Shown piece by piece: positions 1 to 64,000 of a stretch of DNA of 64,000 bases. The stretch spans positions 1,335-65,334 of the forward strand of contig JAKQUO010000028.1 in assembly GCA_029569255.1 (NCBI GenBank), read 5' to 3'. The notes under the pieces were generated by a model, which saw only the letters and a list, made by a program, of their open reading frames with translations, ran no database searches and had not been told where the DNA came from. A program made the translations under genes and the position numbers. Source of the stretch: Acidobacteriota bacterium. Lineage in GTDB: Bacteria; Acidobacteriota; Aminicenantia; Aminicenantales; Saccharicenantaceae. Numbering within the stretch: the stretch's first letter is position 1; the number at the start of each line of letters is the position of its first letter.

Positions 1-773
1 TTCTTGGCACGGCTCATAATCTCCTCGGCGACTTTCCGGTACTGCTCGGCCCCGATGGAGCCCGGCGCGTATGTGAAGATGGATTCTTTATAGGCGGGGG
101 CCTCCTCGAGCTTGACGCTCTTGGAGATGAATGTTTTGAGGACCTTGTTGCCGAAGACCCCGCGGATCCTCTTGACGACGTCCCGGGCGAGGTTGGTCCG
201 GCTGTCGTAAAGCGTGATCAGCACGCCCAGGACCTTCAAATGCGGATTGGCAATCCGCTTGACCTTCTCGATCGTCTCCAGGAGGTCGTCCGTCCCCTCG
301 AGACACAGATAGGACGACTGTATCGGGATGAGGATGTAATTCGCGGCCACCAGGGCGTTGAGCGTGATCAGCCCGAGCGTCGGGGGCGTATCGATGAAGA
401 CATATTGGTATTTCCCCCGGATCTGCTCCAGGGCGTCCTTGAGCCTGAAATGGGCGTCGAACTCGCCGGCGAGCGAAGGTTCGAGCTTGGCCATGGAGAT
501 CCGGGTGATGGCCATGTCCAGCCCGGGGATATTGGACCGGACGATGGTGTCCTCGATCTTTTCGCCCTTGTGCATGAGGACGTCGTAAAGGGATTTGGCG
601 TATTTCTCGGGATTGGGGACGGTGGAGATCGTGCTGTGGGCCTGAGGGTCCATGTCGATGAGAAGGACCTTCTTCCCCATGAGGGCGATGGCCGAGGCGA
701 CGTTGATGGACGTGGTCGTCTTTCCGACGCCGCCTTTTTGGTTCGTGATGGCGATGATCACGCGTCTCTCCAT
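1..773 (-). CDS. parA: ParA/Soj chromosome-partitioning ATPase; C-terminal end lies beyond the left window edge
   Basis: I translated the reverse complement by hand: MERRVIIAITNQKGGVGKTTTSINVASAIALMGKKVLLIDMDPQAHST..., a deviant Walker A (KGGVGKTT) typical of ParA/MinD. The start codon is at complement 771..773. The six-frame track misses it because the ORF runs off the window edge. Confidence 0.9.
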   Translation of the reverse strand, partial: MERRVIIAITNQKGGVGKTTTSINVASAIALMGKKVLLIDMDPQAHSTISTVPNPEKYAKSLYDVLMHKGEKIEDTIVRSNIPGLDMAITRISMAKLEPSLAGEFDAHFRLKDALEQIRGKYQYVFIDTPPTLGLITLNALVAANYILIPIQSSYLCLEGTDDLLETIEKVKRIANPHLKVLGVLITLYDSRTNLARDVVKRIRGVFGNKVLKTFISKSVKLEEAPAYKESIFTYAPGSIGAEQYRKVAEEIMSRAK

Positions 774-886
774 TCGCTATTGGGACCGAAGAGGCCTTTA
801 TAGACCAGGCAAAAGATAAAAGCAAGAGACACGGAAAAAAAAGCAGAGAAATCGAAACGGCATTAGAGCGGAGGCGCGCTCGTCCG

Positions 887-904
887 TTGTCGGCGTGCCG
901 ACAA
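887..904. promoter_or_regulatory. Near-perfect palindrome TTGTCGGCGTGCCGACAA; candidate protein-binding site
   Basis: Half-sites TGTCGGC / GCCGACA are inverted around a 2-nt centre. The motif recurs at 1098..1117. It lies in the 755-bp intergenic region between parA and the permease gene. Confidence 0.35.
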
Positions 905-1097
905 TCCGTCTAACCCTTATAATGGCAATAATTTATGGGTCCATTCCATTTCTGTGGGCGGCTATGTGATCATTTGCCGGCCCACCCAACCCGCACAACG
1001 TGGACGAGCTCCTGAAGTATCACTGTCCGCCACTGCTTCTGGAGAGCGAACGGGCCCTCCCCTGCCGGAACTTGATGATTTTCGCCCGAAGAAAGGA

Positions 1098-1117
1098 GAT
1101 GTCGGCATGCCGACATC
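1098..1117. promoter_or_regulatory. Perfect 20-bp palindrome GATGTCGGCATGCCGACATC; candidate operator
   Basis: The sequence equals its own reverse complement. It has the same half-sites as 887..904 and lies ~210 bp from that copy. Confidence 0.4.
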
Positions 1118-1505
1118 CTTGCCGAATACGCCCCCTAACAAGGCCTTATATACAATCGATAGCCTCGCGCGGCCGCCACGAGGTTCGCACGGGCTCGGCA
1201 GCCGGCTGAGTCCTGGATTTCGCTTTCTATCCAGAAAGAGTCGAAGAGGAGCAATCAAGGCGTTCTCACGATGCCTGCGCGCGGGTCTCGCCCCCGGACC
1301 GGCGCAAAGAAAAAACCGATCGTTCAGGAGCCGGTCAGGGACAATCGGCGAACGTCCGAAAAATCATATAAGTAATTGATAATAAAGTAAATACAAGGAT
1401 TCTCGTATCCTGTTGAAAATAAACGCACAAGAGAGAACCGGACCCATGGCGGAAGGCGGGACGGGGCCGCTGGCGAAGAAAGCTGGACAGCCGGTCGTTT
1501 TCGCG

Positions 1506-1511
1506 TAGAAT
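1506..1511 (+). promoter_or_regulatory. -10 box TAGAAT 17 nt upstream of the permease start codon
   Basis: cgcgTAGAATgggcccggtgacgcgccATG. The TA(G/A)AATgggcc context recurs at 25749 and 40513. No Shine-Dalgarno sequence lies between the box and the ATG. Confidence 0.35.
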
Positions 1512-1528
1512 GGGCCCGGTGACGCGCC

Positions 1529-2929
1529 ATGCCCGCAGCGCCCGGCGACCGGGAACCTGACTTTCTCAGGCGGCTCGGCCTCCTGGACACCTCTTTCCTT
1601 GTCATCGGAGCGGTCGTCGGCTCGGGCATCTTCATGACCCCCGGTCTCATCGCCGCCGGACTGCCCTCGCCCGGCCTCCTGCTGGCCGCCTGGCTCGCCG
1701 GCGGGCTGATCACCCTCTGCGGGGCCCTGTCCTTCGCCGAGCTCGGCGCGATGTACCCGGAGGCGGGCGGGCAGTATGTCTACGTCCGCGAGGCCTATGG
1801 CCGGGGGGCGGCCTTCCTCTTCGGCTGGGCGTTCTTCGGCTTCATCATGTGCGGCGGGCTGGCCGCCTTGGCCGTCGCGTTCGCCGAGTTCCTCGGCTCC
1901 TTGGCCCCCGCGCTCTCGACGGGCCATGTCCTTGTCCGGGCGGAGCTCTTCGGCCTCTCCTTTTCCCTGTCCGCCGGCCAGATCGTCGCCGCCCTCGCCA
2001 TCCTCCTCCTGACCCTTGTCAATTCCTTCGGCATCCGTTCCGGCGCCACGGTCCAGAACGTCCTGACGGTCGTCCGCCTGGGCCTGGTCGCCGCCCTGAT
2101 CGGCCTGGGCGTCCTCTTCGGGACCAAGGCCGGGGCCTCGAACTTCGCGCCCCTCTTCCCGCCCGGCTTCTCCTTCCCGGCCGTCCTCAAGCCCTTCGGC
2201 CTGGCCCTCGTGGCCGTGTTCTGGACGTACGACGGCTGGTATTCCGTCAACTGCACGGCCGGGGAGGTCCGCGATCCCGGCCGGACCATCCCGCGCGGCC
2301 TGACGATCGGCGTCCTGGCCGTGACCGCGATCTACGTCCTGGTCAACCTCGTCTATCTCCTGGCCCTGCCCCTCGCCGAGCTCCGCGGCGTCGTCCGCGT
2401 CGGCGAGCTGGCCGCCTCGGCCCTGTTCGGGGGCGGCGGGGCGGCCCTCTTCGCCGCCCTGATCATGGTCTCCGTCTTCGGCTGCCTCGACGGAAACCTC
2501 ATCTTCGGCCCCCGGGTCTTCTACGCCATGGGCCGGGACGGCTGTTTCTTCCGGGCCATGGGCCGTCTGGGACGGCGGAGCCGCGTCCCCAACGCGGCCC
2601 TGTGGGGCCAGGCCGCCTGGTCGTCGGTCCTGTGCCTCTCGGGCACCTACGAATCGCTCTACGAGTACATGGTCTTCGCCCTGCTCGTGTTCTTCGCCGC
2701 GACCGGCCTGGCCGTCTTCGTCCTCCGCCGGCGCCGGCCCGGCGCCGTCCGCCCCTACAAGACCTGGGGCTATCCCGCCGTGCCGATCGTCTTCATCGCC
2801 GCGTGCCTGGCCGTTTTCGTCAGCATGGTCGTCGCGGCTCCGCTGAGAGCGCTCGCCGGCCTGGGCCTCCTCCTGGCCGGCGTCCCCGTGTATGTCCTTT
2901 GGCGCCGCCGCGCCCCCCGGCGGGCATAG
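1529..2929 (+). CDS. APC-superfamily amino-acid/amine permease (about 12 TM helices)
   Basis: 466 aa, very hydrophobic, with motifs typical of amino-acid permeases (GSGIFMTPG, FAELGAMYPEAGGQYVYV). It sits directly upstream of the corrinoid methyltransferase cassette. Confidence 0.85.
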   Translation: MPAAPGDREPDFLRRLGLLDTSFLVIGAVVGSGIFMTPGLIAAGLPSPGLLLAAWLAGGLITLCGALSFAELGAMYPEAGGQYVYVREAYGRGAAFLFGWAFFGFIMCGGLAALAVAFAEFLGSLAPALSTGHVLVRAELFGLSFSLSAGQIVAALAILLLTLVNSFGIRSGATVQNVLTVVRLGLVAALIGLGVLFGTKAGASNFAPLFPPGFSFPAVLKPFGLALVAVFWTYDGWYSVNCTAGEVRDPGRTIPRGLTIGVLAVTAIYVLVNLVYLLALPLAELRGVVRVGELAASALFGGGGAALFAALIMVSVFGCLDGNLIFGPRVFYAMGRDGCFFRAMGRLGRRSRVPNAALWGQAAWSSVLCLSGTYESLYEYMVFALLVFFAATGLAVFVLRRRRPGAVRPYKTWGYPAVPIVFIAACLAVFVSMVVAAPLRALAGLGLLLAGVPVYVLWRRRAPRRA

Positions 2930-2991
2930 GGCTTCCACGCGGATACGTTTTCGTTTAAGATGGGAGGACCGCAAGGCGGCGTGATCGCGCG

Positions 2992-4776
2992 ATGAACGAA
3001 CAGACCTGCACCGTCGAGATCCTGCCCGACCGGATCAAGGCGCGGGCCAAGGCCGGCGAGCTCCTGGCCGACGTCCTGGACCGGGCCGGGGTGCCGCTCA
3101 GCCTCTACTGTCACAAGCGGGGCGTCTGCGGCAAGTGCGCCGTGCGCGTCCTCAGCGGCGCCCTCCCCTTCCCCGCCGCCCTCGAGGCCGCCCTCCTCGA
3201 GGCCCGGGGGCTCGGGCCCGACCACCGGCTGGCCTGCCTCTACGAGGTCCGCGGCGACGTCGTCGTCGAGACCATCCCCGGCTCGCGGCCGGAGAGGGTC
3301 TCCGTGATCGAGGCCGGGACCGGCGCGGCCGTGATCGTCGATCCGTCCGTCAAGAAGCTCTCCCTGTCCCTGGAACGGCCCTCGCTCTATTCGCCCACGT
3401 CCATCGCCGACGCCCTCCGCGCGGCCCTGCGGACGCCGGGGCTCGTCCTGCCGCTGGCCGCGCTGGCCAAGCTCGGCGGAACGCCGGCCCTCGCCCCCTC
3501 CCGGCCCGTCACGGTCGTCCTCTACGAGGATCTCGAGGTCCTCGACATCGAGCCCGAGGAGGGGGGGAAGGAGATCTTCGGCCTGGCCGTCGACTTGGGC
3601 ACGACGACGGTCGCCGCCGAGCTGGTCGACCTGCGCGCCGGCAAGGTCGTCGACCGGGCCGCGTCGGTGAACGCCCAGGTCTCCTACGGGGCCGACGTCG
3701 TCTCGCGGATCACGTTCGCCTTCGAGAACCCCGACAACCTCCGCCGTCTCCGCCGCGCCGCCGTCCAGCTCATCAACGACATGGCCGGCGCGATGGCCCG
3801 CCGAAGCGGCGTCGCCCGTCACCGGATCTACGACGCCGTCGTGGCCGGCAACACGGCCATGAACCACATCCTCTCCGGAGTCCCCGTCGATTCGCTGGCC
3901 ATGGCCCCCTTCCACGCCGTGTTCTCGGCGCTCCCCGCGGTCGCCGCCGCCGATATCGGGCTGGCCCTCCACCCCCAGGCCCGGATGTACGTCGCCCCGA
4001 ACATCAAGAGCTTCGTCGGCGGAGACGTCGCGGCCGGCCTCGCCGCCTCCGGGTTCGCGGCCAAGGCCGGGACGGCGCTCTACATCGACCTGGGGACCAA
4101 CGGCGAGATCGTGCTCAAGCGGGGCCGGGACTTCGCGGCCACCTCCACGGCGGCCGGGCCGGCCTTCGAAGGCATGACCATCAGCTGCGGCATGCTGGCG
4201 GTGGCCGGGGCCGTCCACGCCGCGTCCTGGGACCACGGCTTCAAGCTCCGGACGATCGACGACCTCCCGCCCCAGGGCATCTGCGGGACGGGGCTCGTCG
4301 ACGTGCTGGCCACGGCCCTTCGCCGCGGCCTCCTCGGGAGGGACGGCCGGATCGTCGGTCCCGAGAAGAAGATCCGGCTGGCCGACCGCCTGGCCCTGAC
4401 CCAGCAGGACGTCCGCGACGTCCAGCTGGCCGTGGCCGCGATCCGCAGCGGGGTCCGGCTGATGCTGCGCGAATTCCGGATCGCCCCGGCCGACATCGAC
4501 CGGGTCGTCGTCGCCGGGGCCTTCGGGAGCTCCCTCGACATCGACAACGCCGTCTCGATCGGGCTCCTGCCCAACATCGCCGCGGACAGGATCTCCTTCA
4601 TCGGCAACGCCTCTCTCGCCGGGGCCCGCCTGCTCCTCCTCTCCCGCCCGGCCCGCCAGGCCGCCGAGGACCTGGCCGCGCGGATCTCCCTCGTCTCGCT
4701 GGCCACCCGGCCCGACTTCCAGGACACCTTCGTCCAAAGCCTCGAATTCGCGCCCTTCCCGGAAGGCGGGCCATGA
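2992..4776 (+). CDS. RACo-type reductive activator of corrinoid proteins (N-terminal plant-type 2Fe-2S ferredoxin domain plus ASKHA-fold ATPase, DUF4445-like)
   Basis: 594 aa. N-terminal Cys cluster YCHKRGVCGKCAV...LACLY, followed by the long ATPase body seen in ATP-dependent corrinoid activators (RamA/RACo family). Confidence 0.75.
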   Translation: MNEQTCTVEILPDRIKARAKAGELLADVLDRAGVPLSLYCHKRGVCGKCAVRVLSGALPFPAALEAALLEARGLGPDHRLACLYEVRGDVVVETIPGSRPERVSVIEAGTGAAVIVDPSVKKLSLSLERPSLYSPTSIADALRAALRTPGLVLPLAALAKLGGTPALAPSRPVTVVLYEDLEVLDIEPEEGGKEIFGLAVDLGTTTVAAELVDLRAGKVVDRAASVNAQVSYGADVVSRITFAFENPDNLRRLRRAAVQLINDMAGAMARRSGVARHRIYDAVVAGNTAMNHILSGVPVDSLAMAPFHAVFSALPAVAAADIGLALHPQARMYVAPNIKSFVGGDVAAGLAASGFAAKAGTALYIDLGTNGEIVLKRGRDFAATSTAAGPAFEGMTISCGMLAVAGAVHAASWDHGFKLRTIDDLPPQGICGTGLVDVLATALRRGLLGRDGRIVGPEKKIRLADRLALTQQDVRDVQLAVAAIRSGVRLMLREFRIAPADIDRVVVAGAFGSSLDIDNAVSIGLLPNIAADRISFIGNASLAGARLLLLSRPARQAAEDLAARISLVSLATRPDFQDTFVQSLEFAPFPEGGP

Positions 4777-5663
4777 CCCATCCCCTGCTCGAGCTGGCCG
4801 AGAGGCGGACCGTGCTCCTCGACGGCGCCATGGGGACCATGCTCATGGCCCGGGGCCTGGCGGTCGGCATGGCCCCGGAGATCTGGAACGTCGAGAGGCC
4901 CGACCTCGTCCGCGAGGTCCACGCGGCCTACTTCGCCGCCGGGGCCGATGTCGTCTCGACGAACAGCTTCGGCGGGACGCCGCTGAAGCTGGCCGCCCAC
5001 GGCCTGGAGGGCCGGGCCTATGAATTGAACCACGCCGCTGCCCGCCTGGCCCGGGAGGCCGCCCCGCCCGGCCGATTCGTCGCCGGCAGCGTCGGGCCGA
5101 CCGGGAAGTTCCTCAGGCCCCATGGCCCGTGCTCGGAGCAGGACCTCGAGGCCGCCTTCGCCGACCAGGTCCGCGGCCTGGCCGCCGGCGGGGTCGACCT
5201 CGTCTTGATCGAGACCCAGTACGACCTCCGCGAGGCCCTGGCCGCCGTCCGCGGGGCCCGGAGCGTCGCCTCGCTCCCCATCTTCGTGACCATGACCTTC
5301 AACGACACGCCCCGGGGCTTCTTCACCCTCATGGGCGACACGCCGGCCCGCGCCGCCGGCGAGCTCGAGAGGGCCGGGGCGGCGGCCTTCGGGGCCAACT
5401 GCACCCTGGCCGCCGACCGGATGGCCGCCTGCGTCCGGGCCTGCCGCGGGGCCATCGGCCTGCCCCTTGTCGCCCAGGCCAACGCCGGGCGGCCGGTCGC
5501 CGGAGAGGACGGCCGGGTCACGTACAGCCAAACCCTCGAAGACTACGTTCGCCATGTCCCGGACATCGTCCGCGCCGGCGCCTCGTTCGTCGGCGGCTGC
5601 TGCGGGACGGACCCGTCCTTCATCCGGGCCATGGCCGGGATCGTCGGAAAGGAGGCGCCATGA
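4773..5663 (+). CDS. Stand-alone homocysteine S-methyltransferase-domain protein (Pfam S-methyl_trans type; MetH N-terminal / BHMT / MmuM fold), zinc-dependent thiol methyltransferase
   Basis: 296 aa. The ATG at 4773 overlaps the upstream stop (ATGA). Zinc-ligand motifs GANCT and the C-terminal VGGCCGTDPSFIRA match the MetH Hcy-binding domain. The track shows it only as the tail of the larger 3135..5663 ORF in the same frame. Confidence 0.8.
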   Translation: MTHPLLELAERRTVLLDGAMGTMLMARGLAVGMAPEIWNVERPDLVREVHAAYFAAGADVVSTNSFGGTPLKLAAHGLEGRAYELNHAAARLAREAAPPGRFVAGSVGPTGKFLRPHGPCSEQDLEAAFADQVRGLAAGGVDLVLIETQYDLREALAAVRGARSVASLPIFVTMTFNDTPRGFFTLMGDTPARAAGELERAGAAAFGANCTLAADRMAACVRACRGAIGLPLVAQANAGRPVAGEDGRVTYSQTLEDYVRHVPDIVRAGASFVGGCCGTDPSFIRAMAGIVGKEAP

Positions 5664-6313
5664 CCGAATCGGAGCTTTACCCCCGGATGAGCGAGGCCAT
5701 CGTCGCCGGCGACCGGGCCGCGGCCGCCGCGCTGGCCCGGGACGCCGTGCGCCAAGGCCTCGACCTTCTCGAGGTCGTCGACAAAGGCTATGTCCCGGGC
5801 ATCCAGAAGGTCGGCGTTCTCTGGGAGCAGGGCGAGTATTTCCTGCCCGAGCTCATCAGCAGCGCCGAGGCCATGAAGGCGGCCATGGCCGTCATCGACC
5901 CCGAGCTCACAAAGCGGAACCTCGGCTCGCGCCCCGGCGGCCGGGTCGTCATCGGGACGGTCGAGGGCGACATCCACGACATCGGCAAGAACCTGGTCGC
6001 CTCGATGCTCCAGGCCGGCGGCTTCGACGTCCACGACCTGGGCGCCGACGTCAAGCTGGAGCGCTTCATCGACAAGGCCGAGGAGGTCGGGGCGGGGATG
6101 ATCTGCCTCTCCGCGCTCCTGACGACGACCATGACCAACCAGCGGCGCCTGATCGGGATGCTCCGCGACCGGGGCCTGCGCGGCAAGTACAAGGTCCTGG
6201 TCGGCGGGGCCCCGGCCAGCCGCAAGTGGGCCGAGGAGATCGGGGCGGACGGCTACGCCGAGAACGCCGTGGCCGCGGTCAAGCTGGCCAAGTCCCTGGC
6301 CGCCGGCGCGTGA
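5660..6313 (+). CDS. Corrinoid (cobalamin)-binding protein, with B12-binding helical cap plus Rossmann domain
   Basis: 217 aa. DxHxxG cobalamin-ligand motif (EGDIHDIGKN). The GGAGG RBS is 6 nt upstream, and the ATG overlaps the preceding stop (ATGA). The layout resembles MtmC/MtgC and the MetH B12 domain. Confidence 0.85.
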   Translation: MTESELYPRMSEAIVAGDRAAAAALARDAVRQGLDLLEVVDKGYVPGIQKVGVLWEQGEYFLPELISSAEAMKAAMAVIDPELTKRNLGSRPGGRVVIGTVEGDIHDIGKNLVASMLQAGGFDVHDLGADVKLERFIDKAEEVGAGMICLSALLTTTMTNQRRLIGMLRDRGLRGKYKVLVGGAPASRKWAEEIGADGYAENAVAAVKLAKSLAAGA

Positions 6314-6358
6314 AGGCCCGGCAGGCCCGCGGGACGCCGGGAACGAAAGGGGCCGGAC

Positions 6359-7831
6359 ATGATCGACGCGAAACGACCGAAGATCGAGCTTCTCAGCCGC
6401 GAGTTCGTCGACAAGATCGTCGATGAGGGATTCACGCTCCTCGAACGCCACGGCGTCATGGTCGAGAACGCCGAGGCCTTGGATCTCCTGGGCGGGGCCG
6501 GGGCGAGGGTCGACAAGAACGGCCAGCGGGCCTTCCCGGGCCGGGCGCTCGTCGAGGCCTGCCTGGCCGCGGCGCCGGCGTCGATCGAGCTCCGTGACCG
6601 CAGCGGCGCCCGCGCCTTCACCGTGGGCGGCGACGAGGTCCATTTCGACCCGGGCTCGGCGGCCGTGACCATGCTCGACCACGCCGCTCGAGCGGAGCGC
6701 CGGGCGGTGACGGCGGACGTCATCGCCTTCTACAAGCTCGTCGAGACCCTGGAGAACTTCCATTTCCAGAGCACCGGCCTCATCGCCGCGGACGTCCCGG
6801 CCGCCGTCAGCGACGCCTATCGCCTCTACCTGGGCCTCATCCTGTCGGAGAAGCCCTTCGTCACCGGCACCTTCCGGGTCGAGGGCTTCGGGCCGATGAA
6901 GGACATGCTGGCCGCCGTCCGCGGCGGCGAGGACGCCCTCGGGCGGGCCCCCCTGGCCGTCTTCGACGCCTGCCCCTCCCCTCCCCTGAAGTGGAGCGAC
7001 CTGACCGTCCGGAGCCTCATCGACGCGGCCCGGGCGGGCGTCCCCTCCGAGCTCATCCCGATGGGCATGACCGGGGCGACCTCCCCGGTCACGATCGCCG
7101 GGACGCTCGTCCAGCACGTCGCCGAGAACCTCAGCGGCCTGACGATCAGCCAGCTGGCCCGCAAGGGCGCGCCCGTCATCTTCGGCGGCTCGCCGTCGAG
7201 CTTCGACATGCGCAAGGGGACGACCCCGATGGGGGCGATCGAGACGATGATGATCGACGCCGCCTACGCCCAGATCGGCAAGGCCCTCAAGCTCCCGACC
7301 CACGCCTACATGGGCCTGAGCGACTCGAAGGTCAACGACCCGCAGGCCGGCTTCGAGACGGCCCTGGGCGCCGTGCTCGGGGCCCTGGCCGGGGTCAACG
7401 TCATCTCCGGGCCGGGCATGCTCGATTTCGAGAGCTGCCAGAGCTTGGAGAAGCTGGTCATAGACGACGGGATCTGCGCCATGGCCTACCGGCTGCTCGG
7501 GGGCATCGCCCAGCGCGACGAGCCCGTCGCCCTGGGCGTGTTCGAGGGCTTCACGGCCGGCATGTCGTTCCTGTCCCACCCGCACACGCGGCAGTGGTAC
7601 CGGAAGGAGCATCTGGGCGCCGGCCTCGCCGACCGGGACCCCTACGACGCCTGGGTCGCCGCCGGCCGGACCTCCATCGTCGACAAGGCCCACGCCGACG
7701 TCGCCCGCCGCCTCGAGAAATACGCCGCGCCGCCCCTCGATCCGGCCGTCCGCAAGGAGCTCGACCGGATCATGGGGGCCTACGCGAAGTCGGCGGGCCT
7801 CGGCGCGCTGCCTCTTCCCAAGGGCTTCTAG
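6359..7831 (+). CDS. MttB-superfamily methyltransferase (trimethylamine methyltransferase family), non-pyrrolysine member
   Basis: 490 aa, uninterrupted (no in-frame TAG). The length and many conserved blocks match the MttB/MtgB family (TIM barrel). Substrate unknown. Confidence 0.85.
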   Translation: MIDAKRPKIELLSREFVDKIVDEGFTLLERHGVMVENAEALDLLGGAGARVDKNGQRAFPGRALVEACLAAAPASIELRDRSGARAFTVGGDEVHFDPGSAAVTMLDHAARAERRAVTADVIAFYKLVETLENFHFQSTGLIAADVPAAVSDAYRLYLGLILSEKPFVTGTFRVEGFGPMKDMLAAVRGGEDALGRAPLAVFDACPSPPLKWSDLTVRSLIDAARAGVPSELIPMGMTGATSPVTIAGTLVQHVAENLSGLTISQLARKGAPVIFGGSPSSFDMRKGTTPMGAIETMMIDAAYAQIGKALKLPTHAYMGLSDSKVNDPQAGFETALGAVLGALAGVNVISGPGMLDFESCQSLEKLVIDDGICAMAYRLLGGIAQRDEPVALGVFEGFTAGMSFLSHPHTRQWYRKEHLGAGLADRDPYDAWVAAGRTSIVDKAHADVARRLEKYAAPPLDPAVRKELDRIMGAYAKSAGLGALPLPKGF

Positions 7832-7985
7832 CCTGAATCGTTCGCCAATAGGACATTTTCGCTCTGCGGGCGAACCGTTCCCGGCCCCATCTGCTTCGTT
7901 CCCGGGGATTCGCAGCACTCGCGAGTACGGCTTCACCCCTCGGGCCTCGCATCCGAGGGCCGCCTCGATTCGTGAATAACCCGGG
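7832..7985. repeat. Dispersed intergenic repeat, copy A (~150 bp)
   Basis: Aligns to the reverse complement of 33935..34100 (for example ggccctcggatgcgaggcccgaggggtgaagc is identical in both). Its 5' 60 nt also match 14771..14829. Contains an internal hairpin: CCCTCGG, a 9-nt loop, then CCGAGGG. Confidence 0.7.
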
Positions 7986-8004
7986 CTAGCGCGATTCGGC
8001 CCGG

Positions 8005-9405
8005 CTAGTCCAGGTCCCAGACTTCGAGGTACTCGGGCACCTCGACCGTCCAGCGGCGCTCCCGCCGGACCCTCTCCGCGAAATCGGCGGCCACGTCCGC
8101 GTCGCCGTGGGTGACGAACAGCCGCCGGGGCGGGTTGCGGAAGCCGTCGAGCCAGCGGCCCAGGCCCCCGCGGTCGGCGTGGGCCGAGAAGCCGTTGATC
8201 TTCGTCACCCGGGCCCGGACCGGCATGGTCCGGCCGAGGAGACGGACTTCCGGCGCGCCTTCGAGGATCTGCCGGCCGAGCGTGTCCCGGGCCTGGTAGC
8301 CGACGAACAGGACGGTCGACTCCGGCCGGGCGATGTTCTGGGCCAGGTGGTGCTTGATCCGGCCGCCGGTGACCATGCCCGATCCGGCCATGATGACGGC
8401 CGGCCCGGCGGCCGTGTTGACGGCCTTCGATTCCTCGGGCGTCCGGACGATGGTCAGGCCGGGGAAGCGGAAGGGGTTCCGCCCCGAGGCGAAGAGGGCC
8501 CGGGTCTCCCCGTCGAAGTACTCGTCGTGGCGCTCGAAGGCCTCGGTCACTTCCCGGGCCATGGGGCTGTCGAGATAGACCGGCACGGGCGGGATGGCCC
8601 GGGCGTGGACGAGCTTGCTCAGGTGCCACATCAGGTCCTGGGCCCGCTCGATGGCGAAGGTCGGGATGACGACGTTGCCGCCCGCGGCGGCCGTCTCCCG
8701 GATGACCCGGCCGAGCAGGTCGCCGACCCGGCCGGGGTCCTCGTGGTCCCGGTCGCCGTAGGTCGATTCCATGACGACGTAGTCGGCGCCTCCGACGAGC
8801 GAGGGGTCGCGGACGAAGGGCATGTCCCACTGGCCGATGTCGCCCGAGAAGACGAGGGTCCGGGCCGCGCCGTTCTCCCGCACCGTCAGCTCGACCATGG
8901 CCGAGCCGAGGATGTGGCCGGCGTCGAGGAAGCGGACCGAGACGTTGTCGCCGAGCCGGAGCGGCGCGTCGTAATCGATGTCCTCGACGAGAGGCAAGGC
9001 CCGGCGGACGTCCTCGACCTTGTAGAGGGGGACGACCGGGCGCGGCGGCACGCGGCCCTCCTTCAGGTGCCGCTTCTTCTTGAAGGCCGCGTCCTCCTCC
9101 TGGATCTCGGCGGCGTCCAGGAGGGCGATCGACAGGATGTCGGCCGTCGCCGCGGTGGCCAGGATCGTGCCCGCGAAGCCGTCGCGGACGACCTTGGGGA
9201 TGAGGCCCGAGTGGTCGAGGTGGGCGTGGGTGAGAACGATGTAATCGAGCTTGTCCGGCCGGACCGGAAGCGGGTCCCAGTTCCGCCCGAGGAAGGCCCG
9301 TTCCTGATAGAGACCGCAGTCGACCAGGATCTTCAGGCCGCCCGCGTCGACGGCGTAGCACGACCCCGTCACCTGCCGCGCCGCGCCGAGGAAGGCCAGT
9401 TTCAT
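8005..9405 (-). CDS. MBL-fold metallo-hydrolase of the beta-CASP / RNA-metabolising type
   Basis: Real start MKLAFLGAARQVTGSCY at complement 9403..9405 (466 aa). The ORF in the track carries a 230-codon spurious N-terminal extension. HxHxDH motif (THAHLDHSG) and beta-CASP C-terminal region present. Confidence 0.8.
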   Translation of the reverse strand: MKLAFLGAARQVTGSCYAVDAGGLKILVDCGLYQERAFLGRNWDPLPVRPDKLDYIVLTHAHLDHSGLIPKVVRDGFAGTILATAATADILSIALLDAAEIQEEDAAFKKKRHLKEGRVPPRPVVPLYKVEDVRRALPLVEDIDYDAPLRLGDNVSVRFLDAGHILGSAMVELTVRENGAARTLVFSGDIGQWDMPFVRDPSLVGGADYVVMESTYGDRDHEDPGRVGDLLGRVIRETAAAGGNVVIPTFAIERAQDLMWHLSKLVHARAIPPVPVYLDSPMAREVTEAFERHDEYFDGETRALFASGRNPFRFPGLTIVRTPEESKAVNTAAGPAVIMAGSGMVTGGRIKHHLAQNIARPESTVLFVGYQARDTLGRQILEGAPEVRLLGRTMPVRARVTKINGFSAHADRGGLGRWLDGFRNPPRRLFVTHGDADVAADFAERVRRERRWTVEVPEYLEVWDLD

Positions 9406-9413
9406 CGGGTTCT

Positions 9414-10280
9414 TCAGTAGGGGTGGGCGCGGTAGTATTCGGCTTGGGCGGCCACGAAGACGGTCCTCATCCAGGCCCGGAACAGGACGTAGGCCTGCAT
9501 CCAGGCCAGCCCGGCCGCGACCCCGGCGACGCCCGGCGCGGCGAAGCGGCCCAGGACGACGTAGAAGACCGCCGTGCCGGCGACGGTCAGGAGGGCGAGG
9601 AGGAGATAGACGGCCCAGGCCCGGAAGAAGCGCTTCCCCAGGAACTTGAGGGCGTGGCGGAGGGCCCGGAGGACCTTGGCTTCGGCGTCGGCGACGACGG
9701 CGATCCGGGCGTAGTCGACGATCATGCGGACGGCGCTGAGGAGGAGCAGGGCGATGAGGAAATGGAGGTTCGACAGGATGAGCCGCGGCCACTCGGTCAC
9801 GGCGCTCTCCGTCGCGGGCCGGATCAGGGCCGAGAGCAGGTTGAGGACGGCCGCGAAGGCGAGGACGTGGAAGACGAGCGAGACGAGGAAGATGCGGACG
9901 AAGCGCCAGAAATAGCGGCCGCAGTCGGCGAAGAAAGGCTCGAGCGTCGTCCGGCCCTCCCGGTCGAGGAGACGGCCGACGACGCCGCCGTTCAGGAACA
10001 GGGAGAGGGCGAAATAGAGCAGGGCCGCGGCCAGCGCCTGGCCGATCACGGCCGGCGCCGCGTCGCCGTACTTGAGCGCGGCCTCCCCGAGCCACATGAC
10101 GTCCACGGGCCGGACGTTCGAACCGAGGAAAGAATGGCCGAGCTCGCTCTGGACGACGGCGAAGAACGGGAGCAGGACCGCGGCCGCGAAACCGAGGTTG
10201 AAGACGTAGAGGATGACCGCGAGCCGGGGCTTGCGGACCGCCGAGCCCAGGCCCTTGACGACGGCTTGGAGAACGCTCAC
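9414..10280 (-). CDS. Hypothetical polytopic membrane protein
   Basis: 288 aa with several hydrophobic helices and coding-like composition, unlike the surrounding GC artefacts. No family recognised. Confidence 0.55.
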   Translation of the reverse strand: MSVLQAVVKGLGSAVRKPRLAVILYVFNLGFAAAVLLPFFAVVQSELGHSFLGSNVRPVDVMWLGEAALKYGDAAPAVIGQALAAALLYFALSLFLNGGVVGRLLDREGRTTLEPFFADCGRYFWRFVRIFLVSLVFHVLAFAAVLNLLSALIRPATESAVTEWPRLILSNLHFLIALLLLSAVRMIVDYARIAVVADAEAKVLRALRHALKFLGKRFFRAWAVYLLLALLTVAGTAVFYVVLGRFAAPGVAGVAAGLAWMQAYVLFRAWMRTVFVAAQAEYYRAHPY

Positions 10281-10290
10281 GGGACCCTCC

Positions 10291-12429
10291 TCAGCTCCAC
10301 GACCCGACGAAATGCAGGAGGCACTGGACGGTGAAGAGGGCCTGGCTCATCAGCTTGACGACGCTGCGCCTGAGGCCGTCGACGCCGCGGCTGTTGTTGG
10401 CCAGGTTGGCGTCGATGAGCCAGACGCCCTCGGGATCGACCTGGGCGCTCTCGGCCTTGACCGGCTTGAGGAACTCCAGCCGGGCCCAGCGGGCCTGCCC
10501 GTCCCAGGTCCGGGTCTCCGTCGACCCGTCCTCGAAGCGGGCCAGGACCCGGACCGAGGCGTCGCCGCCGAGCCTGGCCTCGCCGTAGCGCCTCAGCACC
10601 ACCGTCGTGAGATAGGCGTCCTTCCCGGCCTCGCCCCCGGGCGCCTTGGCCCGGGCGGCCTCGAACTCCGCGGCCTTCTTCCGGGTCCATTCCTCCCTCG
10701 AGCCGTCCAGGTCGTAGACGCCGCGGCGCCGGGCCGGGACCTTGACCGAGGATACGGAGGCGACGCCGTAATCGAAGGTCTCCGTGCCTTCGAAGAACGT
10801 GTCGAAGAACCAGGTCATGTCCCGGCCGGAAACCTCGTTGACGACGCCGATGAAATCGTCCTTGGTCGGATGCCGGAACCGGAAGCGCGTGTGGTAGGTC
10901 CGCATGATGCGCGGCCAGGCCGGCTCCCCGAGATAGGCCTCCAGGGTGCGGAGCAGCGTCGCGGCCCGCATGTAGACGTTGGCCGCGTAGCTCACCTGGT
11001 CGTAGAACTTCCAGGACCAGGCCGTGACCGGGTCGTAGCGCACCACGTTGATGGCCGCCGCCCGGTCCGTCTCGAAGTCGAAGACCCGGGGCAGGCGCAG
11101 GAACCAGTCCAGCGGGAAGCCCTTGAACCTCAGGGGCAGGGCCCCGGCGCCGTAGGCCCGGGCCAGGACCTGGCCCGTCGAGTAGGTGTTGAAGCCCTCG
11201 TCGAGCCAGGCCGCCTCGAACTCGTTCGTGGCGACCAGGCCGTACCAGTAGCCGTGGCCGAACTCGTGGACGATGACGCCCTCCGGAGAAAGGGCCTTCC
11301 GGCTCGCCAGGACGCTCGTGCCGGCGGTGAAGAGGGTCGGGTATTCCATCCCCCCGCTCCCCGTCCGGTAGGGGGGATCGACCATGGTCACGGTCTCGTA
11401 GGGATAGGGGCCGTACCAGAGGCCGTAGTATTTGATGGCCGCCCGCAGGGCCTTGAAATGGCGGTCGATCTGGCTCTTGTGCTCCGGGGCGATGAGCAGG
11501 ATCATCTTGACGTTGGGCAGCCGGACCTCCTCGAGCGGCAGGCCGAGAAGCTCGGCCGTCTCCCGGTATTCCTGGGCGGTCACCTCCCGGTCGGCGATGA
11601 AGTCCCGCTCGATCAAGAGATACCGCGGATCGGCCGTCCAGGCGAAGTCGTGGACCATGGCCTGGCTGAAGGTCAGGGTCTTCCGGCCTGTCGATCCGTC
11701 GGCCTGGGCCCCGGTCCGCTTGCCCGTAGCGCCGACGACGAAGCCCTCAGGAACGGTGATGTGGACGACGAAGTCGGCGAAATCGGCGAAGAACTCGGAG
11801 TTCATGTGGTAGGCGTGGCAGTTCCAGCCCCGGCCTTCCTCGTAGACGCCGGGCTTGGGGAACCACTGGCCGATGAAAAAGGAGTTCTTGTAATAGCCGG
11901 ACCGGGCCACGGTCCGGGGGACCTTGCTCCGGAACTCGAGCCGGAGGTGGACGCTCTCCCCGGGCTGGACCGGCGTCGGGAGGAGGATGCGGGCGACGGT
12001 CTGGTCGCCGGCCGTCTCGGGGCCGTCGGGGAGGACGAATTGGAGGCCGGGCTTGAGGTCGGAGCCGTCGGCGAGGCGGATATCGGTGAGGTCGATCCAG
12101 CCCCATTCGCCGTCGCCGGGGGCGGCGCCCGCGCGGAACATCGTCTCGGCCAGCGATTCCCGCATGAAGGCGCTGTCCTCGTTCTTGAAGGCGTTCCAAT
12201 AGAGGTGAAGGAGCATGTCGGGGACGACGTCCCGGGTGGGGTTGGTCCAGACGATCTCCTCCTTGCCGTGGAGCATCTTGCCGGCCGCGTCGAGCTCGAC
12301 CCAGATCTCGTAGCGCAGGCCGGGCCCGCCCGGGGTCGCGAGGGGCTCTTGGGCCGCCAGGAAAGGCGCCGCGGCCAGGAGGACGAGCGAGGCGCCGACG
12401 ACCGCGCGGGCGCATTTGCGGATGTTCAT
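10291..12429 (-). CDS. Secreted M1-family zinc metallopeptidase (aminopeptidase N-like)
   Basis: HEFGHGYW (HExxH) zinc motif. Signal peptide MNIRKCARAVVGASLVLLAAAPFLAAQ. Preferred start is the second ATG (12429), preceded by GGGGGAG. Confidence 0.85.
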   Translation of the reverse strand: MNIRKCARAVVGASLVLLAAAPFLAAQEPLATPGGPGLRYEIWVELDAAGKMLHGKEEIVWTNPTRDVVPDMLLHLYWNAFKNEDSAFMRESLAETMFRAGAAPGDGEWGWIDLTDIRLADGSDLKPGLQFVLPDGPETAGDQTVARILLPTPVQPGESVHLRLEFRSKVPRTVARSGYYKNSFFIGQWFPKPGVYEEGRGWNCHAYHMNSEFFADFADFVVHITVPEGFVVGATGKRTGAQADGSTGRKTLTFSQAMVHDFAWTADPRYLLIERDFIADREVTAQEYRETAELLGLPLEEVRLPNVKMILLIAPEHKSQIDRHFKALRAAIKYYGLWYGPYPYETVTMVDPPYRTGSGGMEYPTLFTAGTSVLASRKALSPEGVIVHEFGHGYWYGLVATNEFEAAWLDEGFNTYSTGQVLARAYGAGALPLRFKGFPLDWFLRLPRVFDFETDRAAAINVVRYDPVTAWSWKFYDQVSYAANVYMRAATLLRTLEAYLGEPAWPRIMRTYHTRFRFRHPTKDDFIGVVNEVSGRDMTWFFDTFFEGTETFDYGVASVSSVKVPARRRGVYDLDGSREEWTRKKAAEFEAARAKAPGGEAGKDAYLTTVVLRRYGEARLGGDASVRVLARFEDGSTETRTWDGQARWARLEFLKPVKAESAQVDPEGVWLIDANLANNSRGVDGLRRSVVKLMSQALFTVQCLLHFVGSWS

Positions 12430-12454
12430 GGCTCCCCCTTTCGGGCCCATGGGT

Positions 12455-12907
12455 TCAGCCCTTCAGCCATTCTTCCCAGGCGACGCGCCGGGGAAAGTGG
12501 ATGAAGACGAGGACGAGAGAGACGGCCAGGAGCCGGTAGAAATCCGCGGCGCCTCCGCCGATGAGGAAGAGGACGAGGCCGAGCAGGGCCGGGACCTCGC
12601 CGAGGACCACGGTCAGGAACGAGGCCCTCTGGAGCCGCAGGAGGGCCGTCGCGGCGTCCTCCCCCGCCCGGCGGTTGAAGAGGCGCGGCCGGAGGAGGAG
12701 GATGAGGAGGACCGCGGCGGCGCCGGCGCCGTAGAACGCGTAGCGGAGGGGCTGCGTGTCGCCGACCGAGGCGAAGCCGCGGAAGGGCTCGAGGGTCGCC
12801 TTCAGGGCCTCGACCGTGGCCAGGTACAAGAACAGGCTGGCCAGAGCCGCCGCGGCAACCCACGTCGCCGGCCTGAGGGCGCGCCCGATCTCGTCCAGAG
12901 GGTTCAT
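12455..12907 (-). CDS. Small hypothetical membrane protein (3-4 TM helices)
   Basis: 150 aa, hydrophobic. Co-directional with the M1 peptidase and immediately upstream of it. Confidence 0.5.
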   Translation of the reverse strand: MNPLDEIGRALRPATWVAAAALASLFLYLATVEALKATLEPFRGFASVGDTQPLRYAFYGAGAAAVLLILLLRPRLFNRRAGEDAATALLRLQRASFLTVVLGEVPALLGLVLFLIGGGAADFYRLLAVSLVLVFIHFPRRVAWEEWLKG

Positions 12908-13014
12908 GTCGGCCTCCCCGAACGGCCCCCGCGAGGCGGCCGCTCCCCGCGATTATATGAGATATCGGGGCTTCATGGGAAGGGCCCTCGATATCCGCCG
13001 GGCGGCGGCCGGGC

Positions 13015-14181
13015 TCAATCGACGTAGAGCAGGAAGCCCTTGAGGTAGGCCGTCTCGGGATGGCAGATATTGACCGGGTGATCGAAGGCCTGGCGGTGCT
13101 TCTGGAGGATCCGGACCCGCCTTCCCGCTTCGCGGGCCGCCTGGAAGACGACCTGCTGGAAGAGGGTCTCGTCGACGAAATGGGAGCAGGAGAAGGTCAG
13201 GACCAGGCCGGGGGTCCGGATCCGCTGGAAGGCCAGGCGGTTGATGTCCTTGTAGCCCCGGCAGGCGGCCACGACGTCGGCCCGCTTCTTGGCGAAGGCC
13301 GGCGGATCGAGGATGATGTAGTCGTGGTCGAGGCCCGGCTCGCGGAGGAACTCGAAGACGTCGGCCGTGAAGAACAGGCCGGCGTCCGAAGGGAGGCCGT
13401 TGAGCTCGAAGTTCTCCCGGGCCAGGGCCAGGGCCTCCTCCGACGAATCGACCGAATCGGCCCGGACGGCGCCGCCGAGAAGGGCCGAGACCGAGAACGA
13501 TCCCGTGTAGGAAAAAGCGTTCAGGACCCGGCGCCCCGCCGCGGTCTCGCGGACGAGCCGCCGGGACCCGCGCTGGTCCAGGTAGAAGCCCGTTTTCTGG
13601 CCATGGGCCAGGCCCGCCCAGAACGGCACGCCGTCCTCCAGGATGCGGACCCGGTCGACGGGCTGGCCGAAGAGGACGGCCTCGAACGGCTCCAGGCCTT
13701 CTTCCCGCCGGGCCGGGAGGTCGGACCTCTCGAGGATGGCGCGGGGTTCCAGGGCCGCTTGCAGGGCCTCGAGGACGAGCGGCTTGAGCTTCTCCATGCC
13801 CAGGGTCGCGATCTGGAGGACGAGGACGTCGTCGTAGAGGTCGGCGACGAGCCCGGGCAGCCCGTCGCCCTCGGCGTTGACCAGCCGGACGGCGCTGGTC
13901 GAGGCGGGGTCGAAGAAGGCCTTCCGAAGGGCCAAGGCCCGCCCGAGGCTGGCCCGGACCGCCGCGTCCGGAGGCTCCGTCCCGAAGGCGATCATCCGTC
14001 CGGCGATGGCGCTCTTGCGGTTGAAATAGGCGTGACCGAGAAGCTCGCCTCCGGCGCTGCGGACCGCGAGGACCTCCCCGTCCTCGAAATCGGGCAGGTC
14101 GCGGACCGCGCCCGAGAAGATCCAGTGATGACGGTTCTTGACCGCCTTGTCGCGGCCGGGCTTGAGGACGGCGGCGTTCAC
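13015..14181 (-). CDS. rlmI: 23S rRNA (cytosine1962-C5)-methyltransferase RlmI
   Basis: N-terminus VNAAVLKPGRDKAVKNRHHWIFSGAV matches the E. coli RlmI N-terminus ([24 protein letters not shown]). GTG start preceded by GGAGGGG. PUA plus class I SAM-methyltransferase body. The upstream portion of the track ORF is artefact. Confidence 0.75.
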   Translation of the reverse strand: MNAAVLKPGRDKAVKNRHHWIFSGAVRDLPDFEDGEVLAVRSAGGELLGHAYFNRKSAIAGRMIAFGTEPPDAAVRASLGRALALRKAFFDPASTSAVRLVNAEGDGLPGLVADLYDDVLVLQIATLGMEKLKPLVLEALQAALEPRAILERSDLPARREEGLEPFEAVLFGQPVDRVRILEDGVPFWAGLAHGQKTGFYLDQRGSRRLVRETAAGRRVLNAFSYTGSFSVSALLGGAVRADSVDSSEEALALARENFELNGLPSDAGLFFTADVFEFLREPGLDHDYIILDPPAFAKKRADVVAACRGYKDINRLAFQRIRTPGLVLTFSCSHFVDETLFQQVVFQAAREAGRRVRILQKHRQAFDHPVNICHPETAYLKGFLLYVD

Positions 14182-14615
14182 CCGCCCCTCCCCGGCCTCT
14201 CTCGTTCCTCGGCGGCCAGGCGGGCCAGCATCCGGACGACCGGGCGGTCCGGCTTGGAGAAAAGGGATTCGTCCATCTCGGCCGGGGCCAGCCAGCGGAC
14301 CTCGTCGTGGTCGGTCGGACGGAGGTCGCCCCCGAGAAGCTCGGCCCGATGGACGATGAGCTCGAAGCTCGCGTGCGCCCCGGCGAAGGGGACCGAGCAA
14401 AGGAACTCTCCGACCCGGGCCCGGACCCCCAGCTCCTCCTCGAGCTCGCGCCGCAGCCCTTTTTCCGGCGCCTCCCCGTCCTCGAGCTTGCCGCCCGGGA
14501 ACTCCCAGAGGCCCTCGGCCACGAGCCCCGCCTTCCGCCTGGCGCACAGGACCTTGCCGTCCCGCTCGATGACCGCCGCCGTCACCTTCCTTGTCTTGCT
14601 CTCTTCGGCTTCCAT
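14178..14615 (-). CDS. NUDIX hydrolase (MutT-like)
   Basis: Nudix box GLWEFPGGKLEDGEAPEKGLRRELEEELG. Start MEAEESK (M17 of the track ORF). Its stop overlaps the rlmI start. Confidence 0.7.
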   Translation of the reverse strand: MEAEESKTRKVTAAVIERDGKVLCARRKAGLVAEGLWEFPGGKLEDGEAPEKGLRRELEEELGVRARVGEFLCSVPFAGAHASFELIVHRAELLGGDLRPTDHDEVRWLAPAEMDESLFSKPDRPVVRMLARLAAEERERPGRGG

Positions 14616-14735
14616 GTCTCGCCGTTTCCGCCCCATCTTATTCCAGCCCCGCCCCGTTGACAAGCGCGCCGTCCCGTCCGGCGCGCCGCCAGCCTGAATG
14701 ACTCATGTCGGTTGCCGGGTGCTCGAGGCGCGTGC

Positions 14736-14766
14736 CGGGACATGTGCCGCCCCGGCACGTGTCCCG
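14736..14766. promoter_or_regulatory. 14-3-14 inverted repeat CGGGACATGTGCCG ccc CGGCACGTGTCCCG (1 mismatch); candidate operator in a divergent promoter region
   Basis: Between the NUDIX gene (-) and glgA (+). The 3-nt spacer is too short for a stable RNA loop, so a dimeric DNA-binding site is the likelier reading. Confidence 0.35.
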
Positions 14767-14770
14767 CAGG

Positions 14771-14829
14771 CCTGAATTCGGGCGTTCTCACCCTCCGGGC
14801 GAACCGATCCGGCCCCATCCGCTTCGGGG
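14771..14829. repeat. Dispersed intergenic repeat, truncated copy B
   Basis: cctgaattcgggcgttctcaccctccgggcgaaccgatccggccccatccgcttcgggg matches the first ~76 nt of copy A and the reverse complement of the 3' part of copy C. Confidence 0.6.
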
Positions 14830-14842
14830 ACGGCGGTGATTG

Positions 14843-14851
14843 TGCTAGAAT
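14843..14851 (+). promoter_or_regulatory. Extended -10 promoter TGcTAGAAT, 9 nt before the glgA ATG (leaderless-type)
   Basis: gattgTGcTAGAATgacgggaccATG. The gattgtgcTA context recurs upstream of the M20 peptidase (30671) and the M16 operon (44822). Confidence 0.45.
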
Positions 14852-14860
14852 GACGGGACC

Positions 14861-16306
14861 ATGAAAGTCGCATTCCTCGCCTCCGAAGTCAACCCTTACG
14901 CCAAAACGGGCGGGCTGGCCGATGTGGCCGGGTCCCTGCCCAAATTCCTCGTCCGCCAGGGGGCCGAAGTCCGGACCTTCATGCCCCTCTACCGGGAGGT
15001 CCGGAAGAAGAGCCTGCCGCTCGAGCCGGTCCTCGACAAGGCCAAACTGACCATGGGGGGCCGGTCCATCCCCTACGCCGTCTTCGCCCACCGGGCCGAG
15101 GGCGTCACGACGTTCTTCGTCGACCACCCCGGCTATTTCGACCGGGACGCCCTCTACGGCACGCCGGCCGGCGATTACCCCGACAACGCCGAGCGCTTCG
15201 GCTTCTTCTCCCGGGCCGCCCTGGAGACGATGCGGGCCGTCGGCTTCCGGCCGGCGATTGTCCACGCCCACGACTGGCAGGCGGCGGCCGCCGTCGCCTA
15301 CCTCAGGTTCGTCCATGCCGGCGACCCCTTCTTCTCCGGCGCCCGCTCGGTCTTCACCATCCACAATCTGGCCTACCAGGGGCTGTTCGGGAAGGAGGTC
15401 CTGCCGGCGATCGGGCTCCCCGAGTCCCTCTTCAACATGAACGACCTCGAATTCTTCGGCCAGGTCAACACCCTCAAGGCCGGCATCCTCTACTCGACGG
15501 CGGTCACCACCGTCAGCCCGCGCTACAGCCGGGAGATCCAGACGCCCGAGTTCGGCTGCGGCCTGGACGGGCTGCTGCGGAGCCGGGCCGGCGTCCTCCA
15601 CGGCATCCTCAACGGCGTCGACTACCAGGACTGGGACCCGGCCACGGACCCCCTCATCCCGCGCAACTACGCCCCCGGCGACCTGGCCGGCAAGAAGGCC
15701 TGCCGCGAAGAGCTCGCCCGCCTCTTCGGCCTGGCTCTCCAGCCCGGCCGTCCGCTGGCCGGCATGGTGACGCGCCTGGCCGGGCAGAAGGGCCTCGACA
15801 TCGTCTGCGAGGCCCTCGAAGCGCTCCTCGGCCAGGGCCTGTCGCTCGTCATCCTGGGCACGGGCGACCGGAAGATCCAGGACTTCCTCGCCGCCGCCCA
15901 GAAAAAGCACGCCGCCCAGTTCGGGCTGAAGATCGCCTTCGACGAGAAGATCGCCCGCACGATCTACGCCGGGAGCGACATCTTCCTCATCCCCTCGCGC
16001 TACGAGCCCTGCGGCCTGACCCAGATGTACGCGATGAGGTACGGGACGGTCCCCGTCGTCCGGGCCACCGGCGGCCTCGACGACAGCGTCGAGGAGTTCG
16101 ACGCCGCGGCGGCGGCGGGCAACGGCTTCAAGTTCGCCGAGGCCGCTCCCGGGCCCCTGCTCGAGGCCTCGGCCCGGGCCGTCGCGGCCTTCGGCCGCCC
16201 GGCCGACTGGAGCGCGCTCGTCCGCAACGCCATGTCCGCGGACTTCTCCTGGGGCCGCTCGGCCGAGACCTACCTCGGCCTCTACGAGATGATCGCCGCT
16301 TCTTGA
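14861..16306 (+). CDS. glgA: Glycogen synthase (ADP-glucose type, GT5)
   Basis: MKVAFLASEVNPYAKTGGLADVAGSLP (KTGGL motif). 481 aa. Confidence 0.9.
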   Translation: MKVAFLASEVNPYAKTGGLADVAGSLPKFLVRQGAEVRTFMPLYREVRKKSLPLEPVLDKAKLTMGGRSIPYAVFAHRAEGVTTFFVDHPGYFDRDALYGTPAGDYPDNAERFGFFSRAALETMRAVGFRPAIVHAHDWQAAAAVAYLRFVHAGDPFFSGARSVFTIHNLAYQGLFGKEVLPAIGLPESLFNMNDLEFFGQVNTLKAGILYSTAVTTVSPRYSREIQTPEFGCGLDGLLRSRAGVLHGILNGVDYQDWDPATDPLIPRNYAPGDLAGKKACREELARLFGLALQPGRPLAGMVTRLAGQKGLDIVCEALEALLGQGLSLVILGTGDRKIQDFLAAAQKKHAAQFGLKIAFDEKIARTIYAGSDIFLIPSRYEPCGLTQMYAMRYGTVPVVRATGGLDDSVEEFDAAAAAGNGFKFAEAAPGPLLEASARAVAAFGRPADWSALVRNAMSADFSWGRSAETYLGLYEMIAAS

Positions 16307-16307
16307 C

Positions 16308-17336
16308 CTAAGGCTGCTTCAGGAACTGGGCCGCGGTCTCCGGCGGGACCGGATTGATGTAGAACCCCGTCCCCCATTCGAACCCGGCCATCTTCGTCAG
16401 GACGGGGATGATCTCCACGTGCCAGTGCGACTTCAGGTGGATGTCCGGCCAGCTCTTGAGCGAGAGGGCCGGGTTGGGGGCCTGGTGGAGGACCATGTTG
16501 AAGGGCGGGTCGCCGACCGTTTCCTTGAGCCGGGTCAGGACGGCCTTCAGGATTCCGGCCAGGGCCAGGAGCTCGTCCTCGCCGGCGTCGGTGAAGAAGG
16601 CCGAGTGCCGCCGCGGGAAGACGGCCATCTCGAACGGCGAGCGCGAAGCGTAGGGCGCGATGGCCGTGAAATGGGCGTTGCGGGCCACCAGCCTCTTCCC
16701 CGCCGCCTCCTCCTCCCGCAGGACGCGGCAGAAGACGCACTCCTTGAAGGTCCGGAACATCCGGTCGGCGCCGTAGATTTCCTCCTTGATGCGCTTGGGG
16801 ACGATCGGCGTCGCCACCAGCTGCGAGTGCGGGTGGCTCAGCGAGGCCCCGGCCTCCCTGCCCTTGTTCTTGAAGATCTGGACGTACTGGTAATGGAGGT
16901 CGCGTTCGATGGCCCGGATCCGGAGCTGGAAGACCCTGAACACGTCGCGGATATGGGCGACGGCGAGGTCCCCGAGCTCGAGGGCGTGGTCCGGGTTCTC
17001 GATGACGACCTCGTGGACGCCGCGGCCCTCCATCGACTGGAAGGCGCCCTCCGTGGCCCGGGGCGGCGGCGGACCGGGGGTCAGGGCCGGGAACTTGTTG
17101 GGCACGACCCGGACCGTCCAGCCCGGCGTGTCGGGGCCCGTCCCCGCTTTCCGCAGGGCGAAGACCTCGGGCGGCGTCTTCGCCTCGTTGCCTTCGCAGA
17201 ACGGACAGAACCCGGGCGCCTCCGGGGGCGGGGCCGCGCCTCCGGCCGGCCGGAAGTCGTCGGGGCGCTTGCTGCGTTCGGTGGCGATGATGACCCATCG
17301 CCCGCTGACCAGGTCTTTTCTCAGCTCCGACATCAT
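16308..17336 (-). CDS. Galactose-1-phosphate uridylyltransferase-family (GalT/HIT-like) nucleotidyltransferase
   Basis: CPFCEGNE zinc knuckle and HPHSQ active-site motif. The ATGATG start overlaps the stop of the receiver gene. Its position in a glycogen operon makes an NDP-glucose phosphorylase/uridylyltransferase role plausible. Confidence 0.75.
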   Translation of the reverse strand: MMSELRKDLVSGRWVIIATERSKRPDDFRPAGGAAPPPEAPGFCPFCEGNEAKTPPEVFALRKAGTGPDTPGWTVRVVPNKFPALTPGPPPPRATEGAFQSMEGRGVHEVVIENPDHALELGDLAVAHIRDVFRVFQLRIRAIERDLHYQYVQIFKNKGREAGASLSHPHSQLVATPIVPKRIKEEIYGADRMFRTFKECVFCRVLREEEAAGKRLVARNAHFTAIAPYASRSPFEMAVFPRRHSAFFTDAGEDELLALAGILKAVLTRLKETVGDPPFNMVLHQAPNPALSLKSWPDIHLKSHWHVEIIPVLTKMAGFEWGTGFYINPVPPETAAQFLKQP

Positions 17337-17689
17337 TCCCCCAGCAGCTGCTTGATCCGGGCCTTGAGCTCTTCGAGCGAGGCGGACTTGACGACGTAGG
17401 CGTCGGCCGCCCAGGTCATGAAGTCCTCCTTGTAGCTCTGGTAGGCCGAGTTGATGATGATGGGGATGTCCTTGCGCAGGCCCATGATCTCGGTGATGAG
17501 CTCGATGCCGTTCTTGCCCGGCATGCGGATGTCGGTGACGATGAGGTCGAAGGACCCCTCCCGGAGGGCGGCCAGGGCCGCCTCCGCGTCCGTCACCGCC
17601 GTGATCTCGTAGCCCTCTCCCCGGAGCTCCTCCTCGTAGAGCAGGCAGAGGGGCTTCTCGTCCTCGACGAGCAGGATCCTTTTTGTCAT
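17333..17689 (-). CDS. Single-domain response regulator (CheY-like receiver)
   Basis: MTKRILLVEDEKPLCLLYEEELRGEGYEITAVTDAEAALAALREGSFDLIVTDIRMPGKNG (D..D...K receiver signature). 118 aa. The upstream part of the track ORF is artefact. Confidence 0.85.
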   Translation of the reverse strand: MTKRILLVEDEKPLCLLYEEELRGEGYEITAVTDAEAALAALREGSFDLIVTDIRMPGKNGIELITEIMGLRKDIPIIINSAYQSYKEDFMTWAADAYVVKSASLEELKARIKQLLGE

Positions 17690-19035
17690 GACGTCGACTC
17701 CCTTTCCTGGCTGATGAATTGCAATTTGAAGACCGAGCCCCGGCCGACCCGGCTGAGGACCTCGACCGACCCGCCGCAGGTGTCCATGACCCGCTTGATG
17801 AACGGCAGGCCCAGGCCCATGCCCTTGTCCTTGGTCGTGAAGAAGGGCTGGAAGAGATGGGCCTTGGCCGGATTGGTGAGGCCCCGGCCCGTGTCCCGGA
17901 CGGACAGGGCGAAGGCCGTCGGGGACCTTCGGTAGGTGCGGACCGAGATGGTCCCGCCCGGCGGGGTGGCGTCGAAGGCGTTGTCGATGAGATTGCGCAG
18001 GACCTCGCCGAAGGAGGTGGGGTCGCAGAGGATCTTGGGCGGGCAGGCGTCCACCTTGGCGTCGAGCGTGTACGCCTTGGCCCGGCTCTGGACCTGCGGG
18101 CTGTCCAGCACCTCGGCGATGGCCGGCGCGGGATCGAAGAAGACGGGCTCCTTGAGGCTGACCTTGAGGAAGTGGCCCATCTGGTAGATGATGACCTCGA
18201 GCCGGCGGATCTCGTCCCGGATGATGTTCAGGTTGCGGACCCTCTTCTCCTCCGGCAGGTCGGGCTTGAGGAGCTGGTCGGTGAAGCCGCCGATGGCCAC
18301 GATGGGATTGCGGAGCTGGTGGGTGACGAACATGGCCATCTCGCCCATGGCCGCCATCTTCTCCATGTTGAGGAGCCGGCGGTGGAGCGTCGTCGAGTGG
18401 ATGTAGTTGCCGGCCATCAGGCCGCAGATGCCGGCCAGCTTGATGTCGGAGGGCGAGATCGGCGTCCGGGTGATGGCGTTGTCGAGGATGATCTCGCCGA
18501 CGACGTCGTCGCCGGCGACGAGCGGGACGCAGAGGAACTCGTCGACGCCGATGATGTTGAGGAAGCGGCGGTCGACCCGGGGCTCCTGGGCCGCCTCGCG
18601 GACGTGGAGGATCTCCTTGCGGCCGGCCACGGAGGCCGGGATGAGGGCCTTCGGGTCGTTGGCCGGGTAGACCAGGCCCCGGAGGCGGGCGCTGAGCGTG
18701 TCCGCGTTCTTGTTGACCAGGGCCCGGTTGTGCTCGAGGATCTCGACATAGCCGATGCCCGGCGTCGACAGGACCTCCCAGATGAGCCCGGCCTCCTCGG
18801 CCGAGCGCGGCCCCAGCCACATCTCGCCTCTGAGGCGGTCGTCGCTCTTGAGGAAGAGCATGGCCCGGTTGAAGCCGACGCCCGAGCCCGAGGTCAGGGC
18901 GGTCAGGACGACGAGGAGGTTGTCCTCGAGCGAGAAGGGCTGGAAGAAGCTCTGGGAGATGATGGACAGGAGCATCAGCTCGCGGGGCGCCTCCCGCTCG
19001 AAGCTCGGGGAGAGGATGTTGTAGGTCTCGATCAT
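17686..19035 (-). CDS. Sensor histidine kinase with GAF sensor domain (GAF, HisKA, HATPase_c)
   Basis: H-box FVTHQLRNP. N/G boxes (NLIDNAFDAT, RDTGRGL, GMGLGL). Start MIETYN at complement 19033..19035 overlaps the glgC stop (ATGA). Its stop overlaps the receiver start. Confidence 0.8.
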   Translation of the reverse strand: MIETYNILSPSFEREAPRELMLLSIISQSFFQPFSLEDNLLVVLTALTSGSGVGFNRAMLFLKSDDRLRGEMWLGPRSAEEAGLIWEVLSTPGIGYVEILEHNRALVNKNADTLSARLRGLVYPANDPKALIPASVAGRKEILHVREAAQEPRVDRRFLNIIGVDEFLCVPLVAGDDVVGEIILDNAITRTPISPSDIKLAGICGLMAGNYIHSTTLHRRLLNMEKMAAMGEMAMFVTHQLRNPIVAIGGFTDQLLKPDLPEEKRVRNLNIIRDEIRRLEVIIYQMGHFLKVSLKEPVFFDPAPAIAEVLDSPQVQSRAKAYTLDAKVDACPPKILCDPTSFGEVLRNLIDNAFDATPPGGTISVRTYRRSPTAFALSVRDTGRGLTNPAKAHLFQPFFTTKDKGMGLGLPFIKRVMDTCGGSVEVLSRVGRGSVFKLQFISQERESTS

Positions 19036-20216
19036 TCGGAGGACCATCCCTTGGGGACCACCCGGACGCCGGCCCGGCTCGTCTTGAAGTTGCGGGCGTC
19101 CTTGTCGGCGTCGAAACCGATCTCGAAGCGTTCGGGGACCGCGGCGGACTTGTCGATGATGACCTTGCGCAGCCGGGCGCCCCGGAGGACGCGGACGTTG
19201 TCGAAGACGATCGAGTCGACGATGTCCGCTCCGGGCTCGACCCGGACGCCGGCGCCGACGATCGAGTTGACGATCCGGCAGTCGCTGAACGAGCCGCCGG
19301 CGCCGACGATCGAGTTCCGGATGTCCCCGCCGGCCACGAACGTCGGCGGGTACTGGGGCTTGTAGGTCCGGACCGGCCAGGCCGGGTCGCGCAGGATGAG
19401 CGGCGGCGCCGGCGAGAGGAAGGCCATGTTGGCCTCCCAGTAGGCGTCGATCGTGCCGATGTCCTCCCAGTAGTCGTCGAACGTGTAGGCGAAGACGCGG
19501 TGGCTCTTGATGAGGGCCGGGATGATGTCGCGGCCGAAGTCGTGCGTGCTCCTTGACGACCGGGCGTCCCGGAGCAAGGCCTTGATCAGGACCGCCGTCT
19601 TGAAGAGATAGACGCCCATGGAGATGAGGCTTTTGCCCGCGTCCCACGGCGTCGCGAAGGGTTTCTTGGGCTTCTCCATGAACTCGACGATCCGCCGCTC
19701 GCCGTCGACGCCGATGACGCCGAAGCGGGAGGCCTCGCTCACGGGGATGGTCCGGGTCATGATCACGGCGTCCGCGTCCGCCTGGCCGAAGAAGAGGAGC
19801 AGCTTGCGGTAGTCGGAGCTGTAGATGTGGTCGCCGGACAGGACCAGGACGGCCTCGGGGCTCTCCTGCTGGATGGTGTAGATGTTCTGGAGGACGGCGT
19901 CGGCCGTGCCCGCGTACCAGCTGTCGCTGACCCGGCCCTGGGCCGGGAGGGACAGGATGTAGTCGCCGCTCTCGGCATGGAAGATGTTCCAGCCGTTGAA
20001 GATGTGGCGGTCGAGGGAGAGCGACTTGTACTGGGTCAGGAGGGCGATCCGCCGCAGGCCCGAGTTCAGGGCGTTGGACAGGCTGAAGTCGATGATCCGG
20101 TAGGCCCCGAGGAAGGGGACGGACGGCTTGGCCCGGTCGCGCGTCAGCGGATAGAGACGCTCGCCCTTGCCCCCGCAGAGGACCATGGTCAGGGTCTTCT
20201 TAGATAACAGTTCCAT
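19032..20216 (-). CDS. glgC: Glucose-1-phosphate adenylyltransferase
   Basis: MVLCGGKGERLYPLTRDRAKPSVPFLGAYRIIDFSLSN plus C-terminal left-handed beta-helix repeats. An alternative start 30 nt downstream is possible. Confidence 0.85.
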   Translation of the reverse strand: MELLSKKTLTMVLCGGKGERLYPLTRDRAKPSVPFLGAYRIIDFSLSNALNSGLRRIALLTQYKSLSLDRHIFNGWNIFHAESGDYILSLPAQGRVSDSWYAGTADAVLQNIYTIQQESPEAVLVLSGDHIYSSDYRKLLLFFGQADADAVIMTRTIPVSEASRFGVIGVDGERRIVEFMEKPKKPFATPWDAGKSLISMGVYLFKTAVLIKALLRDARSSRSTHDFGRDIIPALIKSHRVFAYTFDDYWEDIGTIDAYWEANMAFLSPAPPLILRDPAWPVRTYKPQYPPTFVAGGDIRNSIVGAGGSFSDCRIVNSIVGAGVRVEPGADIVDSIVFDNVRVLRGARLRKVIIDKSAAVPERFEIGFDADKDARNFKTSRAGVRVVPKGWSSE

Positions 20217-21855
20217 CGGGCATCACGATCTCTTTGAAGATGCGGTCGTCGGACTCGAAGGCCTCGAGGAGCGAGACCTCGGCGGGGCCGAGGGCCCGGC
20301 CGGCCTCGAGCCAGCCGAGGAGGGTCAGGGCCCTGTCGAAGTGCTCGGCGGCCCGGCTCTCGGCGTAGTCGCGGGCCGACCGGGTCGAGACGAGGAACGG
20401 CCAGTCGGAGCTCTCGAGCAGGTATTTCTCGCGGAAGAACTGGCGGAGGAGCCGCCGGTCGAGGCCGGCCAGCCGGGGCGTCAGGGCCGCCGCGGCCGCC
20501 TCGACGCGGTAGATCTTCTCCCAGATCCAGGCCGTGTCCCGGTTGAGCCAGTTCCCGTGGAAGCCGCCCTGGCCCCAGGACCCCTCGGGGAGGGCGACGG
20601 ACGCGGCCGGCGGCATGGCCTCGAGCGCGGCCCCGGCGGTCGCCGGCCGGACCGGGCCCGCCTGGAGCTTCTTGACGACCCGGTAGAGCCACTCGGGCCC
20701 TTCGAACCACCAGTGGCCGAAGAGCTCGGTGTCGTAGAGGGCGGCGACCGTCCCCGCCTCCCTCGCCGCGAGCGTCGCCTCGAGGGCCGAGACGAAGTGG
20801 GCGGCGTGCTCTTCCGCCCGGGCCGCGGTCCGGTCCGGCTCGTAAGGCTCTTTGAGGCCCAGGTCGGCCTCGCCCGAGGTGACGCGCCAGTAGCGCATCC
20901 CCCCCGGGAAGCGCTTCTTGTGGAACTCCAGGTAGTCGCCGTCGCCGGGATAGCCCGTGTCCCGGCTCCAGACCTGCGCGCCGGAGACGTCGTCCCGGGC
21001 GAAGAACGGGAGTCCCGAGGGAAGGGCCGCGTAGGGGGAATAGGGGTCGCGGGACGGCGCCTCGGCCGGCCGGACGGCCTCCCGGGCCTTCTCCCAGAGG
21101 AGCCTCAAGCCGGGAAAACGGTCGAGGTAGACGCCCTCGGTCTCCCCGCCCCTGAGAAGGTGCGCGTCGACGAAGAAATAGCGGAGGCCCTCCTGGCCCA
21201 GGATCTCGTCGAGGCCGAGCCGGGGATGGGCGTCGCCGTCGCCGACCGGGCTCTTCCAGGCGTAGCCCGGCCGGTAGGCGCACTCGGGGAGCCAGAAGCC
21301 GAGGGCCTCCCGGCCGAAATATCTCTTGTACGTGTGGAGGCCCTGGCGGACCTGCTGGCGGACCGTCTCGTCCCGCGAAAGAAGGGCGAGATAGGCGTGC
21401 GTCGCCGCCGAGGTCAGGACTTCGATGTGGCCGCGGTCCTGGAGGGAGCGGAACGCGCCGAGAATGTCCCCGCCGGCGCGGCCGTGGAAGCTCGCCCGGA
21501 GCTCCCGGTACCAGCCCTCCCAGAACGCCGCGAGGTCCCGGAGGCCGCTCTCCCCCGCGCGCTCGAAGTGGGCCCGGTCGTCGGCCGCGGCGTCCTCCTT
21601 CATCCTCAGGTACGCGTCGAAGCCCCCGGCGAAGACGGGGTCCTTGAGCTGCTCCATGAGGACCGGCGTGAAGCTGACGCTCGTCCGGGCGGAGATGCCC
21701 TCGGCGGCCAGGCGCTCGAAGACGTCGAGGAGCGGCAGATAGGTCTCCGCGGCGGCCTCGTAGAGCCAGTCCATCCCGTGCGGCCAGCTGCCGTGGTCCA
21801 GGACGTACGGGATGTGGCTGTGGAGGACGAGCGAGAAATACTTACCGGGCATCAC
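20200..21855 (-). CDS. GH57-family glycoside hydrolase (1,4-alpha-glucan branching enzyme type)
   Basis: 551 aa. N-terminal FSLVLHSHIPYV and the GH57 catalytic region. Overlaps neighbouring genes by 14-17 nt. Confidence 0.8.
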   Translation of the reverse strand: MMPGKYFSLVLHSHIPYVLDHGSWPHGMDWLYEAAAETYLPLLDVFERLAAEGISARTSVSFTPVLMEQLKDPVFAGGFDAYLRMKEDAAADDRAHFERAGESGLRDLAAFWEGWYRELRASFHGRAGGDILGAFRSLQDRGHIEVLTSAATHAYLALLSRDETVRQQVRQGLHTYKRYFGREALGFWLPECAYRPGYAWKSPVGDGDAHPRLGLDEILGQEGLRYFFVDAHLLRGGETEGVYLDRFPGLRLLWEKAREAVRPAEAPSRDPYSPYAALPSGLPFFARDDVSGAQVWSRDTGYPGDGDYLEFHKKRFPGGMRYWRVTSGEADLGLKEPYEPDRTAARAEEHAAHFVSALEATLAAREAGTVAALYDTELFGHWWFEGPEWLYRVVKKLQAGPVRPATAGAALEAMPPAASVALPEGSWGQGGFHGNWLNRDTAWIWEKIYRVEAAAAALTPRLAGLDRRLLRQFFREKYLLESSDWPFLVSTRSARDYAESRAAEHFDRALTLLGWLEAGRALGPAEVSLLEAFESDDRIFKEIVMPDGTVI

Positions 21856-23815
21856 TTTCCCTGAGCGCGACCGACAAGCGTTGCGTGGTGCCGGGGGCCA
21901 GCTCCAGCGGCCAGACCGGACAGAGACAATAACCCTGGTGGATTATATCAAAACCCTCCTCGGATTGGGAGAGCGTCCGCAGGGGGAACGCCCACAGGGC
22001 CGCGGCCCCGGCCGGCTCGAAGAGGAGCGCGCCACCGTAGAGGGACACCCGGCCGTCGTCCCGGAGCTCGTACTCGTGGGGAAAGGCCAGCAGGTTCCAC
22101 TCGGAGCCGAAGAGAAGGGAGAGAGGCCGGCCGGCCCCGTTCTCGATCTCGATGTCGACGCGGAGCGCCCCGCCGGCGCTGGCGATCGTCTTGCGGAGGA
22201 CGATGGGCCGGCCGCCCTCCTCCCCCCGGACCGAGCCGCGCCGCTCCAGCCGGAGCGACGGGCCCGCGATGGCCGGCGTGAAAGCGCCGCCGACGAAATC
22301 GCCCAGCTCCTCGAAGGCGGCCGAGCGGAACGCCTCGGCCGTCGTGCCCGGGGCGAAGACATGGTCGATGAGCGAGAGGCGCGGATAGAGGTCGTAGCGC
22401 AGGAGCTCGGCGGTGTCCGGAGGGAGCCTCTTGGCGAGCTCGTGGATGCTCTTCCCCGTCCCGCCCTCCCCTTCCCCGTCCTTCGCGCCCTGCCGGTGGT
22501 AGGCCTCCGGCCGCCGGCCGAGGACGTCGGAGATGTTCCGCGAGGCGGGCCGGTGGTCGATCTCGACCAGGGCGCCGCCGGCGGAGGGCTTGACCATCAG
22601 GCCGAACGCGGCGTCCCGGTAGACCAGCTCCCGGAACCCGTCCCCGTCGTAGTCGAGCGTGATCCAGCCCGGCGGGTCGGGCGTCCGCTTCTCGGCCTCG
22701 AGGAGATGGTGATAGGCGGCCTCCCGGAGATGGGGCAGGTAGAGCCCCCCGAAGACGCCGTGCCAGTACGGGTCGTTGCACTGGCCCCGGTAGAGGTGCC
22801 TCAGCCCCTCTCCGGGCGCCCCGGCGGCGCGGAGGCCGTCCGAGACCATGACCATGCGCTTGTGAAGCCGGTTGGCCTCGGGATACTTGCGCAGGAAGTC
22901 CCGGAAGAACCCGCCCCGGAGGAAGCGCCGGGCCTCGGGCGGGACGCCGGCCTTGAGCCGGGCGAGCGCCTCCTGGTCCTCGGGTTCGAGGACCCACTCC
23001 GTCATCTCCTCGTACGACGCCGGGGGCAGGTAGATCCGCGCGGCCGGGGGGTTCGTGTCCAGGAACTCGGAGAAGGAGACCGTCCGGATGCCCCGGTCTT
23101 CGACATGGGCCAAGAAGGACCGCAGCCAGCCGCCGTCGTAGACCCGGGCGCGGGTGCCGGGCCAGAGCCCGAACTTCTCCCCGTCGTCGCCGAGGATGGC
23201 CGTCCCCCCGGCGTCGTGGATGGCCCGCAGCCGGGCGTCGACGTCGCCGAGGGGATGGAACGGGACGAGGTAGCGGAGCGCCTTGTCGACCGGGAAGACC
23301 CGGAGCGTCCGGCCCTCCTCCTCGGTGATGTAGCTCGCGCCGAGGTCGCGGACGCCGGCGCAGCGGAAGTGCTCCTCGTCGAGGAGCGTGTATTCGAGGC
23401 CGGCCTCGGCCAGGACCTTGGGGAGATGGGGCTCCCAGACGCGCTCCGTGAGCCAGAGGCCGCGCGGCCGCTGGCCGAAGCTCTCGCGGATGAAGTCGTT
23501 CATCATCCTCAGCTGGCCGGCCCGGTCGGCCTCGGGGATGAGGGACAGGACCGGCTCGTAGAAGCCGCCGCCGAGGAGCTCGACCTGGCCGCGGCCGGCG
23601 AGCTCCCGCACGAGGTCCCAGCAGCCCCTCTCGTTCTTCTCCATGTGCTCCCAGAGCGGTCCGGAGAAGTGGAGGGCGAAGCGGAACCCGGGATGGCCGG
23701 CCAGGACCTCGAGGAACGGCCGGTAGCAGGCGTCGAAGGCCGCCTTGACGACGTGATCGAAGTTGCCGACGGGCTGGTGGTTGTGGACCGCGAACAGGAA
23801 GAGGCGGCGGCTCAT
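21842..23815 (-). CDS. GH57-family glycoside hydrolase (alpha-amylase / 4-alpha-glucanotransferase type)
   Basis: 657 aa. LFLFAVHNHQPVGNF N-terminus typical of GH57. Confidence 0.8.
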   Translation of the reverse strand: MSRRLFLFAVHNHQPVGNFDHVVKAAFDACYRPFLEVLAGHPGFRFALHFSGPLWEHMEKNERGCWDLVRELAGRGQVELLGGGFYEPVLSLIPEADRAGQLRMMNDFIRESFGQRPRGLWLTERVWEPHLPKVLAEAGLEYTLLDEEHFRCAGVRDLGASYITEEEGRTLRVFPVDKALRYLVPFHPLGDVDARLRAIHDAGGTAILGDDGEKFGLWPGTRARVYDGGWLRSFLAHVEDRGIRTVSFSEFLDTNPPAARIYLPPASYEEMTEWVLEPEDQEALARLKAGVPPEARRFLRGGFFRDFLRKYPEANRLHKRMVMVSDGLRAAGAPGEGLRHLYRGQCNDPYWHGVFGGLYLPHLREAAYHHLLEAEKRTPDPPGWITLDYDGDGFRELVYRDAAFGLMVKPSAGGALVEIDHRPASRNISDVLGRRPEAYHRQGAKDGEGEGGTGKSIHELAKRLPPDTAELLRYDLYPRLSLIDHVFAPGTTAEAFRSAAFEELGDFVGGAFTPAIAGPSLRLERRGSVRGEEGGRPIVLRKTIASAGGALRVDIEIENGAGRPLSLLFGSEWNLLAFPHEYELRDDGRVSLYGGALLFEPAGAAALWAFPLRTLSQSEEGFDIIHQGYCLCPVWPLELAPGTTQRLSVALRESDAR

Positions 23816-23833
23816 CCCGGCTCCTCGGGGCCC

Positions 23834-24913
23834 TCAGCGGTGCAGGAAGCAGCGTTCCGAATCGACCTCGCCCGGCTTGCGGGTGGCGATCATGGCCAGG
23901 CCGAGCTCGTCGGCCTTGTCTATGACCTCCCGGTCCCTGACCGATCCCAGCGGGTAGATGATGGCGCTGATGCCGTTCCTTCCGGCCAGCTCGACGACGT
24001 CGGGGAAAGGCATGAACGCGTCGGAGGCGAGGACGCATCCCTCCGGCCCGTAGCCGCGCCGGGAGAGCCGGATCGCGTCCTCGGCCGAGTCGACGCGGCT
24101 CCGCTGCCCGGAGCCGATGCCGTGGGTCTTGTCCCCCGTGCCGATGACGACCGCGTTGGACCGGGTGAAGCAGGCCACCGTCCAGTTGAAGAGGGCCGCC
24201 CGCACCTCCTCGGGGCCGGGCCGCCTCTTGGAGACGACGTCCACGGACTCGGCCGAGACGATTTTCGAGTCGAAGCGCTTCTGGACGAGCAGCCCCCCGG
24301 CCACGCGCTTGAGCTCGAGGCCGCTGTCGACCGACGGCGCGTCGAGGGCGGCGCCCATCTTGACGACGCGCAGGACCTTGCGGGCGGCCAGGGCCTCCAG
24401 GGCATCGGCGGCGAAGTCGGGCGCGTAGACGACCTCGACGTTGCGCGGGCTCTCGGCGAGGAGCCGGGCCAGCGCCGCGGTGACCCGGTAGCCGACGACG
24501 ACGACGCCGCCGAAGTTCGACAGCGGGTCGCACCCCCAGGCCTTCTCGAAGGTGGCCACGGCCTCGTCGCCCAGGGCGACCCCGCTCGGCATCTCGTGCT
24601 TGATGATGACGCAGGCCTGGCGTCCCGGGAAGACCTGGACGAGCTTGCGGGCCAGCCGCTGGCCCAGGTCCATGTCCCCGACGTTGATGTAGCTCAGGCC
24701 CTTGGTGCCCTCCTGGAGGACCTCGATCCGGCCCATGTTGGGCCCTTCGGCCCCGACCTCCTGGTAGAAGGCGGCCGGAGTGCCGGGATTCTCGCCGTAG
24801 CGCATCGGGAACTTCTTGACGAACGCGCTCTCGCCGACGCGCAGGGTCTCCGGGAAGTCCTCCCGCACCTTGGCTTGGTACTGGCTCCGGGCCGTCCGTT
24901 CGGGCTCGCTCAT
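23834..24913 (-). CDS. AICAR transformylase-only PurH (AICARFT domain without the MGS-like IMP cyclohydrolase domain)
   Basis: 359 aa. C-terminus ASDAFMPFPDVVELAGRNGISAIIYPLGSVRDREVIDKADELGLAMIATR...RCFLHR matches the bacterial PurH C-terminal AICARFT signature (ASDAFFPF...IIQPGGS.RD...FTG.RHFRH). No N-terminal IMPCH domain. Confidence 0.75.
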   Translation of the reverse strand: MSEPERTARSQYQAKVREDFPETLRVGESAFVKKFPMRYGENPGTPAAFYQEVGAEGPNMGRIEVLQEGTKGLSYINVGDMDLGQRLARKLVQVFPGRQACVIIKHEMPSGVALGDEAVATFEKAWGCDPLSNFGGVVVVGYRVTAALARLLAESPRNVEVVYAPDFAADALEALAARKVLRVVKMGAALDAPSVDSGLELKRVAGGLLVQKRFDSKIVSAESVDVVSKRRPGPEEVRAALFNWTVACFTRSNAVVIGTGDKTHGIGSGQRSRVDSAEDAIRLSRRGYGPEGCVLASDAFMPFPDVVELAGRNGISAIIYPLGSVRDREVIDKADELGLAMIATRKPGEVDSERCFLHR

Positions 24914-24917
24914 GGGG

Positions 24918-25649
24918 TCATGTCCTTTCGTGCCGGTTGATGACGCGGACCTCGGACCTGTCCGGCGCGGCCGGATCGAGGAAGACGACGGCGACGGCGA
25001 CGCGGAAGTCCCTGCCCTCGGCGGCCGGCCCGAGGGCGCCGTAGCACGCCGCCGCCGTCTCCGCGGCGGTCGAGCCGACGAGGTCGACGAAGCGCGGCTC
25101 GCCCCGGAAGACCGGCAGCGGGTCGGCGTTCGGGCCTTCGTAGGTCGAGACGAGGCGCCCCTCCCCCGCCCGGAGGCGGACCTCGAAGAAGCTCCGCAGC
25201 GTCTCCCCCGACGGCCCGCGGCGGACGACGCCCAGGGCCGCGCCCGAGGCCGCCAGACAGCCGCTGATCCGCGGCGTGAAGATGGGCGCGTCCGGCTCGA
25301 AGTCCCAGCCGGCGAGGGCGGCCGAGAGGATGGGGACCGGGCCGAGCCCGGGCCGGAGCCAGTCGCGGACGTCGGCCGTCTGCTTGCCGTTCGAGACGGC
25401 GACGCCGCCCGGCGAGAACAAGAGGGCGGGATAGACGAGCAGGTCGACGTTCCCCGTCTTGAGCGCGGCCTCGTCGGTCGGCTCGACCCACACGCCGCCG
25501 TCCCGATGGACGAGCTTCCGGGCCTGGCTCGACGGCGAGCGCCCGGTGATGGCGTAGACGACCGCGGCCCGCCCGGAGGGGGCGGCGCCGATGACGATCA
25601 CCCGGCCGGGATACTCGAGCGCCGCCATGTCGATGCGTTGAGGGTCCAT
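24918..25649 (-). CDS. Archaeal-type IMP cyclohydrolase PurO homologue
   Basis: YPGRVIVIGAAPSGRAAVVYAITGRSPSSQAR and LLVYPALLFSPGGVAVSNGKQTAD align with Methanocaldococcus PurO blocks ([52 protein letters not shown]), as recalled from memory. Confidence 0.6.
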   Translation of the reverse strand: MDPQRIDMAALEYPGRVIVIGAAPSGRAAVVYAITGRSPSSQARKLVHRDGGVWVEPTDEAALKTGNVDLLVYPALLFSPGGVAVSNGKQTADVRDWLRPGLGPVPILSAALAGWDFEPDAPIFTPRISGCLAASGAALGVVRRGPSGETLRSFFEVRLRAGEGRLVSTYEGPNADPLPVFRGEPRFVDLVGSTAAETAAACYGALGPAAEGRDFRVAVAVVFLDPAAPDRSEVRVINRHERT

Positions 25650-25745
25650 CGGAACGTCCTTTCCCGCCTCACTTTAACAGAGCCCCCGCGCGAAGTCAAA
25701 GAGGGCCGGCGGCCGCTTCCGCCCTTGAGCGCCCGGGAGAGATTC

Positions 25746-25754
25746 TGGTAGAAT
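25746..25754 (+). promoter_or_regulatory. Extended -10 promoter TGgTAGAAT for the LOG-family gene
   Basis: gattcTGgTAGAATgggccggaaaggcggtcccgATG. Confidence 0.4.
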
Positions 25755-25774
25755 GGGCCGGAAAGGCGGTCCCG

Positions 25775-26497
25775 ATGCCCGAAGAATCCTTCCGCGACCC
25801 TCATTTCATCGAATCCCTGGAAGGCCGGACGCTCCGGATCCTGAGCGAGTACCTCGGCCCCATGGCGCGCCTCGACAAGGCCAAGGTCAACAGCACCATC
25901 CTCTTCCTGGGCTCGGCCAAGGCCAACCCGGCCGACGCCGCCTCCGCCTTCCACCGTTATTATTGGGAGGCCGAGGAGCTGGCCTACCTCCTGGCCAGGT
26001 GGGCCATCTCGGTCAAGGCGCCGAAGGGCAAGGACTTCGTCGTCTGCACGGGCGCCGGGCCGGGGATCATGGAGGCGGCCAACCGGGGCGCGGCCCGGGC
26101 CGGCGGCAAGACGATCGGCATGAACATCTCCCTCCCCCAGCCCCAGCCGTCCAACCCCTACATCACCCCGGAGCTGTCCTTCTCCTTCCATTACTTCTTC
26201 ATGCGCAAGTTCTGGCTGACCTACAAGGCCAAGGCGATCATCGCCTTCCCCGGCGGCTTCGGCACGCTCGACGAGTTCTTCGAGATCGCGACGCTCCTCC
26301 AGACGAGCAAGATCTCGAAGCGGGAGATGGCCCTCGTCCTCTACGGCGGCGACTACTGGCGGGACCTGATCGATTTCGACTCGATGGCCGCCAAGGGCGC
26401 CATCTGCGCCGACGACCTCAAGCTCTTCCGCGTCTGCTCGACGCCGCGCCAGGCATTCGCCTATCTCAAGAAGCGCCTGTCGGAGACCCTTGCCTGA
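25775..26497 (+). CDS. LOG-family protein (TIGR00730 Rossmann fold; cytokinin-riboside-5'-monophosphate phosphoribohydrolase-like)
   Basis: GGKTIGMNISLP and PGGFGTLDEFFE motifs. 240 aa. Confidence 0.8.
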   Translation: MPEESFRDPHFIESLEGRTLRILSEYLGPMARLDKAKVNSTILFLGSAKANPADAASAFHRYYWEAEELAYLLARWAISVKAPKGKDFVVCTGAGPGIMEAANRGAARAGGKTIGMNISLPQPQPSNPYITPELSFSFHYFFMRKFWLTYKAKAIIAFPGGFGTLDEFFEIATLLQTSKISKREMALVLYGGDYWRDLIDFDSMAAKGAICADDLKLFRVCSTPRQAFAYLKKRLSETLA

Positions 26498-27164
26498 CGG
26501 GGCCGCCCGCGCCCCGGCCGTCGCGGCCGTCCTCGCCGCGCTCCTCTCCGTCGCCTGCGCCCGTCTGCCCATGGGCCCGCGGGGCGGCGTCCAGACCGGC
26601 GTCGCTTCCTGGTACGGCCAGGACTATCACGGCCGGCCGACGGCCAGCCGCGAGGTCTTCGACATGAACGACATGACCGCGGCCCACCGGACCCTGCCGT
26701 TCGGCACGAACGTCATGGTGACGAACCTGGCCAACGACCGCTCGGTCGTCGTCCGCATCAACGACCGCGGCCCCTTCGTCCCGGGCCGCGTCATCGACCT
26801 GTCCTACGCAGCGGCCCGGGTCCTGGGCCTCGTCGGCCCGGGCACGGCCCGCGTCCGCCTGGAGACTCTGGGCGCCGCCGCGCCGCCGCGTCCGGAGCGG
26901 GAGGCCGAGGTCTGGATCCAGGTCGGCGCCTACTCGGTCCAGGAAAACGCCTACGCGGTCAAGCGGCGCCTCGAGCGGACCTGCCCCGGGGTCGCCGTCG
27001 TTCGCCTCGATACGGGAAGCGGCGCCTTCTACCGGGTCCGGGTGAAGACGACCGAGGCCGAGGCTCAGGCCTTGGCCCGGCGCCTGGCGGACGAGGGCTA
27101 TCCGGTCATCATCATCCGGGACGGGGCTCCCCGCCGGCCCGGCGACGGCCGGGCCGCCGTTTGA
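26490..27164 (+). CDS. RlpA-like septal-ring lytic transglycosylase lipoprotein (DPBB domain plus SPOR domain)
   Basis: Lipobox LLSVAC. ASWYGQDYHGRPTASRE...RINDRGPF DPBB signature. C-terminal SPOR-like region. Confidence 0.75.
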   Translation: MPDGAARAPAVAAVLAALLSVACARLPMGPRGGVQTGVASWYGQDYHGRPTASREVFDMNDMTAAHRTLPFGTNVMVTNLANDRSVVVRINDRGPFVPGRVIDLSYAAARVLGLVGPGTARVRLETLGAAAPPRPEREAEVWIQVGAYSVQENAYAVKRRLERTCPGVAVVRLDTGSGAFYRVRVKTTEAEAQALARRLADEGYPVIIIRDGAPRRPGDGRAAV

Positions 27165-28173
27165 ACAGGTAGGCCGCGTCCCGGTGCCTGTTCTCGACCC
27201 CGTCGTGGACGGCGTAGCGGCCGCCCTCGAAGAAGCCGGCCGCGCCGAACTCCCCTTTCTTGCTGAGGGCGTAGAACTCGAGGCCGAAGTTCGGCCGGCC
27301 GTCGGCGTCGCGCAGCCGGGGGATGAGCCGGACCTTGGCCGCGACCGCCTCGAGGGCCTCGAGGCAGGCCTGCTCGGGGCCGGCGCCCCGGCCCATGGCC
27401 TCGACGATGCGGAAGCTGGCGCAGGTCAGGAGATTGGCCTCGCCCAGCCCGGTCGATCCGGCCGCGCCGATGTCGTTGTCGACATAGAGCCCGGCCCCGA
27501 TGACGGGCGAGTCCCCGACCCGGCCGGCCAGCTTCCAGCTGAGGCCGCTCGTCGTCGTCACCCCGGCCAGCCGGCCGGCGGCGTCGACGGCGATGCAGTT
27601 GATGGTGCCGTGCGTCGTCGGGACCTCGCGGCCCTCCGCCTCGGGCGCGCCGGACTTCTTCTCTTTCCAGAGCATCCAGGCCTCCCGGGACTTCTCGGTG
27701 AGCAGGTCCTCCTCCTCGAAGCCCTGGGCCTTGGCGAATTTCAAGGCCCCCTCGCCGACGAGCAGGACATGGGGAGTCCTCTCCATGACCAAGCGGGCCA
27801 CCTTGGACGGGTTCCGGATGTTCCGCAGCGCGGCCACGGCCCCGGCCGAATGGGTCGGGCCGTCCATGACCGAGGCGTCGAGCTCGACGACGCCGTCCTC
27901 GTTCGGGAGCCCGCCGTAGCCGACGGACATGTCGTCCGGGTCGTCTTCGACGATGTTCACCCCGGCGATCACGGCGTCGAGGGGCGCGCCTCCCGCCCGG
28001 AGGACATCCATGGCCTTGGCCGTGGCCTTGAGGCCGTTGCCGCTGGCCACGACCCGGGGGCCGGGGGGGGAGCCGGGCGCCGTCGCGGCCCGGAGCTTCA
28101 GGCCGCTTCCGGCGGCGAGCGCGGCCGCGCCCGCCCCGGTCCGGAGGAAGTCCCGTCTCGACAAAGCCGTCAT
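27112..28173 (-). CDS. Tat-secreted N4-(beta-N-acetylglucosaminyl)-L-asparaginase / isoaspartyl-peptidase-family Ntn hydrolase
   Basis: Twin-arginine signal SRRDFLRTGAGAAALAA. The TTHGTINCIAVDAAG...GDSPVIGAG motifs match the glycosylasparaginase family. Confidence 0.7.
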   Translation of the reverse strand: MTALSRRDFLRTGAGAAALAAGSGLKLRAATAPGSPPGPRVVASGNGLKATAKAMDVLRAGGAPLDAVIAGVNIVEDDPDDMSVGYGGLPNEDGVVELDASVMDGPTHSAGAVAALRNIRNPSKVARLVMERTPHVLLVGEGALKFAKAQGFEEEDLLTEKSREAWMLWKEKKSGAPEAEGREVPTTHGTINCIAVDAAGRLAGVTTTSGLSWKLAGRVGDSPVIGAGLYVDNDIGAAGSTGLGEANLLTCASFRIVEAMGRGAGPEQACLEALEAVAAKVRLIPRLRDADGRPNFGLEFYALSKKGEFGAAGFFEGGRYAVHDGVENRHRDAAYLFKRRPGRRRAGGEPRPG

Positions 28174-28174
28174 G

Positions 28175-30583
28175 TCATCTCCCCCTTTCTTCTTCCCCGG
28201 GCCGGGAGCCCGCCGGCCCGGGGGCCTTCTCCAGGTCCTCGAGGAGCTGGACGAGCACGACGTGCTCGCCCCCGGGCACGCCGAACTTGCGGGCCCGGCC
28301 GTGAAAGACGTCCGCGACCCGGCCGTCGACGAGGAGCTGGTACTTGCCCCGCTTGAGGAGCGTCAGCGACACCTTGACGTCCTTGAGGGCGTTGATCTCG
28401 AACGACACCTCCGCCTCGCTGTAGAGGAACTTCCGGACGACCGCGCCGCCGCCGACGGAGACGACCGTCACGCCTTCCTCCCTCAGCACGGTCGCCCCGC
28501 CCGAGGCCTCGACCTCGTAGTGGCGGCCCTGGATGAGGACGCGGGAGAGCCGGGCCCTCTTCTCCGGTTTGAGGATGCCGAAGCGGAAGCCCTCGTGGGG
28601 CGTGAAGTCGAGGCACTCCTCGACCGCGATCAGGGCGGCCAGGGGGCCGCCGCTCGCGAACCTCTGGCCGGCGGCCGCGCCGGTCAGGGAATCGAAGGCC
28701 TCGGGCGAGAGCCCGAAGCTCTTGAAGCTCCGCATGAACATCTCGGCGCTCTTCCGGGCGAACTCCGAAGCGACGACGTCCTGGCGGCAGGCCTTGAGGC
28801 CCTGATAGACGAGGTAGTTCGCCCACGGGCGGACGGCGCCGCGCCAGGCCTCCTGGCTTTCCGGCCGGAAGGCCGGGTCGTCGCGGGAGACCGACGGGAT
28901 GACGTAGTCCCCCCAGAACTGGCGGGGGTCGAGCAGCCGCTTGAGCATGCGCTGGACCCGGGCCTCGTCGGGGATGCCGGCGAGAAGGGTGAAGAAGGCC
29001 GAGGCGGCCTTGTGGACGGAGAACCGTCCGTCCCAGTGACGGTCGAAATAGAAGCCTTCCCGCTCGTTCCACAGCTGGCTGTTGACGAGGCCCTTCACCC
29101 TCCTGTACTGGTCCCGGTAGCGCTCGGCGTCGGCCGCCCGGCCCAGGACGGCGGCCATCTCGGCGAGCGACCAGGCGTCCAGGGCGTAAAGGGCGTTGAG
29201 GTCGAGGCAGTTCATGGCCAGCGTGCCGGTCTCCTCGTTGAATGGGGCGTCGTCCCAGTTGGGCAGATCGTCCTGGCCGGATTCCCAACCGGCCCGGATG
29301 CGCCCCGGCGCGTTCTTCTCCCAGGACGGGGCGTCCTTGGCGATGAGGGCCTTGTCGGACCCCCATTCGAGGAGCCCGTCGCCGTTGCCGTCCCGGCGGG
29401 CCGCGCCGCCGGGCTGGGGCGCCGTCCAGAACTCGTGCCAGCGCTGGAGATAGGGATAGGCGCGCCGGAGGAGGTCCAGGTCCCCCAGCCGTTCGAAGAG
29501 CTTCAGGGTGACGTAAGCGCCGACCGGCGGCTGGGACCGGTCGGCGCTCCCTCCCGTCCGGCCGCGCCAGCCCGGCAGGCGGCCGTCCGGGTACTGGGTC
29601 TCGAGGACGGCCGTCAGGGCGTCGACGGCCAGCTTCTGGCTCTCGAGCGAGACGGCCAGGACGTCGAGGAAGGCGTCGGTCCCCTGGATCGTCCAGTCGT
29701 CCGGCCGCCCGTCGGGCCGCGGCATGAGGGCGGCCCGGCCGTCCGGCAGGTAGAGGCGGTGGCGGCCGGGCTGGTAAAGGACGTTCCAGTGGAGGCAGTT
29801 CGTCACGGCCTCGGCGACGCCGGCGTAGAGGCCGAGGAGCTTGACCCTTTTTTGCTCGTAGATGCGGGCTTCCTCGTCGAGAAGGGCGCCGATGTTCGCC
29901 GCGTTCCGGTAGCGGGCCAGGCGGTCGGTGAGCTCGCGGGGCGTCCCCCCGACACAGGCCGCGAAGGCGATGACCCGGTCTCCGTCGGGGAGGTAGGTCC
30001 GGGCGGCGCCGCCGGGGGGAGCGGCGGCCGGCTCGCCGGGGCGGCTCGCCCAGATGAGGTAGAGGGGCCCCCCGGCCGGCCCGACCCGGCCGCTGACTTC
30101 GCCGTCGGGAAGGACGGCGTATTCGCCCTTGAGGCCCCAGGGCACGTAGTGGACGATCGAGACCTTGACGTCGGCCGGGGCGGTGAAGCGGCCGATGACG
30201 ACCCGCTCGTCCCGACGGGACCATTCGAAGGTCAGGGCGTCCCGCCGCGGCGCCGGCTTCATCAGGACGGGCGTCGCCGCGCCGAGCTTGAAGGGCAGCC
30301 CGAGGTCGAAACGGGCGCGGGCGAACAGCCCGTCGGGCGACTGGGGGCCGAGCTCGGACGCGAGGTAGTAGAGATCGGCGCCTTCGGCCGTCTCCTCGCC
30401 CCGTTCGACCCGGACGAGGAAGGCGTAGGCGCAGTCCGCCGACGGCGCGAGGACCAGGCCGGGCCAGCCGGCCGCGTCGAGCGAGCCGATGCAGGTCGCC
30501 TTCCAGGGATAGAAGATCTCGGGCGAGAGGACGAGGGCGGCGGCGGCCAGGAGCGCGGCGGCGAGCGCAGTCCTCTTCAGCAT
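28175..30583 (-). CDS. Secreted GH63-like (alpha/alpha)6-barrel glycoside hydrolase (processing alpha-glucosidase I / YgjK-like)
   Basis: 802 aa. Signal peptide MLKRTALAAALLAAAALVLS. Long (alpha/alpha)6 glucosidase-like region. Family assignment is made from overall sequence character, not a single motif. Confidence 0.6.
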   Translation of the reverse strand: MLKRTALAAALLAAAALVLSPEIFYPWKATCIGSLDAAGWPGLVLAPSADCAYAFLVRVERGEETAEGADLYYLASELGPQSPDGLFARARFDLGLPFKLGAATPVLMKPAPRRDALTFEWSRRDERVVIGRFTAPADVKVSIVHYVPWGLKGEYAVLPDGEVSGRVGPAGGPLYLIWASRPGEPAAAPPGGAARTYLPDGDRVIAFAACVGGTPRELTDRLARYRNAANIGALLDEEARIYEQKRVKLLGLYAGVAEAVTNCLHWNVLYQPGRHRLYLPDGRAALMPRPDGRPDDWTIQGTDAFLDVLAVSLESQKLAVDALTAVLETQYPDGRLPGWRGRTGGSADRSQPPVGAYVTLKLFERLGDLDLLRRAYPYLQRWHEFWTAPQPGGAARRDGNGDGLLEWGSDKALIAKDAPSWEKNAPGRIRAGWESGQDDLPNWDDAPFNEETGTLAMNCLDLNALYALDAWSLAEMAAVLGRAADAERYRDQYRRVKGLVNSQLWNEREGFYFDRHWDGRFSVHKAASAFFTLLAGIPDEARVQRMLKRLLDPRQFWGDYVIPSVSRDDPAFRPESQEAWRGAVRPWANYLVYQGLKACRQDVVASEFARKSAEMFMRSFKSFGLSPEAFDSLTGAAAGQRFASGGPLAALIAVEECLDFTPHEGFRFGILKPEKRARLSRVLIQGRHYEVEASGGATVLREEGVTVVSVGGGAVVRKFLYSEAEVSFEINALKDVKVSLTLLKRGKYQLLVDGRVADVFHGRARKFGVPGGEHVVLVQLLEDLEKAPGPAGSRPGEEERGR

Positions 30584-30713
30584 CGCGCGTCCGGGCCGTC
30601 GGCCTCCTCGCTGACTACTTTAAGGGAAACAGGCGGTCAAATCAAGGCGAAGGAGGTGCTTTTTCCCGGCGATTGTGCTAAATTATCCGTCCCTATTTCA
30701 TCCGGAGGGACCG

Positions 30714-31844
30714 ATGGATTTCCGGCTCTACTTCCGCTCCCGCCAAGGCGAGATGGTCCACCTTCTGAAGCAGCTCGTCGCGCTCGAATCCCCGAGCGGC
30801 GACAAGAAGGCCGTCGACGCGTGCGCCGCGTTCGTCGTCAGGGAGCTGAAGCGGGTCGGATGCCGGACGGCGCTCCACCCGCAGAAGGACATCGGCGACC
30901 TCGTCGTGGCCGAATTCGCCCCCGGCAAGCTCAAGGACGCCGACGACGAGATCCTCGTCCTCAGCCACGTCGACACGGTCTGGCCGGTCGGCAAGCTGGC
31001 CACGATGCCCTTCTTCGTCCAGGGCCACAGGCTCCACGGCCCCGGCGTCCTGGACATGAAGGCCGGCCTGGTCATGCTCGTCCACGCCCTGCGGAGCCTC
31101 CACAGCCTCAACCTCAAGCCCCGGAAGAGGATCACGGTCGTCCTCAACACCGCCGAGGAGACGGGGCACCCGGCGGCGACGGAGCTCATCCGCAAGCAGG
31201 CCCGCCGGGCCTCCCTCGTCCTCTGCCTCGAGCCCGCCCTGCCCGGCGGCGCCCTCAAGCTCGAACGGAAGGGCCGCCTGGTCGCGCGCCTGGACGTCCG
31301 CGGCCGCGCGGCCCACGCCGGCACGCCCGAGAAGGGCGTCAACGCCGCCGAGGAGCTGGCCGCCCAGATCGCCCGGCTCAAACGGCTGCGGACGCGCGAG
31401 ACGACGGTCAATGTCGGCCGGATCGGTGGCGGCGAGGCGCCCAACATCGTCGCCGAGAGCGCCTGGGCCTTGCTCGACGTCCGTTTTTGGAAGGCCGCCG
31501 ACCGGGACCGGGCCCTGAAGCTCCTCCGCGACTCCGCTCCGGCGCTGCGCGGGGCCCGGCTCAAGGTGACCGTCGAGAGCGCGACCCCGCCGCTCGAGAA
31601 GACGAAAGCCTCCGAACGGCTCTTCGCCCAGGCCCAGGAGATCGCGGCCGGCCTGGGGCTCGCGCTAAAGGCCGGCAAGGCGGGCGGCGGGTCCGACGCT
31701 TCGATCGCCGCCGGCGTGGGCATCCCCGCCCTCGACGGGCTCGGGCCCGACGGCGACGGCCTCCACGCCGAGAACGAGCACCTGCTCCTGCCGTCGTTCG
31801 TGGAGCGGACGGCCCTGCTGACCGAGCTTCTGAGGTCTCTCTAG
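30714..31844 (+). CDS. M20-family metallopeptidase (carboxypeptidase G2 / glutamate carboxypeptidase-like)
   Basis: HVDTVWP...GPGVLDMKAG metal-binding blocks. Start MDFRLYF preceded by GGAGGGA. TAAATT -10 at 30679..30684. Confidence 0.75.
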   Translation: MDFRLYFRSRQGEMVHLLKQLVALESPSGDKKAVDACAAFVVRELKRVGCRTALHPQKDIGDLVVAEFAPGKLKDADDEILVLSHVDTVWPVGKLATMPFFVQGHRLHGPGVLDMKAGLVMLVHALRSLHSLNLKPRKRITVVLNTAEETGHPAATELIRKQARRASLVLCLEPALPGGALKLERKGRLVARLDVRGRAAHAGTPEKGVNAAEELAAQIARLKRLRTRETTVNVGRIGGGEAPNIVAESAWALLDVRFWKAADRDRALKLLRDSAPALRGARLKVTVESATPPLEKTKASERLFAQAQEIAAGLGLALKAGKAGGGSDASIAAGVGIPALDGLGPDGDGLHAENEHLLLPSFVERTALLTELLRSL

Positions 31845-31889
31845 GAACCGATCGCATCGGCGAGAAAACACCATATTAAGGAGTGCGGC

Positions 31890-33038
31890 ATGATCAAAAA
31901 GTATTATCTCCTCTCCCCCGGCCCCACCCCGGTCCCCGAGCGGGCCCTGTCGGCGGCGGCCGAACCCATCTTCCACCACCGGACCCCCGAGTTCTCGGCC
32001 CTGTTCATGGAGGTCACGGAAGGCCTCAAGGAGGTCTTCGGGACCAAGGAGGACGTCTACATCCTGACCTCCTCGGGCACGGGCGCCATGGAGACCGCCG
32101 TGGTCAACCTGCTCAGCCCCGGCGACAAGGTCCTGACCATCAGCGGCGGCAAGTTCGGCGAGCGCTGGGGCAACATCTGCAAGGCCTACGGCGTCGCCTA
32201 CAAAGAGATCGCCCTCGACCCGTGGGGCAAGGACTTCAGCAAAGAGGAGCTCGAGGCCGAGCTCAAGGCCATGCCCGACTGCAAGGCCGTCTTCGCCACG
32301 CTGTCCGAGACCTCCTCCGGGGCCATGTTCGACATCCGGGGCTTCGGCGAGGCCGTGGCCAAGACGCCGGCCGTGCTCGTCGTCGACGGCATTTCCGGCG
32401 CCGGCGTCACCCCCTGCCCTATGGACGACTGGAAGGTCGACGTCTTCCTGTCGGGCTCCCAGAAGTCGTTCATGATCCCGCCCGGCTTGGCCTACATCGC
32501 CCTGAGCCAGAAGGCCTGGGCCCTGGCGGCCAACTCCAAGCTGCCCAAGTTCTACTTCGACCTCAAGAAGGCCAAGAAGAACCTGGCCGACAAGACGACC
32601 CCCTGGACGCCGGGCATCTCCCTCATCGTTCAGCAGAAGCACGCCCTGGACATGATCAAGAAGCTGGGGCTCGAAGGCCTCTTCGCCCACCATCGCGTCC
32701 TCGCCGACGCCACCCGGGCCGGCGTCAAGGCCCTCGGCCTCGAGCTGCTGGCCCAGCGTCCGGGCAACGTCCTGACCTGCTGCAAGGTGCCGGCCGGGAT
32801 CGAGGGCGGCAAGCTGGTCAAGACCATGCAGGGCAAGTACATGGCCTACATCGCCGGCGGGCAGGAGCCCTACAAGGGCAAGATCTTCCGCATCGCCCAC
32901 CTCGGCTACATGGGCGGCTTCGACATCATCACGGCCCTGTCGGCCCTGGAGATGACCCTCATGGACCTCGGCCACAAGTTCGAGGCCGGGGCGGGCATCA
33001 AGGCGGCCCAGGCCGTCCTCAAGGAGAACTGGCAATGA
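31890..33038 (+). CDS. Class V aminotransferase (serine-pyruvate / phosphoserine aminotransferase type)
   Basis: YLLSPGPTPVPERAL N-terminus. SQKSFMIPPGLAY region carrying the PLP lysine. Translationally coupled to serA (ATGA). Confidence 0.8.
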   Translation: MIKKYYLLSPGPTPVPERALSAAAEPIFHHRTPEFSALFMEVTEGLKEVFGTKEDVYILTSSGTGAMETAVVNLLSPGDKVLTISGGKFGERWGNICKAYGVAYKEIALDPWGKDFSKEELEAELKAMPDCKAVFATLSETSSGAMFDIRGFGEAVAKTPAVLVVDGISGAGVTPCPMDDWKVDVFLSGSQKSFMIPPGLAYIALSQKAWALAANSKLPKFYFDLKKAKKNLADKTTPWTPGISLIVQQKHALDMIKKLGLEGLFAHHRVLADATRAGVKALGLELLAQRPGNVLTCCKVPAGIEGGKLVKTMQGKYMAYIAGGQEPYKGKIFRIAHLGYMGGFDIITALSALEMTLMDLGHKFEAGAGIKAAQAVLKENWQ

Positions 33039-33934
33039 TCAAGATCCTCATCGCCGACGGCATGGACAAGGCGGCCCTGGACCAGCTCAAGGCCGTTCCG
33101 GGTTTCGAGGTCACCGTCAACAAGGGCATGAGCGAGGCCGACCTCGTCGCCGCGGCGCCGGGCCTGAGCGCCATCGTCGTCCGCAGCGCCTCCAAGATCA
33201 CCCGCCCGGTCCTCGAGGCCGGGAAGGACCTCAAGGTTCTGGTCCGGGCCGGCATCGGCCTCGACAACATCGACCGGGCCGCGGCCAAGGAGAAAGGCGT
33301 CTTCGTGGCCAACACCCCGGCCGCGACCTCCATCACCGTGGCCGAGCACACCTTCGGGCTCATGCTGGGCGCGGTCCGCAACCACTGGAAGGCCATCCTG
33401 ACGATGAAGGCCCACAAGTGGGAGAAGAAGGCCCTCGAGGGGACGGAGCTCTACGGCAAGACCCTCGGCATCATCGGCTTCGGCCGGATCGGCCAGGAGG
33501 TCGCCAAGAGGGCCCTGGCCTTCGGCATGACCGTCGTCGCCTTCGACATCGTGCCCATCAAGACGGACCTCCCCGTGAGGCAGGTCCCGCTCGACGAGCT
33601 CCTGCCGGCCGCGGACCTCATCACCCTGCACGTCCCCAAGCAGGCCAAGCCGGTCCTGGGCGAGGCGGAGTTCGGCAAGATGAAGAACGGGGTCATCGTC
33701 GTCAACGTGGCCCGAGGCGGCGTCGTCGACGAGAAGGCCCTGCTCGCGGCCCTGAACTCCGGCCGGGTCCGGGCGGCGGCGCTCGACGTCTTCGACAAAG
33801 AGCCGCCCGAGGACTTCTCCCTGGTCGACCACCCCAACGTCATCCCCATCCCCCACCTGGGGGCGGCGGCGGCGGAGGGGCAGCAACGGGCCGGCCTCGA
33901 GGTCGTCCGCATCCTGAAGGAGAAGCTGGCCTAA
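33035..33934 (+). CDS. serA: D-3-phosphoglycerate dehydrogenase (short form, no ACT domain)
   Basis: GKTLGIIGFGRIGQEVAKRA NAD-binding motif. D-isomer 2-hydroxyacid dehydrogenase catalytic R/E/H residues. 299 aa. Confidence 0.8.
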   Translation: MIKILIADGMDKAALDQLKAVPGFEVTVNKGMSEADLVAAAPGLSAIVVRSASKITRPVLEAGKDLKVLVRAGIGLDNIDRAAAKEKGVFVANTPAATSITVAEHTFGLMLGAVRNHWKAILTMKAHKWEKKALEGTELYGKTLGIIGFGRIGQEVAKRALAFGMTVVAFDIVPIKTDLPVRQVPLDELLPAADLITLHVPKQAKPVLGEAEFGKMKNGVIVVNVARGGVVDEKALLAALNSGRVRAAALDVFDKEPPEDFSLVDHPNVIPIPHLGAAAAEGQQRAGLEVVRILKEKLA

Positions 33935-34100
33935 CCTGGATTATTCGCGGATCGGGACGGCCCTCGGATGCGAGGCCCGAGGGGTGAAGCTGTCCTCTTC
34001 GGCACTGCGAACCCCCGGGAACGAAGCGGATGGGGGCCGGATCGGTTCGCCCGGAGGGTGAAAACGCCCGACGGGGGGCCGGGCATGTCCGGCCGCCGGG
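33935..34100. repeat. Dispersed intergenic repeat, copy C (inverted relative to copy A)
   Basis: Starts right after the serA stop. Its reverse complement aligns with 7856..7985 over ~130 nt with few substitutions. Carries the same CCCTCGG...CCGAGGG hairpin and a GGCCGGGCATGTCCGGCC near-palindrome. Confidence 0.7.
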
Positions 34101-34137
34101 GGGCGCGAGCGCCTGCCTATGTCTATTTGGCCCGTTC

Positions 34138-34146
34138 TGCTAAAAT
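34138..34146 (+). promoter_or_regulatory. Extended -10 promoter TGcTAAAAT, ending 7 nt before the ATG (leaderless mRNA predicted)
   Basis: cTGcTAAAATagcccccATG. The same gcTAAAATag-N6-ATG arrangement occurs at 54053..54072. Confidence 0.45.
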
Positions 34147-34153
34147 AGCCCCC

Positions 34154-35305
<1,152 letters not shown>

Positions 35306-35427
35306 AGGATCGGGTCGGCGAGAGACGCGGAGCCGCATCCCCGCGAGACGTCCGCAGGGGCCTCCCGGCCCCTCTCCTTTCGTCCCCGAAGGTTCGCGGA
35401 TCGCCCGGGCCCGAGGGCCGGGGCTGT

Positions 35428-35970
35428 CTAGGCCGGGCGTTCCCGCAGCTGTCGCAGGTAGATCTCCCTGACCTCGCGGAAATAGGCCTGGGGAGGCTCG
35501 CGCCGGAGGTCGGGATAGGTCCAGTCGAGCGTCCGGACGCCCGTCCGGGTGAAGAGGCACTCCAGGTGGGCGTAGATGCCCCGCGCGAGCGGGATCCGGT
35601 GGGCGAAGTCCTTGGCCGTGGCCATGACGACGGCCGAGGCGGTCAGGTAGCCGGGATCGATGTTCACCGGCCGCCCGGTGACCCCGCGCCCCTGCCGGAC
35701 CATGGCCTCGAGCTCGATCGCCCAGAGCTTCGCCGCCGGAAGCGACTCCGGCGGGACGAGCGTCTCGAAGCTGAGGAAGCGCCGCAGGAGGTCCCCGCCC
35801 ATCTCGTCCTCGTAGTAGCCGGTGAGGTCGAAAGGAAAGGCCGGGCTCTCCGAGTCGGCCCTCCCCCACTCCGCCTCGAGACGGGCCTTGACCTCTTCGT
35901 AGAGCGGGCTTTCCCTGTAGATGACGCCGCAGATCAGCTTGACCGGCGCGAACTCCCTCGGCTGGGCCAT
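35428..35970 (-). CDS. DUF4416-like hypothetical protein
   Basis: 180 aa. N-terminus [25 protein letters not shown] resembles the DUF4416 family, recalled from memory. Confidence 0.45.
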
Positions 35971-36154
35971 CTCTAGAGCGGAGTATACACCATCCTCGGA
36001 TATCTCGCCATTCTTGGGATCGGCCGCCGAGCGACGCGATGGGGAGGGCCATCGAGCCCGGCTTGGACAATGTCAGCCGGGGCGCGCGGCGGATGAGGGC
36101 GGGATGATCCGCCGAAGCGCCTGGCGGCCGATTGCACGGCGGCGTGATTTTCCT

Positions 36155-36160
36155 TATAAT
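36155..36160 (+). promoter_or_regulatory. -10 box TATAAT, 9 nt upstream of the asnS GTG start
   Basis: ccttATAATgagcgcattGTGaaatgg. Confidence 0.4.
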
Positions 36161-36169
36161 GAGCGCATT

Positions 36170-37462
<1,293 letters not shown>

Positions 37463-37470
37463 CCCGGCCG

Positions 37471-38817
37471 ATGCGCGGCGCCCCGGGCGGCCGGCGCGCC
37501 GGAACGATCGCCCTCATCAGTCTCGGCTGCGCCAAGAACCTGGTCGACAGCGAGGTCATGCTCGGCGCGCTCAAGCGGGCCGGCCACGCTGTCGGCGCCC
37601 GGGCCGAGGACGCCGACGTCGTCATCGTCAACACCTGCGGCTTCATCAAGCCGGCCCGCGAGGAGTCCGAACGGGCGCTCCGGAAAGCCCTCGGCCTCAA
37701 GCGCCGCGATCCCCGCAAAACCGTCGTCGCGGCCGGCTGCTACGTCGAGCGGGACCGGCCCCGCCTGGAGCGGGCTTTCCCCGGGGTCGACGCCTGGACC
37801 GGGGTCCGCGACTTCGACCGGATCGCGGAGATCGCGGCCGGTCGGAAGGTCCGGCCCGGCCGGCGGACGTTCCTTTGCTCGGACGCGTCCCCCCGCGTGG
37901 TCACGACCCCCGGGACCTGGGCCTACGTCAAGGTCTCCGAGGGCTGTTCCCGCCGCTGCGCCTTCTGCGCCATCCCGCTCATCAAGGGGCCCTACGTCTC
38001 CCGCTCCGCGGCCTCGGTCGTCCGCGAAGCCCGGGCGCTCGCGGCCCTCGGGGTCCGGGAGGTCGTTCTCGTCTCCCACGACACGACCCGCTTCGGCCGC
38101 GACCGGGGCCGCCGCGGCGGACTGGCCCGCCTCCTCGAACGCCTCGCCGAGGTCGACGGGCTGGCCTGGGTCCGCTTCCTCTACGGCTATCCCGAGGAGA
38201 TCGACGACGCGCTTCTCGACGCGATGGCCGGGCCCAAGATCTGCCGCTACCTCGACGTCCCCTTCCAGCATGCCGACGCCGGACTCGTCAAAGCCATGCG
38301 GCGCGGGACGGACGGCGTCAAGGCCCTGAGGCTCATCGACCGGGTCCGGGACAAGCTCCCGGACGTCGCCCTCCGGACCTCGCTCATCGTCGGCTTCCCC
38401 GGCGAAGGGCGGCGGGAGTTCGCGGCCCTGCGGCGCTTCGTCGAGGCGGCCCGCTTCGACCATCTCGGCGTCTTCGCCTACTCGCCCGAAGCCGGGACCC
38501 CGGCCGTCCGCCTGCGCGAGACGGTGAGCGAGGCCGAGAAGGAGGCGCGGCGGCGCGAGATCATGGAGCTCCAGGCAGGGCTCTCGCGCCGGGCCAACGC
38601 CCGGCGGATCGGCCGGACGATCGACGTCCTGGTCGAGGGCCCGGACCCGGAGAAGCCCGGCCTCTGGACCGGGCGGGGCCGCTTCCAGGCCCCCGAGGCG
38701 GACGGGACCGTCCGCTTCGGGCTTCCTTCCGGGATGACCGAGCCGCCCGCGGCCATCGTCCCGGTCCTCATCGCTTCGGCCGGCGATCACGATCTCGAGG
38801 GGAGACTGGCCGGATGA
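37471..38817 (+). CDS. rimO: Ribosomal protein S12 methylthiotransferase RimO (radical SAM, MiaB family)
   Basis: ISLGCAKNLVDSE N-terminal cluster. CSRRCAFCAIP radical-SAM CxxxCxxC. C-terminal TRAM domain. Confidence 0.85.
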   Translation: MRGAPGGRRAGTIALISLGCAKNLVDSEVMLGALKRAGHAVGARAEDADVVIVNTCGFIKPAREESERALRKALGLKRRDPRKTVVAAGCYVERDRPRLERAFPGVDAWTGVRDFDRIAEIAAGRKVRPGRRTFLCSDASPRVVTTPGTWAYVKVSEGCSRRCAFCAIPLIKGPYVSRSAASVVREARALAALGVREVVLVSHDTTRFGRDRGRRGGLARLLERLAEVDGLAWVRFLYGYPEEIDDALLDAMAGPKICRYLDVPFQHADAGLVKAMRRGTDGVKALRLIDRVRDKLPDVALRTSLIVGFPGEGRREFAALRRFVEAARFDHLGVFAYSPEAGTPAVRLRETVSEAEKEARRREIMELQAGLSRRANARRIGRTIDVLVEGPDPEKPGLWTGRGRFQAPEADGTVRFGLPSGMTEPPAAIVPVLIASAGDHDLEGRLAG

Positions 38818-39269
38818 AGGCCTTGTCGCGGGCGTTCGCCACGTTCTTCGGCCTGGGCCGCGTTCCCCTCGCCCCCGGCACCGCCGCCAGCGCCGTCGCC
38901 GCCGTGGCCTACAAGCTCTTCCTTCACGGCCTGGCCCGGCCGTTCTACGCTCTCCTTGTCGTCGCCCTGTTCCTGCTCGGGGCCGCGGCCGCGAAGGCCG
39001 CCGCCGCGGAGTTCGGGCATCCCGACCCGGGCCGGGTCGTCGTCGACGAGGTCTGCGGCCAGCTCGTCGCCTCGGCCTTTCTCCCGGGGACCTGGGCCGC
39101 CGCAGGGGTCTCCTTCGCCCTCTTCCGCTTTTTTGATATCATCAAGCCCTGGCCGATCCGGAAGCTGGAGAAGCTCCCCGGCGGCTGGGGGATCATGGCC
39201 GACGACATCGCCGCGGGCCTGGCCGCCGCGGCGGTCGCCCGAGTGGCCCTTGCGGGGCTCTTCCGATGA
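38814..39269 (+). CDS. pgpA: Phosphatidylglycerophosphatase A
   Basis: FFGLGRVPLAPGTAASAVA...GWGIMADDIAAG. ATGA overlap with rimO. Confidence 0.8.
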   Translation: MKALSRAFATFFGLGRVPLAPGTAASAVAAVAYKLFLHGLARPFYALLVVALFLLGAAAAKAAAAEFGHPDPGRVVVDEVCGQLVASAFLPGTWAAAGVSFALFRFFDIIKPWPIRKLEKLPGGWGIMADDIAAGLAAAAVARVALAGLFR

Positions 39270-40522
39270 AGACCGAGATCATCGCCGTAGGCACGGAGCT
39301 CCTGACCCCCGATTTCCAGGACACAAACTCCCTCTTCCTGACCGCGGGACTGAACGCGGCCGGGATCGAGGTCGCCTTCAAGTCCGTCGTCGGCGACGAC
39401 TCGCGGGACTTGGCCTGCGCCCTGCGGACGGCCATTGGCCGGGCCGACCTCATCCTCTGCATGGGCGGGCTCGGCCCGACCGAGGACGACCGGACCCGCG
39501 AGACCCTGGCCCGGGTCCTGGGAAAGAAGCTCTTGTTCCGCAAGGAGATCGCGGCCCGCATCCGCGAGAGGTTCCGCCGCCGGGGCCTCCGGGCGCCCGC
39601 GGCGAACCTCAAGCAGAGCTACGTCATCGACGGGGCCGAAACGCTCGACAATCCCAACGGGACGGCTCCGGGGCTGTGGCTGGCCGCGGGCCGCCGCCGA
39701 ATCGCCCTGCTGCCCGGTCCGCCCCGGGAGATCCGGCCGATGTTCGAAAGCCATGTTCTGCCGCGCCTTGAGAGGCGGGGCGGCGCGACCGTCCTCCGGC
39801 GCGTCATCCGGCTGACCGGACTCGGCGAGTCGGCCATGGAGATGAAGCTCAAGCCCGTCTACGCGATCGTCCCGCCGGGAGTCGGGGTGACGACGCTGGC
39901 CTCGCCCGGCGACCTGTCGATCCGCTTGACGGCCCCCGTCAAGGGGCCGGTCGAGGCCGCCGAGGCCCGCCTCGACCGGATCGTCCGGGCCATCGACCGC
40001 GCCCTCGGGCCCTACATCTATTCCCGCGACGGTTCCAGCCTCGAGGCCGTCGTCGGCGGGCTGCTCCGTTCGCGCGGCTTGACGATCGCCTGCGCCGAGT
40101 CCTGCACCGGCGGCCTCATCGCCAGCCGGATCACCGACGTCCCCGGCAGCTCCGCCTATTTCCTCGAGTCCGCGGTCACGTACGGCGACCGGTCCAAGAC
40201 GCGGCGCCTCGGCGTTCCCAAGGCCCTGATCGAGCGCCACGGCGCCGTCAGCGCCGCCGTGGCCCGGGCCATGGCCGCGGGCATCCGCCGGACGTCCGGG
40301 GCCGGCCTCGGGCTCGCCGTGACCGGCGTCGCCGGGCCGGGGGGCGGGACGGCCAGCAAGCCGGTCGGCCTCGTCTACATCGCCTTGGCCCGGGCGAGGG
40401 GGACCGCCGTGACGCGGAGCCTTTTTTTCGGCAGCCGCGAGGACGTCAAGTTCCAGTCGTCCCAGAAGGCCCTGGACCTGGTCAGGAAATCCCTTACCCC
40501 GGCCCGCGGAAAACCGCTATAA
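39266..40522 (+). CDS. cinA: CinA (MoCF-binding domain plus C-terminal NMN deamidase PncC domain)
   Basis: MKTEIIAVGTELL...ILCMGGLGPTEDD...ACAESCTGGLIAS. ATGA overlap with pgpA. Confidence 0.85.
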   Translation: MKTEIIAVGTELLTPDFQDTNSLFLTAGLNAAGIEVAFKSVVGDDSRDLACALRTAIGRADLILCMGGLGPTEDDRTRETLARVLGKKLLFRKEIAARIRERFRRRGLRAPAANLKQSYVIDGAETLDNPNGTAPGLWLAAGRRRIALLPGPPREIRPMFESHVLPRLERRGGATVLRRVIRLTGLGESAMEMKLKPVYAIVPPGVGVTTLASPGDLSIRLTAPVKGPVEAAEARLDRIVRAIDRALGPYIYSRDGSSLEAVVGGLLRSRGLTIACAESCTGGLIASRITDVPGSSAYFLESAVTYGDRSKTRRLGVPKALIERHGAVSAAVARAMAAGIRRTSGAGLGLAVTGVAGPGGGTASKPVGLVYIALARARGTAVTRSLFFGSREDVKFQSSQKALDLVRKSLTPARGKPL

Positions 40523-41094
40523 TGGGCCGAGGAGCGCCCGTGAGAGCCTTCATCGCCATCGACCTCGACCCCGGGCTCAAGGCGGCGGTGCGCGACCTCG
40601 TCCGCGGGCTCGAGGCCTTCGGGGCCGACGTCCGCTGGACCAAGCCCGACGGCCACCACCTGACCCTGAAGTTCCTGGGCGAGATCGGAGACGCGGCGGC
40701 GGAACGGGTCAAGGCCGTTCTGAAGGACACGGCCTCCCGGCACGGCCCCCTCCCGCTCAGGCTGGCCGGGACGGGCGCCTTCCCCGGCGCGCGGAACCCG
40801 CGCGTCCTCTGGATCGGGGTCGCCGCCGGGCCCGAGCTCGCCGCCCTCCAGGCCGACCTGGAACAGGCGCTCGCGAGAGAGGGCTTTCCGCCCGAGGGCC
40901 GCGCCTTCAAGGCCCACCTGACCCTGGGCCGGGTCAAGGGCCGGGCCCGGCTCGACAAGGTCATGGCCGAGCTCGCCGCCCGCGACGGCGACGACTTCGG
41001 CGGCATGACCGCCGCCGCGGTCGCCCTGTTCGAAAGCCGCCTCCGCCCCGGCGGGGCGGAGTATCGCGTCATCGAGGAGGCCCCTCTCGGATGA
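40522..41094 (+). CDS. thpR: RNA 2',3'-cyclic phosphodiesterase (LigT/ThpR, 2H phosphoesterase)
   Basis: Two HxTLxF motifs (HHLTLKFLG, HLTLGRV). A GTG start at 40540 is an alternative. Confidence 0.75.
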   Translation: MGRGAPVRAFIAIDLDPGLKAAVRDLVRGLEAFGADVRWTKPDGHHLTLKFLGEIGDAAAERVKAVLKDTASRHGPLPLRLAGTGAFPGARNPRVLWIGVAAGPELAALQADLEQALAREGFPPEGRAFKAHLTLGRVKGRARLDKVMAELAARDGDDFGGMTAAAVALFESRLRPGGAEYRVIEEAPLG

Positions 41095-41681
41095 AGATCC
41101 TCTTCGCTCTCGCCTCGTATCTCCTGGGCTCCGTCCCGACGGGCTATCTCCTGGTCCGCTGGACCGGGCGCGAGGATGTCCGCGACCTCGGCAGCGGCAA
41201 CACGGGCGCGACGAACGTCCTCCGGGTCAAAGGCTGGAAGGCCGCCCTGCCTGTCGCCGTCTTCGACGTCCTCAAGGGCTTCCTGCCGGCGTTCCTGGCC
41301 CTGCGCTGGTTCGCCGACCCCGGCTTCGCCGCGCTCTGCGGACTGTTCGCGGTCGCCGGCCACTGCTATCCGTTCTCGATCGGGTTCCGGGGCGGCAAGG
41401 GCGTGGCGACGTCGTTCGGCGCCTTCGTCGCGATCGCCCTCTGGCCCAGCCTGGCCGGCCTGGGTGTCTTTCTCGTCGCCGTCGGGGTCACCGGCTACGT
41501 CTCGCTCGGGTCGATCCTCGGCTCGCTCGCCTTCCCGGCCGTCCTGGCGGTCGCCGGCGGCCCTTGGCGGGCCGCGGCCGCGAGCGCGGCCATCGCCGGC
41601 CTGGTCGTCCTGCGGCACAGCGGGAACATCGTCCGTCTCCTCGCCGGCCGGGAGCGCAAGCTCGGGGAGAAGGCGTCATGA
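41091..41681 (+). CDS. plsY: Glycerol-3-phosphate acyltransferase PlsY
   Basis: LLGSVPTGYLL...DLGSGNTGATNVLRVKG. ATGA overlap. Confidence 0.85.
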   Translation: MKILFALASYLLGSVPTGYLLVRWTGREDVRDLGSGNTGATNVLRVKGWKAALPVAVFDVLKGFLPAFLALRWFADPGFAALCGLFAVAGHCYPFSIGFRGGKGVATSFGAFVAIALWPSLAGLGVFLVAVGVTGYVSLGSILGSLAFPAVLAVAGGPWRAAAASAAIAGLVVLRHSGNIVRLLAGRERKLGEKAS

Positions 41682-42673
41682 AGGCGGCGGTCGTCGGCGG
41701 CGGCAGCTGGGGCTCGGCCGTCGCCCGCTATCTCGGCTCGCTCGGCCTGCCGACGCGGCTCTGGATCCGCGAGGACGACATCCTGCGGGAGGCCCGGACG
41801 ACGCGGGAGAACACGACCTTCCTCCCCGGGTTCAAGTTCCCGCCCGAGGTCGAGTTCTCCGGCGACCTGCGGGAGACGGCGGCCTCGGCCGACGTCGTCT
41901 TCATCGCCGTGCCGTCGCAGTTCTGCCGGGCCGCCTACGCCCGGATGGCCCCGGCCCTGCGGAAGGACCAGACCCTGGTCAGCCTGACCAAGGGCTTCGA
42001 CAAGCGGACCCTGAGGCGGATGAGCCAGGTCATGGAAGAGGTCTTCGCCGGGCGCGTCGTCCCGCGCCTGACCGTGCTCTCCGGGCCCAGCTTCGCCCGC
42101 GAGGTCGCCTCGGGCCACCCGACCGCCGTGGTCGTCGCGTCGCGGGAGGCGGCCGCGGCCCGGGACGTCCAGCGCCTCGTCTCCAGCCTGACCCTCCGGG
42201 CCTACACCTCGAGCGACGTCGTCGGGGTCGAGGTGGCCGGGGCCCTGAAGAACGTCATCGCCATCGCCTCCGGCATCGTCGACGCGCTCGAGTTCGGCCT
42301 GAACTCGAGGGCCGCCCTGATCACCCGCGGCCTGGCCGAGATCACCCGTCTTGGCGTCGCCCTCGGGGCGCGGAGGGAGACCTTCGGCGGGTTGGCCGGA
42401 GTCGGCGACCTCGTCCTGACCTGCACCGGCGAGCTCAGCCGGAACCACCGCGTCGGCCAGGAGCTCGGCCGGGGCCGGTCCCTGAAGGAGATCCTGGCCG
42501 GCATGAAGATGGTCGCCGAGGGCGTGCACACGGCCGTGACCGCGCGCCGGCTCGCCCTGTCCCTCGGCGTGGAGATGCCCATCTCGGAACAGATCTATCA
42601 GCTGCTCTACCGCGGCAAGCCGGTCGAGAGGGCCGTGGCCGAGCTGATGTCCCGGACGCTCAAGGCCGAATGA
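41678..42673 (+). CDS. gpsA: NAD(P)H-dependent glycerol-3-phosphate dehydrogenase
   Basis: MKAAVVGGGSWGSAVARYL. ATGA overlap with plsY. Confidence 0.9.
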   Translation: MKAAVVGGGSWGSAVARYLGSLGLPTRLWIREDDILREARTTRENTTFLPGFKFPPEVEFSGDLRETAASADVVFIAVPSQFCRAAYARMAPALRKDQTLVSLTKGFDKRTLRRMSQVMEEVFAGRVVPRLTVLSGPSFAREVASGHPTAVVVASREAAAARDVQRLVSSLTLRAYTSSDVVGVEVAGALKNVIAIASGIVDALEFGLNSRAALITRGLAEITRLGVALGARRETFGGLAGVGDLVLTCTGELSRNHRVGQELGRGRSLKEILAGMKMVAEGVHTAVTARRLALSLGVEMPISEQIYQLLYRGKPVERAVAELMSRTLKAE

Positions 42674-42702
42674 GGGACGGGAGACCGCGAAGGAGGGACG
42701 GG

Positions 42703-43467
42703 ATGCGCGTGAAGACCGTGGCCGTGCTGACGATCTGCGCCAGCCTCGCCTTCTGCGCCTCGGCGCAGAAGAAGGTCGAGCGGGCGCGGGCGAAGGACCC
42801 GAAGTACCAGTACAACCTCGGGAACTTCTACCTCAACCAGAACAACGTCGACGAGGCGATCAAGAGCTACGTCCGGGCCCTGTCCCTCGATACCCGCTTC
42901 TATCCCGCCTACAACGCCCTCGGGCTGGCCCACTCCATGCGGGGCCGCCTCGACGAGGCCGCCAAGTCCTATCTCAAGTGCCTGGAAATCAACCCGGGGT
43001 TCACCGAGGCCCGCAACAACCTGGGCACGGTCTACCAGGAGATGAAGCAGTACGGCAAGGCCGAGGCCGAGTTCAAGGCGGCCCTCCAGGACCCGGGCTT
43101 CCAGAACCGCGAGCTGCCGTATTTCAACCTGGCCCGCCTCTACGTCCTGCAGGACCGGCTCGACGAGGCCGCGGAGAGCGTCGACAAGGCCCTCCAGATC
43201 CGGCCGCGGCTGGCCATGGCCCACAACCTCCGCGGCCTCATCCTGGAGAAGAAGAACGACCTGGCCGGGGCCGTGGCCGCCTACGAGCAGGCGGTCAAGA
43301 TCGTCCCCGACGATGTCGTGTTCAGCTACAACCTGGCCGTGGCCTGCTTCAAGAGCGCGGAGTACGCCAAGGCCAAGGAGCTCTTCCTCAGGCTCCAGGG
43401 CAAGGTCTCCGACGCCGAGACGAAGGACACGATCGCCCGCTACCTCCGGCTCATCGGCGACCGCTGA
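42703..43467 (+). CDS. Secreted/lipoprotein TPR-repeat protein
   Basis: Signal/lipobox MRVKTVAVLTICASLAFCAS followed by about 6 TPR units. AAGGAGGGA RBS. Confidence 0.7.
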   Translation: MRVKTVAVLTICASLAFCASAQKKVERARAKDPKYQYNLGNFYLNQNNVDEAIKSYVRALSLDTRFYPAYNALGLAHSMRGRLDEAAKSYLKCLEINPGFTEARNNLGTVYQEMKQYGKAEAEFKAALQDPGFQNRELPYFNLARLYVLQDRLDEAAESVDKALQIRPRLAMAHNLRGLILEKKNDLAGAVAAYEQAVKIVPDDVVFSYNLAVACFKSAEYAKAKELFLRLQGKVSDAETKDTIARYLRLIGDR

Positions 43468-43470
43468 GCC

Positions 43471-46204
<2,734 letters not shown>

Positions 46205-46208
<4 letters not shown>

Positions 46209-47653
46209 GAGGCGTCGTCGCCGTCGCGGCCCTGGCCGTCCGGCTGGCCTTGTCCCCGGCCTTCGGCCAGGAGCGCTTCCGGCGGACCCCTCCCCTGCCC
46301 GACGCCCGGCCCGTCGAGCTCAAACTCCCGGAGGTCCGGACCGCCGTGCTGGAGAACGGGCTGACGGTGGCCACCGCCGTCCAGCCCGGGGCGCTCACGG
46401 CCACCCTGATGCTCGTCGTCAAGGCGGGCGAGGCCGATTCGCCGCCGGACCGGCCCGGCCTGGCCGGGTTGACGGCGCGGATGATCGGCAAGGGGACAAA
46501 GAGGCTCTCGGCCGAGTATTTCGAGAACATGGTCGAAGCGATGGGGACGGAGCTCTCCGCCGAGACCCGCATGGACTACACGACGGTGTCCCTGCGCGTC
46601 CTCCCCGAGCAGCTGGACCGGGGCATCTTCGCCCTGAGGCTGATGGTCCTCGAGGCCTCGTTCTCCGAGCGCGAGCTGGCCGCCGTCCGAAGGGAGGCCT
46701 TCTGGGGGCTTGTGGACCGGATGAAAGACCCCGAGGCCCTGGCCCGGAGGCATCTCTTCCGCGTCCTCTTCGAGGGGCATCCGTACCGGACGGCGGCCTA
46801 CGCCGAGGACGTCATCAAGTTCATCGCCGCCAAGGACGTCGCCGCCTTCTACGAGGCCTTCTACCGGCCGGCCAACGCCGCCGTGATCGTCTTCGGGGCC
46901 ATCGACGGCGAGACGGCGGCCCGCCGGGTGGCCGGCCACTTCGGCGGCTGGCAGGGCGCCTTTCCCGGTCGGGTCGCCGTGCCGCCGCCATCCCCCAACG
47001 CCCGCGACCGCGTCTGCTTCGTCGAGGCGCCCAACGCCCCCTCGGCCGCCGTGGTCGCAGGCAACGTCGTCATGGACGCCTCCGGCCCGGACGTCTTCCC
47101 CTTCCTCGTCCTCATGCAGGTCCTGGGCGGGACGACGCGGAGCCGCCTGTTCATGAGCCTGCGCGAGACCAAGGGCTACGCCTTCTACGCGTTCAGCGAG
47201 GCCGCGTTCTTCCGCTCGTGCGGCGCCTATTGGGCCCGGGCCCTCGCCCCGCCCGAGACGATCGTCGCCGCGGCCCGGGAGATCCTGCGCGAGATCGAGG
47301 CCCTGGCCGCGGCGCCGGCCGGGCCCGCCGAGATCGAGGAGGGCAAGTCCTTTCTCATCGGCAACCTGCCCGCCCGGTTCGAGTCCCCCGAGGGGTTCGC
47401 CGAGGGCCTGGCCCGCCGCGTCGCCCTGGGCCTCGACGAGGCCCAGTGGGACAAAGGGCCGGAACGGGTCAAGCTGGTCAACGCGGACACGGCCGGGGCC
47501 GCCGCCCGCAGGCACCTGGCCGCCCGTCCGATCGTCGTCATCGCGGGCCGGCCGGAATGGCTCGGCCCGGTGGCCGAGGCGTTCGCCTCGGTCGAGGTCT
47601 ACGACCCCGCCGGAACGCTCGTTCGAACGCTCGTCAAAGGAGAGAGGCAATGA
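46205..47653 (+). CDS. Secreted M16-family protein, non-catalytic type (no HxxEH)
   Basis: Signal peptide MRGVVAVAALAVRLALSPAFGQE. The motif position reads GLAGLTARMIGKGTK. ATGA overlap with the upstream M16 gene. Confidence 0.8.
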
Positions 47654-49332
47654 AGATCATCGAATGCGTCCCCAATTTCAGCGAAGGCCGCGACAAAGAG
47701 AAGATCGGGGCCATCCGAGGCGAGATCGAGGCCGTCCCCGGCGTCAAGCTCCTCGATGTGGACCCGGGGGACTCGACCAACCGGACCGTCGTGACCTTCA
47801 TCGGAACGCCGGAGGCGGTGAAAGAGGCCGCCTTCCGGGCCATCGCCAAGGCCGCCGAGGTCATCGACATGCGCGGGCACAAGGGCGCCCACAGCCGGAT
47901 CGGGGCCACCGACGTCTGCCCGTTCGTCCCCGTCTCGGGCGTGACCATGGACGATTGCGTCAAGCTGGCCGGCGAGCTCGGCGCCCGCGTCGCCTCCGAG
48001 CTGGGGATCCCCGTCTACCTCTACGAGGCGGCGGCCCGCAAGCCGGAGCGCCGCAACCTGGCCGTCGTCCGGGCCGGCGAGTACGAAGGCCTGCCCGAGA
48101 AGCTCAAGGACCCCCGCTGGGCGCCCGATTTCGGCAAGCCCGTCTTCAACCCCAAGTCCGGGGCGACCGTCGTCGGCGCCCGGGAGTTCCTCATCGCCTA
48201 CAACATCAACCTGAACACCCGGGACCGCAAGCTGGCCCACGAGATCGCCCTGAGCCTGCGAGAGAGCGGCCGGGCCAAGCGGGACAAGGACGGCAACGTC
48301 GTCAAGGACGCCCGGGGCCGGACGGTCAAGGTCCCCGGCCGGTTCAAGGAGGTCAAGGCCGTCGGCTGGTACGTCGAGGACTACGGCGTCGCCCAGGTCT
48401 CCGTCAACTTCACCAACTACAAGGTGACGCCCGTCCACGTCGTCTTCGACGAGGCCCGGCGCCTGGCCGGAAAGCTCGGCCTCCGGGTGACCGGCAGCGA
48501 GCTCGTCGGCCTCATCCCCCTGGAGGCCTTGCTCGCGGCCGGCCGCCATTACCTCGAGAAACAGGGCAAGAGCCCGGGCGTGCCGGAGGAGGAGCTCGTC
48601 CGCATCGCGGTCAAGTCGCTCGGGCTGGCCGACGTCGCCCCCTTCGATCCGGAGAAGAAGATCATCGAATATCAGTTCCGCGACGGCGGGGCCCGCCTCG
48701 TCCGGATGTCCCTGGCCCGTTTCGCCGACGAGCTGTCCATGGATTCGCCGACGCCCGGCGGCGGCAGCGTCGCCGCTCTCTGCGGCAGCCTGTCCGCGGC
48801 CCTGGCGGCCATGGTGGCCAACCTGACGGTCGGCAAGAAGGAGTACCAGGGCGTTTGGGCGGACATGGCCGAGACGGCCGTCCGGGCCCAGCGGCTCAAG
48901 AGCGCCCTCCTCGAGGCCGTGGACCGGGACACGAAGGCGTTCGACAAGGTCATGGACGCCCTCCGCCTGCCCAAGACCACGCCGGAGCAGGCCGAGGAGA
49001 AGGACCGGGCCGTCGAGGCGGCGAACAAGGAGGCCACGCTCGTCCCGCTCGAGGTCCTTGAGAAGGCCGTCGAGGCGGTGACCCTGGCCCGGCGGGCGGC
49101 GGCCGAGGGCAACAAGAACTCCGTGAGCGACGCCGGAGTGGCCGGGTTGGCCGGGCAGGCCGCGGGCGACGGGGCCTACTACAACGTCCTCATCAACCTG
49201 GCCGGGATCAAGGACCGGGCGTTCGCCGCCCGGGTCAGGCGCGACGCGGACCGGGCCAAGAGGGCGCTCGACAGGGAAGGCAAGGCCGTCAGGGACATCC
49301 TGGCCCGGGCCTTGAGAGCCTCGAAGGGCTGA
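47650..49332 (+). CDS. ftcD: Bifunctional glutamate formimidoyltransferase / formimidoyl-THF cyclodeaminase (FtcD, fused form)
   Basis: N-terminal formiminotransferase domain (MKIIECVPNFSEGRD...). C-terminal cyclodeaminase domain (SPTPGGGSVAALCGSLSAAL...). ATGA overlap with the M16 gene. Confidence 0.8.
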   Translation: MKIIECVPNFSEGRDKEKIGAIRGEIEAVPGVKLLDVDPGDSTNRTVVTFIGTPEAVKEAAFRAIAKAAEVIDMRGHKGAHSRIGATDVCPFVPVSGVTMDDCVKLAGELGARVASELGIPVYLYEAAARKPERRNLAVVRAGEYEGLPEKLKDPRWAPDFGKPVFNPKSGATVVGAREFLIAYNINLNTRDRKLAHEIALSLRESGRAKRDKDGNVVKDARGRTVKVPGRFKEVKAVGWYVEDYGVAQVSVNFTNYKVTPVHVVFDEARRLAGKLGLRVTGSELVGLIPLEALLAAGRHYLEKQGKSPGVPEEELVRIAVKSLGLADVAPFDPEKKIIEYQFRDGGARLVRMSLARFADELSMDSPTPGGGSVAALCGSLSAALAAMVANLTVGKKEYQGVWADMAETAVRAQRLKSALLEAVDRDTKAFDKVMDALRLPKTTPEQAEEKDRAVEAANKEATLVPLEVLEKAVEAVTLARRAAAEGNKNSVSDAGVAGLAGQAAGDGAYYNVLINLAGIKDRAFAARVRRDADRAKRALDREGKAVRDILARALRASKG

Positions 49333-49334
49333 CC

Positions 49335-50156
49335 CTATCCCCGGCCCGGCCGCGCGGCCCGGCCCTTCCGTCGCAGCGAGAACGCGGCGAAGGCGGCGAA
49401 GCAGAGGATGACGATGGCCGCCGAGGCCGGGATGTTCAGGGCGACCGACAGGGCCAGGCCGCCGGCCACGGCCAGGACGGCCACGGCGATCGAGGCCCTC
49501 ACCGCTCCCCGGAAGCTCGAGGCGACCTGGAGCCCGGCGGCCGCCGGGATGACCAGGAGCGCGGCCACGAGCAGGATGCCGGCGATCTTCATCCCCAGCA
49601 CGATCGTGACGGCCGTCAGGACCATGAGCAGCGTATCCAGACGGCCGACGGGGACGCCGGCGGCGCGGGCCGATTCCCGGTCGAAGGTCATGTAGAGAAG
49701 CTTGGCGTAGTTCAGCCGGACCGCGGCCAGGACGGCGGCGGCCAGGACGAGGGTCAGGACGACCTCGACCGGCTCGATGGCCAGGATGTCGCCGAAGAGA
49801 TAGGCCATGAGCTCGACGTTGAAGCTGCGGGCGAGCGAGGCCAGCAGGACGCCGGCGGCCAGGCCCAGGCTGCTGAAGATGCCGATGGCCGTGTCGCCGT
49901 GGAGGCCGGCCCGGTCCTTGATCCGCATGACCCCGACGGCCGCGGCGACGGCCACGGCCAGGGCCGCCGCGAGCGGCAGGACGCCGAGGAACAGGCCGAA
50001 GGCCACCCCGGCGAAGGCGATGTGGGCCAGCCCGTGGCCGATCATGGCGTCCTTGCGGAGGACCAGGAAAAGGCCCAGCACGGCGCAGGCCACGGCGATC
50101 AGGACGCCGGCCAGGAGGCCGCGCTGCAGGAAGCCGTATGCGAGCAGGGCGTCCAT
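49335..50156 (-). CDS. Metal (Zn/Mn) ABC transporter permease, ABC-3 family
   Basis: 273 aa, about 8 TM helices. ZnuB/MntB-like. Confidence 0.8.
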   Translation of the reverse strand: MDALLAYGFLQRGLLAGVLIAVACAVLGLFLVLRKDAMIGHGLAHIAFAGVAFGLFLGVLPLAAALAVAVAAAVGVMRIKDRAGLHGDTAIGIFSSLGLAAGVLLASLARSFNVELMAYLFGDILAIEPVEVVLTLVLAAAVLAAVRLNYAKLLYMTFDRESARAAGVPVGRLDTLLMVLTAVTIVLGMKIAGILLVAALLVIPAAAGLQVASSFRGAVRASIAVAVLAVAGGLALSVALNIPASAAIVILCFAAFAAFSLRRKGRAARPGRG

Positions 50157-50163
50157 CGTCGCG

Positions 50164-50913
50164 TCAGTGCTCGTGGGAGATGAAGTGGTCGCCGCGCTCG
50201 ACCATGGCCCGGAAGACGTCCGAGCGGCAGAACTCGGCGTGGCTGCCGTGGTAGGCCAGCCTCTGGTTGAGGCAGGCGACGCTCGTGACGTGCTTGTTGA
50301 CGATGCCGTAGTCGTGGGTGATGAGGACGATGGTCAGCCCCTCGTCGCGGTTGAGCCGGCGGAGCATGTCGTAGAACGCCGCCTGGGTCTCGGCGTCGAC
50401 GCCCGTCGTCGGCTCGTCGAGGAACAGGATCCGGGGCGAGGTGACCAGGGCCCGGGCGATGAAGACGCGCTGCTGCTGGCCGCCGGAGAGGTGCCCGACG
50501 GGCCAGCGGGCGAAATCGGCCATGCCGACGGCCCGGAGGGCCCGGACGACCCGGCCGCGCCCCCCTCCTCTCCCGGCCCGCCCGGCGGCGAGCAGGGCCA
50601 TGGCCACGACCTCTTCGGCCGAGGCCGGGAAGAGCGGATCGATGTGGGTCGCCTTCTGGGGGACGTAGCCGATCCCGGACCGGTCCGCGAGATCGCCGGG
50701 CGGCGCCCCGAGGAGCTCGACACGGCCCTCGGTGGGCTGGAGCAATCCGAGGATGATCTTGACCAAGGTCGTCTTGCCCGAGCCGTTGGGCCCGATGATG
50801 GCCAGGAAATCGCCTTCCTTGATGGCCAGGTCGATGCCGGTGAGGACGGGGGTCCCGTGGTAGGCGAAGGACACGCCGCGGACGGCGACGAGGTCCATGG
50901 GATTCACCGGCAT
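50164..50913 (-). CDS. Metal ABC transporter ATP-binding protein (ZnuC-like)
   Basis: Walker A GPNGSGKTT. Signature LSGGQQQRV. Walker B ILFLDEPT. Confidence 0.85.
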   Translation of the reverse strand: MPVNPMDLVAVRGVSFAYHGTPVLTGIDLAIKEGDFLAIIGPNGSGKTTLVKIILGLLQPTEGRVELLGAPPGDLADRSGIGYVPQKATHIDPLFPASAEEVVAMALLAAGRAGRGGGRGRVVRALRAVGMADFARWPVGHLSGGQQQRVFIARALVTSPRILFLDEPTTGVDAETQAAFYDMLRRLNRDEGLTIVLITHDYGIVNKHVTSVACLNQRLAYHGSHAEFCRSDVFRAMVERGDHFISHEH

Positions 50914-51821
50914 CCCAGCCCGTCCCGGAGAGCGGCCAGGTTCTCTTCCATGAGCCCGAAGAAGGACGCGCCGCCTGCCTGCTGTTCCCTGGTCACGTTG
51001 TGCCCGGAGTGAAGGACGAAGACCCGGCCGCCGATCTCGCGGGCCAGCGTCCTCGAAAGGTCCGGCGCCACCGAGTTCTCGAAGAAGACGGTCGTGATCC
51101 CCTCCGCCCGGCAGAAGTCGACGGCTGCCATGAGGTCCCTGGGCCGGGGCTGGGCGTCCGGGCTGAGGCCGTAAAGGGACATCTGGACCAGCCCGTACCT
51201 TCGGGCGAGGTAGCCGAAGGCGCCGTGCCCGGCCAGGACGACGGTCCGGCCGCGGCAGCCGTCGAGGCCCCGGCGGTAGGCCGCGTCGAGGCCTCTCAGG
51301 CGGCCCGCGAGCCTCGCGGCGTTGGCCGTGAACAAGGCCTCCCCGGCCGGATCGAGACGGCCGAGCTCGGCGGCGATCCGTTCCACGATCCTCTGGTCGA
51401 GCTCGAAATCGAGCCAGACGTGTGGATCGAGGGCGCCGTGGCCGTGAGCCTCTTCCCCGCCGCCTCCCCCGGGCCCGGGGAGGCCCAAGCCGGCCGCGGC
51501 CTCGAGCGTCCTGACGCGCCCCGGCGGAAAGGCCTTGAGCAGCCCCGGCAGCCAGGGCTCAAGGCCGGAGCCGATGAAGAGGAGGAGGTCGCACTCGGCC
51601 AGCCGGGCGATGTCGCCCGGTCGCGGCTGCCAGGTGTGGACTCCGGCCCCGGGCGGCAGCAACAGCGAGACCTCGGCCCTGTCGCCGGCGACCTCGGCCG
51701 CGAACTCCTTCAAGGGCAGAACGGTGGCGAGGACCCGGAGCTTGGCCGGGGCCGCGGCGGCGGCCGTCACGGCGGCCGCGGCCAGGGCGGCGGCGAGGAG
51801 GAAACGGGCGGGCGCTCTCAT
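50904..51821 (-). CDS. Metal ABC transporter substrate-binding protein (ZnuA/TroA family)
   Basis: 305 aa. Signal peptide MRAPARFLLAAALAAAAV. DPHVWLD metal-site motif. His-rich loop EEAHGHG. Start at complement 51819..51821, well inside the 847-aa track ORF. Confidence 0.75.
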   Translation of the reverse strand: MRAPARFLLAAALAAAAVTAAAAAPAKLRVLATVLPLKEFAAEVAGDRAEVSLLLPPGAGVHTWQPRPGDIARLAECDLLLFIGSGLEPWLPGLLKAFPPGRVRTLEAAAGLGLPGPGGGGGEEAHGHGALDPHVWLDFELDQRIVERIAAELGRLDPAGEALFTANAARLAGRLRGLDAAYRRGLDGCRGRTVVLAGHGAFGYLARRYGLVQMSLYGLSPDAQPRPRDLMAAVDFCRAEGITTVFFENSVAPDLSRTLAREIGGRVFVLHSGHNVTREQQAGGASFFGLMEENLAALRDGLGCR

Positions 51822-51852
51822 CCCCCCGATTATACTCCCCCGCCCCGGCTTG

Positions 51853-51867
51853 AATCCATCGCGGATT
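51853..51867. promoter_or_regulatory. Palindrome AATCC-N5-GGATT in the divergent znuA / pepD intergenic region; candidate metalloregulator (Zur-like) operator
   Basis: Position between the zinc-uptake operon and a zinc-dependent dipeptidase gene. Not a match to the E. coli Zur box. Confidence 0.2.
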
Positions 51868-51917
51868 TGTGGCATCATCATCGTCTCCGCAACCCATCCC
51901 TCCGATAGGAGAACGAC

Positions 51918-53372
51918 ATGGCCACCACTCTCGGCGAGCTCAATCCCCGGCTTCTTTGGAAGCATTTCGCCAAGATCCTGACCATCCCCCACTGCTCGGG
52001 CCACGAGAAAGCCCTGGGCGACTATGTCCTCGGCGTCGCCGCGGCCCTCGGACTTCCCGGCAAGCGCGACAAGGTCGGCAACGTCGTCGTCGGCAAGCCG
52101 GCGACGGCCGGACGCGATGGCGCGGTCGGCGTCATCCTCCAGGGGCACCTGGACATGGTCTGCGAGAAGGACTCGGACAAGACCCACGACTTCTCCAAGG
52201 ACCCCATCCAGGCCGAGATCAAGGGCGATTGGGTCTACGCCCGGGGGACGACCCTCGGCGCCGACAACGGCATCGGCCTGGCCGCGGCCCTCGCGGTCAT
52301 GGAGGACGCCTCCCTCGTCCACGGCCCGCTCGAGTTCCTCTTCACGGTCGACGAGGAGACGGGTCTGACCGGGGCCAACAAGATCCAGAAGGGCTTCCTC
52401 GCGGGCAAGATGCTCCTCAACCTCGACAGCGAGGACGAGGGCGTCTTCACCATCGGCTGCGCCGGCGGCGCCGATTCCAAGCTCGTCCTGCCGCTCGAGC
52501 GGAAGAAGACCGCTTCGAAGAACCTCTACAGGCTCCATGTCCGCGGCCTCCGCGGCGGCCATTCCGGGATCGACATCAACCAGGGCCGGGGCAACGCCAT
52601 CAAGCTCCTGGCCCGGGTCCTGGACCAGGCCCGGGCGACGGCCGAGTTCGAGCTCGTCGGCGTCGAGGGGGGCAGCAAGCACAACGCCATCCCCCGCGAG
52701 GCCGTCGCCGTCCTGGCCTGCCCTCCGGTCCAAGTGCGGCCGCTGGCCGCGGCGGTCAAGAAGGCCTTCGACAAGATCAAGGTCGAGTTCAAGGCCGTCG
52801 AGCCCGGGGCCGACTACACCCTCGAGCCCCTGTCGGGCAGGGACTTCGCCCTGAGCCGGGCGAGCCGGCAGGTCCTCGTCGATTTTCTCCTGGCCCTCCC
52901 CCACGGCGTCATCGCCATGCACCCCGAGATCGCCGGCCTGGTCGAGACCTCGACCAACCTGGCCATCGTCAAGACGGGGAAGAAGGACTTCTCCGTCCTC
53001 TGCAGCACCCGCAGCTCGGCCGCCTCGGCCCTCGAGGCGACGCGCGGCGTCATCCGGTCCGTCTGCGCCCTGGCCGGGGCCAAGGCCGAGCTCGAGGACG
53101 GCTACCCCGGCTGGATGCCCGACCTCGAGTCCCCGCTCCTCGGAAAGCTCAAGGGCATCTACCGGGCGACCTTCGGCAAGGAGGCCGAGGTCATGGCCAT
53201 CCACGCCGGGCTCGAATGCGGCATCATCGGCGAGAAGTTCCCGGGCATGGACATGATCTCCTTCGGCCCGACCATCAAGAACCCGCACTCGCCGGAGGAG
53301 CACGTCCACATCGGCTCCGTGGAAAAGTTCTGGACGTTCCTCACGGCGTCGATCGACGGCCTTTCGGCGTGA
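51918..53372 (+). CDS. pepD: Aminoacyl-histidine dipeptidase (M20C, PepD-like cytosol non-specific dipeptidase)
   Basis: 484 aa. HLDMVCEKD and [12 protein letters not shown] metal-binding blocks. [11 protein letters not shown]-terminus typical of PepD. Confidence 0.75.
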
Positions 53373-53449
53373 ACAGAAGACGATTCCTGGCCGCCGCTGG
53401 CCTCGCGGCCGCGGCCAAGGCGTTCGGCGGCCGGCAAAGGAGCGCACCG

Positions 53450-53830
53450 ATGAAGAGACAGGTCCAGACCGACAAGGCCCCCAAGGCCATCGGCCCGTAT
53501 TCGCAGGGCATCGTCGCCAACGGCTTCGTGTTCTGCTCGGGCCAGATCCCCATCGACCCGGCCACGGGGGAGCTCAACAACGGCACGATCGAGGAGCAGA
53601 CCCGCCAGGTCCTCAAGAACGTCGCGGCCGTCCTCGAGGCGGCCGGCTCGTCGCTCGAGGAGGCGGTCAAGTGCACGGTCTTCCTCCAGGACATGAACGA
53701 TTTCGCCAAGATGAACGCGGTCTACGCCGAGTTCTTCAAGGCCCCCAGCCCGGCCCGGGCCGCCGTCCAGGTCGCCCGGCTGCCGCGCGACGTCAAGGTG
53801 GAGATCGAGGCCATCGCGCTCGTCAAGTAG
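53450..53830 (+). CDS. ridA: RidA-family reactive enamine/imine deaminase (YjgF/TdcF)
   Basis: [25 protein letters not shown]...[33 protein letters not shown]. Confidence 0.85.
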
Positions 53831-54055
53831 CCGCTTTCAGGAGCGTCCGCCGGGGGCCTCGGGGATCGTCTCCGTTCGCTGCAGCGATTTTTTACGCCGC
53901 CCCGGTCCGGAGCCCGTTCTTAGGTCTCCGTCCCGAGGCCGGCTAAATCGCTGCTTCATGCTCACTCTGACGATACCCCTCACCCCAGCTTCGGCGGTTC
54001 GCAGTCTCCCGTCCCGGCACAAGCCCGGGACATGGACTGGAAGTCCGGGATCCGC

Positions 54056-54061
54056 TAAAAT
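54056..54061 (+). promoter_or_regulatory. -10 box TAAAAT ending 8 nt before the fmdB-like ATG (leaderless-type)
   Basis: ccgcTAAAATagatcctcATG, the same architecture as at 34138..34156. Confidence 0.4.
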
Positions 54062-54069
54062 AGATCCTC

Positions 54070-54288
54070 ATGCCTATTTATGAATACGATTGCAAGGCCT
54101 GCGGCAGGAGGTTCGAGCGCCTCGTCGCCGCCGGGAAAGAGAAGGACGTCGCCTGCGACGCCTGCGGGTCGGCCGACGTCGCGAGGCTGGTCTCCTGCTT
54201 CGGCATCGGCGGAGGCGGGAGCCGGCTCAAGGCTTCCTCGTCGGGCTGCGCGAGCTGTTCGACCAAGTCCTGCGGCACCTGCCACTGA
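54070..54288 (+). CDS. FmdB-family zinc-ribbon protein (putative regulatory)
   Basis: MPIYEYDCKACGRRFE...CDACGS: two CxxC pairs at the spacing typical of FmdB proteins. Confidence 0.7.
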   Translation: MPIYEYDCKACGRRFERLVAAGKEKDVACDACGSADVARLVSCFGIGGGGSRLKASSSGCASCSTKSCGTCH

Positions 54289-54379
54289 ACGGACGGGCGA
54301 TCCGGGTCCCCGCCTCGTTCCCGGGCGGTTCCCTCTATTGACACGGTCCCGGGCTTGACGATTAAATAGGCCCTCGCCC

Positions 54380-56404
54380 ATGCTCAAAACGCTCCATGCC
54401 GCCAGCGTCCGCGTCGGCGTGGACACCGGCGGCACGTTCACCGACGTCGTCGTCTGGCGCGACGGGCGGCTCTCCAACAGGAAGGTCCTGTCGACGCCGG
54501 AGGACCCCTCATGGGCCGTCTTCGAGGGGCTGGCCGGCGTCCTGGACGACCCGCAGGCCGCGTTCATCGTCCACGGCACGACGGTGGCCACCAACGCCCT
54601 CCTCCAGCGCCGGGGCGGCCGCGTCGCCCTGGTCACGACGGCCGGCTTCGAGGACGTCCTGGCCATCGGACGGCAGACCCGCCGGGCCCTCTATTCCCTC
54701 CAACCCGAGGCGCGGTTCGAGCTCGTGCCGGCCGGGCGCCGCTTCGGCCTCCGCGAGCGGACCCTGGCCTCGGGCCGCGTGGAGCGGGCGGTCAGCCGGG
54801 CCGAGGCCCGCGGGCTGGCCGCCCGGATCAAGGCCGCCGGGGCCGAGGCCGTGGCCGTCTGCCTGCTGCATTCCTACGCCAACCCGAAGAACGAGGAAGC
54901 GGTCGCCGCCGAGCTCGAGCGGGCCGGCCTGCTCGTCGCGGTCTCGAGCCGCCTTCTCCCGGAGCACCGCGAGTTCGAGCGCATGTCGACGACGGCCACC
55001 AACGCCTACCTCATGCCGGTCATGGACCGCTACCTCGACCGGCTCGGCCGCGGCCTCCGCGGGGCCGAGCTGCGGATCATGCAGTCGAACGAGGGCTACA
55101 TCTCGCCGGCCCGGGCCCGCCTCGAGCCGATCAAGACCGCCCTGTCCGGGCCGGCCGGAGGGGTCGTCGGCGCCCGGGCCCTGGCCCGGGCGGCCGGGTT
55201 CCCCGACGTCGTCAGCTTCGACATGGGCGGGACCTCGACCGACGTCTCGCTCATCGAGGGCGCGATCCGGCGGACCCACGAGAGCCGGGTCGGGGACTTC
55301 CCCATCCGCCTGCCCGTCATAGACATCCACTCGGTCGGTTCCGGCGGCGGATCGATCGCCGAGGTCGACCGGGGCGGCTCCCTCCGCGTCGGCCCCCGGA
55401 GCGCCGGGGCCGACCCCGGCCCGGCCTGCTACGGCCGGGGCGACCTGCCGACCGTGACCGACGCCAACCTCTGCCTCGGGCGCCTGGACCCGGACTTCTT
55501 CCTGGGCGGCCGGATGCGGATCTATCCCGAGAGGAGCCGGGCGGCCGTCGGGGCCCTGGCCCGCCGGATCGGGAAGTCCGAGCGGGAGACGGCGCTGGGC
55601 ATCGTCGCCATCGCCAACGCCAACATGGAGAAGGCCATCCGGGTCATCTCCGTCGAGCGCGGCCACGACCCCCGGGCCTTCGCCCTTTTCCCCTTCGGCG
55701 GGGCCGGCGGCATGCACGCCGTCGAGATGGCCGGGCACCTGGGCATGCCCGCCGTCGTCGTCCCCCGCAACGCCGGCGTCCTCTCGGCTTTCGGGCTGCT
55801 CGTGGCCGACCCGGTCAAGGATTACACGAAGTCCGTCATGAAGCCCGCCGCCGCCGTCGGCTCCTCCCGGCTCGAGGCGGAGTTCCGCAAGCTCGAGGCG
55901 GCGGCCCGCCGCGACATGGCCGGCGACGGCTTCGCCGCGGCGGACCTCGTCCTGGAGCGGTCGCTCGACTGCCGCTACATCGGCCAGTCCTACGAGATCG
56001 CGGTGCCGTTCGTCCGGGGGCCGGGCCCGGCCGGCCGGGCCTTCCTCGAGGCCTTCCACCGCCGCCACGCCCGCCTCTATTCCTACAGTCAAGACGGACG
56101 GCCCGTCGAGATCGTCAACATCCGCCTCAAGGCGGCGGCCGTGACCGCCAAGGTCCCGATGGCCCGGGAGCCCGGCGCGCGCGCGCTCGACCCGAGGGCC
56201 GTCGTCCGGAAGCGGCCCGTCTTCTACGGAACGAAGAGCTTGGAAGGAGCCGTCCTCGACAGGTCCCGGCTCCGGCCCGGGAACACGGTCGCCGGCCCGG
56301 CCCTGGTCATCGACCCCGAATCGACGGCCTTCATCCCGCCCGGGCACGCCGCCCGGGTCGACGGCTTCGGCAACCTCGTCATCCGCAAGGCCAGGCGCAG
56401 ATGA
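54380..56404 (+). CDS. Hydantoinase/oxoprolinase family protein, A (beta) subunit (HyuA-like)
   Basis: VGVDTGGTFTDVVV N-terminal ASKHA motif. 674 aa. Confidence 0.85.
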   Translation: MLKTLHAASVRVGVDTGGTFTDVVVWRDGRLSNRKVLSTPEDPSWAVFEGLAGVLDDPQAAFIVHGTTVATNALLQRRGGRVALVTTAGFEDVLAIGRQTRRALYSLQPEARFELVPAGRRFGLRERTLASGRVERAVSRAEARGLAARIKAAGAEAVAVCLLHSYANPKNEEAVAAELERAGLLVAVSSRLLPEHREFERMSTTATNAYLMPVMDRYLDRLGRGLRGAELRIMQSNEGYISPARARLEPIKTALSGPAGGVVGARALARAAGFPDVVSFDMGGTSTDVSLIEGAIRRTHESRVGDFPIRLPVIDIHSVGSGGGSIAEVDRGGSLRVGPRSAGADPGPACYGRGDLPTVTDANLCLGRLDPDFFLGGRMRIYPERSRAAVGALARRIGKSERETALGIVAIANANMEKAIRVISVERGHDPRAFALFPFGGAGGMHAVEMAGHLGMPAVVVPRNAGVLSAFGLLVADPVKDYTKSVMKPAAAVGSSRLEAEFRKLEAAARRDMAGDGFAAADLVLERSLDCRYIGQSYEIAVPFVRGPGPAGRAFLEAFHRRHARLYSYSQDGRPVEIVNIRLKAAAVTAKVPMAREPGARALDPRAVVRKRPVFYGTKSLEGAVLDRSRLRPGNTVAGPALVIDPESTAFIPPGHAARVDGFGNLVIRKARRR

Positions 56405-57972
56405 GAACTCCCGACCCGATCGAGCTGGAGCTCTTCAAGAACGTCTTCATCGCCGTCTCCGAGGAGATGGGGGCCGTCCTCGGCCGCACGGCCCTGTCCC
56501 CCAACATCAAGGAGCGCAAGGACTATTCCTGCTCGCTCTTCAACGCCCGGGGCGAGACGCTGGCCCAGGGCTCCCACATCCCCGTCCACCTCGGGGCCAT
56601 GCCGCTGTCCGTGCAGGCCGCCCTCCGGGCCATGGCCTTCGACCGGGGCGACCTCGTCATCCTCAACGACCCCTACCGCGGCGGGACCCACCTGCCCGAC
56701 ATCACCTGCATCTCCCCCGTCTTCCTGGGGAGGCGCCTGAGCTTCTTCGTCGCCAACCGGGCCCACCACTCCGACGTCGGGGGCATGACCCCGGGCTCCA
56801 TGCCCCTGGCCACCGAGCTTTTCCAGGAGGGGCTGATCATCCCGCCGCTCAAGCTCTACGCCCGGGGCCGGATGAACCGGGACGTCTTCGACCTCCTTCT
56901 CTCCAACGTCCGGACGCCCGACGAGCGGCGCGGCGACCTGCTGGCCCAGATCGCGGCCAACGAGGTCGGCCGGACCCGGCTCGAGGAGGCCGTCCGCCGC
57001 TTCGGCGCGGCCAAGGTCCGGCTCTATTCGAAGCTCATCCAGGATTACACCGAAGGCATCCTGCGGGCCGCGATCAGGGCCATCCCCGACGGCGTCTACG
57101 CCTTCGAGGACCGCCTCGACGACGACGGCGTCTCGAACCGCCCGGTCAAGATCGGCGTCCGGGTGACCGTCCGCGGCGACCGGGCCGTGATCGACTTCAG
57201 CCCGTCCTCGCCGCAGACCGAGGGCGGGGTCAACGCCAACTACGCCATCACCTCGTCGGCCGTCCTCTACGTCTTCCGCTCGCTCGTCGAGGAGGACATC
57301 CCCTTCAACACGGGGCTGATGCGGCCGCTCGAGATCGTGGCCCCGCCCCGCTCGATCGTCAACGCCGTCTTCCCGGCCGCCTGCGCCGGCGGCAACGTCG
57401 AGACGTCGCAGCGCATCGTCGACGTCCTGCTCGGCGCCCTGGCCCAGGCCCTGCCCGGCCGCATCCCGGCGGCGAGCCAGGGCACCATGAACAACATCGC
57501 CTTCGGCGGATACGACCCGGACGCGGCCAGGCCCTTCGCCTATTACGAGACGATCGGCGGCGGCATGGGGGCCGGCGCCTCGGCCGACGGCCTCGACGGG
57601 GTCCACACCCACATGACCAACTCCCTCAACACGCCGATCGAGGCCCTGGAGAACTACCTGCCGCTGCGGATCCGGCGCTACGGGCTGCGCCGCGGCTCGG
57701 GGGGCCGCGGCCTCCACCGCGGCGGCCGGGGGATCGTCCGGGAATACGAGTTCCGCGTCCCGGCCGCGCTGACCATCATGTCGGAGCGGCGGCGCTTCGC
57801 GCCCTACGGCGTCCGGGGCGGGCGGCCGGGAGCCAGGGGCCGGAACACGCTCGTCACCGCCCGGGGGACCCGGGTCCTCGGCTCCAAGGTCAACATCAAG
57901 CTCCGCCCGGGCGACGTCCTCAGGATCGAGACGCCCGGCGGCGGCGGCTACGGCCGGGCCCGGGGCCGGTGA
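56401..57972 (+). CDS. Hydantoinase B / oxoprolinase family protein (HyuB-like)
   Basis: IELELFKNVFIAVSEEMG...NDPYRGGTHLPD. ATGA overlap with the HyuA-like gene. Confidence 0.85.
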   Translation: MRTPDPIELELFKNVFIAVSEEMGAVLGRTALSPNIKERKDYSCSLFNARGETLAQGSHIPVHLGAMPLSVQAALRAMAFDRGDLVILNDPYRGGTHLPDITCISPVFLGRRLSFFVANRAHHSDVGGMTPGSMPLATELFQEGLIIPPLKLYARGRMNRDVFDLLLSNVRTPDERRGDLLAQIAANEVGRTRLEEAVRRFGAAKVRLYSKLIQDYTEGILRAAIRAIPDGVYAFEDRLDDDGVSNRPVKIGVRVTVRGDRAVIDFSPSSPQTEGGVNANYAITSSAVLYVFRSLVEEDIPFNTGLMRPLEIVAPPRSIVNAVFPAACAGGNVETSQRIVDVLLGALAQALPGRIPAASQGTMNNIAFGGYDPDAARPFAYYETIGGGMGAGASADGLDGVHTHMTNSLNTPIEALENYLPLRIRRYGLRRGSGGRGLHRGGRGIVREYEFRVPAALTIMSERRRFAPYGVRGGRPGARGRNTLVTARGTRVLGSKVNIKLRPGDVLRIETPGGGGYGRARGR

Positions 57973-57995
57973 AGGAGGAGGCCCTGAAGTGAGCC

Positions 57996-58472
57996 CTAGG
58001 CCTTCTTGAGCTTGTCCTTCTCGATGAGCAGCATGCCCTGGTAGGAAACGTAGTTCAGGAGGATCATGACCCGCTCGTTCGGGCCGAGCTCCTTGCGGAA
58101 GATCCCCTTGAGGCCCTTGAGCGGCCCCTCGACGACCTCGATCTCGTCCCCGGCGACCGGCTCCTCCCCGTACTTCTCGAAAACGACGAGCCCGTCCTTT
58201 TCCCGGGCCTTGATGCCGAGGATGACCTCTTCCGGGACCGGGGTCGGGCCGGCGTCGTTGCCGACGACGCGCTTGACGCCGCGGGTGTATTTGACCATCT
58301 GGTACTGCTCGGGATATTCGAAGAGAAGGAAAGCGTAGCCGGGAAAGAAGGGCCCGACCCGCTTCTCGCGGACGTACTTCGGGCAGTAGATGGTGAACCC
58401 GCCCTCGGTGAAGAGGCGTTCGACCTGGCCCTCCTTCTTCGGCCTGGTGTTGACGACGTACCAGCGCGGCAT
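57996..58472 (-). CDS. RfaH-like NusG-family transcription antiterminator (NGN plus KOW domains)
   Basis: 158 aa. MPRWYVVNTRPKKEGQVERL...PFFPGYAFLLFEY and the C-terminal GDEIEVVEGPLKGLKGIFRK...MLLIEKD are collinear with E. coli RfaH as recalled. Start at complement 58470..58472, overlapping the upstream stop (TGATG). Confidence 0.75.
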   Translation of the reverse strand: MPRWYVVNTRPKKEGQVERLFTEGGFTIYCPKYVREKRVGPFFPGYAFLLFEYPEQYQMVKYTRGVKRVVGNDAGPTPVPEEVILGIKAREKDGLVVFEKYGEEPVAGDEIEVVEGPLKGLKGIFRKELGPNERVMILLNYVSYQGMLLIEKDKLKKA

Positions 58473-59314
58473 CAGCGGGCCTTGCGTTCCGGGTCGGCGA
58501 GCCCCATCCGGCCGTAGACCTCGGGCCGCCGGTCCTCGAGGAAATGGCGGGCGGCGTGCGAGGCCCGGTTCCGCCGGAGATCGCAGTCGGCGAAGAGGAT
58601 GTGGTCCTCGCCTCGCGGGGCCCGGGCGATGACCCGCCCGTCCGGATCGACCACGTAGGACTCCCCGGCGAACTCCAGCGCGTCCTCGCGCCCGACCCGG
58701 TTCGCCAGGGCGGCGAAGTAGCCGTTCTGGAAGGCGGCCACCTGGAGCTCGGCCTCGAAAATGCCCTCGGTCCACTCCCCGACCGCCCCGGCCTGGGGCA
58801 CGACGACGAGCTCGGCCCCGGCCAGCCGCAGCCCTCTCATGTATTCGGGAAAATGGCGGTCGTAGCATATGGCGACGCCGATCCGGCCGGCGGCCGTGTC
58901 GAAGACGAAGCTCTCCCGGTCGCCCGGGGCGTAGTAGCCGCGTTCGTGGAAGCCGGGGCCCTCCATGATGTGGACCATGCGCGTGACGCCGAGGAGGCGG
59001 CCGTCGGCGTCGATGACCGGCGAGGAATCGAAGGTCCTCTCCCCGTCCCGCTCGAACAGGTTCAGGACGGCCACCGTGCCGGTCTCGCGGGCCAGGGCGC
59101 GGAAGAGGTCGGTCGTCGGGCCCGGGACGGGCTCGGCCAGACCGGGGCTCGAGGCGGTCGCGGGGGATCGCGGATAGAACGGGGTGAAGGCCAGTTCGGC
59201 GAAGGCGACGAGCTTCGCCCCGGCCCGGGCGGCCTCGAGGAAGGCGCGCTTGCCCCGCTCCAGGTTCTCGGCCGGTTCGCCGGTCGCGCGCTGCTGGACG
59301 AGGGCGATCTTCAA
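58472..59314 (-). CDS. Carbon-nitrogen hydrolase (nitrilase-superfamily) protein
   Basis: LKIALVQQRA...GRIGVAICYDRHFPE (catalytic Cys). TTG start overlapping the pepP stop as TTGA. The 754-aa track ORF is mostly artefact. Confidence 0.7.
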   Translation of the reverse strand: MKIALVQQRATGEPAENLERGKRAFLEAARAGAKLVAFAELAFTPFYPRSPATASSPGLAEPVPGPTTDLFRALARETGTVAVLNLFERDGERTFDSSPVIDADGRLLGVTRMVHIMEGPGFHERGYYAPGDRESFVFDTAAGRIGVAICYDRHFPEYMRGLRLAGAELVVVPQAGAVGEWTEGIFEAELQVAAFQNGYFAALANRVGREDALEFAGESYVVDPDGRVIARAPRGEDHILFADCDLRRNRASHAARHFLEDRRPEVYGRMGLADPERKAR

Positions 59315-60699
59315 GCGCGGCAGGCCCTCTCGACGTCGGCGATCGTCTTCGGGATGGGCGGGCCGAGGACCTTGCGGCCCCTGTCCGTGACCAGGACGTC
59401 GTCCTCGATGCGGACGCCCCCGAAGTCGAGGAACTTCTCGACGGCGTCGTAGACGATGAAGTCCCCGTGTCTCTTCTCCTTGCGCCACAGGGCGTACAGG
59501 GCGGGGATGAAATAGAGCCCCGGCTCGACCGTCAGGACGTGGCCGGGCTTGAGCTCCCGGGCCATGCGCAGGTAGGCCAGCCCGAACTGCCGGCTGCGCT
59601 CGACCTTCTCGCCGTACCCGACGTAGTTCTCGCCGTAGTCCTCCATGTCGTGGACGTCCAGGCCGATGTTGTGGCCCAGGCCGTGGGGGAAGAAGAGGGC
59701 GTGGGCCCCGGCGGCGACCGCCTCGGCCGCGTCGCCCTTCATCAGGCCGAGCCCCTTGAGGCCTTCGGCCATGAGCCGGGCCGTCCGGAGATGGACGTCC
59801 TTGAAGTTGACGCCGGGCTTGATCGCCTTGATGGCCGATTCCTGCCCGGCCAGGACGATCCCGTAGATGTCCTTCTGGCGGCGGTTGAACTTGCCGCCCA
59901 CGGGGATGGACCGGGTGATGTCCGAGGCGTAGCCGCTGGGCGCCTCCGCGCCGCAGTCGCAGAGGAGCATCCGGCCCCGGGTGAGGACGTTGTCTTGGGC
60001 GTGCATGTGGAAGATCTGGCCGTTGACCGTGACGATGGGCGGGAAGGCCAGGCGGCAGCCGTTGGCCAGGGCGATGCCCTCCATGGCCCCGGAGATCTGG
60101 TACTCGTACCGGCCGGGCTTGGCCAGGGCCATGGCCGCCAGGTACATCTCGCGGCTGACGGCCGCGGCCGACTCCATCTCCCGGACCTCCTCCTTGGTCT
60201 TGATGATGCGCTGCTCGACCGCGGCCTTGATGAAGGAGGCCGAGGCCTTGGCCTTGAGCTCGCCGACCGGGACGCCCAGGAGCCCGCTCAGGACGATCTT
60301 GTTGTCCGGCCGGTAGGGCGGCAGGTAATGGATGGTCCTGCCGGCGGCCAGGGCCTTGCGCACGACCTCGTCGAAGGCGGCCCGCGGCTTGACCCGCCCG
60401 ACGCCGGCCTCGAGGGCCCGGTCCTTGAGCTTGGGCAGCTCCCCCTCCCAGATGATGTCCTCGATGCCGTGGTCGTCGCCGAACAGGGTGTCGCGGCCCT
60501 CGTCGGCGTCTATGACGGCGGCCAGGCCGGGCGAGGCCAGCCCGAAGAAGTACAGGAACGAGCTGTCCTGGCGGTAACGGTAGGCGTTGGCCGGGTAGTT
60601 CATCGGGCTTTCCTCGTTGGCCAGGAAGATCATCAGGCCCGAGCCGACCGACTTCTTCAGGCGCTTCCGTCGCTCGACGTAGGTCGCGGCTTTGAACAT
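59311..60699 (-). CDS. pepP: Xaa-Pro aminopeptidase (M24B, PepP/PepQ-like)
   Basis: 462 aa. Pita-bread metal ligands in CDCGAEAPSGYASDITR...HGLGHNIGLDVHD...VEPGLY. Confidence 0.8.
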   Translation of the reverse strand: MFKAATYVERRKRLKKSVGSGLMIFLANEESPMNYPANAYRYRQDSSFLYFFGLASPGLAAVIDADEGRDTLFGDDHGIEDIIWEGELPKLKDRALEAGVGRVKPRAAFDEVVRKALAAGRTIHYLPPYRPDNKIVLSGLLGVPVGELKAKASASFIKAAVEQRIIKTKEEVREMESAAAVSREMYLAAMALAKPGRYEYQISGAMEGIALANGCRLAFPPIVTVNGQIFHMHAQDNVLTRGRMLLCDCGAEAPSGYASDITRSIPVGGKFNRRQKDIYGIVLAGQESAIKAIKPGVNFKDVHLRTARLMAEGLKGLGLMKGDAAEAVAAGAHALFFPHGLGHNIGLDVHDMEDYGENYVGYGEKVERSRQFGLAYLRMARELKPGHVLTVEPGLYFIPALYALWRKEKRHGDFIVYDAVEKFLDFGGVRIEDDVLVTDRGRKVLGPPIPKTIADVERACRA

Positions 60700-60806
60700 G
60701 TCGTCCTCCTCGAAGGGTCTCCCCGGATTCTATCACAGTGCCGGCGCCGATTGAAACGGCCGGGGCGCGATGCTATGATGCGGAGGCATCCCGGGAGGAG
60801 GCCGTC

Positions 60807-62216
60807 ATGGGCGGACTGTTCGGCGTCGTCGGCGAGGGCGATATCGTCGAGGACCTGTACTACGGCACCGATTACCACTCGCACCTGGGGACGAAGCGGG
60901 GCGGCCTGGCCGTCGGCAACGGCCCGGGCATCGTCCGCTACATCCACAACATCGAGAACGCCCAGTTCCGGTCGAAGTTCGGCGACGACGTCGTCAAGCT
61001 CCGCGGCTCCCGGGGCATCGGCGTCATCAGCGATTTCGAGGACCAGCCGCTCCTCATCCGCTCCCACCTCGGCAGCTACGCGATCGCCACGGTCGGGGTC
61101 ATCAAGAACATCGACGCGCTGGTCGAGCGGGCCTTCAAGGGCAAGTGCCTCCACTTCGCCGAGATGCGGGGCGGCGAGATCAATCCGACCGAGCTCGTCG
61201 CGGCCGTGATCGACCGCGAGGACTCCTTCGAGGACGGCATCCGCTCGGCCTGGGAGCTCATCCGGGGCTCGTCGTCCATCCTCATCCTGACCGAGGACGG
61301 CGTCCTGGCCGCCCGCGACAAGTACGGCCGGTCGCCCCTCGTCATCGGCGCGAAGCCGGGCGCGGTCGCCGTCACCCTCGAGACCTGCGCCTTCCCCAAC
61401 CTCGGTTTCAGGGTCGAGCGCTACCTCGGCCCGGGCGAGATCGTCCGCCTGACCCCCGAGGGCGCCGAAACGGTCGTCCCGCCGGCGAAGAAGCTCCAGA
61501 TCTGCGCGTTCCTCTGGGTCTATTACGGCTACCCGGCCTCGAGCTACGAGGGCATCAACGTCGAGACGGTCCGCAACCGCTGCGGCGAGTCCCTGGCCCG
61601 GAACGACGACGTCAGGATCATCGACCTCGTGGCCGGGATACCCGATTCCGGCATCGGGCACGGCCTGGGCTACGCCGGCCAGGCCGGCATCCCTTTCCGC
61701 CGCCCCTTCGTCAAGTACACGCCGACCTGGGCCCGGAGCTTCATGCCCCTGAGCCAGGAGGTCCGCGACCACGTCGCCCGGATGAAGCTCATCCCCATCC
61801 GGGAGCTCATCCAAGGCAAGAGGCTCCTGTTCTGCGAGGACTCGATCGTCCGCGGCACCCAGCTCAAGGACACCATCCAGCGTCTCTACGAGTTCGGGGC
61901 GGTCGAGGTCCACATGCGGCCGGCCTGCCCTCCCCTCGTCTACGGCTGCAAGTACCTCAACTTCTCGCGCGCCCGCTCCGAACTCGACCTGGCCGCCCGC
62001 AAGGCCATCGCGGCGCTCGAGGGGCCGGAGCCCAAGAACGTCGCCGAGTACGTCCGGGCCGGCTCGGAGAGATACGAGGCCATGGTCGCCTGGATCGCCC
62101 AAAAGCTCGGCCTGACCTCCCTTCGCTACCAGAAGCTCGAGGACCTGGTCGCGGCCATCGGCCTGCCCAAGGAGAAGCTCTGCACCTACTGCTGGGACGG
62201 CGTCGGGACCGACTAG
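60807..62216 (+). CDS. Amidophosphoribosyltransferase (PurF)-family protein lacking the N-terminal Cys nucleophile
   Basis: Starts MGGLFGVVGEG (canonical PurF is MCGIVGI). GGAGG RBS 6 nt upstream. Ntn-glutaminase-like domain plus C-terminal PRTase domain (DSIVRGTQ PRPP loop). Confidence 0.75.
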   Translation: MGGLFGVVGEGDIVEDLYYGTDYHSHLGTKRGGLAVGNGPGIVRYIHNIENAQFRSKFGDDVVKLRGSRGIGVISDFEDQPLLIRSHLGSYAIATVGVIKNIDALVERAFKGKCLHFAEMRGGEINPTELVAAVIDREDSFEDGIRSAWELIRGSSSILILTEDGVLAARDKYGRSPLVIGAKPGAVAVTLETCAFPNLGFRVERYLGPGEIVRLTPEGAETVVPPAKKLQICAFLWVYYGYPASSYEGINVETVRNRCGESLARNDDVRIIDLVAGIPDSGIGHGLGYAGQAGIPFRRPFVKYTPTWARSFMPLSQEVRDHVARMKLIPIRELIQGKRLLFCEDSIVRGTQLKDTIQRLYEFGAVEVHMRPACPPLVYGCKYLNFSRARSELDLAARKAIAALEGPEPKNVAEYVRAGSERYEAMVAWIAQKLGLTSLRYQKLEDLVAAIGLPKEKLCTYCWDGVGTD

Positions 62217-62279
62217 GGATCAAGAGACCGGACAAAGGCCGAAGGCCTTATCTATCGAAAGGGGAAATCCGGGTTCGTG

Positions 62280-62356
<77 letters not shown>

Positions 62357-62367
62357 GTACTTGCGTC

Positions 62368-62395
62368 ATTATAGCAAATGACGCCGGATTGTCAA
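62368..62395 (-). promoter_or_regulatory. Consensus sigma-70 promoter for the tRNA-fMet gene
   Basis: On the minus strand: TTGACA, 16-nt spacer, TATAAT, then 7 nt to the tRNA 5' end. Confidence 0.6.
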
Positions 62396-62523
62396 CCCGG
62401 CCGGCGGTTCCTTTCCGGGTTCGGCCCGGCGCCGGCAAAGACGCGGGAAGCCGCGGTCGGGGCATCGCTCTTCAACGGCTTGACAACACCCCCGGGGAAA
62501 ACTCAATATAGGGTCGAAAAACC

Positions 62524-63015
62524 ATGGCCTGGGCCGTTTTCATCGTCCTGTCCGTCCTGTGCGTCGGCGCTGTCGCGGCCATGATCGTCTCCCGGAACCA
62601 GGCCCACAACGCCCTCTTCCTCGTCCTCGCCTTCGCCTCGCTCGGCGGGCTCTTCGGCCTTTTAGACGCCCCGTTCGCGGCGGCCGTCCAGGTCCTCGTC
62701 TACGCCGGGGCCATCATGGTCCTGTTCCTGTTCGCCATCATGATGTTCAACCTGCGCCGGCCGGCGCCGCGGGAGAAAAAAACGCTCCGGGCCGCCCTCG
62801 CGGCGGGCCTCGGGACCGTCCTTTTCGTCGAACTTGTCCTCGCGGCCCGCAAGGCCCTGGCCGGGAGCGTCCCGACCGGCGCCCCGGGCGGGATCGAGGG
62901 CCTGGGCCGGCTCCTCTTCACCGACTATCTCTACGCCTTCGAGATCACGTCCCTTCTCATCCTCGCCGCCCTCGTCGGCGCCCTGGCCCTTGCCGGGAAG
63001 AAAGAGGACGCTTGA
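62524..63015 (+). CDS. nuoJ: NADH-quinone oxidoreductase subunit J
   Basis: 163 aa, 5 TM helices, typical NuoJ/ND6 hydrophobic profile. Confidence 0.8.
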   Translation: MAWAVFIVLSVLCVGAVAAMIVSRNQAHNALFLVLAFASLGGLFGLLDAPFAAAVQVLVYAGAIMVLFLFAIMMFNLRRPAPREKKTLRAALAAGLGTVLFVELVLAARKALAGSVPTGAPGGIEGLGRLLFTDYLYAFEITSLLILAALVGALALAGKKEDA

Positions 63016-63314
63016 TCCCGCCGCCGGCCTTCCTCTTCCTGGCCGTCCTTCTCTTCGGCCTCGGGGTCCTGGCCTTTTTCGTCAAGAAGGACCTGCTCAC
63101 GCAATTCATGGCCGTCGAGATCATGCTCAACGCCGGGAACCTGGCTTTCCTGTCCCTGGCCAAGGCCTTCGGCCGAGCCGAAGGGCAGGCCCTCGTGCTT
63201 TTCGTCATCACGGTCGCCGCGGCCGAGGCCGTCGTCGGGCTGGCCATCATCGTCGTCGTCTTCCGCCAGCGCCGTTCCCTCCGGACCGACGAGCTCAAGG
63301 ACCTGAAGGGCTGA
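63012..63314 (+). CDS. nuoK: NADH-quinone oxidoreductase subunit K
   Basis: 100 aa, 3 TM helices, conserved ...VEIMLNAGNLAFL...AAEAVVGLAI. TTG start overlapping the nuoJ stop (TTGA). Confidence 0.8.
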   Translation: MIPPPAFLFLAVLLFGLGVLAFFVKKDLLTQFMAVEIMLNAGNLAFLSLAKAFGRAEGQALVLFVITVAAAEAVVGLAIIVVVFRQRRSLRTDELKDLKG

Positions 63315-63315
63315 C

Positions 63316-64000
63316 ATGGCCGAGGCGTTCTGGCTCATCCCGCTCATCCCCGGCGCGGGCGCGCTCGTCCTGCTTCTTTTCGGGTCCAGGATGCCCCGGC
63401 GCTGGGTCTCGTGGCAGTCCACGCTCGCCGTCCTGGCCTCGTTCGTTCTCTCGGCCGCCGGCTTCGCGCGCCTCGTACGGGCCGGGCCGGACGCTCCGGC
63501 CCTGGCCAAGACGCTCCTACCGTGGATCGCCAGCGGCTCGTTCGTCGCCGAATTCGCCTTCTCCTTCGACCGGCTCTCGGCCGTCATGGCCCTCGTCGTC
63601 ACGGGCGTCGGCCTGCTCATCCACGTCTATTCGGTCGGCTACATGGCCGGGGACAAGGCCTACGCCCGTTATTTCGCCTACCTCAACCTGTTCATGTTCT
63701 TCATGCTCGTCCTGGTCACGGCCTCGGACATCGTCCTGATGTTCATCGGCTGGGAGGGCGTCGGGCTCTGCTCCTACCTTCTCATCGGCTTCTGGTTCGA
63801 CCGGCCGGCCGCGGCCAAGGCCGGCCTGAAAGCCTTCGTCGTCAACCGTGTCGGCGACGCGGCCTTCATCGTCGGCCTGCTCTTCCTCCTCACGGCGGTC
63901 GGGGACCCGAGCTTCGCCGCGATCAACGCCGCCCCCGCGGCCGGCCTCGTCGGGCCGGGCCTCGCCACCCTCGCCGCCGTCCTGCTCTTCGTCGGGGCGA
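63316..64000 (+). CDS. nuoL: NADH-quinone oxidoreductase subunit L; 3' end beyond the right window edge
   Basis: Hand translation MAEAFWLIPLIPGAGALVLLLFG...SGSFVAEFAFSFDRLSAVMALVVTGVGLLIHVYSVGYMAGD...FIGWEGVGLCSYLLIGFW. Not in the ORF track because it runs off the edge. Confidence 0.85.
   Translation, partial: MAEAFWLIPLIPGAGALVLLLFGSRMPRRWVSWQSTLAVLASFVLSAAGFARLVRAGPDAPALAKTLLPWIASGSFVAEFAFSFDRLSAVMALVVTGVGLLIHVYSVGYMAGDKAYARYFAYLNLFMFFMLVLVTASDIVLMFIGWEGVGLCSYLLIGFWFDRPAAAKAGLKAFVVNRVGDAAFIVGLLFLLTAVGDPSFAAINAAPAAGLVGPGLATLAAVLLFVGA

Follow-up and report, generated by a model that had tools for sequence, protein, structure and literature searches.

A widespread PurF-like protein that has lost its glutamine site: a putative ammonia-dependent phosphoribosylamine synthase

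PurF catalyses the committed, regulated step of purine synthesis and, with its ammonia channel, serves as the textbook example of an Ntn amidotransferase. The locus described here raises the question of what remains of such an enzyme when the cysteine nucleophile is missing. Within a 64-kb stretch of DNA (the window) lies a gene for a PurF-like protein, X, whose translated ORF begins MGGLFGVVGEG, and the Met-Gly start in place of Met-Cys, noted in the original prediction, is confirmed by an HMMER alignment to Bacillus subtilis PurF (1ao0), in which Gly2 pairs with Cys1. Is this substitution genuine and, if so, which reaction would the protein catalyse?

The gene and its upstream signals are as follows.

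Positions 60807 to 62216, plus strand: coding sequence of X (469 amino acids), which is PurF-like but has no Cys1, with ATG at 60807 and a stop codon ending at 62216.
Positions 60793 to 60801, plus strand: Shine-Dalgarno sequence GGGAGGAGG, separated from the ATG by 5 nt, read from the sequence.
Positions 60751 to 60779, plus strand: putative sigma-70-like promoter, TTGAAA, 17-nt spacer and TATGAT with a TG-extended -10, a consensus match only.

The promoter matches the consensus at 10 of 12 positions and is situated in a 107-bp divergent intergenic region, where two promoter-like sites were found against 0.2 expected from shuffles. The sole upstream in-frame start is a GTG at 60738 which, given a promoter at 60751-60779, falls outside the likely transcript; the upstream in-frame peptide MPAPIETAGARCYDAEASREEAV has no Cys beside the GLFG motif, and the earlier statement that no upstream start restores the cysteine is upheld. 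An Rfam scan of the window returned tRNA only, with no regulatory RNA upstream of X. A sequencing error or an alternative start had also been named as possible sources of the missing Cys1, and the conservation of the N-terminus among relatives speaks against both: a [MV]GG[FL]F start is shared by 114 of the 120 closest proteins (the best 120 matches), which argues that X is not a sequencing error, and AGGAGG stands at an equal distance from the start in X relatives. A protein identical to X is found in public data (P0001) on 30 independent contigs. We reject an artefact of any kind, whether it arose in sequencing, in the choice of start codon or through decay into a pseudogene, and give it practically no chance, because the N-terminus is conserved across hundreds of sequences, promoter and ribosome-binding site are correctly placed and identity across phyla is 58-82%.

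The N-terminal half of X comprises the following features.

Positions 60810 to 61496, plus strand: degenerate Ntn (class II amidotransferase-like) domain, amino acids 2 to about 230, fold kept.
Positions 60810 to 60812, plus strand: Gly2 codon at the Cys1 nucleophile position, from the HMMER alignment to B. subtilis PurF.
Positions 60864 to 60893, plus strand: family-specific invariant motif G-T-D-Y-H-S-H-L-G-T, amino acids 20-29, in place of the canonical LQHRGQ.

Among 100 family members the Cys1 position is held by G (73), S (20), T (2) or A (2), and by C in none. At the positions equivalent to Arg26, Asn101 and Asp127 the family has Leu (Leu27 in X; 95/100 members), Val (Val96 in X; 81/100 members) and Pro (Pro127 in X) respectively, Gly alone is retained of the oxyanion pair Asn101-Gly102, and the GHxRYxTxG glutamine loop carrying Arg73/Tyr74 is deleted, with 8 residues in the X family versus 16-19. 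The roles of Arg26, Arg73/Tyr74, Asn101-Gly102 and Asp127 in the glutamine site are those known from PurF structures in the literature. In the motif that replaces LQHRGQ, conservation among the 100 members is 97% for D22 and Y23, 87% for H24, 96% for H26 and 95% for L27, and the Pfam GATase_7 model scores X at 24.8 bits, under its cut-off of 25. The original description of the Ntn domain as kept is thus correct for the fold but not for the glutamine-site residues, which are replaced, nor for the glutamine loop, which is deleted. Its companion claim, that X could not hydrolyse glutamine, proves stronger than first put, since the whole glutamine site is gone, beyond Cys1 alone, and X cannot be a glutaminase; judged from these residues, glutaminase function is dead across the 100 family members. 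X is in this respect a natural equivalent of the E. coli PurF Cys1 mutants, in which, according to PMC3261824 and PMC12017579, glutamine use is abolished and NH3-dependent phosphoribosylamine (PRA) synthesis remains. Those are laboratory mutants of a glutamine enzyme, whereas X represents a lineage that was remodelled and fixed in nature and that is altered further around the pocket.

The C-terminal half carries the PRTase and Fe-S features listed here.

Positions 61497 to 62213, plus strand: type I PRTase domain and C-terminal Fe-S segment, amino acids 231-469.
Positions 61713 to 61766, plus strand: counterpart of the flexible catalytic loop of the PRTase, K303 ... R310-S-F312-M ... Q317 ... 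R320.
Positions 61836 to 61862, plus strand: PRPP-binding loop E344-D-S-I-V-R-G-T-Q352, from the alignment to B. subtilis PurF.
Positions 61503 to 61505, plus strand: Cys233, counterpart of Cys236, a [4Fe-4S] ligand in B. subtilis PurF, present in 100/100 members.
Positions 61947 to 61949, plus strand: Cys381, matching the Fe-S ligand Cys382, in 99/100.
Positions 62181 to 62192, plus strand: Cys459-x-x-Cys462, matching the Fe-S ligands Cys437 and Cys440, in 98/100 each.

The flexible loop of X aligns with KNRYVGRTFIQPSQALR of B. subtilis PurF and its residues are conserved in the 100 members (K 99%, R310 99%, F/Y 99%, Q317 95%, R320 100%). In the PRPP loop the first acidic residue is E in 68 members and D in 31, D345 is conserved at 99% and Q352 at 100%, and the PPi loop GIPDSG (the PDSG loop) is conserved at 95% or above. 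The PRPP loop and the C-terminal Fe-S-type cysteines recognised at the outset are therefore present as described (EDSIVRGTQ; C233, C381, C459 and C462), and all four [4Fe-4S] Cys columns are kept, as in the B. subtilis-type (Fe-S) PurF subclass; the B. subtilis ligands are numbered as in the 1GPH/1AO0 papers. Family-specific invariant residues lie in the N-domain (D22, Y23, H24 and H26; R44-H47-E50-N51-F54-R55-K57-F58) and in active-site-proximal positions (W237-x-Y-Y-G-Y-P; T305-P-T-W308; Q352). Residues of this kind are superfluous for a simple loss of function and could signal a new ligand or partner.

The best PDB match of X is B. subtilis PurF 1ao0 (E 1e-49, HMMER) and Foldseek ranks 1-17 for the X model are PurF structures, with beta-lactam synthetase structures also among the matches. 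The AF2 model, made from a 43-sequence alignment, has an overall pLDDT of 64, mostly 70-95 in the N-domain and below 50 in the PRTase domain, and the poor PRTase domain means that the model serves for confirmation of the fold only and not for channel geometry. Against TIGR01134 (purF) X scores 177.9 bits, where the equivalog cut-off is 350; its relatives score 171.7-182.5 bits, and the canonical PurF of the same operon 520.7 bits. X therefore resembles PurF (EC 2.4.2.14, B. subtilis type, 1AO0/1GPH) in two-domain architecture, length, PRPP, PPi and flexible loops and the four Fe-S cysteines, PurF being its best match in both sequence and fold, with a link to pur operons shared by relatives of X, but differs from it in the absence of Cys1, the replacement of Arg26/Asn101/Asp127, the deletion of the Arg73/Tyr74 loop, the score under the TIGR01134 cut-off, the change of the nucleotide-site motif YFSRPDS to YYGYPxS and a family-specific insertion of 18-25 amino acids in the PRTase part, at about amino acids 405-424 of X.

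Such differences might be taken to describe a neofunctionalised PRTase with a vestigial Ntn domain, in the manner of beta-lactam synthetase, which would transfer the phosphoribosyl group to an acceptor other than ammonia or perform some different reaction of PRPP or PRA, within the purine pathway or at its side. The family-specific invariants that ring both the PRTase site and what was once the glutamine site, the 18-25-residue insertion, the score of 178 versus 350 bits, far under the purF equivalog cut-off, the occurrence of X alongside canonical PurF in several genomes and the adjacency of carB in 11/80 loci would all be compatible with this; we nevertheless regard it as unlikely, as conservation extends to the flexible loop, which in PurF closes the active site round a very small nucleophile, and as purD, N, L, M, E, C, H and O are all present in the X-containing pur operons, so that the PurF step is the one left over for X.

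The original prediction took X to be part of a purine biosynthesis peculiar to one organism, a view that is not sustained, the X family being large, old and present in many phyla. It was found in at least 591 species genomes from at least 12 phyla, always without the Cys, and is mainly bacterial, with Asgard and Bathyarchaeota members; databases name its members amidophosphoribosyltransferase. Between-phylum identity is 64-67% for X versus 33-40% for the canonical PurF of the same genomes, and X and canonical PurF within one genome share 24-31% identity. With the canonical PurF of Dysosmobacter as query, the best 120 matches were all at least 86% identical (Dysosmobacter, Oscillibacter), a range that does not bear on a canonical purF in Lawsonibacter or Aminicenantes. 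The sequence comparisons show the X family to be under strong purifying selection. X belongs to a clade that is old and separate among the homologues of the B. subtilis-type ([4Fe-4S]) PRPP amidotransferase, with an Ntn domain inactivated as a glutaminase and an intact PRTase domain.

Relatives of X belong to pur operons. Four Oscillospiraceae loci (L085, L088 from Lawsonibacter sp., L089 and L090) read purE-purC-X-purM-purN-purO-purH-purD(-purL), and none of them has a canonical purF within 10 kb of X. In locus L081 the order is purC-purF-purM, with canonical purF, so that X, lying between purC and purM, fills the slot held there by the canonical gene. A pur neighbourhood was seen in Oscillospiraceae, Anaerolineae, Planctomycetes and Asgard relatives; in the window and on other Aminicenantes contigs no pur genes lie near X, and the neighbours are an M24 peptidase, a CN hydrolase, tRNA-Met and nuo genes. 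X adjoins canonical purF in Dysosmobacter, Anaerolineae, Planctomycetes and three Asgard genomes. An all-against-all BLAST of 80 loci gave as recurrent neighbours across phyla canonical purF (6 loci) and carB (11) and no others, most of the apparent neighbour clusters being alternative-frame ORFs of the X gene, and in most of the 80 loci canonical purF is absent within 10 kb. It had been proposed that a canonical purF elsewhere would mark X as a paralogue of unrelated function, which is not what we see, since relatives beside canonical purF still lie within pur operons.

In the seven loci where canonical PurF adjoins X, X is unneeded for PRA synthesis, which speaks against the reading preferred below. 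One may ask whether X is instead a partner of canonical PurF that regulates it or has no catalysis of its own, either a pseudo-amidotransferase subunit in mixed tetramers or a modulator of activity, feedback inhibition or the hand-off of PRA to PurD. The position of X directly beside canonical purF in four distant lineages, the dead glutaminase, the conversion of the YFSRPDS nucleotide-site motif to YYGYPxS and the high conservation of X across its whole surface, typical of proteins with obligate partners, would all agree with such a role. A silent subunit would, however, have no need of near-invariant catalytic residues in the PRPP, PPi and flexible loops, X takes the purF slot in four operons that have no canonical purF nearby, and most of the 80 loci are without purF within 10 kb, so that we give this possibility a small chance.

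The reading towards which we lean, with moderate confidence, is that X is a glutamine-independent, NH3-dependent PRA synthase, an isozyme of or a replacement for PurF. Its place in the purF position of pur operons suggests that it probably makes PRA directly from ammonia. The original prediction had listed PRA synthesis from free ammonia among three options; the purF slot in four operons and PRTase motifs conserved at close to 100% lend it support, while the use of NH3 itself is something that we infer. X would most likely open de novo purine synthesis with the reaction PRPP + NH3 -> 5-phosphoribosylamine + PPi, drawing on free ammonia and not on glutamine. Canonical PurF sets a precedent, in that its NH3-dependent activity outlasts replacement of Cys1 (Mei & Zalkin, as cited in PMC3261824), and external NH3 is thought to enter PurF by the glutamine site (PMC12017579). 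In X, NH3 or NH4+ might be admitted by what remains of the glutamine pocket, now open, lacking its loop and holding the new invariant D-Y-H-x-H motif, and might reach PRPP along the former channel between the domains. In anoxic habitats rich in ammonia X could thereby bypass glutamine synthetase, acting beside PurF as an isozyme or replacing it.

Ammonia can also be supplied in trans, as it is to PurL from PurQ and to CarB from CarA, and X might accordingly be glutamine- or amide-dependent after all, drawing NH3 from a separate glutaminase or amidase. The candidate in Aminicenantes is a neighbouring carbon-nitrogen hydrolase, a class of domain that serves as the glutaminase of NAD+ synthetase.

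Positions 58472-59314, minus strand: CN-hydrolase gene, part of a conserved divergent block beside X in Aminicenantes, with a weak NadE match.

We consider supply in trans very unlikely: although the gene adjoins X in that block, its conservation as a neighbour is confined to Aminicenantes, it is co-transcribed with the M24 aminopeptidase and not with X, no glutaminase-type gene recurs beside X in the 80 loci and no extra amidotransferase is present in the X-containing pur operons.

Direct use of ammonia by X can be extended into a broader and more speculative proposal, which we think possible but on the whole doubtful. A large, horizontally spread clade of glutamine-independent PRA synthases would have replaced or doubled PurF in anaerobic bacteria, Asgard archaea and Bathyarchaeota. 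Its dead Ntn domain would serve as a funnel for ammonium capture and deprotonation, a task for the invariant D22-Y23-H24-x-H26 in the opened pocket, and would deliver NH3 to the ancestral channel; purines would then be wired directly to ambient ammonia instead of the glutamine pool, and the substrate implied by thousands of 'amidophosphoribosyltransferase' annotations would be wrong. The proposed funnel would recall the Asp and twin-His residues in Amt channels.

Other enzymes offer partial parallels. NadE occurs with or without a glutaminase domain, and AsnA and AsnB are ammonia- versus glutamine-dependent isozyme pairs, so that in each case an NH3-using form stands beside or instead of a glutamine-using one; there, however, the NH3-using form either has no glutaminase domain or is an unrelated enzyme, whereas X keeps the domain, which is highly conserved though inactive. 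Beta-lactam synthetase, derived from AsnB, and carbapenam synthetase, likewise an AsnB homologue, also lack Cys1 and resemble X as class II descendants with an Ntn fold without its nucleophile. Their C-terminal part is an adenylating synthetase with a new reaction, while X has a PRTase domain, and the operon slot of X argues for the ancestral reaction.

A further parallel is PurF' of the Crenarchaeota, a PurF paralogue with Ala or Val for the N-terminal Cys, encoded near purF and other pur genes and hypothesised to be an ammonia-dependent PRPP aminotransferase (Brown et al. 2011, Biol Direct, PMC3261824). This was the sole relevant precedent found in the literature on PurF-like proteins, NH3-dependent PurF and Aminicenantes purine metabolism, a paper on the fibro-purF riboswitch containing nothing on PurF type. 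PurF', which is uncharacterised, is like X by description, being Cys-less and near purF, but it is described in Crenarchaeota only and always beside a true PurF (PMC3261824), whereas the X clade is mainly bacterial with Asgard and Bathyarchaeota members, has motifs of its own (GTDYHSHLG) and is, in some operons, the sole occupant of the purF slot. X is, as read from the alignments, a widespread and strongly conserved PurF relative that has lost all glutamine-use residues. The 2011 hypothesis thereby gains far broader and experimentally accessible targets, such as WP_326201212.1 (Dysosmobacter) and OGD18369.1 (Aminicenantes).

If a natural and widespread lineage has indeed given up the glutaminase while retaining its domain and a place in pur operons, the entry of nitrogen into purines would be changed for many uncultured anaerobes and for the abundant gut Oscillospiraceae, and a systematic error of annotation and metabolic models would be corrected, since EC 2.4.2.14 implies glutamine. 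The family would also provide a natural experiment on the roles of the Ntn domain and the channel apart from hydrolysis.

Two further purine genes lie in the window.

Positions 24918 to 25628, minus strand: purO-like IMP cyclohydrolase gene (Pfam IMP_cyclohyd, E 2.4e-29).
Positions 23834 to 24913, minus strand: AICAR formyltransferase-only PurH gene, directly downstream of purO (Pfam AICARFT_IMPCHas, E 6e-61).

The purO-like gene scores 66.8 bits in NCBIfam, under the cut-off of 150, and the PurH covers positions 192-504 only of the 510-position bifunctional purH model. With both genes present, the organism possesses the final steps of the pathway at least. The pair, first described as an oddity of this DNA, is real but not unique to it, because the same arrangement recurs in bacteria and accompanies the X family in Oscillospiraceae operons.

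The gene for the Cys-less PurF-like protein and its predicted expression signals lie in the window as follows.

60751-60779, + strand: sigma-70-like promoter, TTGAAA-17-TATGAT with an extended -10, a consensus match
60793-60801, + strand: Shine-Dalgarno sequence GGGAGGAGG, 5 nt upstream of the ATG
60807-62216, + strand: ORF, ATG and stop codon included; 469 aa, N-terminus MGGLFGVVGEG

The protein is clearly homologous to PurF. B. subtilis PurF (1ao0, E 1e-49, residues 3-393) is its top PDB match, with no solved structure from its own clade among the PDB matches, and PurF structures take ranks 1 to 17 in a Foldseek search with its AF2 model (mean pLDDT 64, weak in the PRTase domain). In the alignment to 1ao0, Gly2 occupies the position of the catalytic Cys1, as the original prediction had it, and the further claim that no upstream start restores the cysteine is also upheld: the sole in-frame start upstream of the ATG, GTG 60738, gives a peptide with no Cys beside the GLFG motif and probably lies outside the transcript, because the putative promoter is at 60751-60779.

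Residue conservation, taken from the 1ao0 alignment and a 114-sequence family alignment with counts per 100 members, shows that the glutamine site is gone, far beyond Cys1 alone. At the Cys1 position the family carries G (73 of 100), S (20), T (2) or A (2), and never C; the equivalent of Arg26 is Leu in 95 of the 100 and that of Asn101, in the oxyanion hole, is Val in 81; Pro replaces Asp127; and the GHxRYxTxG loop, with Arg73 and Tyr74, is shortened from 16-19 residues to 8. The functions of these PurF residues are those known from published PurF structures. Of the predicted Ntn domain spared but for its nucleophile, the loss of Cys1 stands, but that of the glutamine site proves wider. The PRPP loop and the C-terminal Fe-S-type cysteines are kept, as expected: [ED]-D-S-I-V-R-G-T-Q is ~100% conserved in the family, and C233, C381, C459 and C462, which align with the four [4Fe-4S] ligand cysteines of B. 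subtilis PurF, are 98-100% conserved. The PPi loop G-x-P-D-S-G is retained, and the flexible-loop residues K303, R310, F312, Q317 and R320 are each conserved in at least 95%. Specific to the family are the invariant motifs G-T-D-Y-H-S-H-L-G-T, replacing LQHRGQ, and R-x-I-H-N-I-E-N-x-x-F-R-x-K-F (aa 44-58), together with an insertion at approximately aa 405-424.

Curated models place the family outside PurF. The TIGR01134 score (cut-off 350) is 177.9 bits for the window protein, 172-183 bits for two further members and 520.7 bits for a canonical PurF encoded in a related operon; Pfam finds solely GATase_7, below threshold. The protein passes two PurF-type tests (PRTase domain, Fe-S ligands) and fails three PurF-defining ones (nucleophile, glutamine site, curated score), and is therefore not filed as a glutamine PRPP amidotransferase. 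B. subtilis-type PurF is nevertheless the nearest enzyme, sharing the PRTase and Fe-S residues but not the nucleophile and glutamine site, and the protein probably acts like the NH3-dependent half-reaction of such a PurF. No paper on this bacterial family was found in the literature; the sole precedent found is PurF', the Cys-less paralogue beside purF in Crenarchaeota, hypothesised to be ammonia-dependent (Brown et al. 2011, PMC3261824). Both are Cys-less PurF relatives beside purF (ours at some loci), a likeness drawn from the description of PurF' only.

In Dysosmobacter contigs the gene order is purE - Cys-less gene - purC - canonical purF - purM - purN - purO - purH (AICARFT only) - purD - purL. 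In four further loci, L085, L088 (Lawsonibacter sp.), L089 and L090 (Oscillospiraceae-type), it is purE - purC - Cys-less gene - purM - purN - purO - purH - purD (- purL), with no canonical purF within 10 kb, and the Cys-less gene fills the exact purF slot. Six of the 80 species loci have a Cys-bearing canonical purF directly next to it: one from Anaerolineae, where purC and purL are also close by, two from Planctomycetaceae and three from Asgard genomes. Such repeated adjacency would suit a partner of canonical PurF that is regulatory or catalytically silent, a role made unlikely by the invariance of the catalytic motifs and by the operons that hold the Cys-less gene without purF. In 11 of the 80 loci, from Desulfobacterales, Victivallis and Thermoguttaceae, the neighbour is carB, and beyond purF and carB no other neighbour recurs across phyla in the 80.

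L025, L043, L045, L046, L049, L051, L053, L059, L066, L072, L077: loci with carB adjacent to the Cys-less gene (in L066, no carA next to carB)

As the most economical view, we cautiously favour a glutamine-independent enzyme for the PurF step: PRPP + NH3 -> phosphoribosylamine + PPi. Free-ammonia PRA synthesis had been one of the original interpretations, and the pur operons, the purF slot and the PRTase residues speak for it; the idea that the Cys-less protein is an oddity of this organism is not supported. Canonical PurF takes NH3 directly, and replacement of Cys1 kills glutamine use only, as far as the work of Mei & Zalkin is relayed in PMC3261824; external NH3 is thought to come in through the glutamine site (PMC12017579). 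Deletion of the glutamine loop would leave the vestigial pocket open, where invariant Asp, Tyr and His residues may aid capture or deprotonation of NH4+, and the conserved flexible loop could still shut over PRPP, making a channel. The ecological logic may lie in ammonia-rich anoxic habitats, where ATP would be saved by bypassing glutamine synthetase. A neofunctionalised PRTase with a different acceptor, much as beta-lactam synthetase derives from AsnB, would also fit the low score against the purF model and the large number of invariants specific to the family, but we consider this improbable, all other pathway steps already having genes in the operons seen.

The family is large, old and strongly constrained. 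The 120 closest proteins among the matches listed are 74-100% identical, the named ones being Aminicenantes or Acidobacteriota MAG proteins labelled 'amidophosphoribosyltransferase'. With each species represented by one genome, a scan confirmed relatives in at least 591 stretches, the best 80 of which are 58-82% identical and come from Aminicenantes, Acidobacteriota, Planctomycetota, Gemmatimonadota, Spirochaetes, Verrucomicrobiota, Kiritimatiellae, Lentisphaerae, Desulfobacterales, Latescibacterota, Anaerolineae, Clostridia, Bacteroidales, Asgard archaea and Bathyarchaeota. Against 50%-identity representatives, 835 proteins match at E < 1e-30; full-length members begin M[GSTA]G[FLI]FG...GTDYHSHLG, and canonical Cys-bearing PurFs first appear at ~36-40% identity. 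The protein is widespread and mis-annotated, and can be tested directly. Its identity is 64-67% when Anaerolineae, Planctomycetes and Asgard genomes are compared with one another, against 33-40% for the canonical PurFs of the same pairs, and falls to 24-31% against the canonical PurF encoded in the same genome. Horizontal spread may explain the inter-phylum plateau no less than constraint does, since in close pairs the two genes diverge at similar rates; whichever the cause, the gene is under purifying selection and is no decaying copy. An artefact as the origin of the Cys-less protein was considered and is excluded with near certainty.

Intermediate motifs (e.g. MAGIFG...LQHRG) occur in four PurF-like proteins of ~440 aa that also lack the Cys, P0220, P0221, P0247 (labelled Woesearchaeota) and P0267, which may form a separate, additional Cys-less lineage; P0211, a separate 428-aa partial protein, is labelled Nanoarchaeota. 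Members of 520-521 aa in L085 (10001-11566) and L090 (3867-5429; GCA_029782595.1) contain internal tandem duplications of ~47 residues, either assembly artefacts or real insertions, and GCA_029782595.1 apparently has two different copies on separate contigs.

In the window and the other Aminicenantes contigs, no pur genes lie near the Cys-less gene. Upstream is a divergent block (57996-60699, - strand) of an M24 Xaa-Pro aminopeptidase, a CN hydrolase (aguB-like, 172 bits vs cut-off 410), which could in principle set ammonia free, and an RfaH/NusG-like gene, kept in the Aminicenantes contigs L084, L086 and L087. A separate amidase might feed NH3 to the protein in trans, with this CN hydrolase as the Aminicenantes candidate; we regard this as very doubtful, the neighbour being lineage-specific and in another transcription unit. 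Downstream, on the opposite strand, is a tRNA-Met (CAT; 62280-62395, - strand) with a 12/12 sigma-70 consensus promoter, TTGACA-16-TATAAT, extended -10, followed by nuoJKL. A formiminotransferase-cyclodeaminase, M20 peptidase, RidA and hydantoinase/oxoprolinase A and B subunits (47650-57972, + strand), which border the locus in L086 and L087 as well, suggest ammonia-releasing catabolism of amino acids and N-heterocycles.

Elsewhere in the window are two purine genes, both under NCBIfam equivalog cut-offs.

24918-25628, - strand: purO-like IMP cyclohydrolase
23834-24913, - strand: AICARFT-only purH, directly after the purO-like gene

Non-canonical purine genes had been predicted, and these are present; the same pair also stands beside the Cys-less gene in Oscillospiraceae pur operons (L081, L085, L088-L090), which makes it a variant that recurs in bacteria and no peculiarity of this genome. 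A cassette at 2992-7831 (+ strand; RACo-type corrinoid activase, PF02574 S-methyltransferase, B12-binding corrinoid protein, MttB-family methyltransferase) resembles a system for demethylating quaternary amines or methylamines, and a glycogen/alpha-glucan cluster at 14861-23815 comprises a glgA-like starch synthase, a GalT-like gene, a response regulator and histidine kinase, glgC, a GH57 branching enzyme and a GH57 amylase/4-alpha-glucanotransferase.
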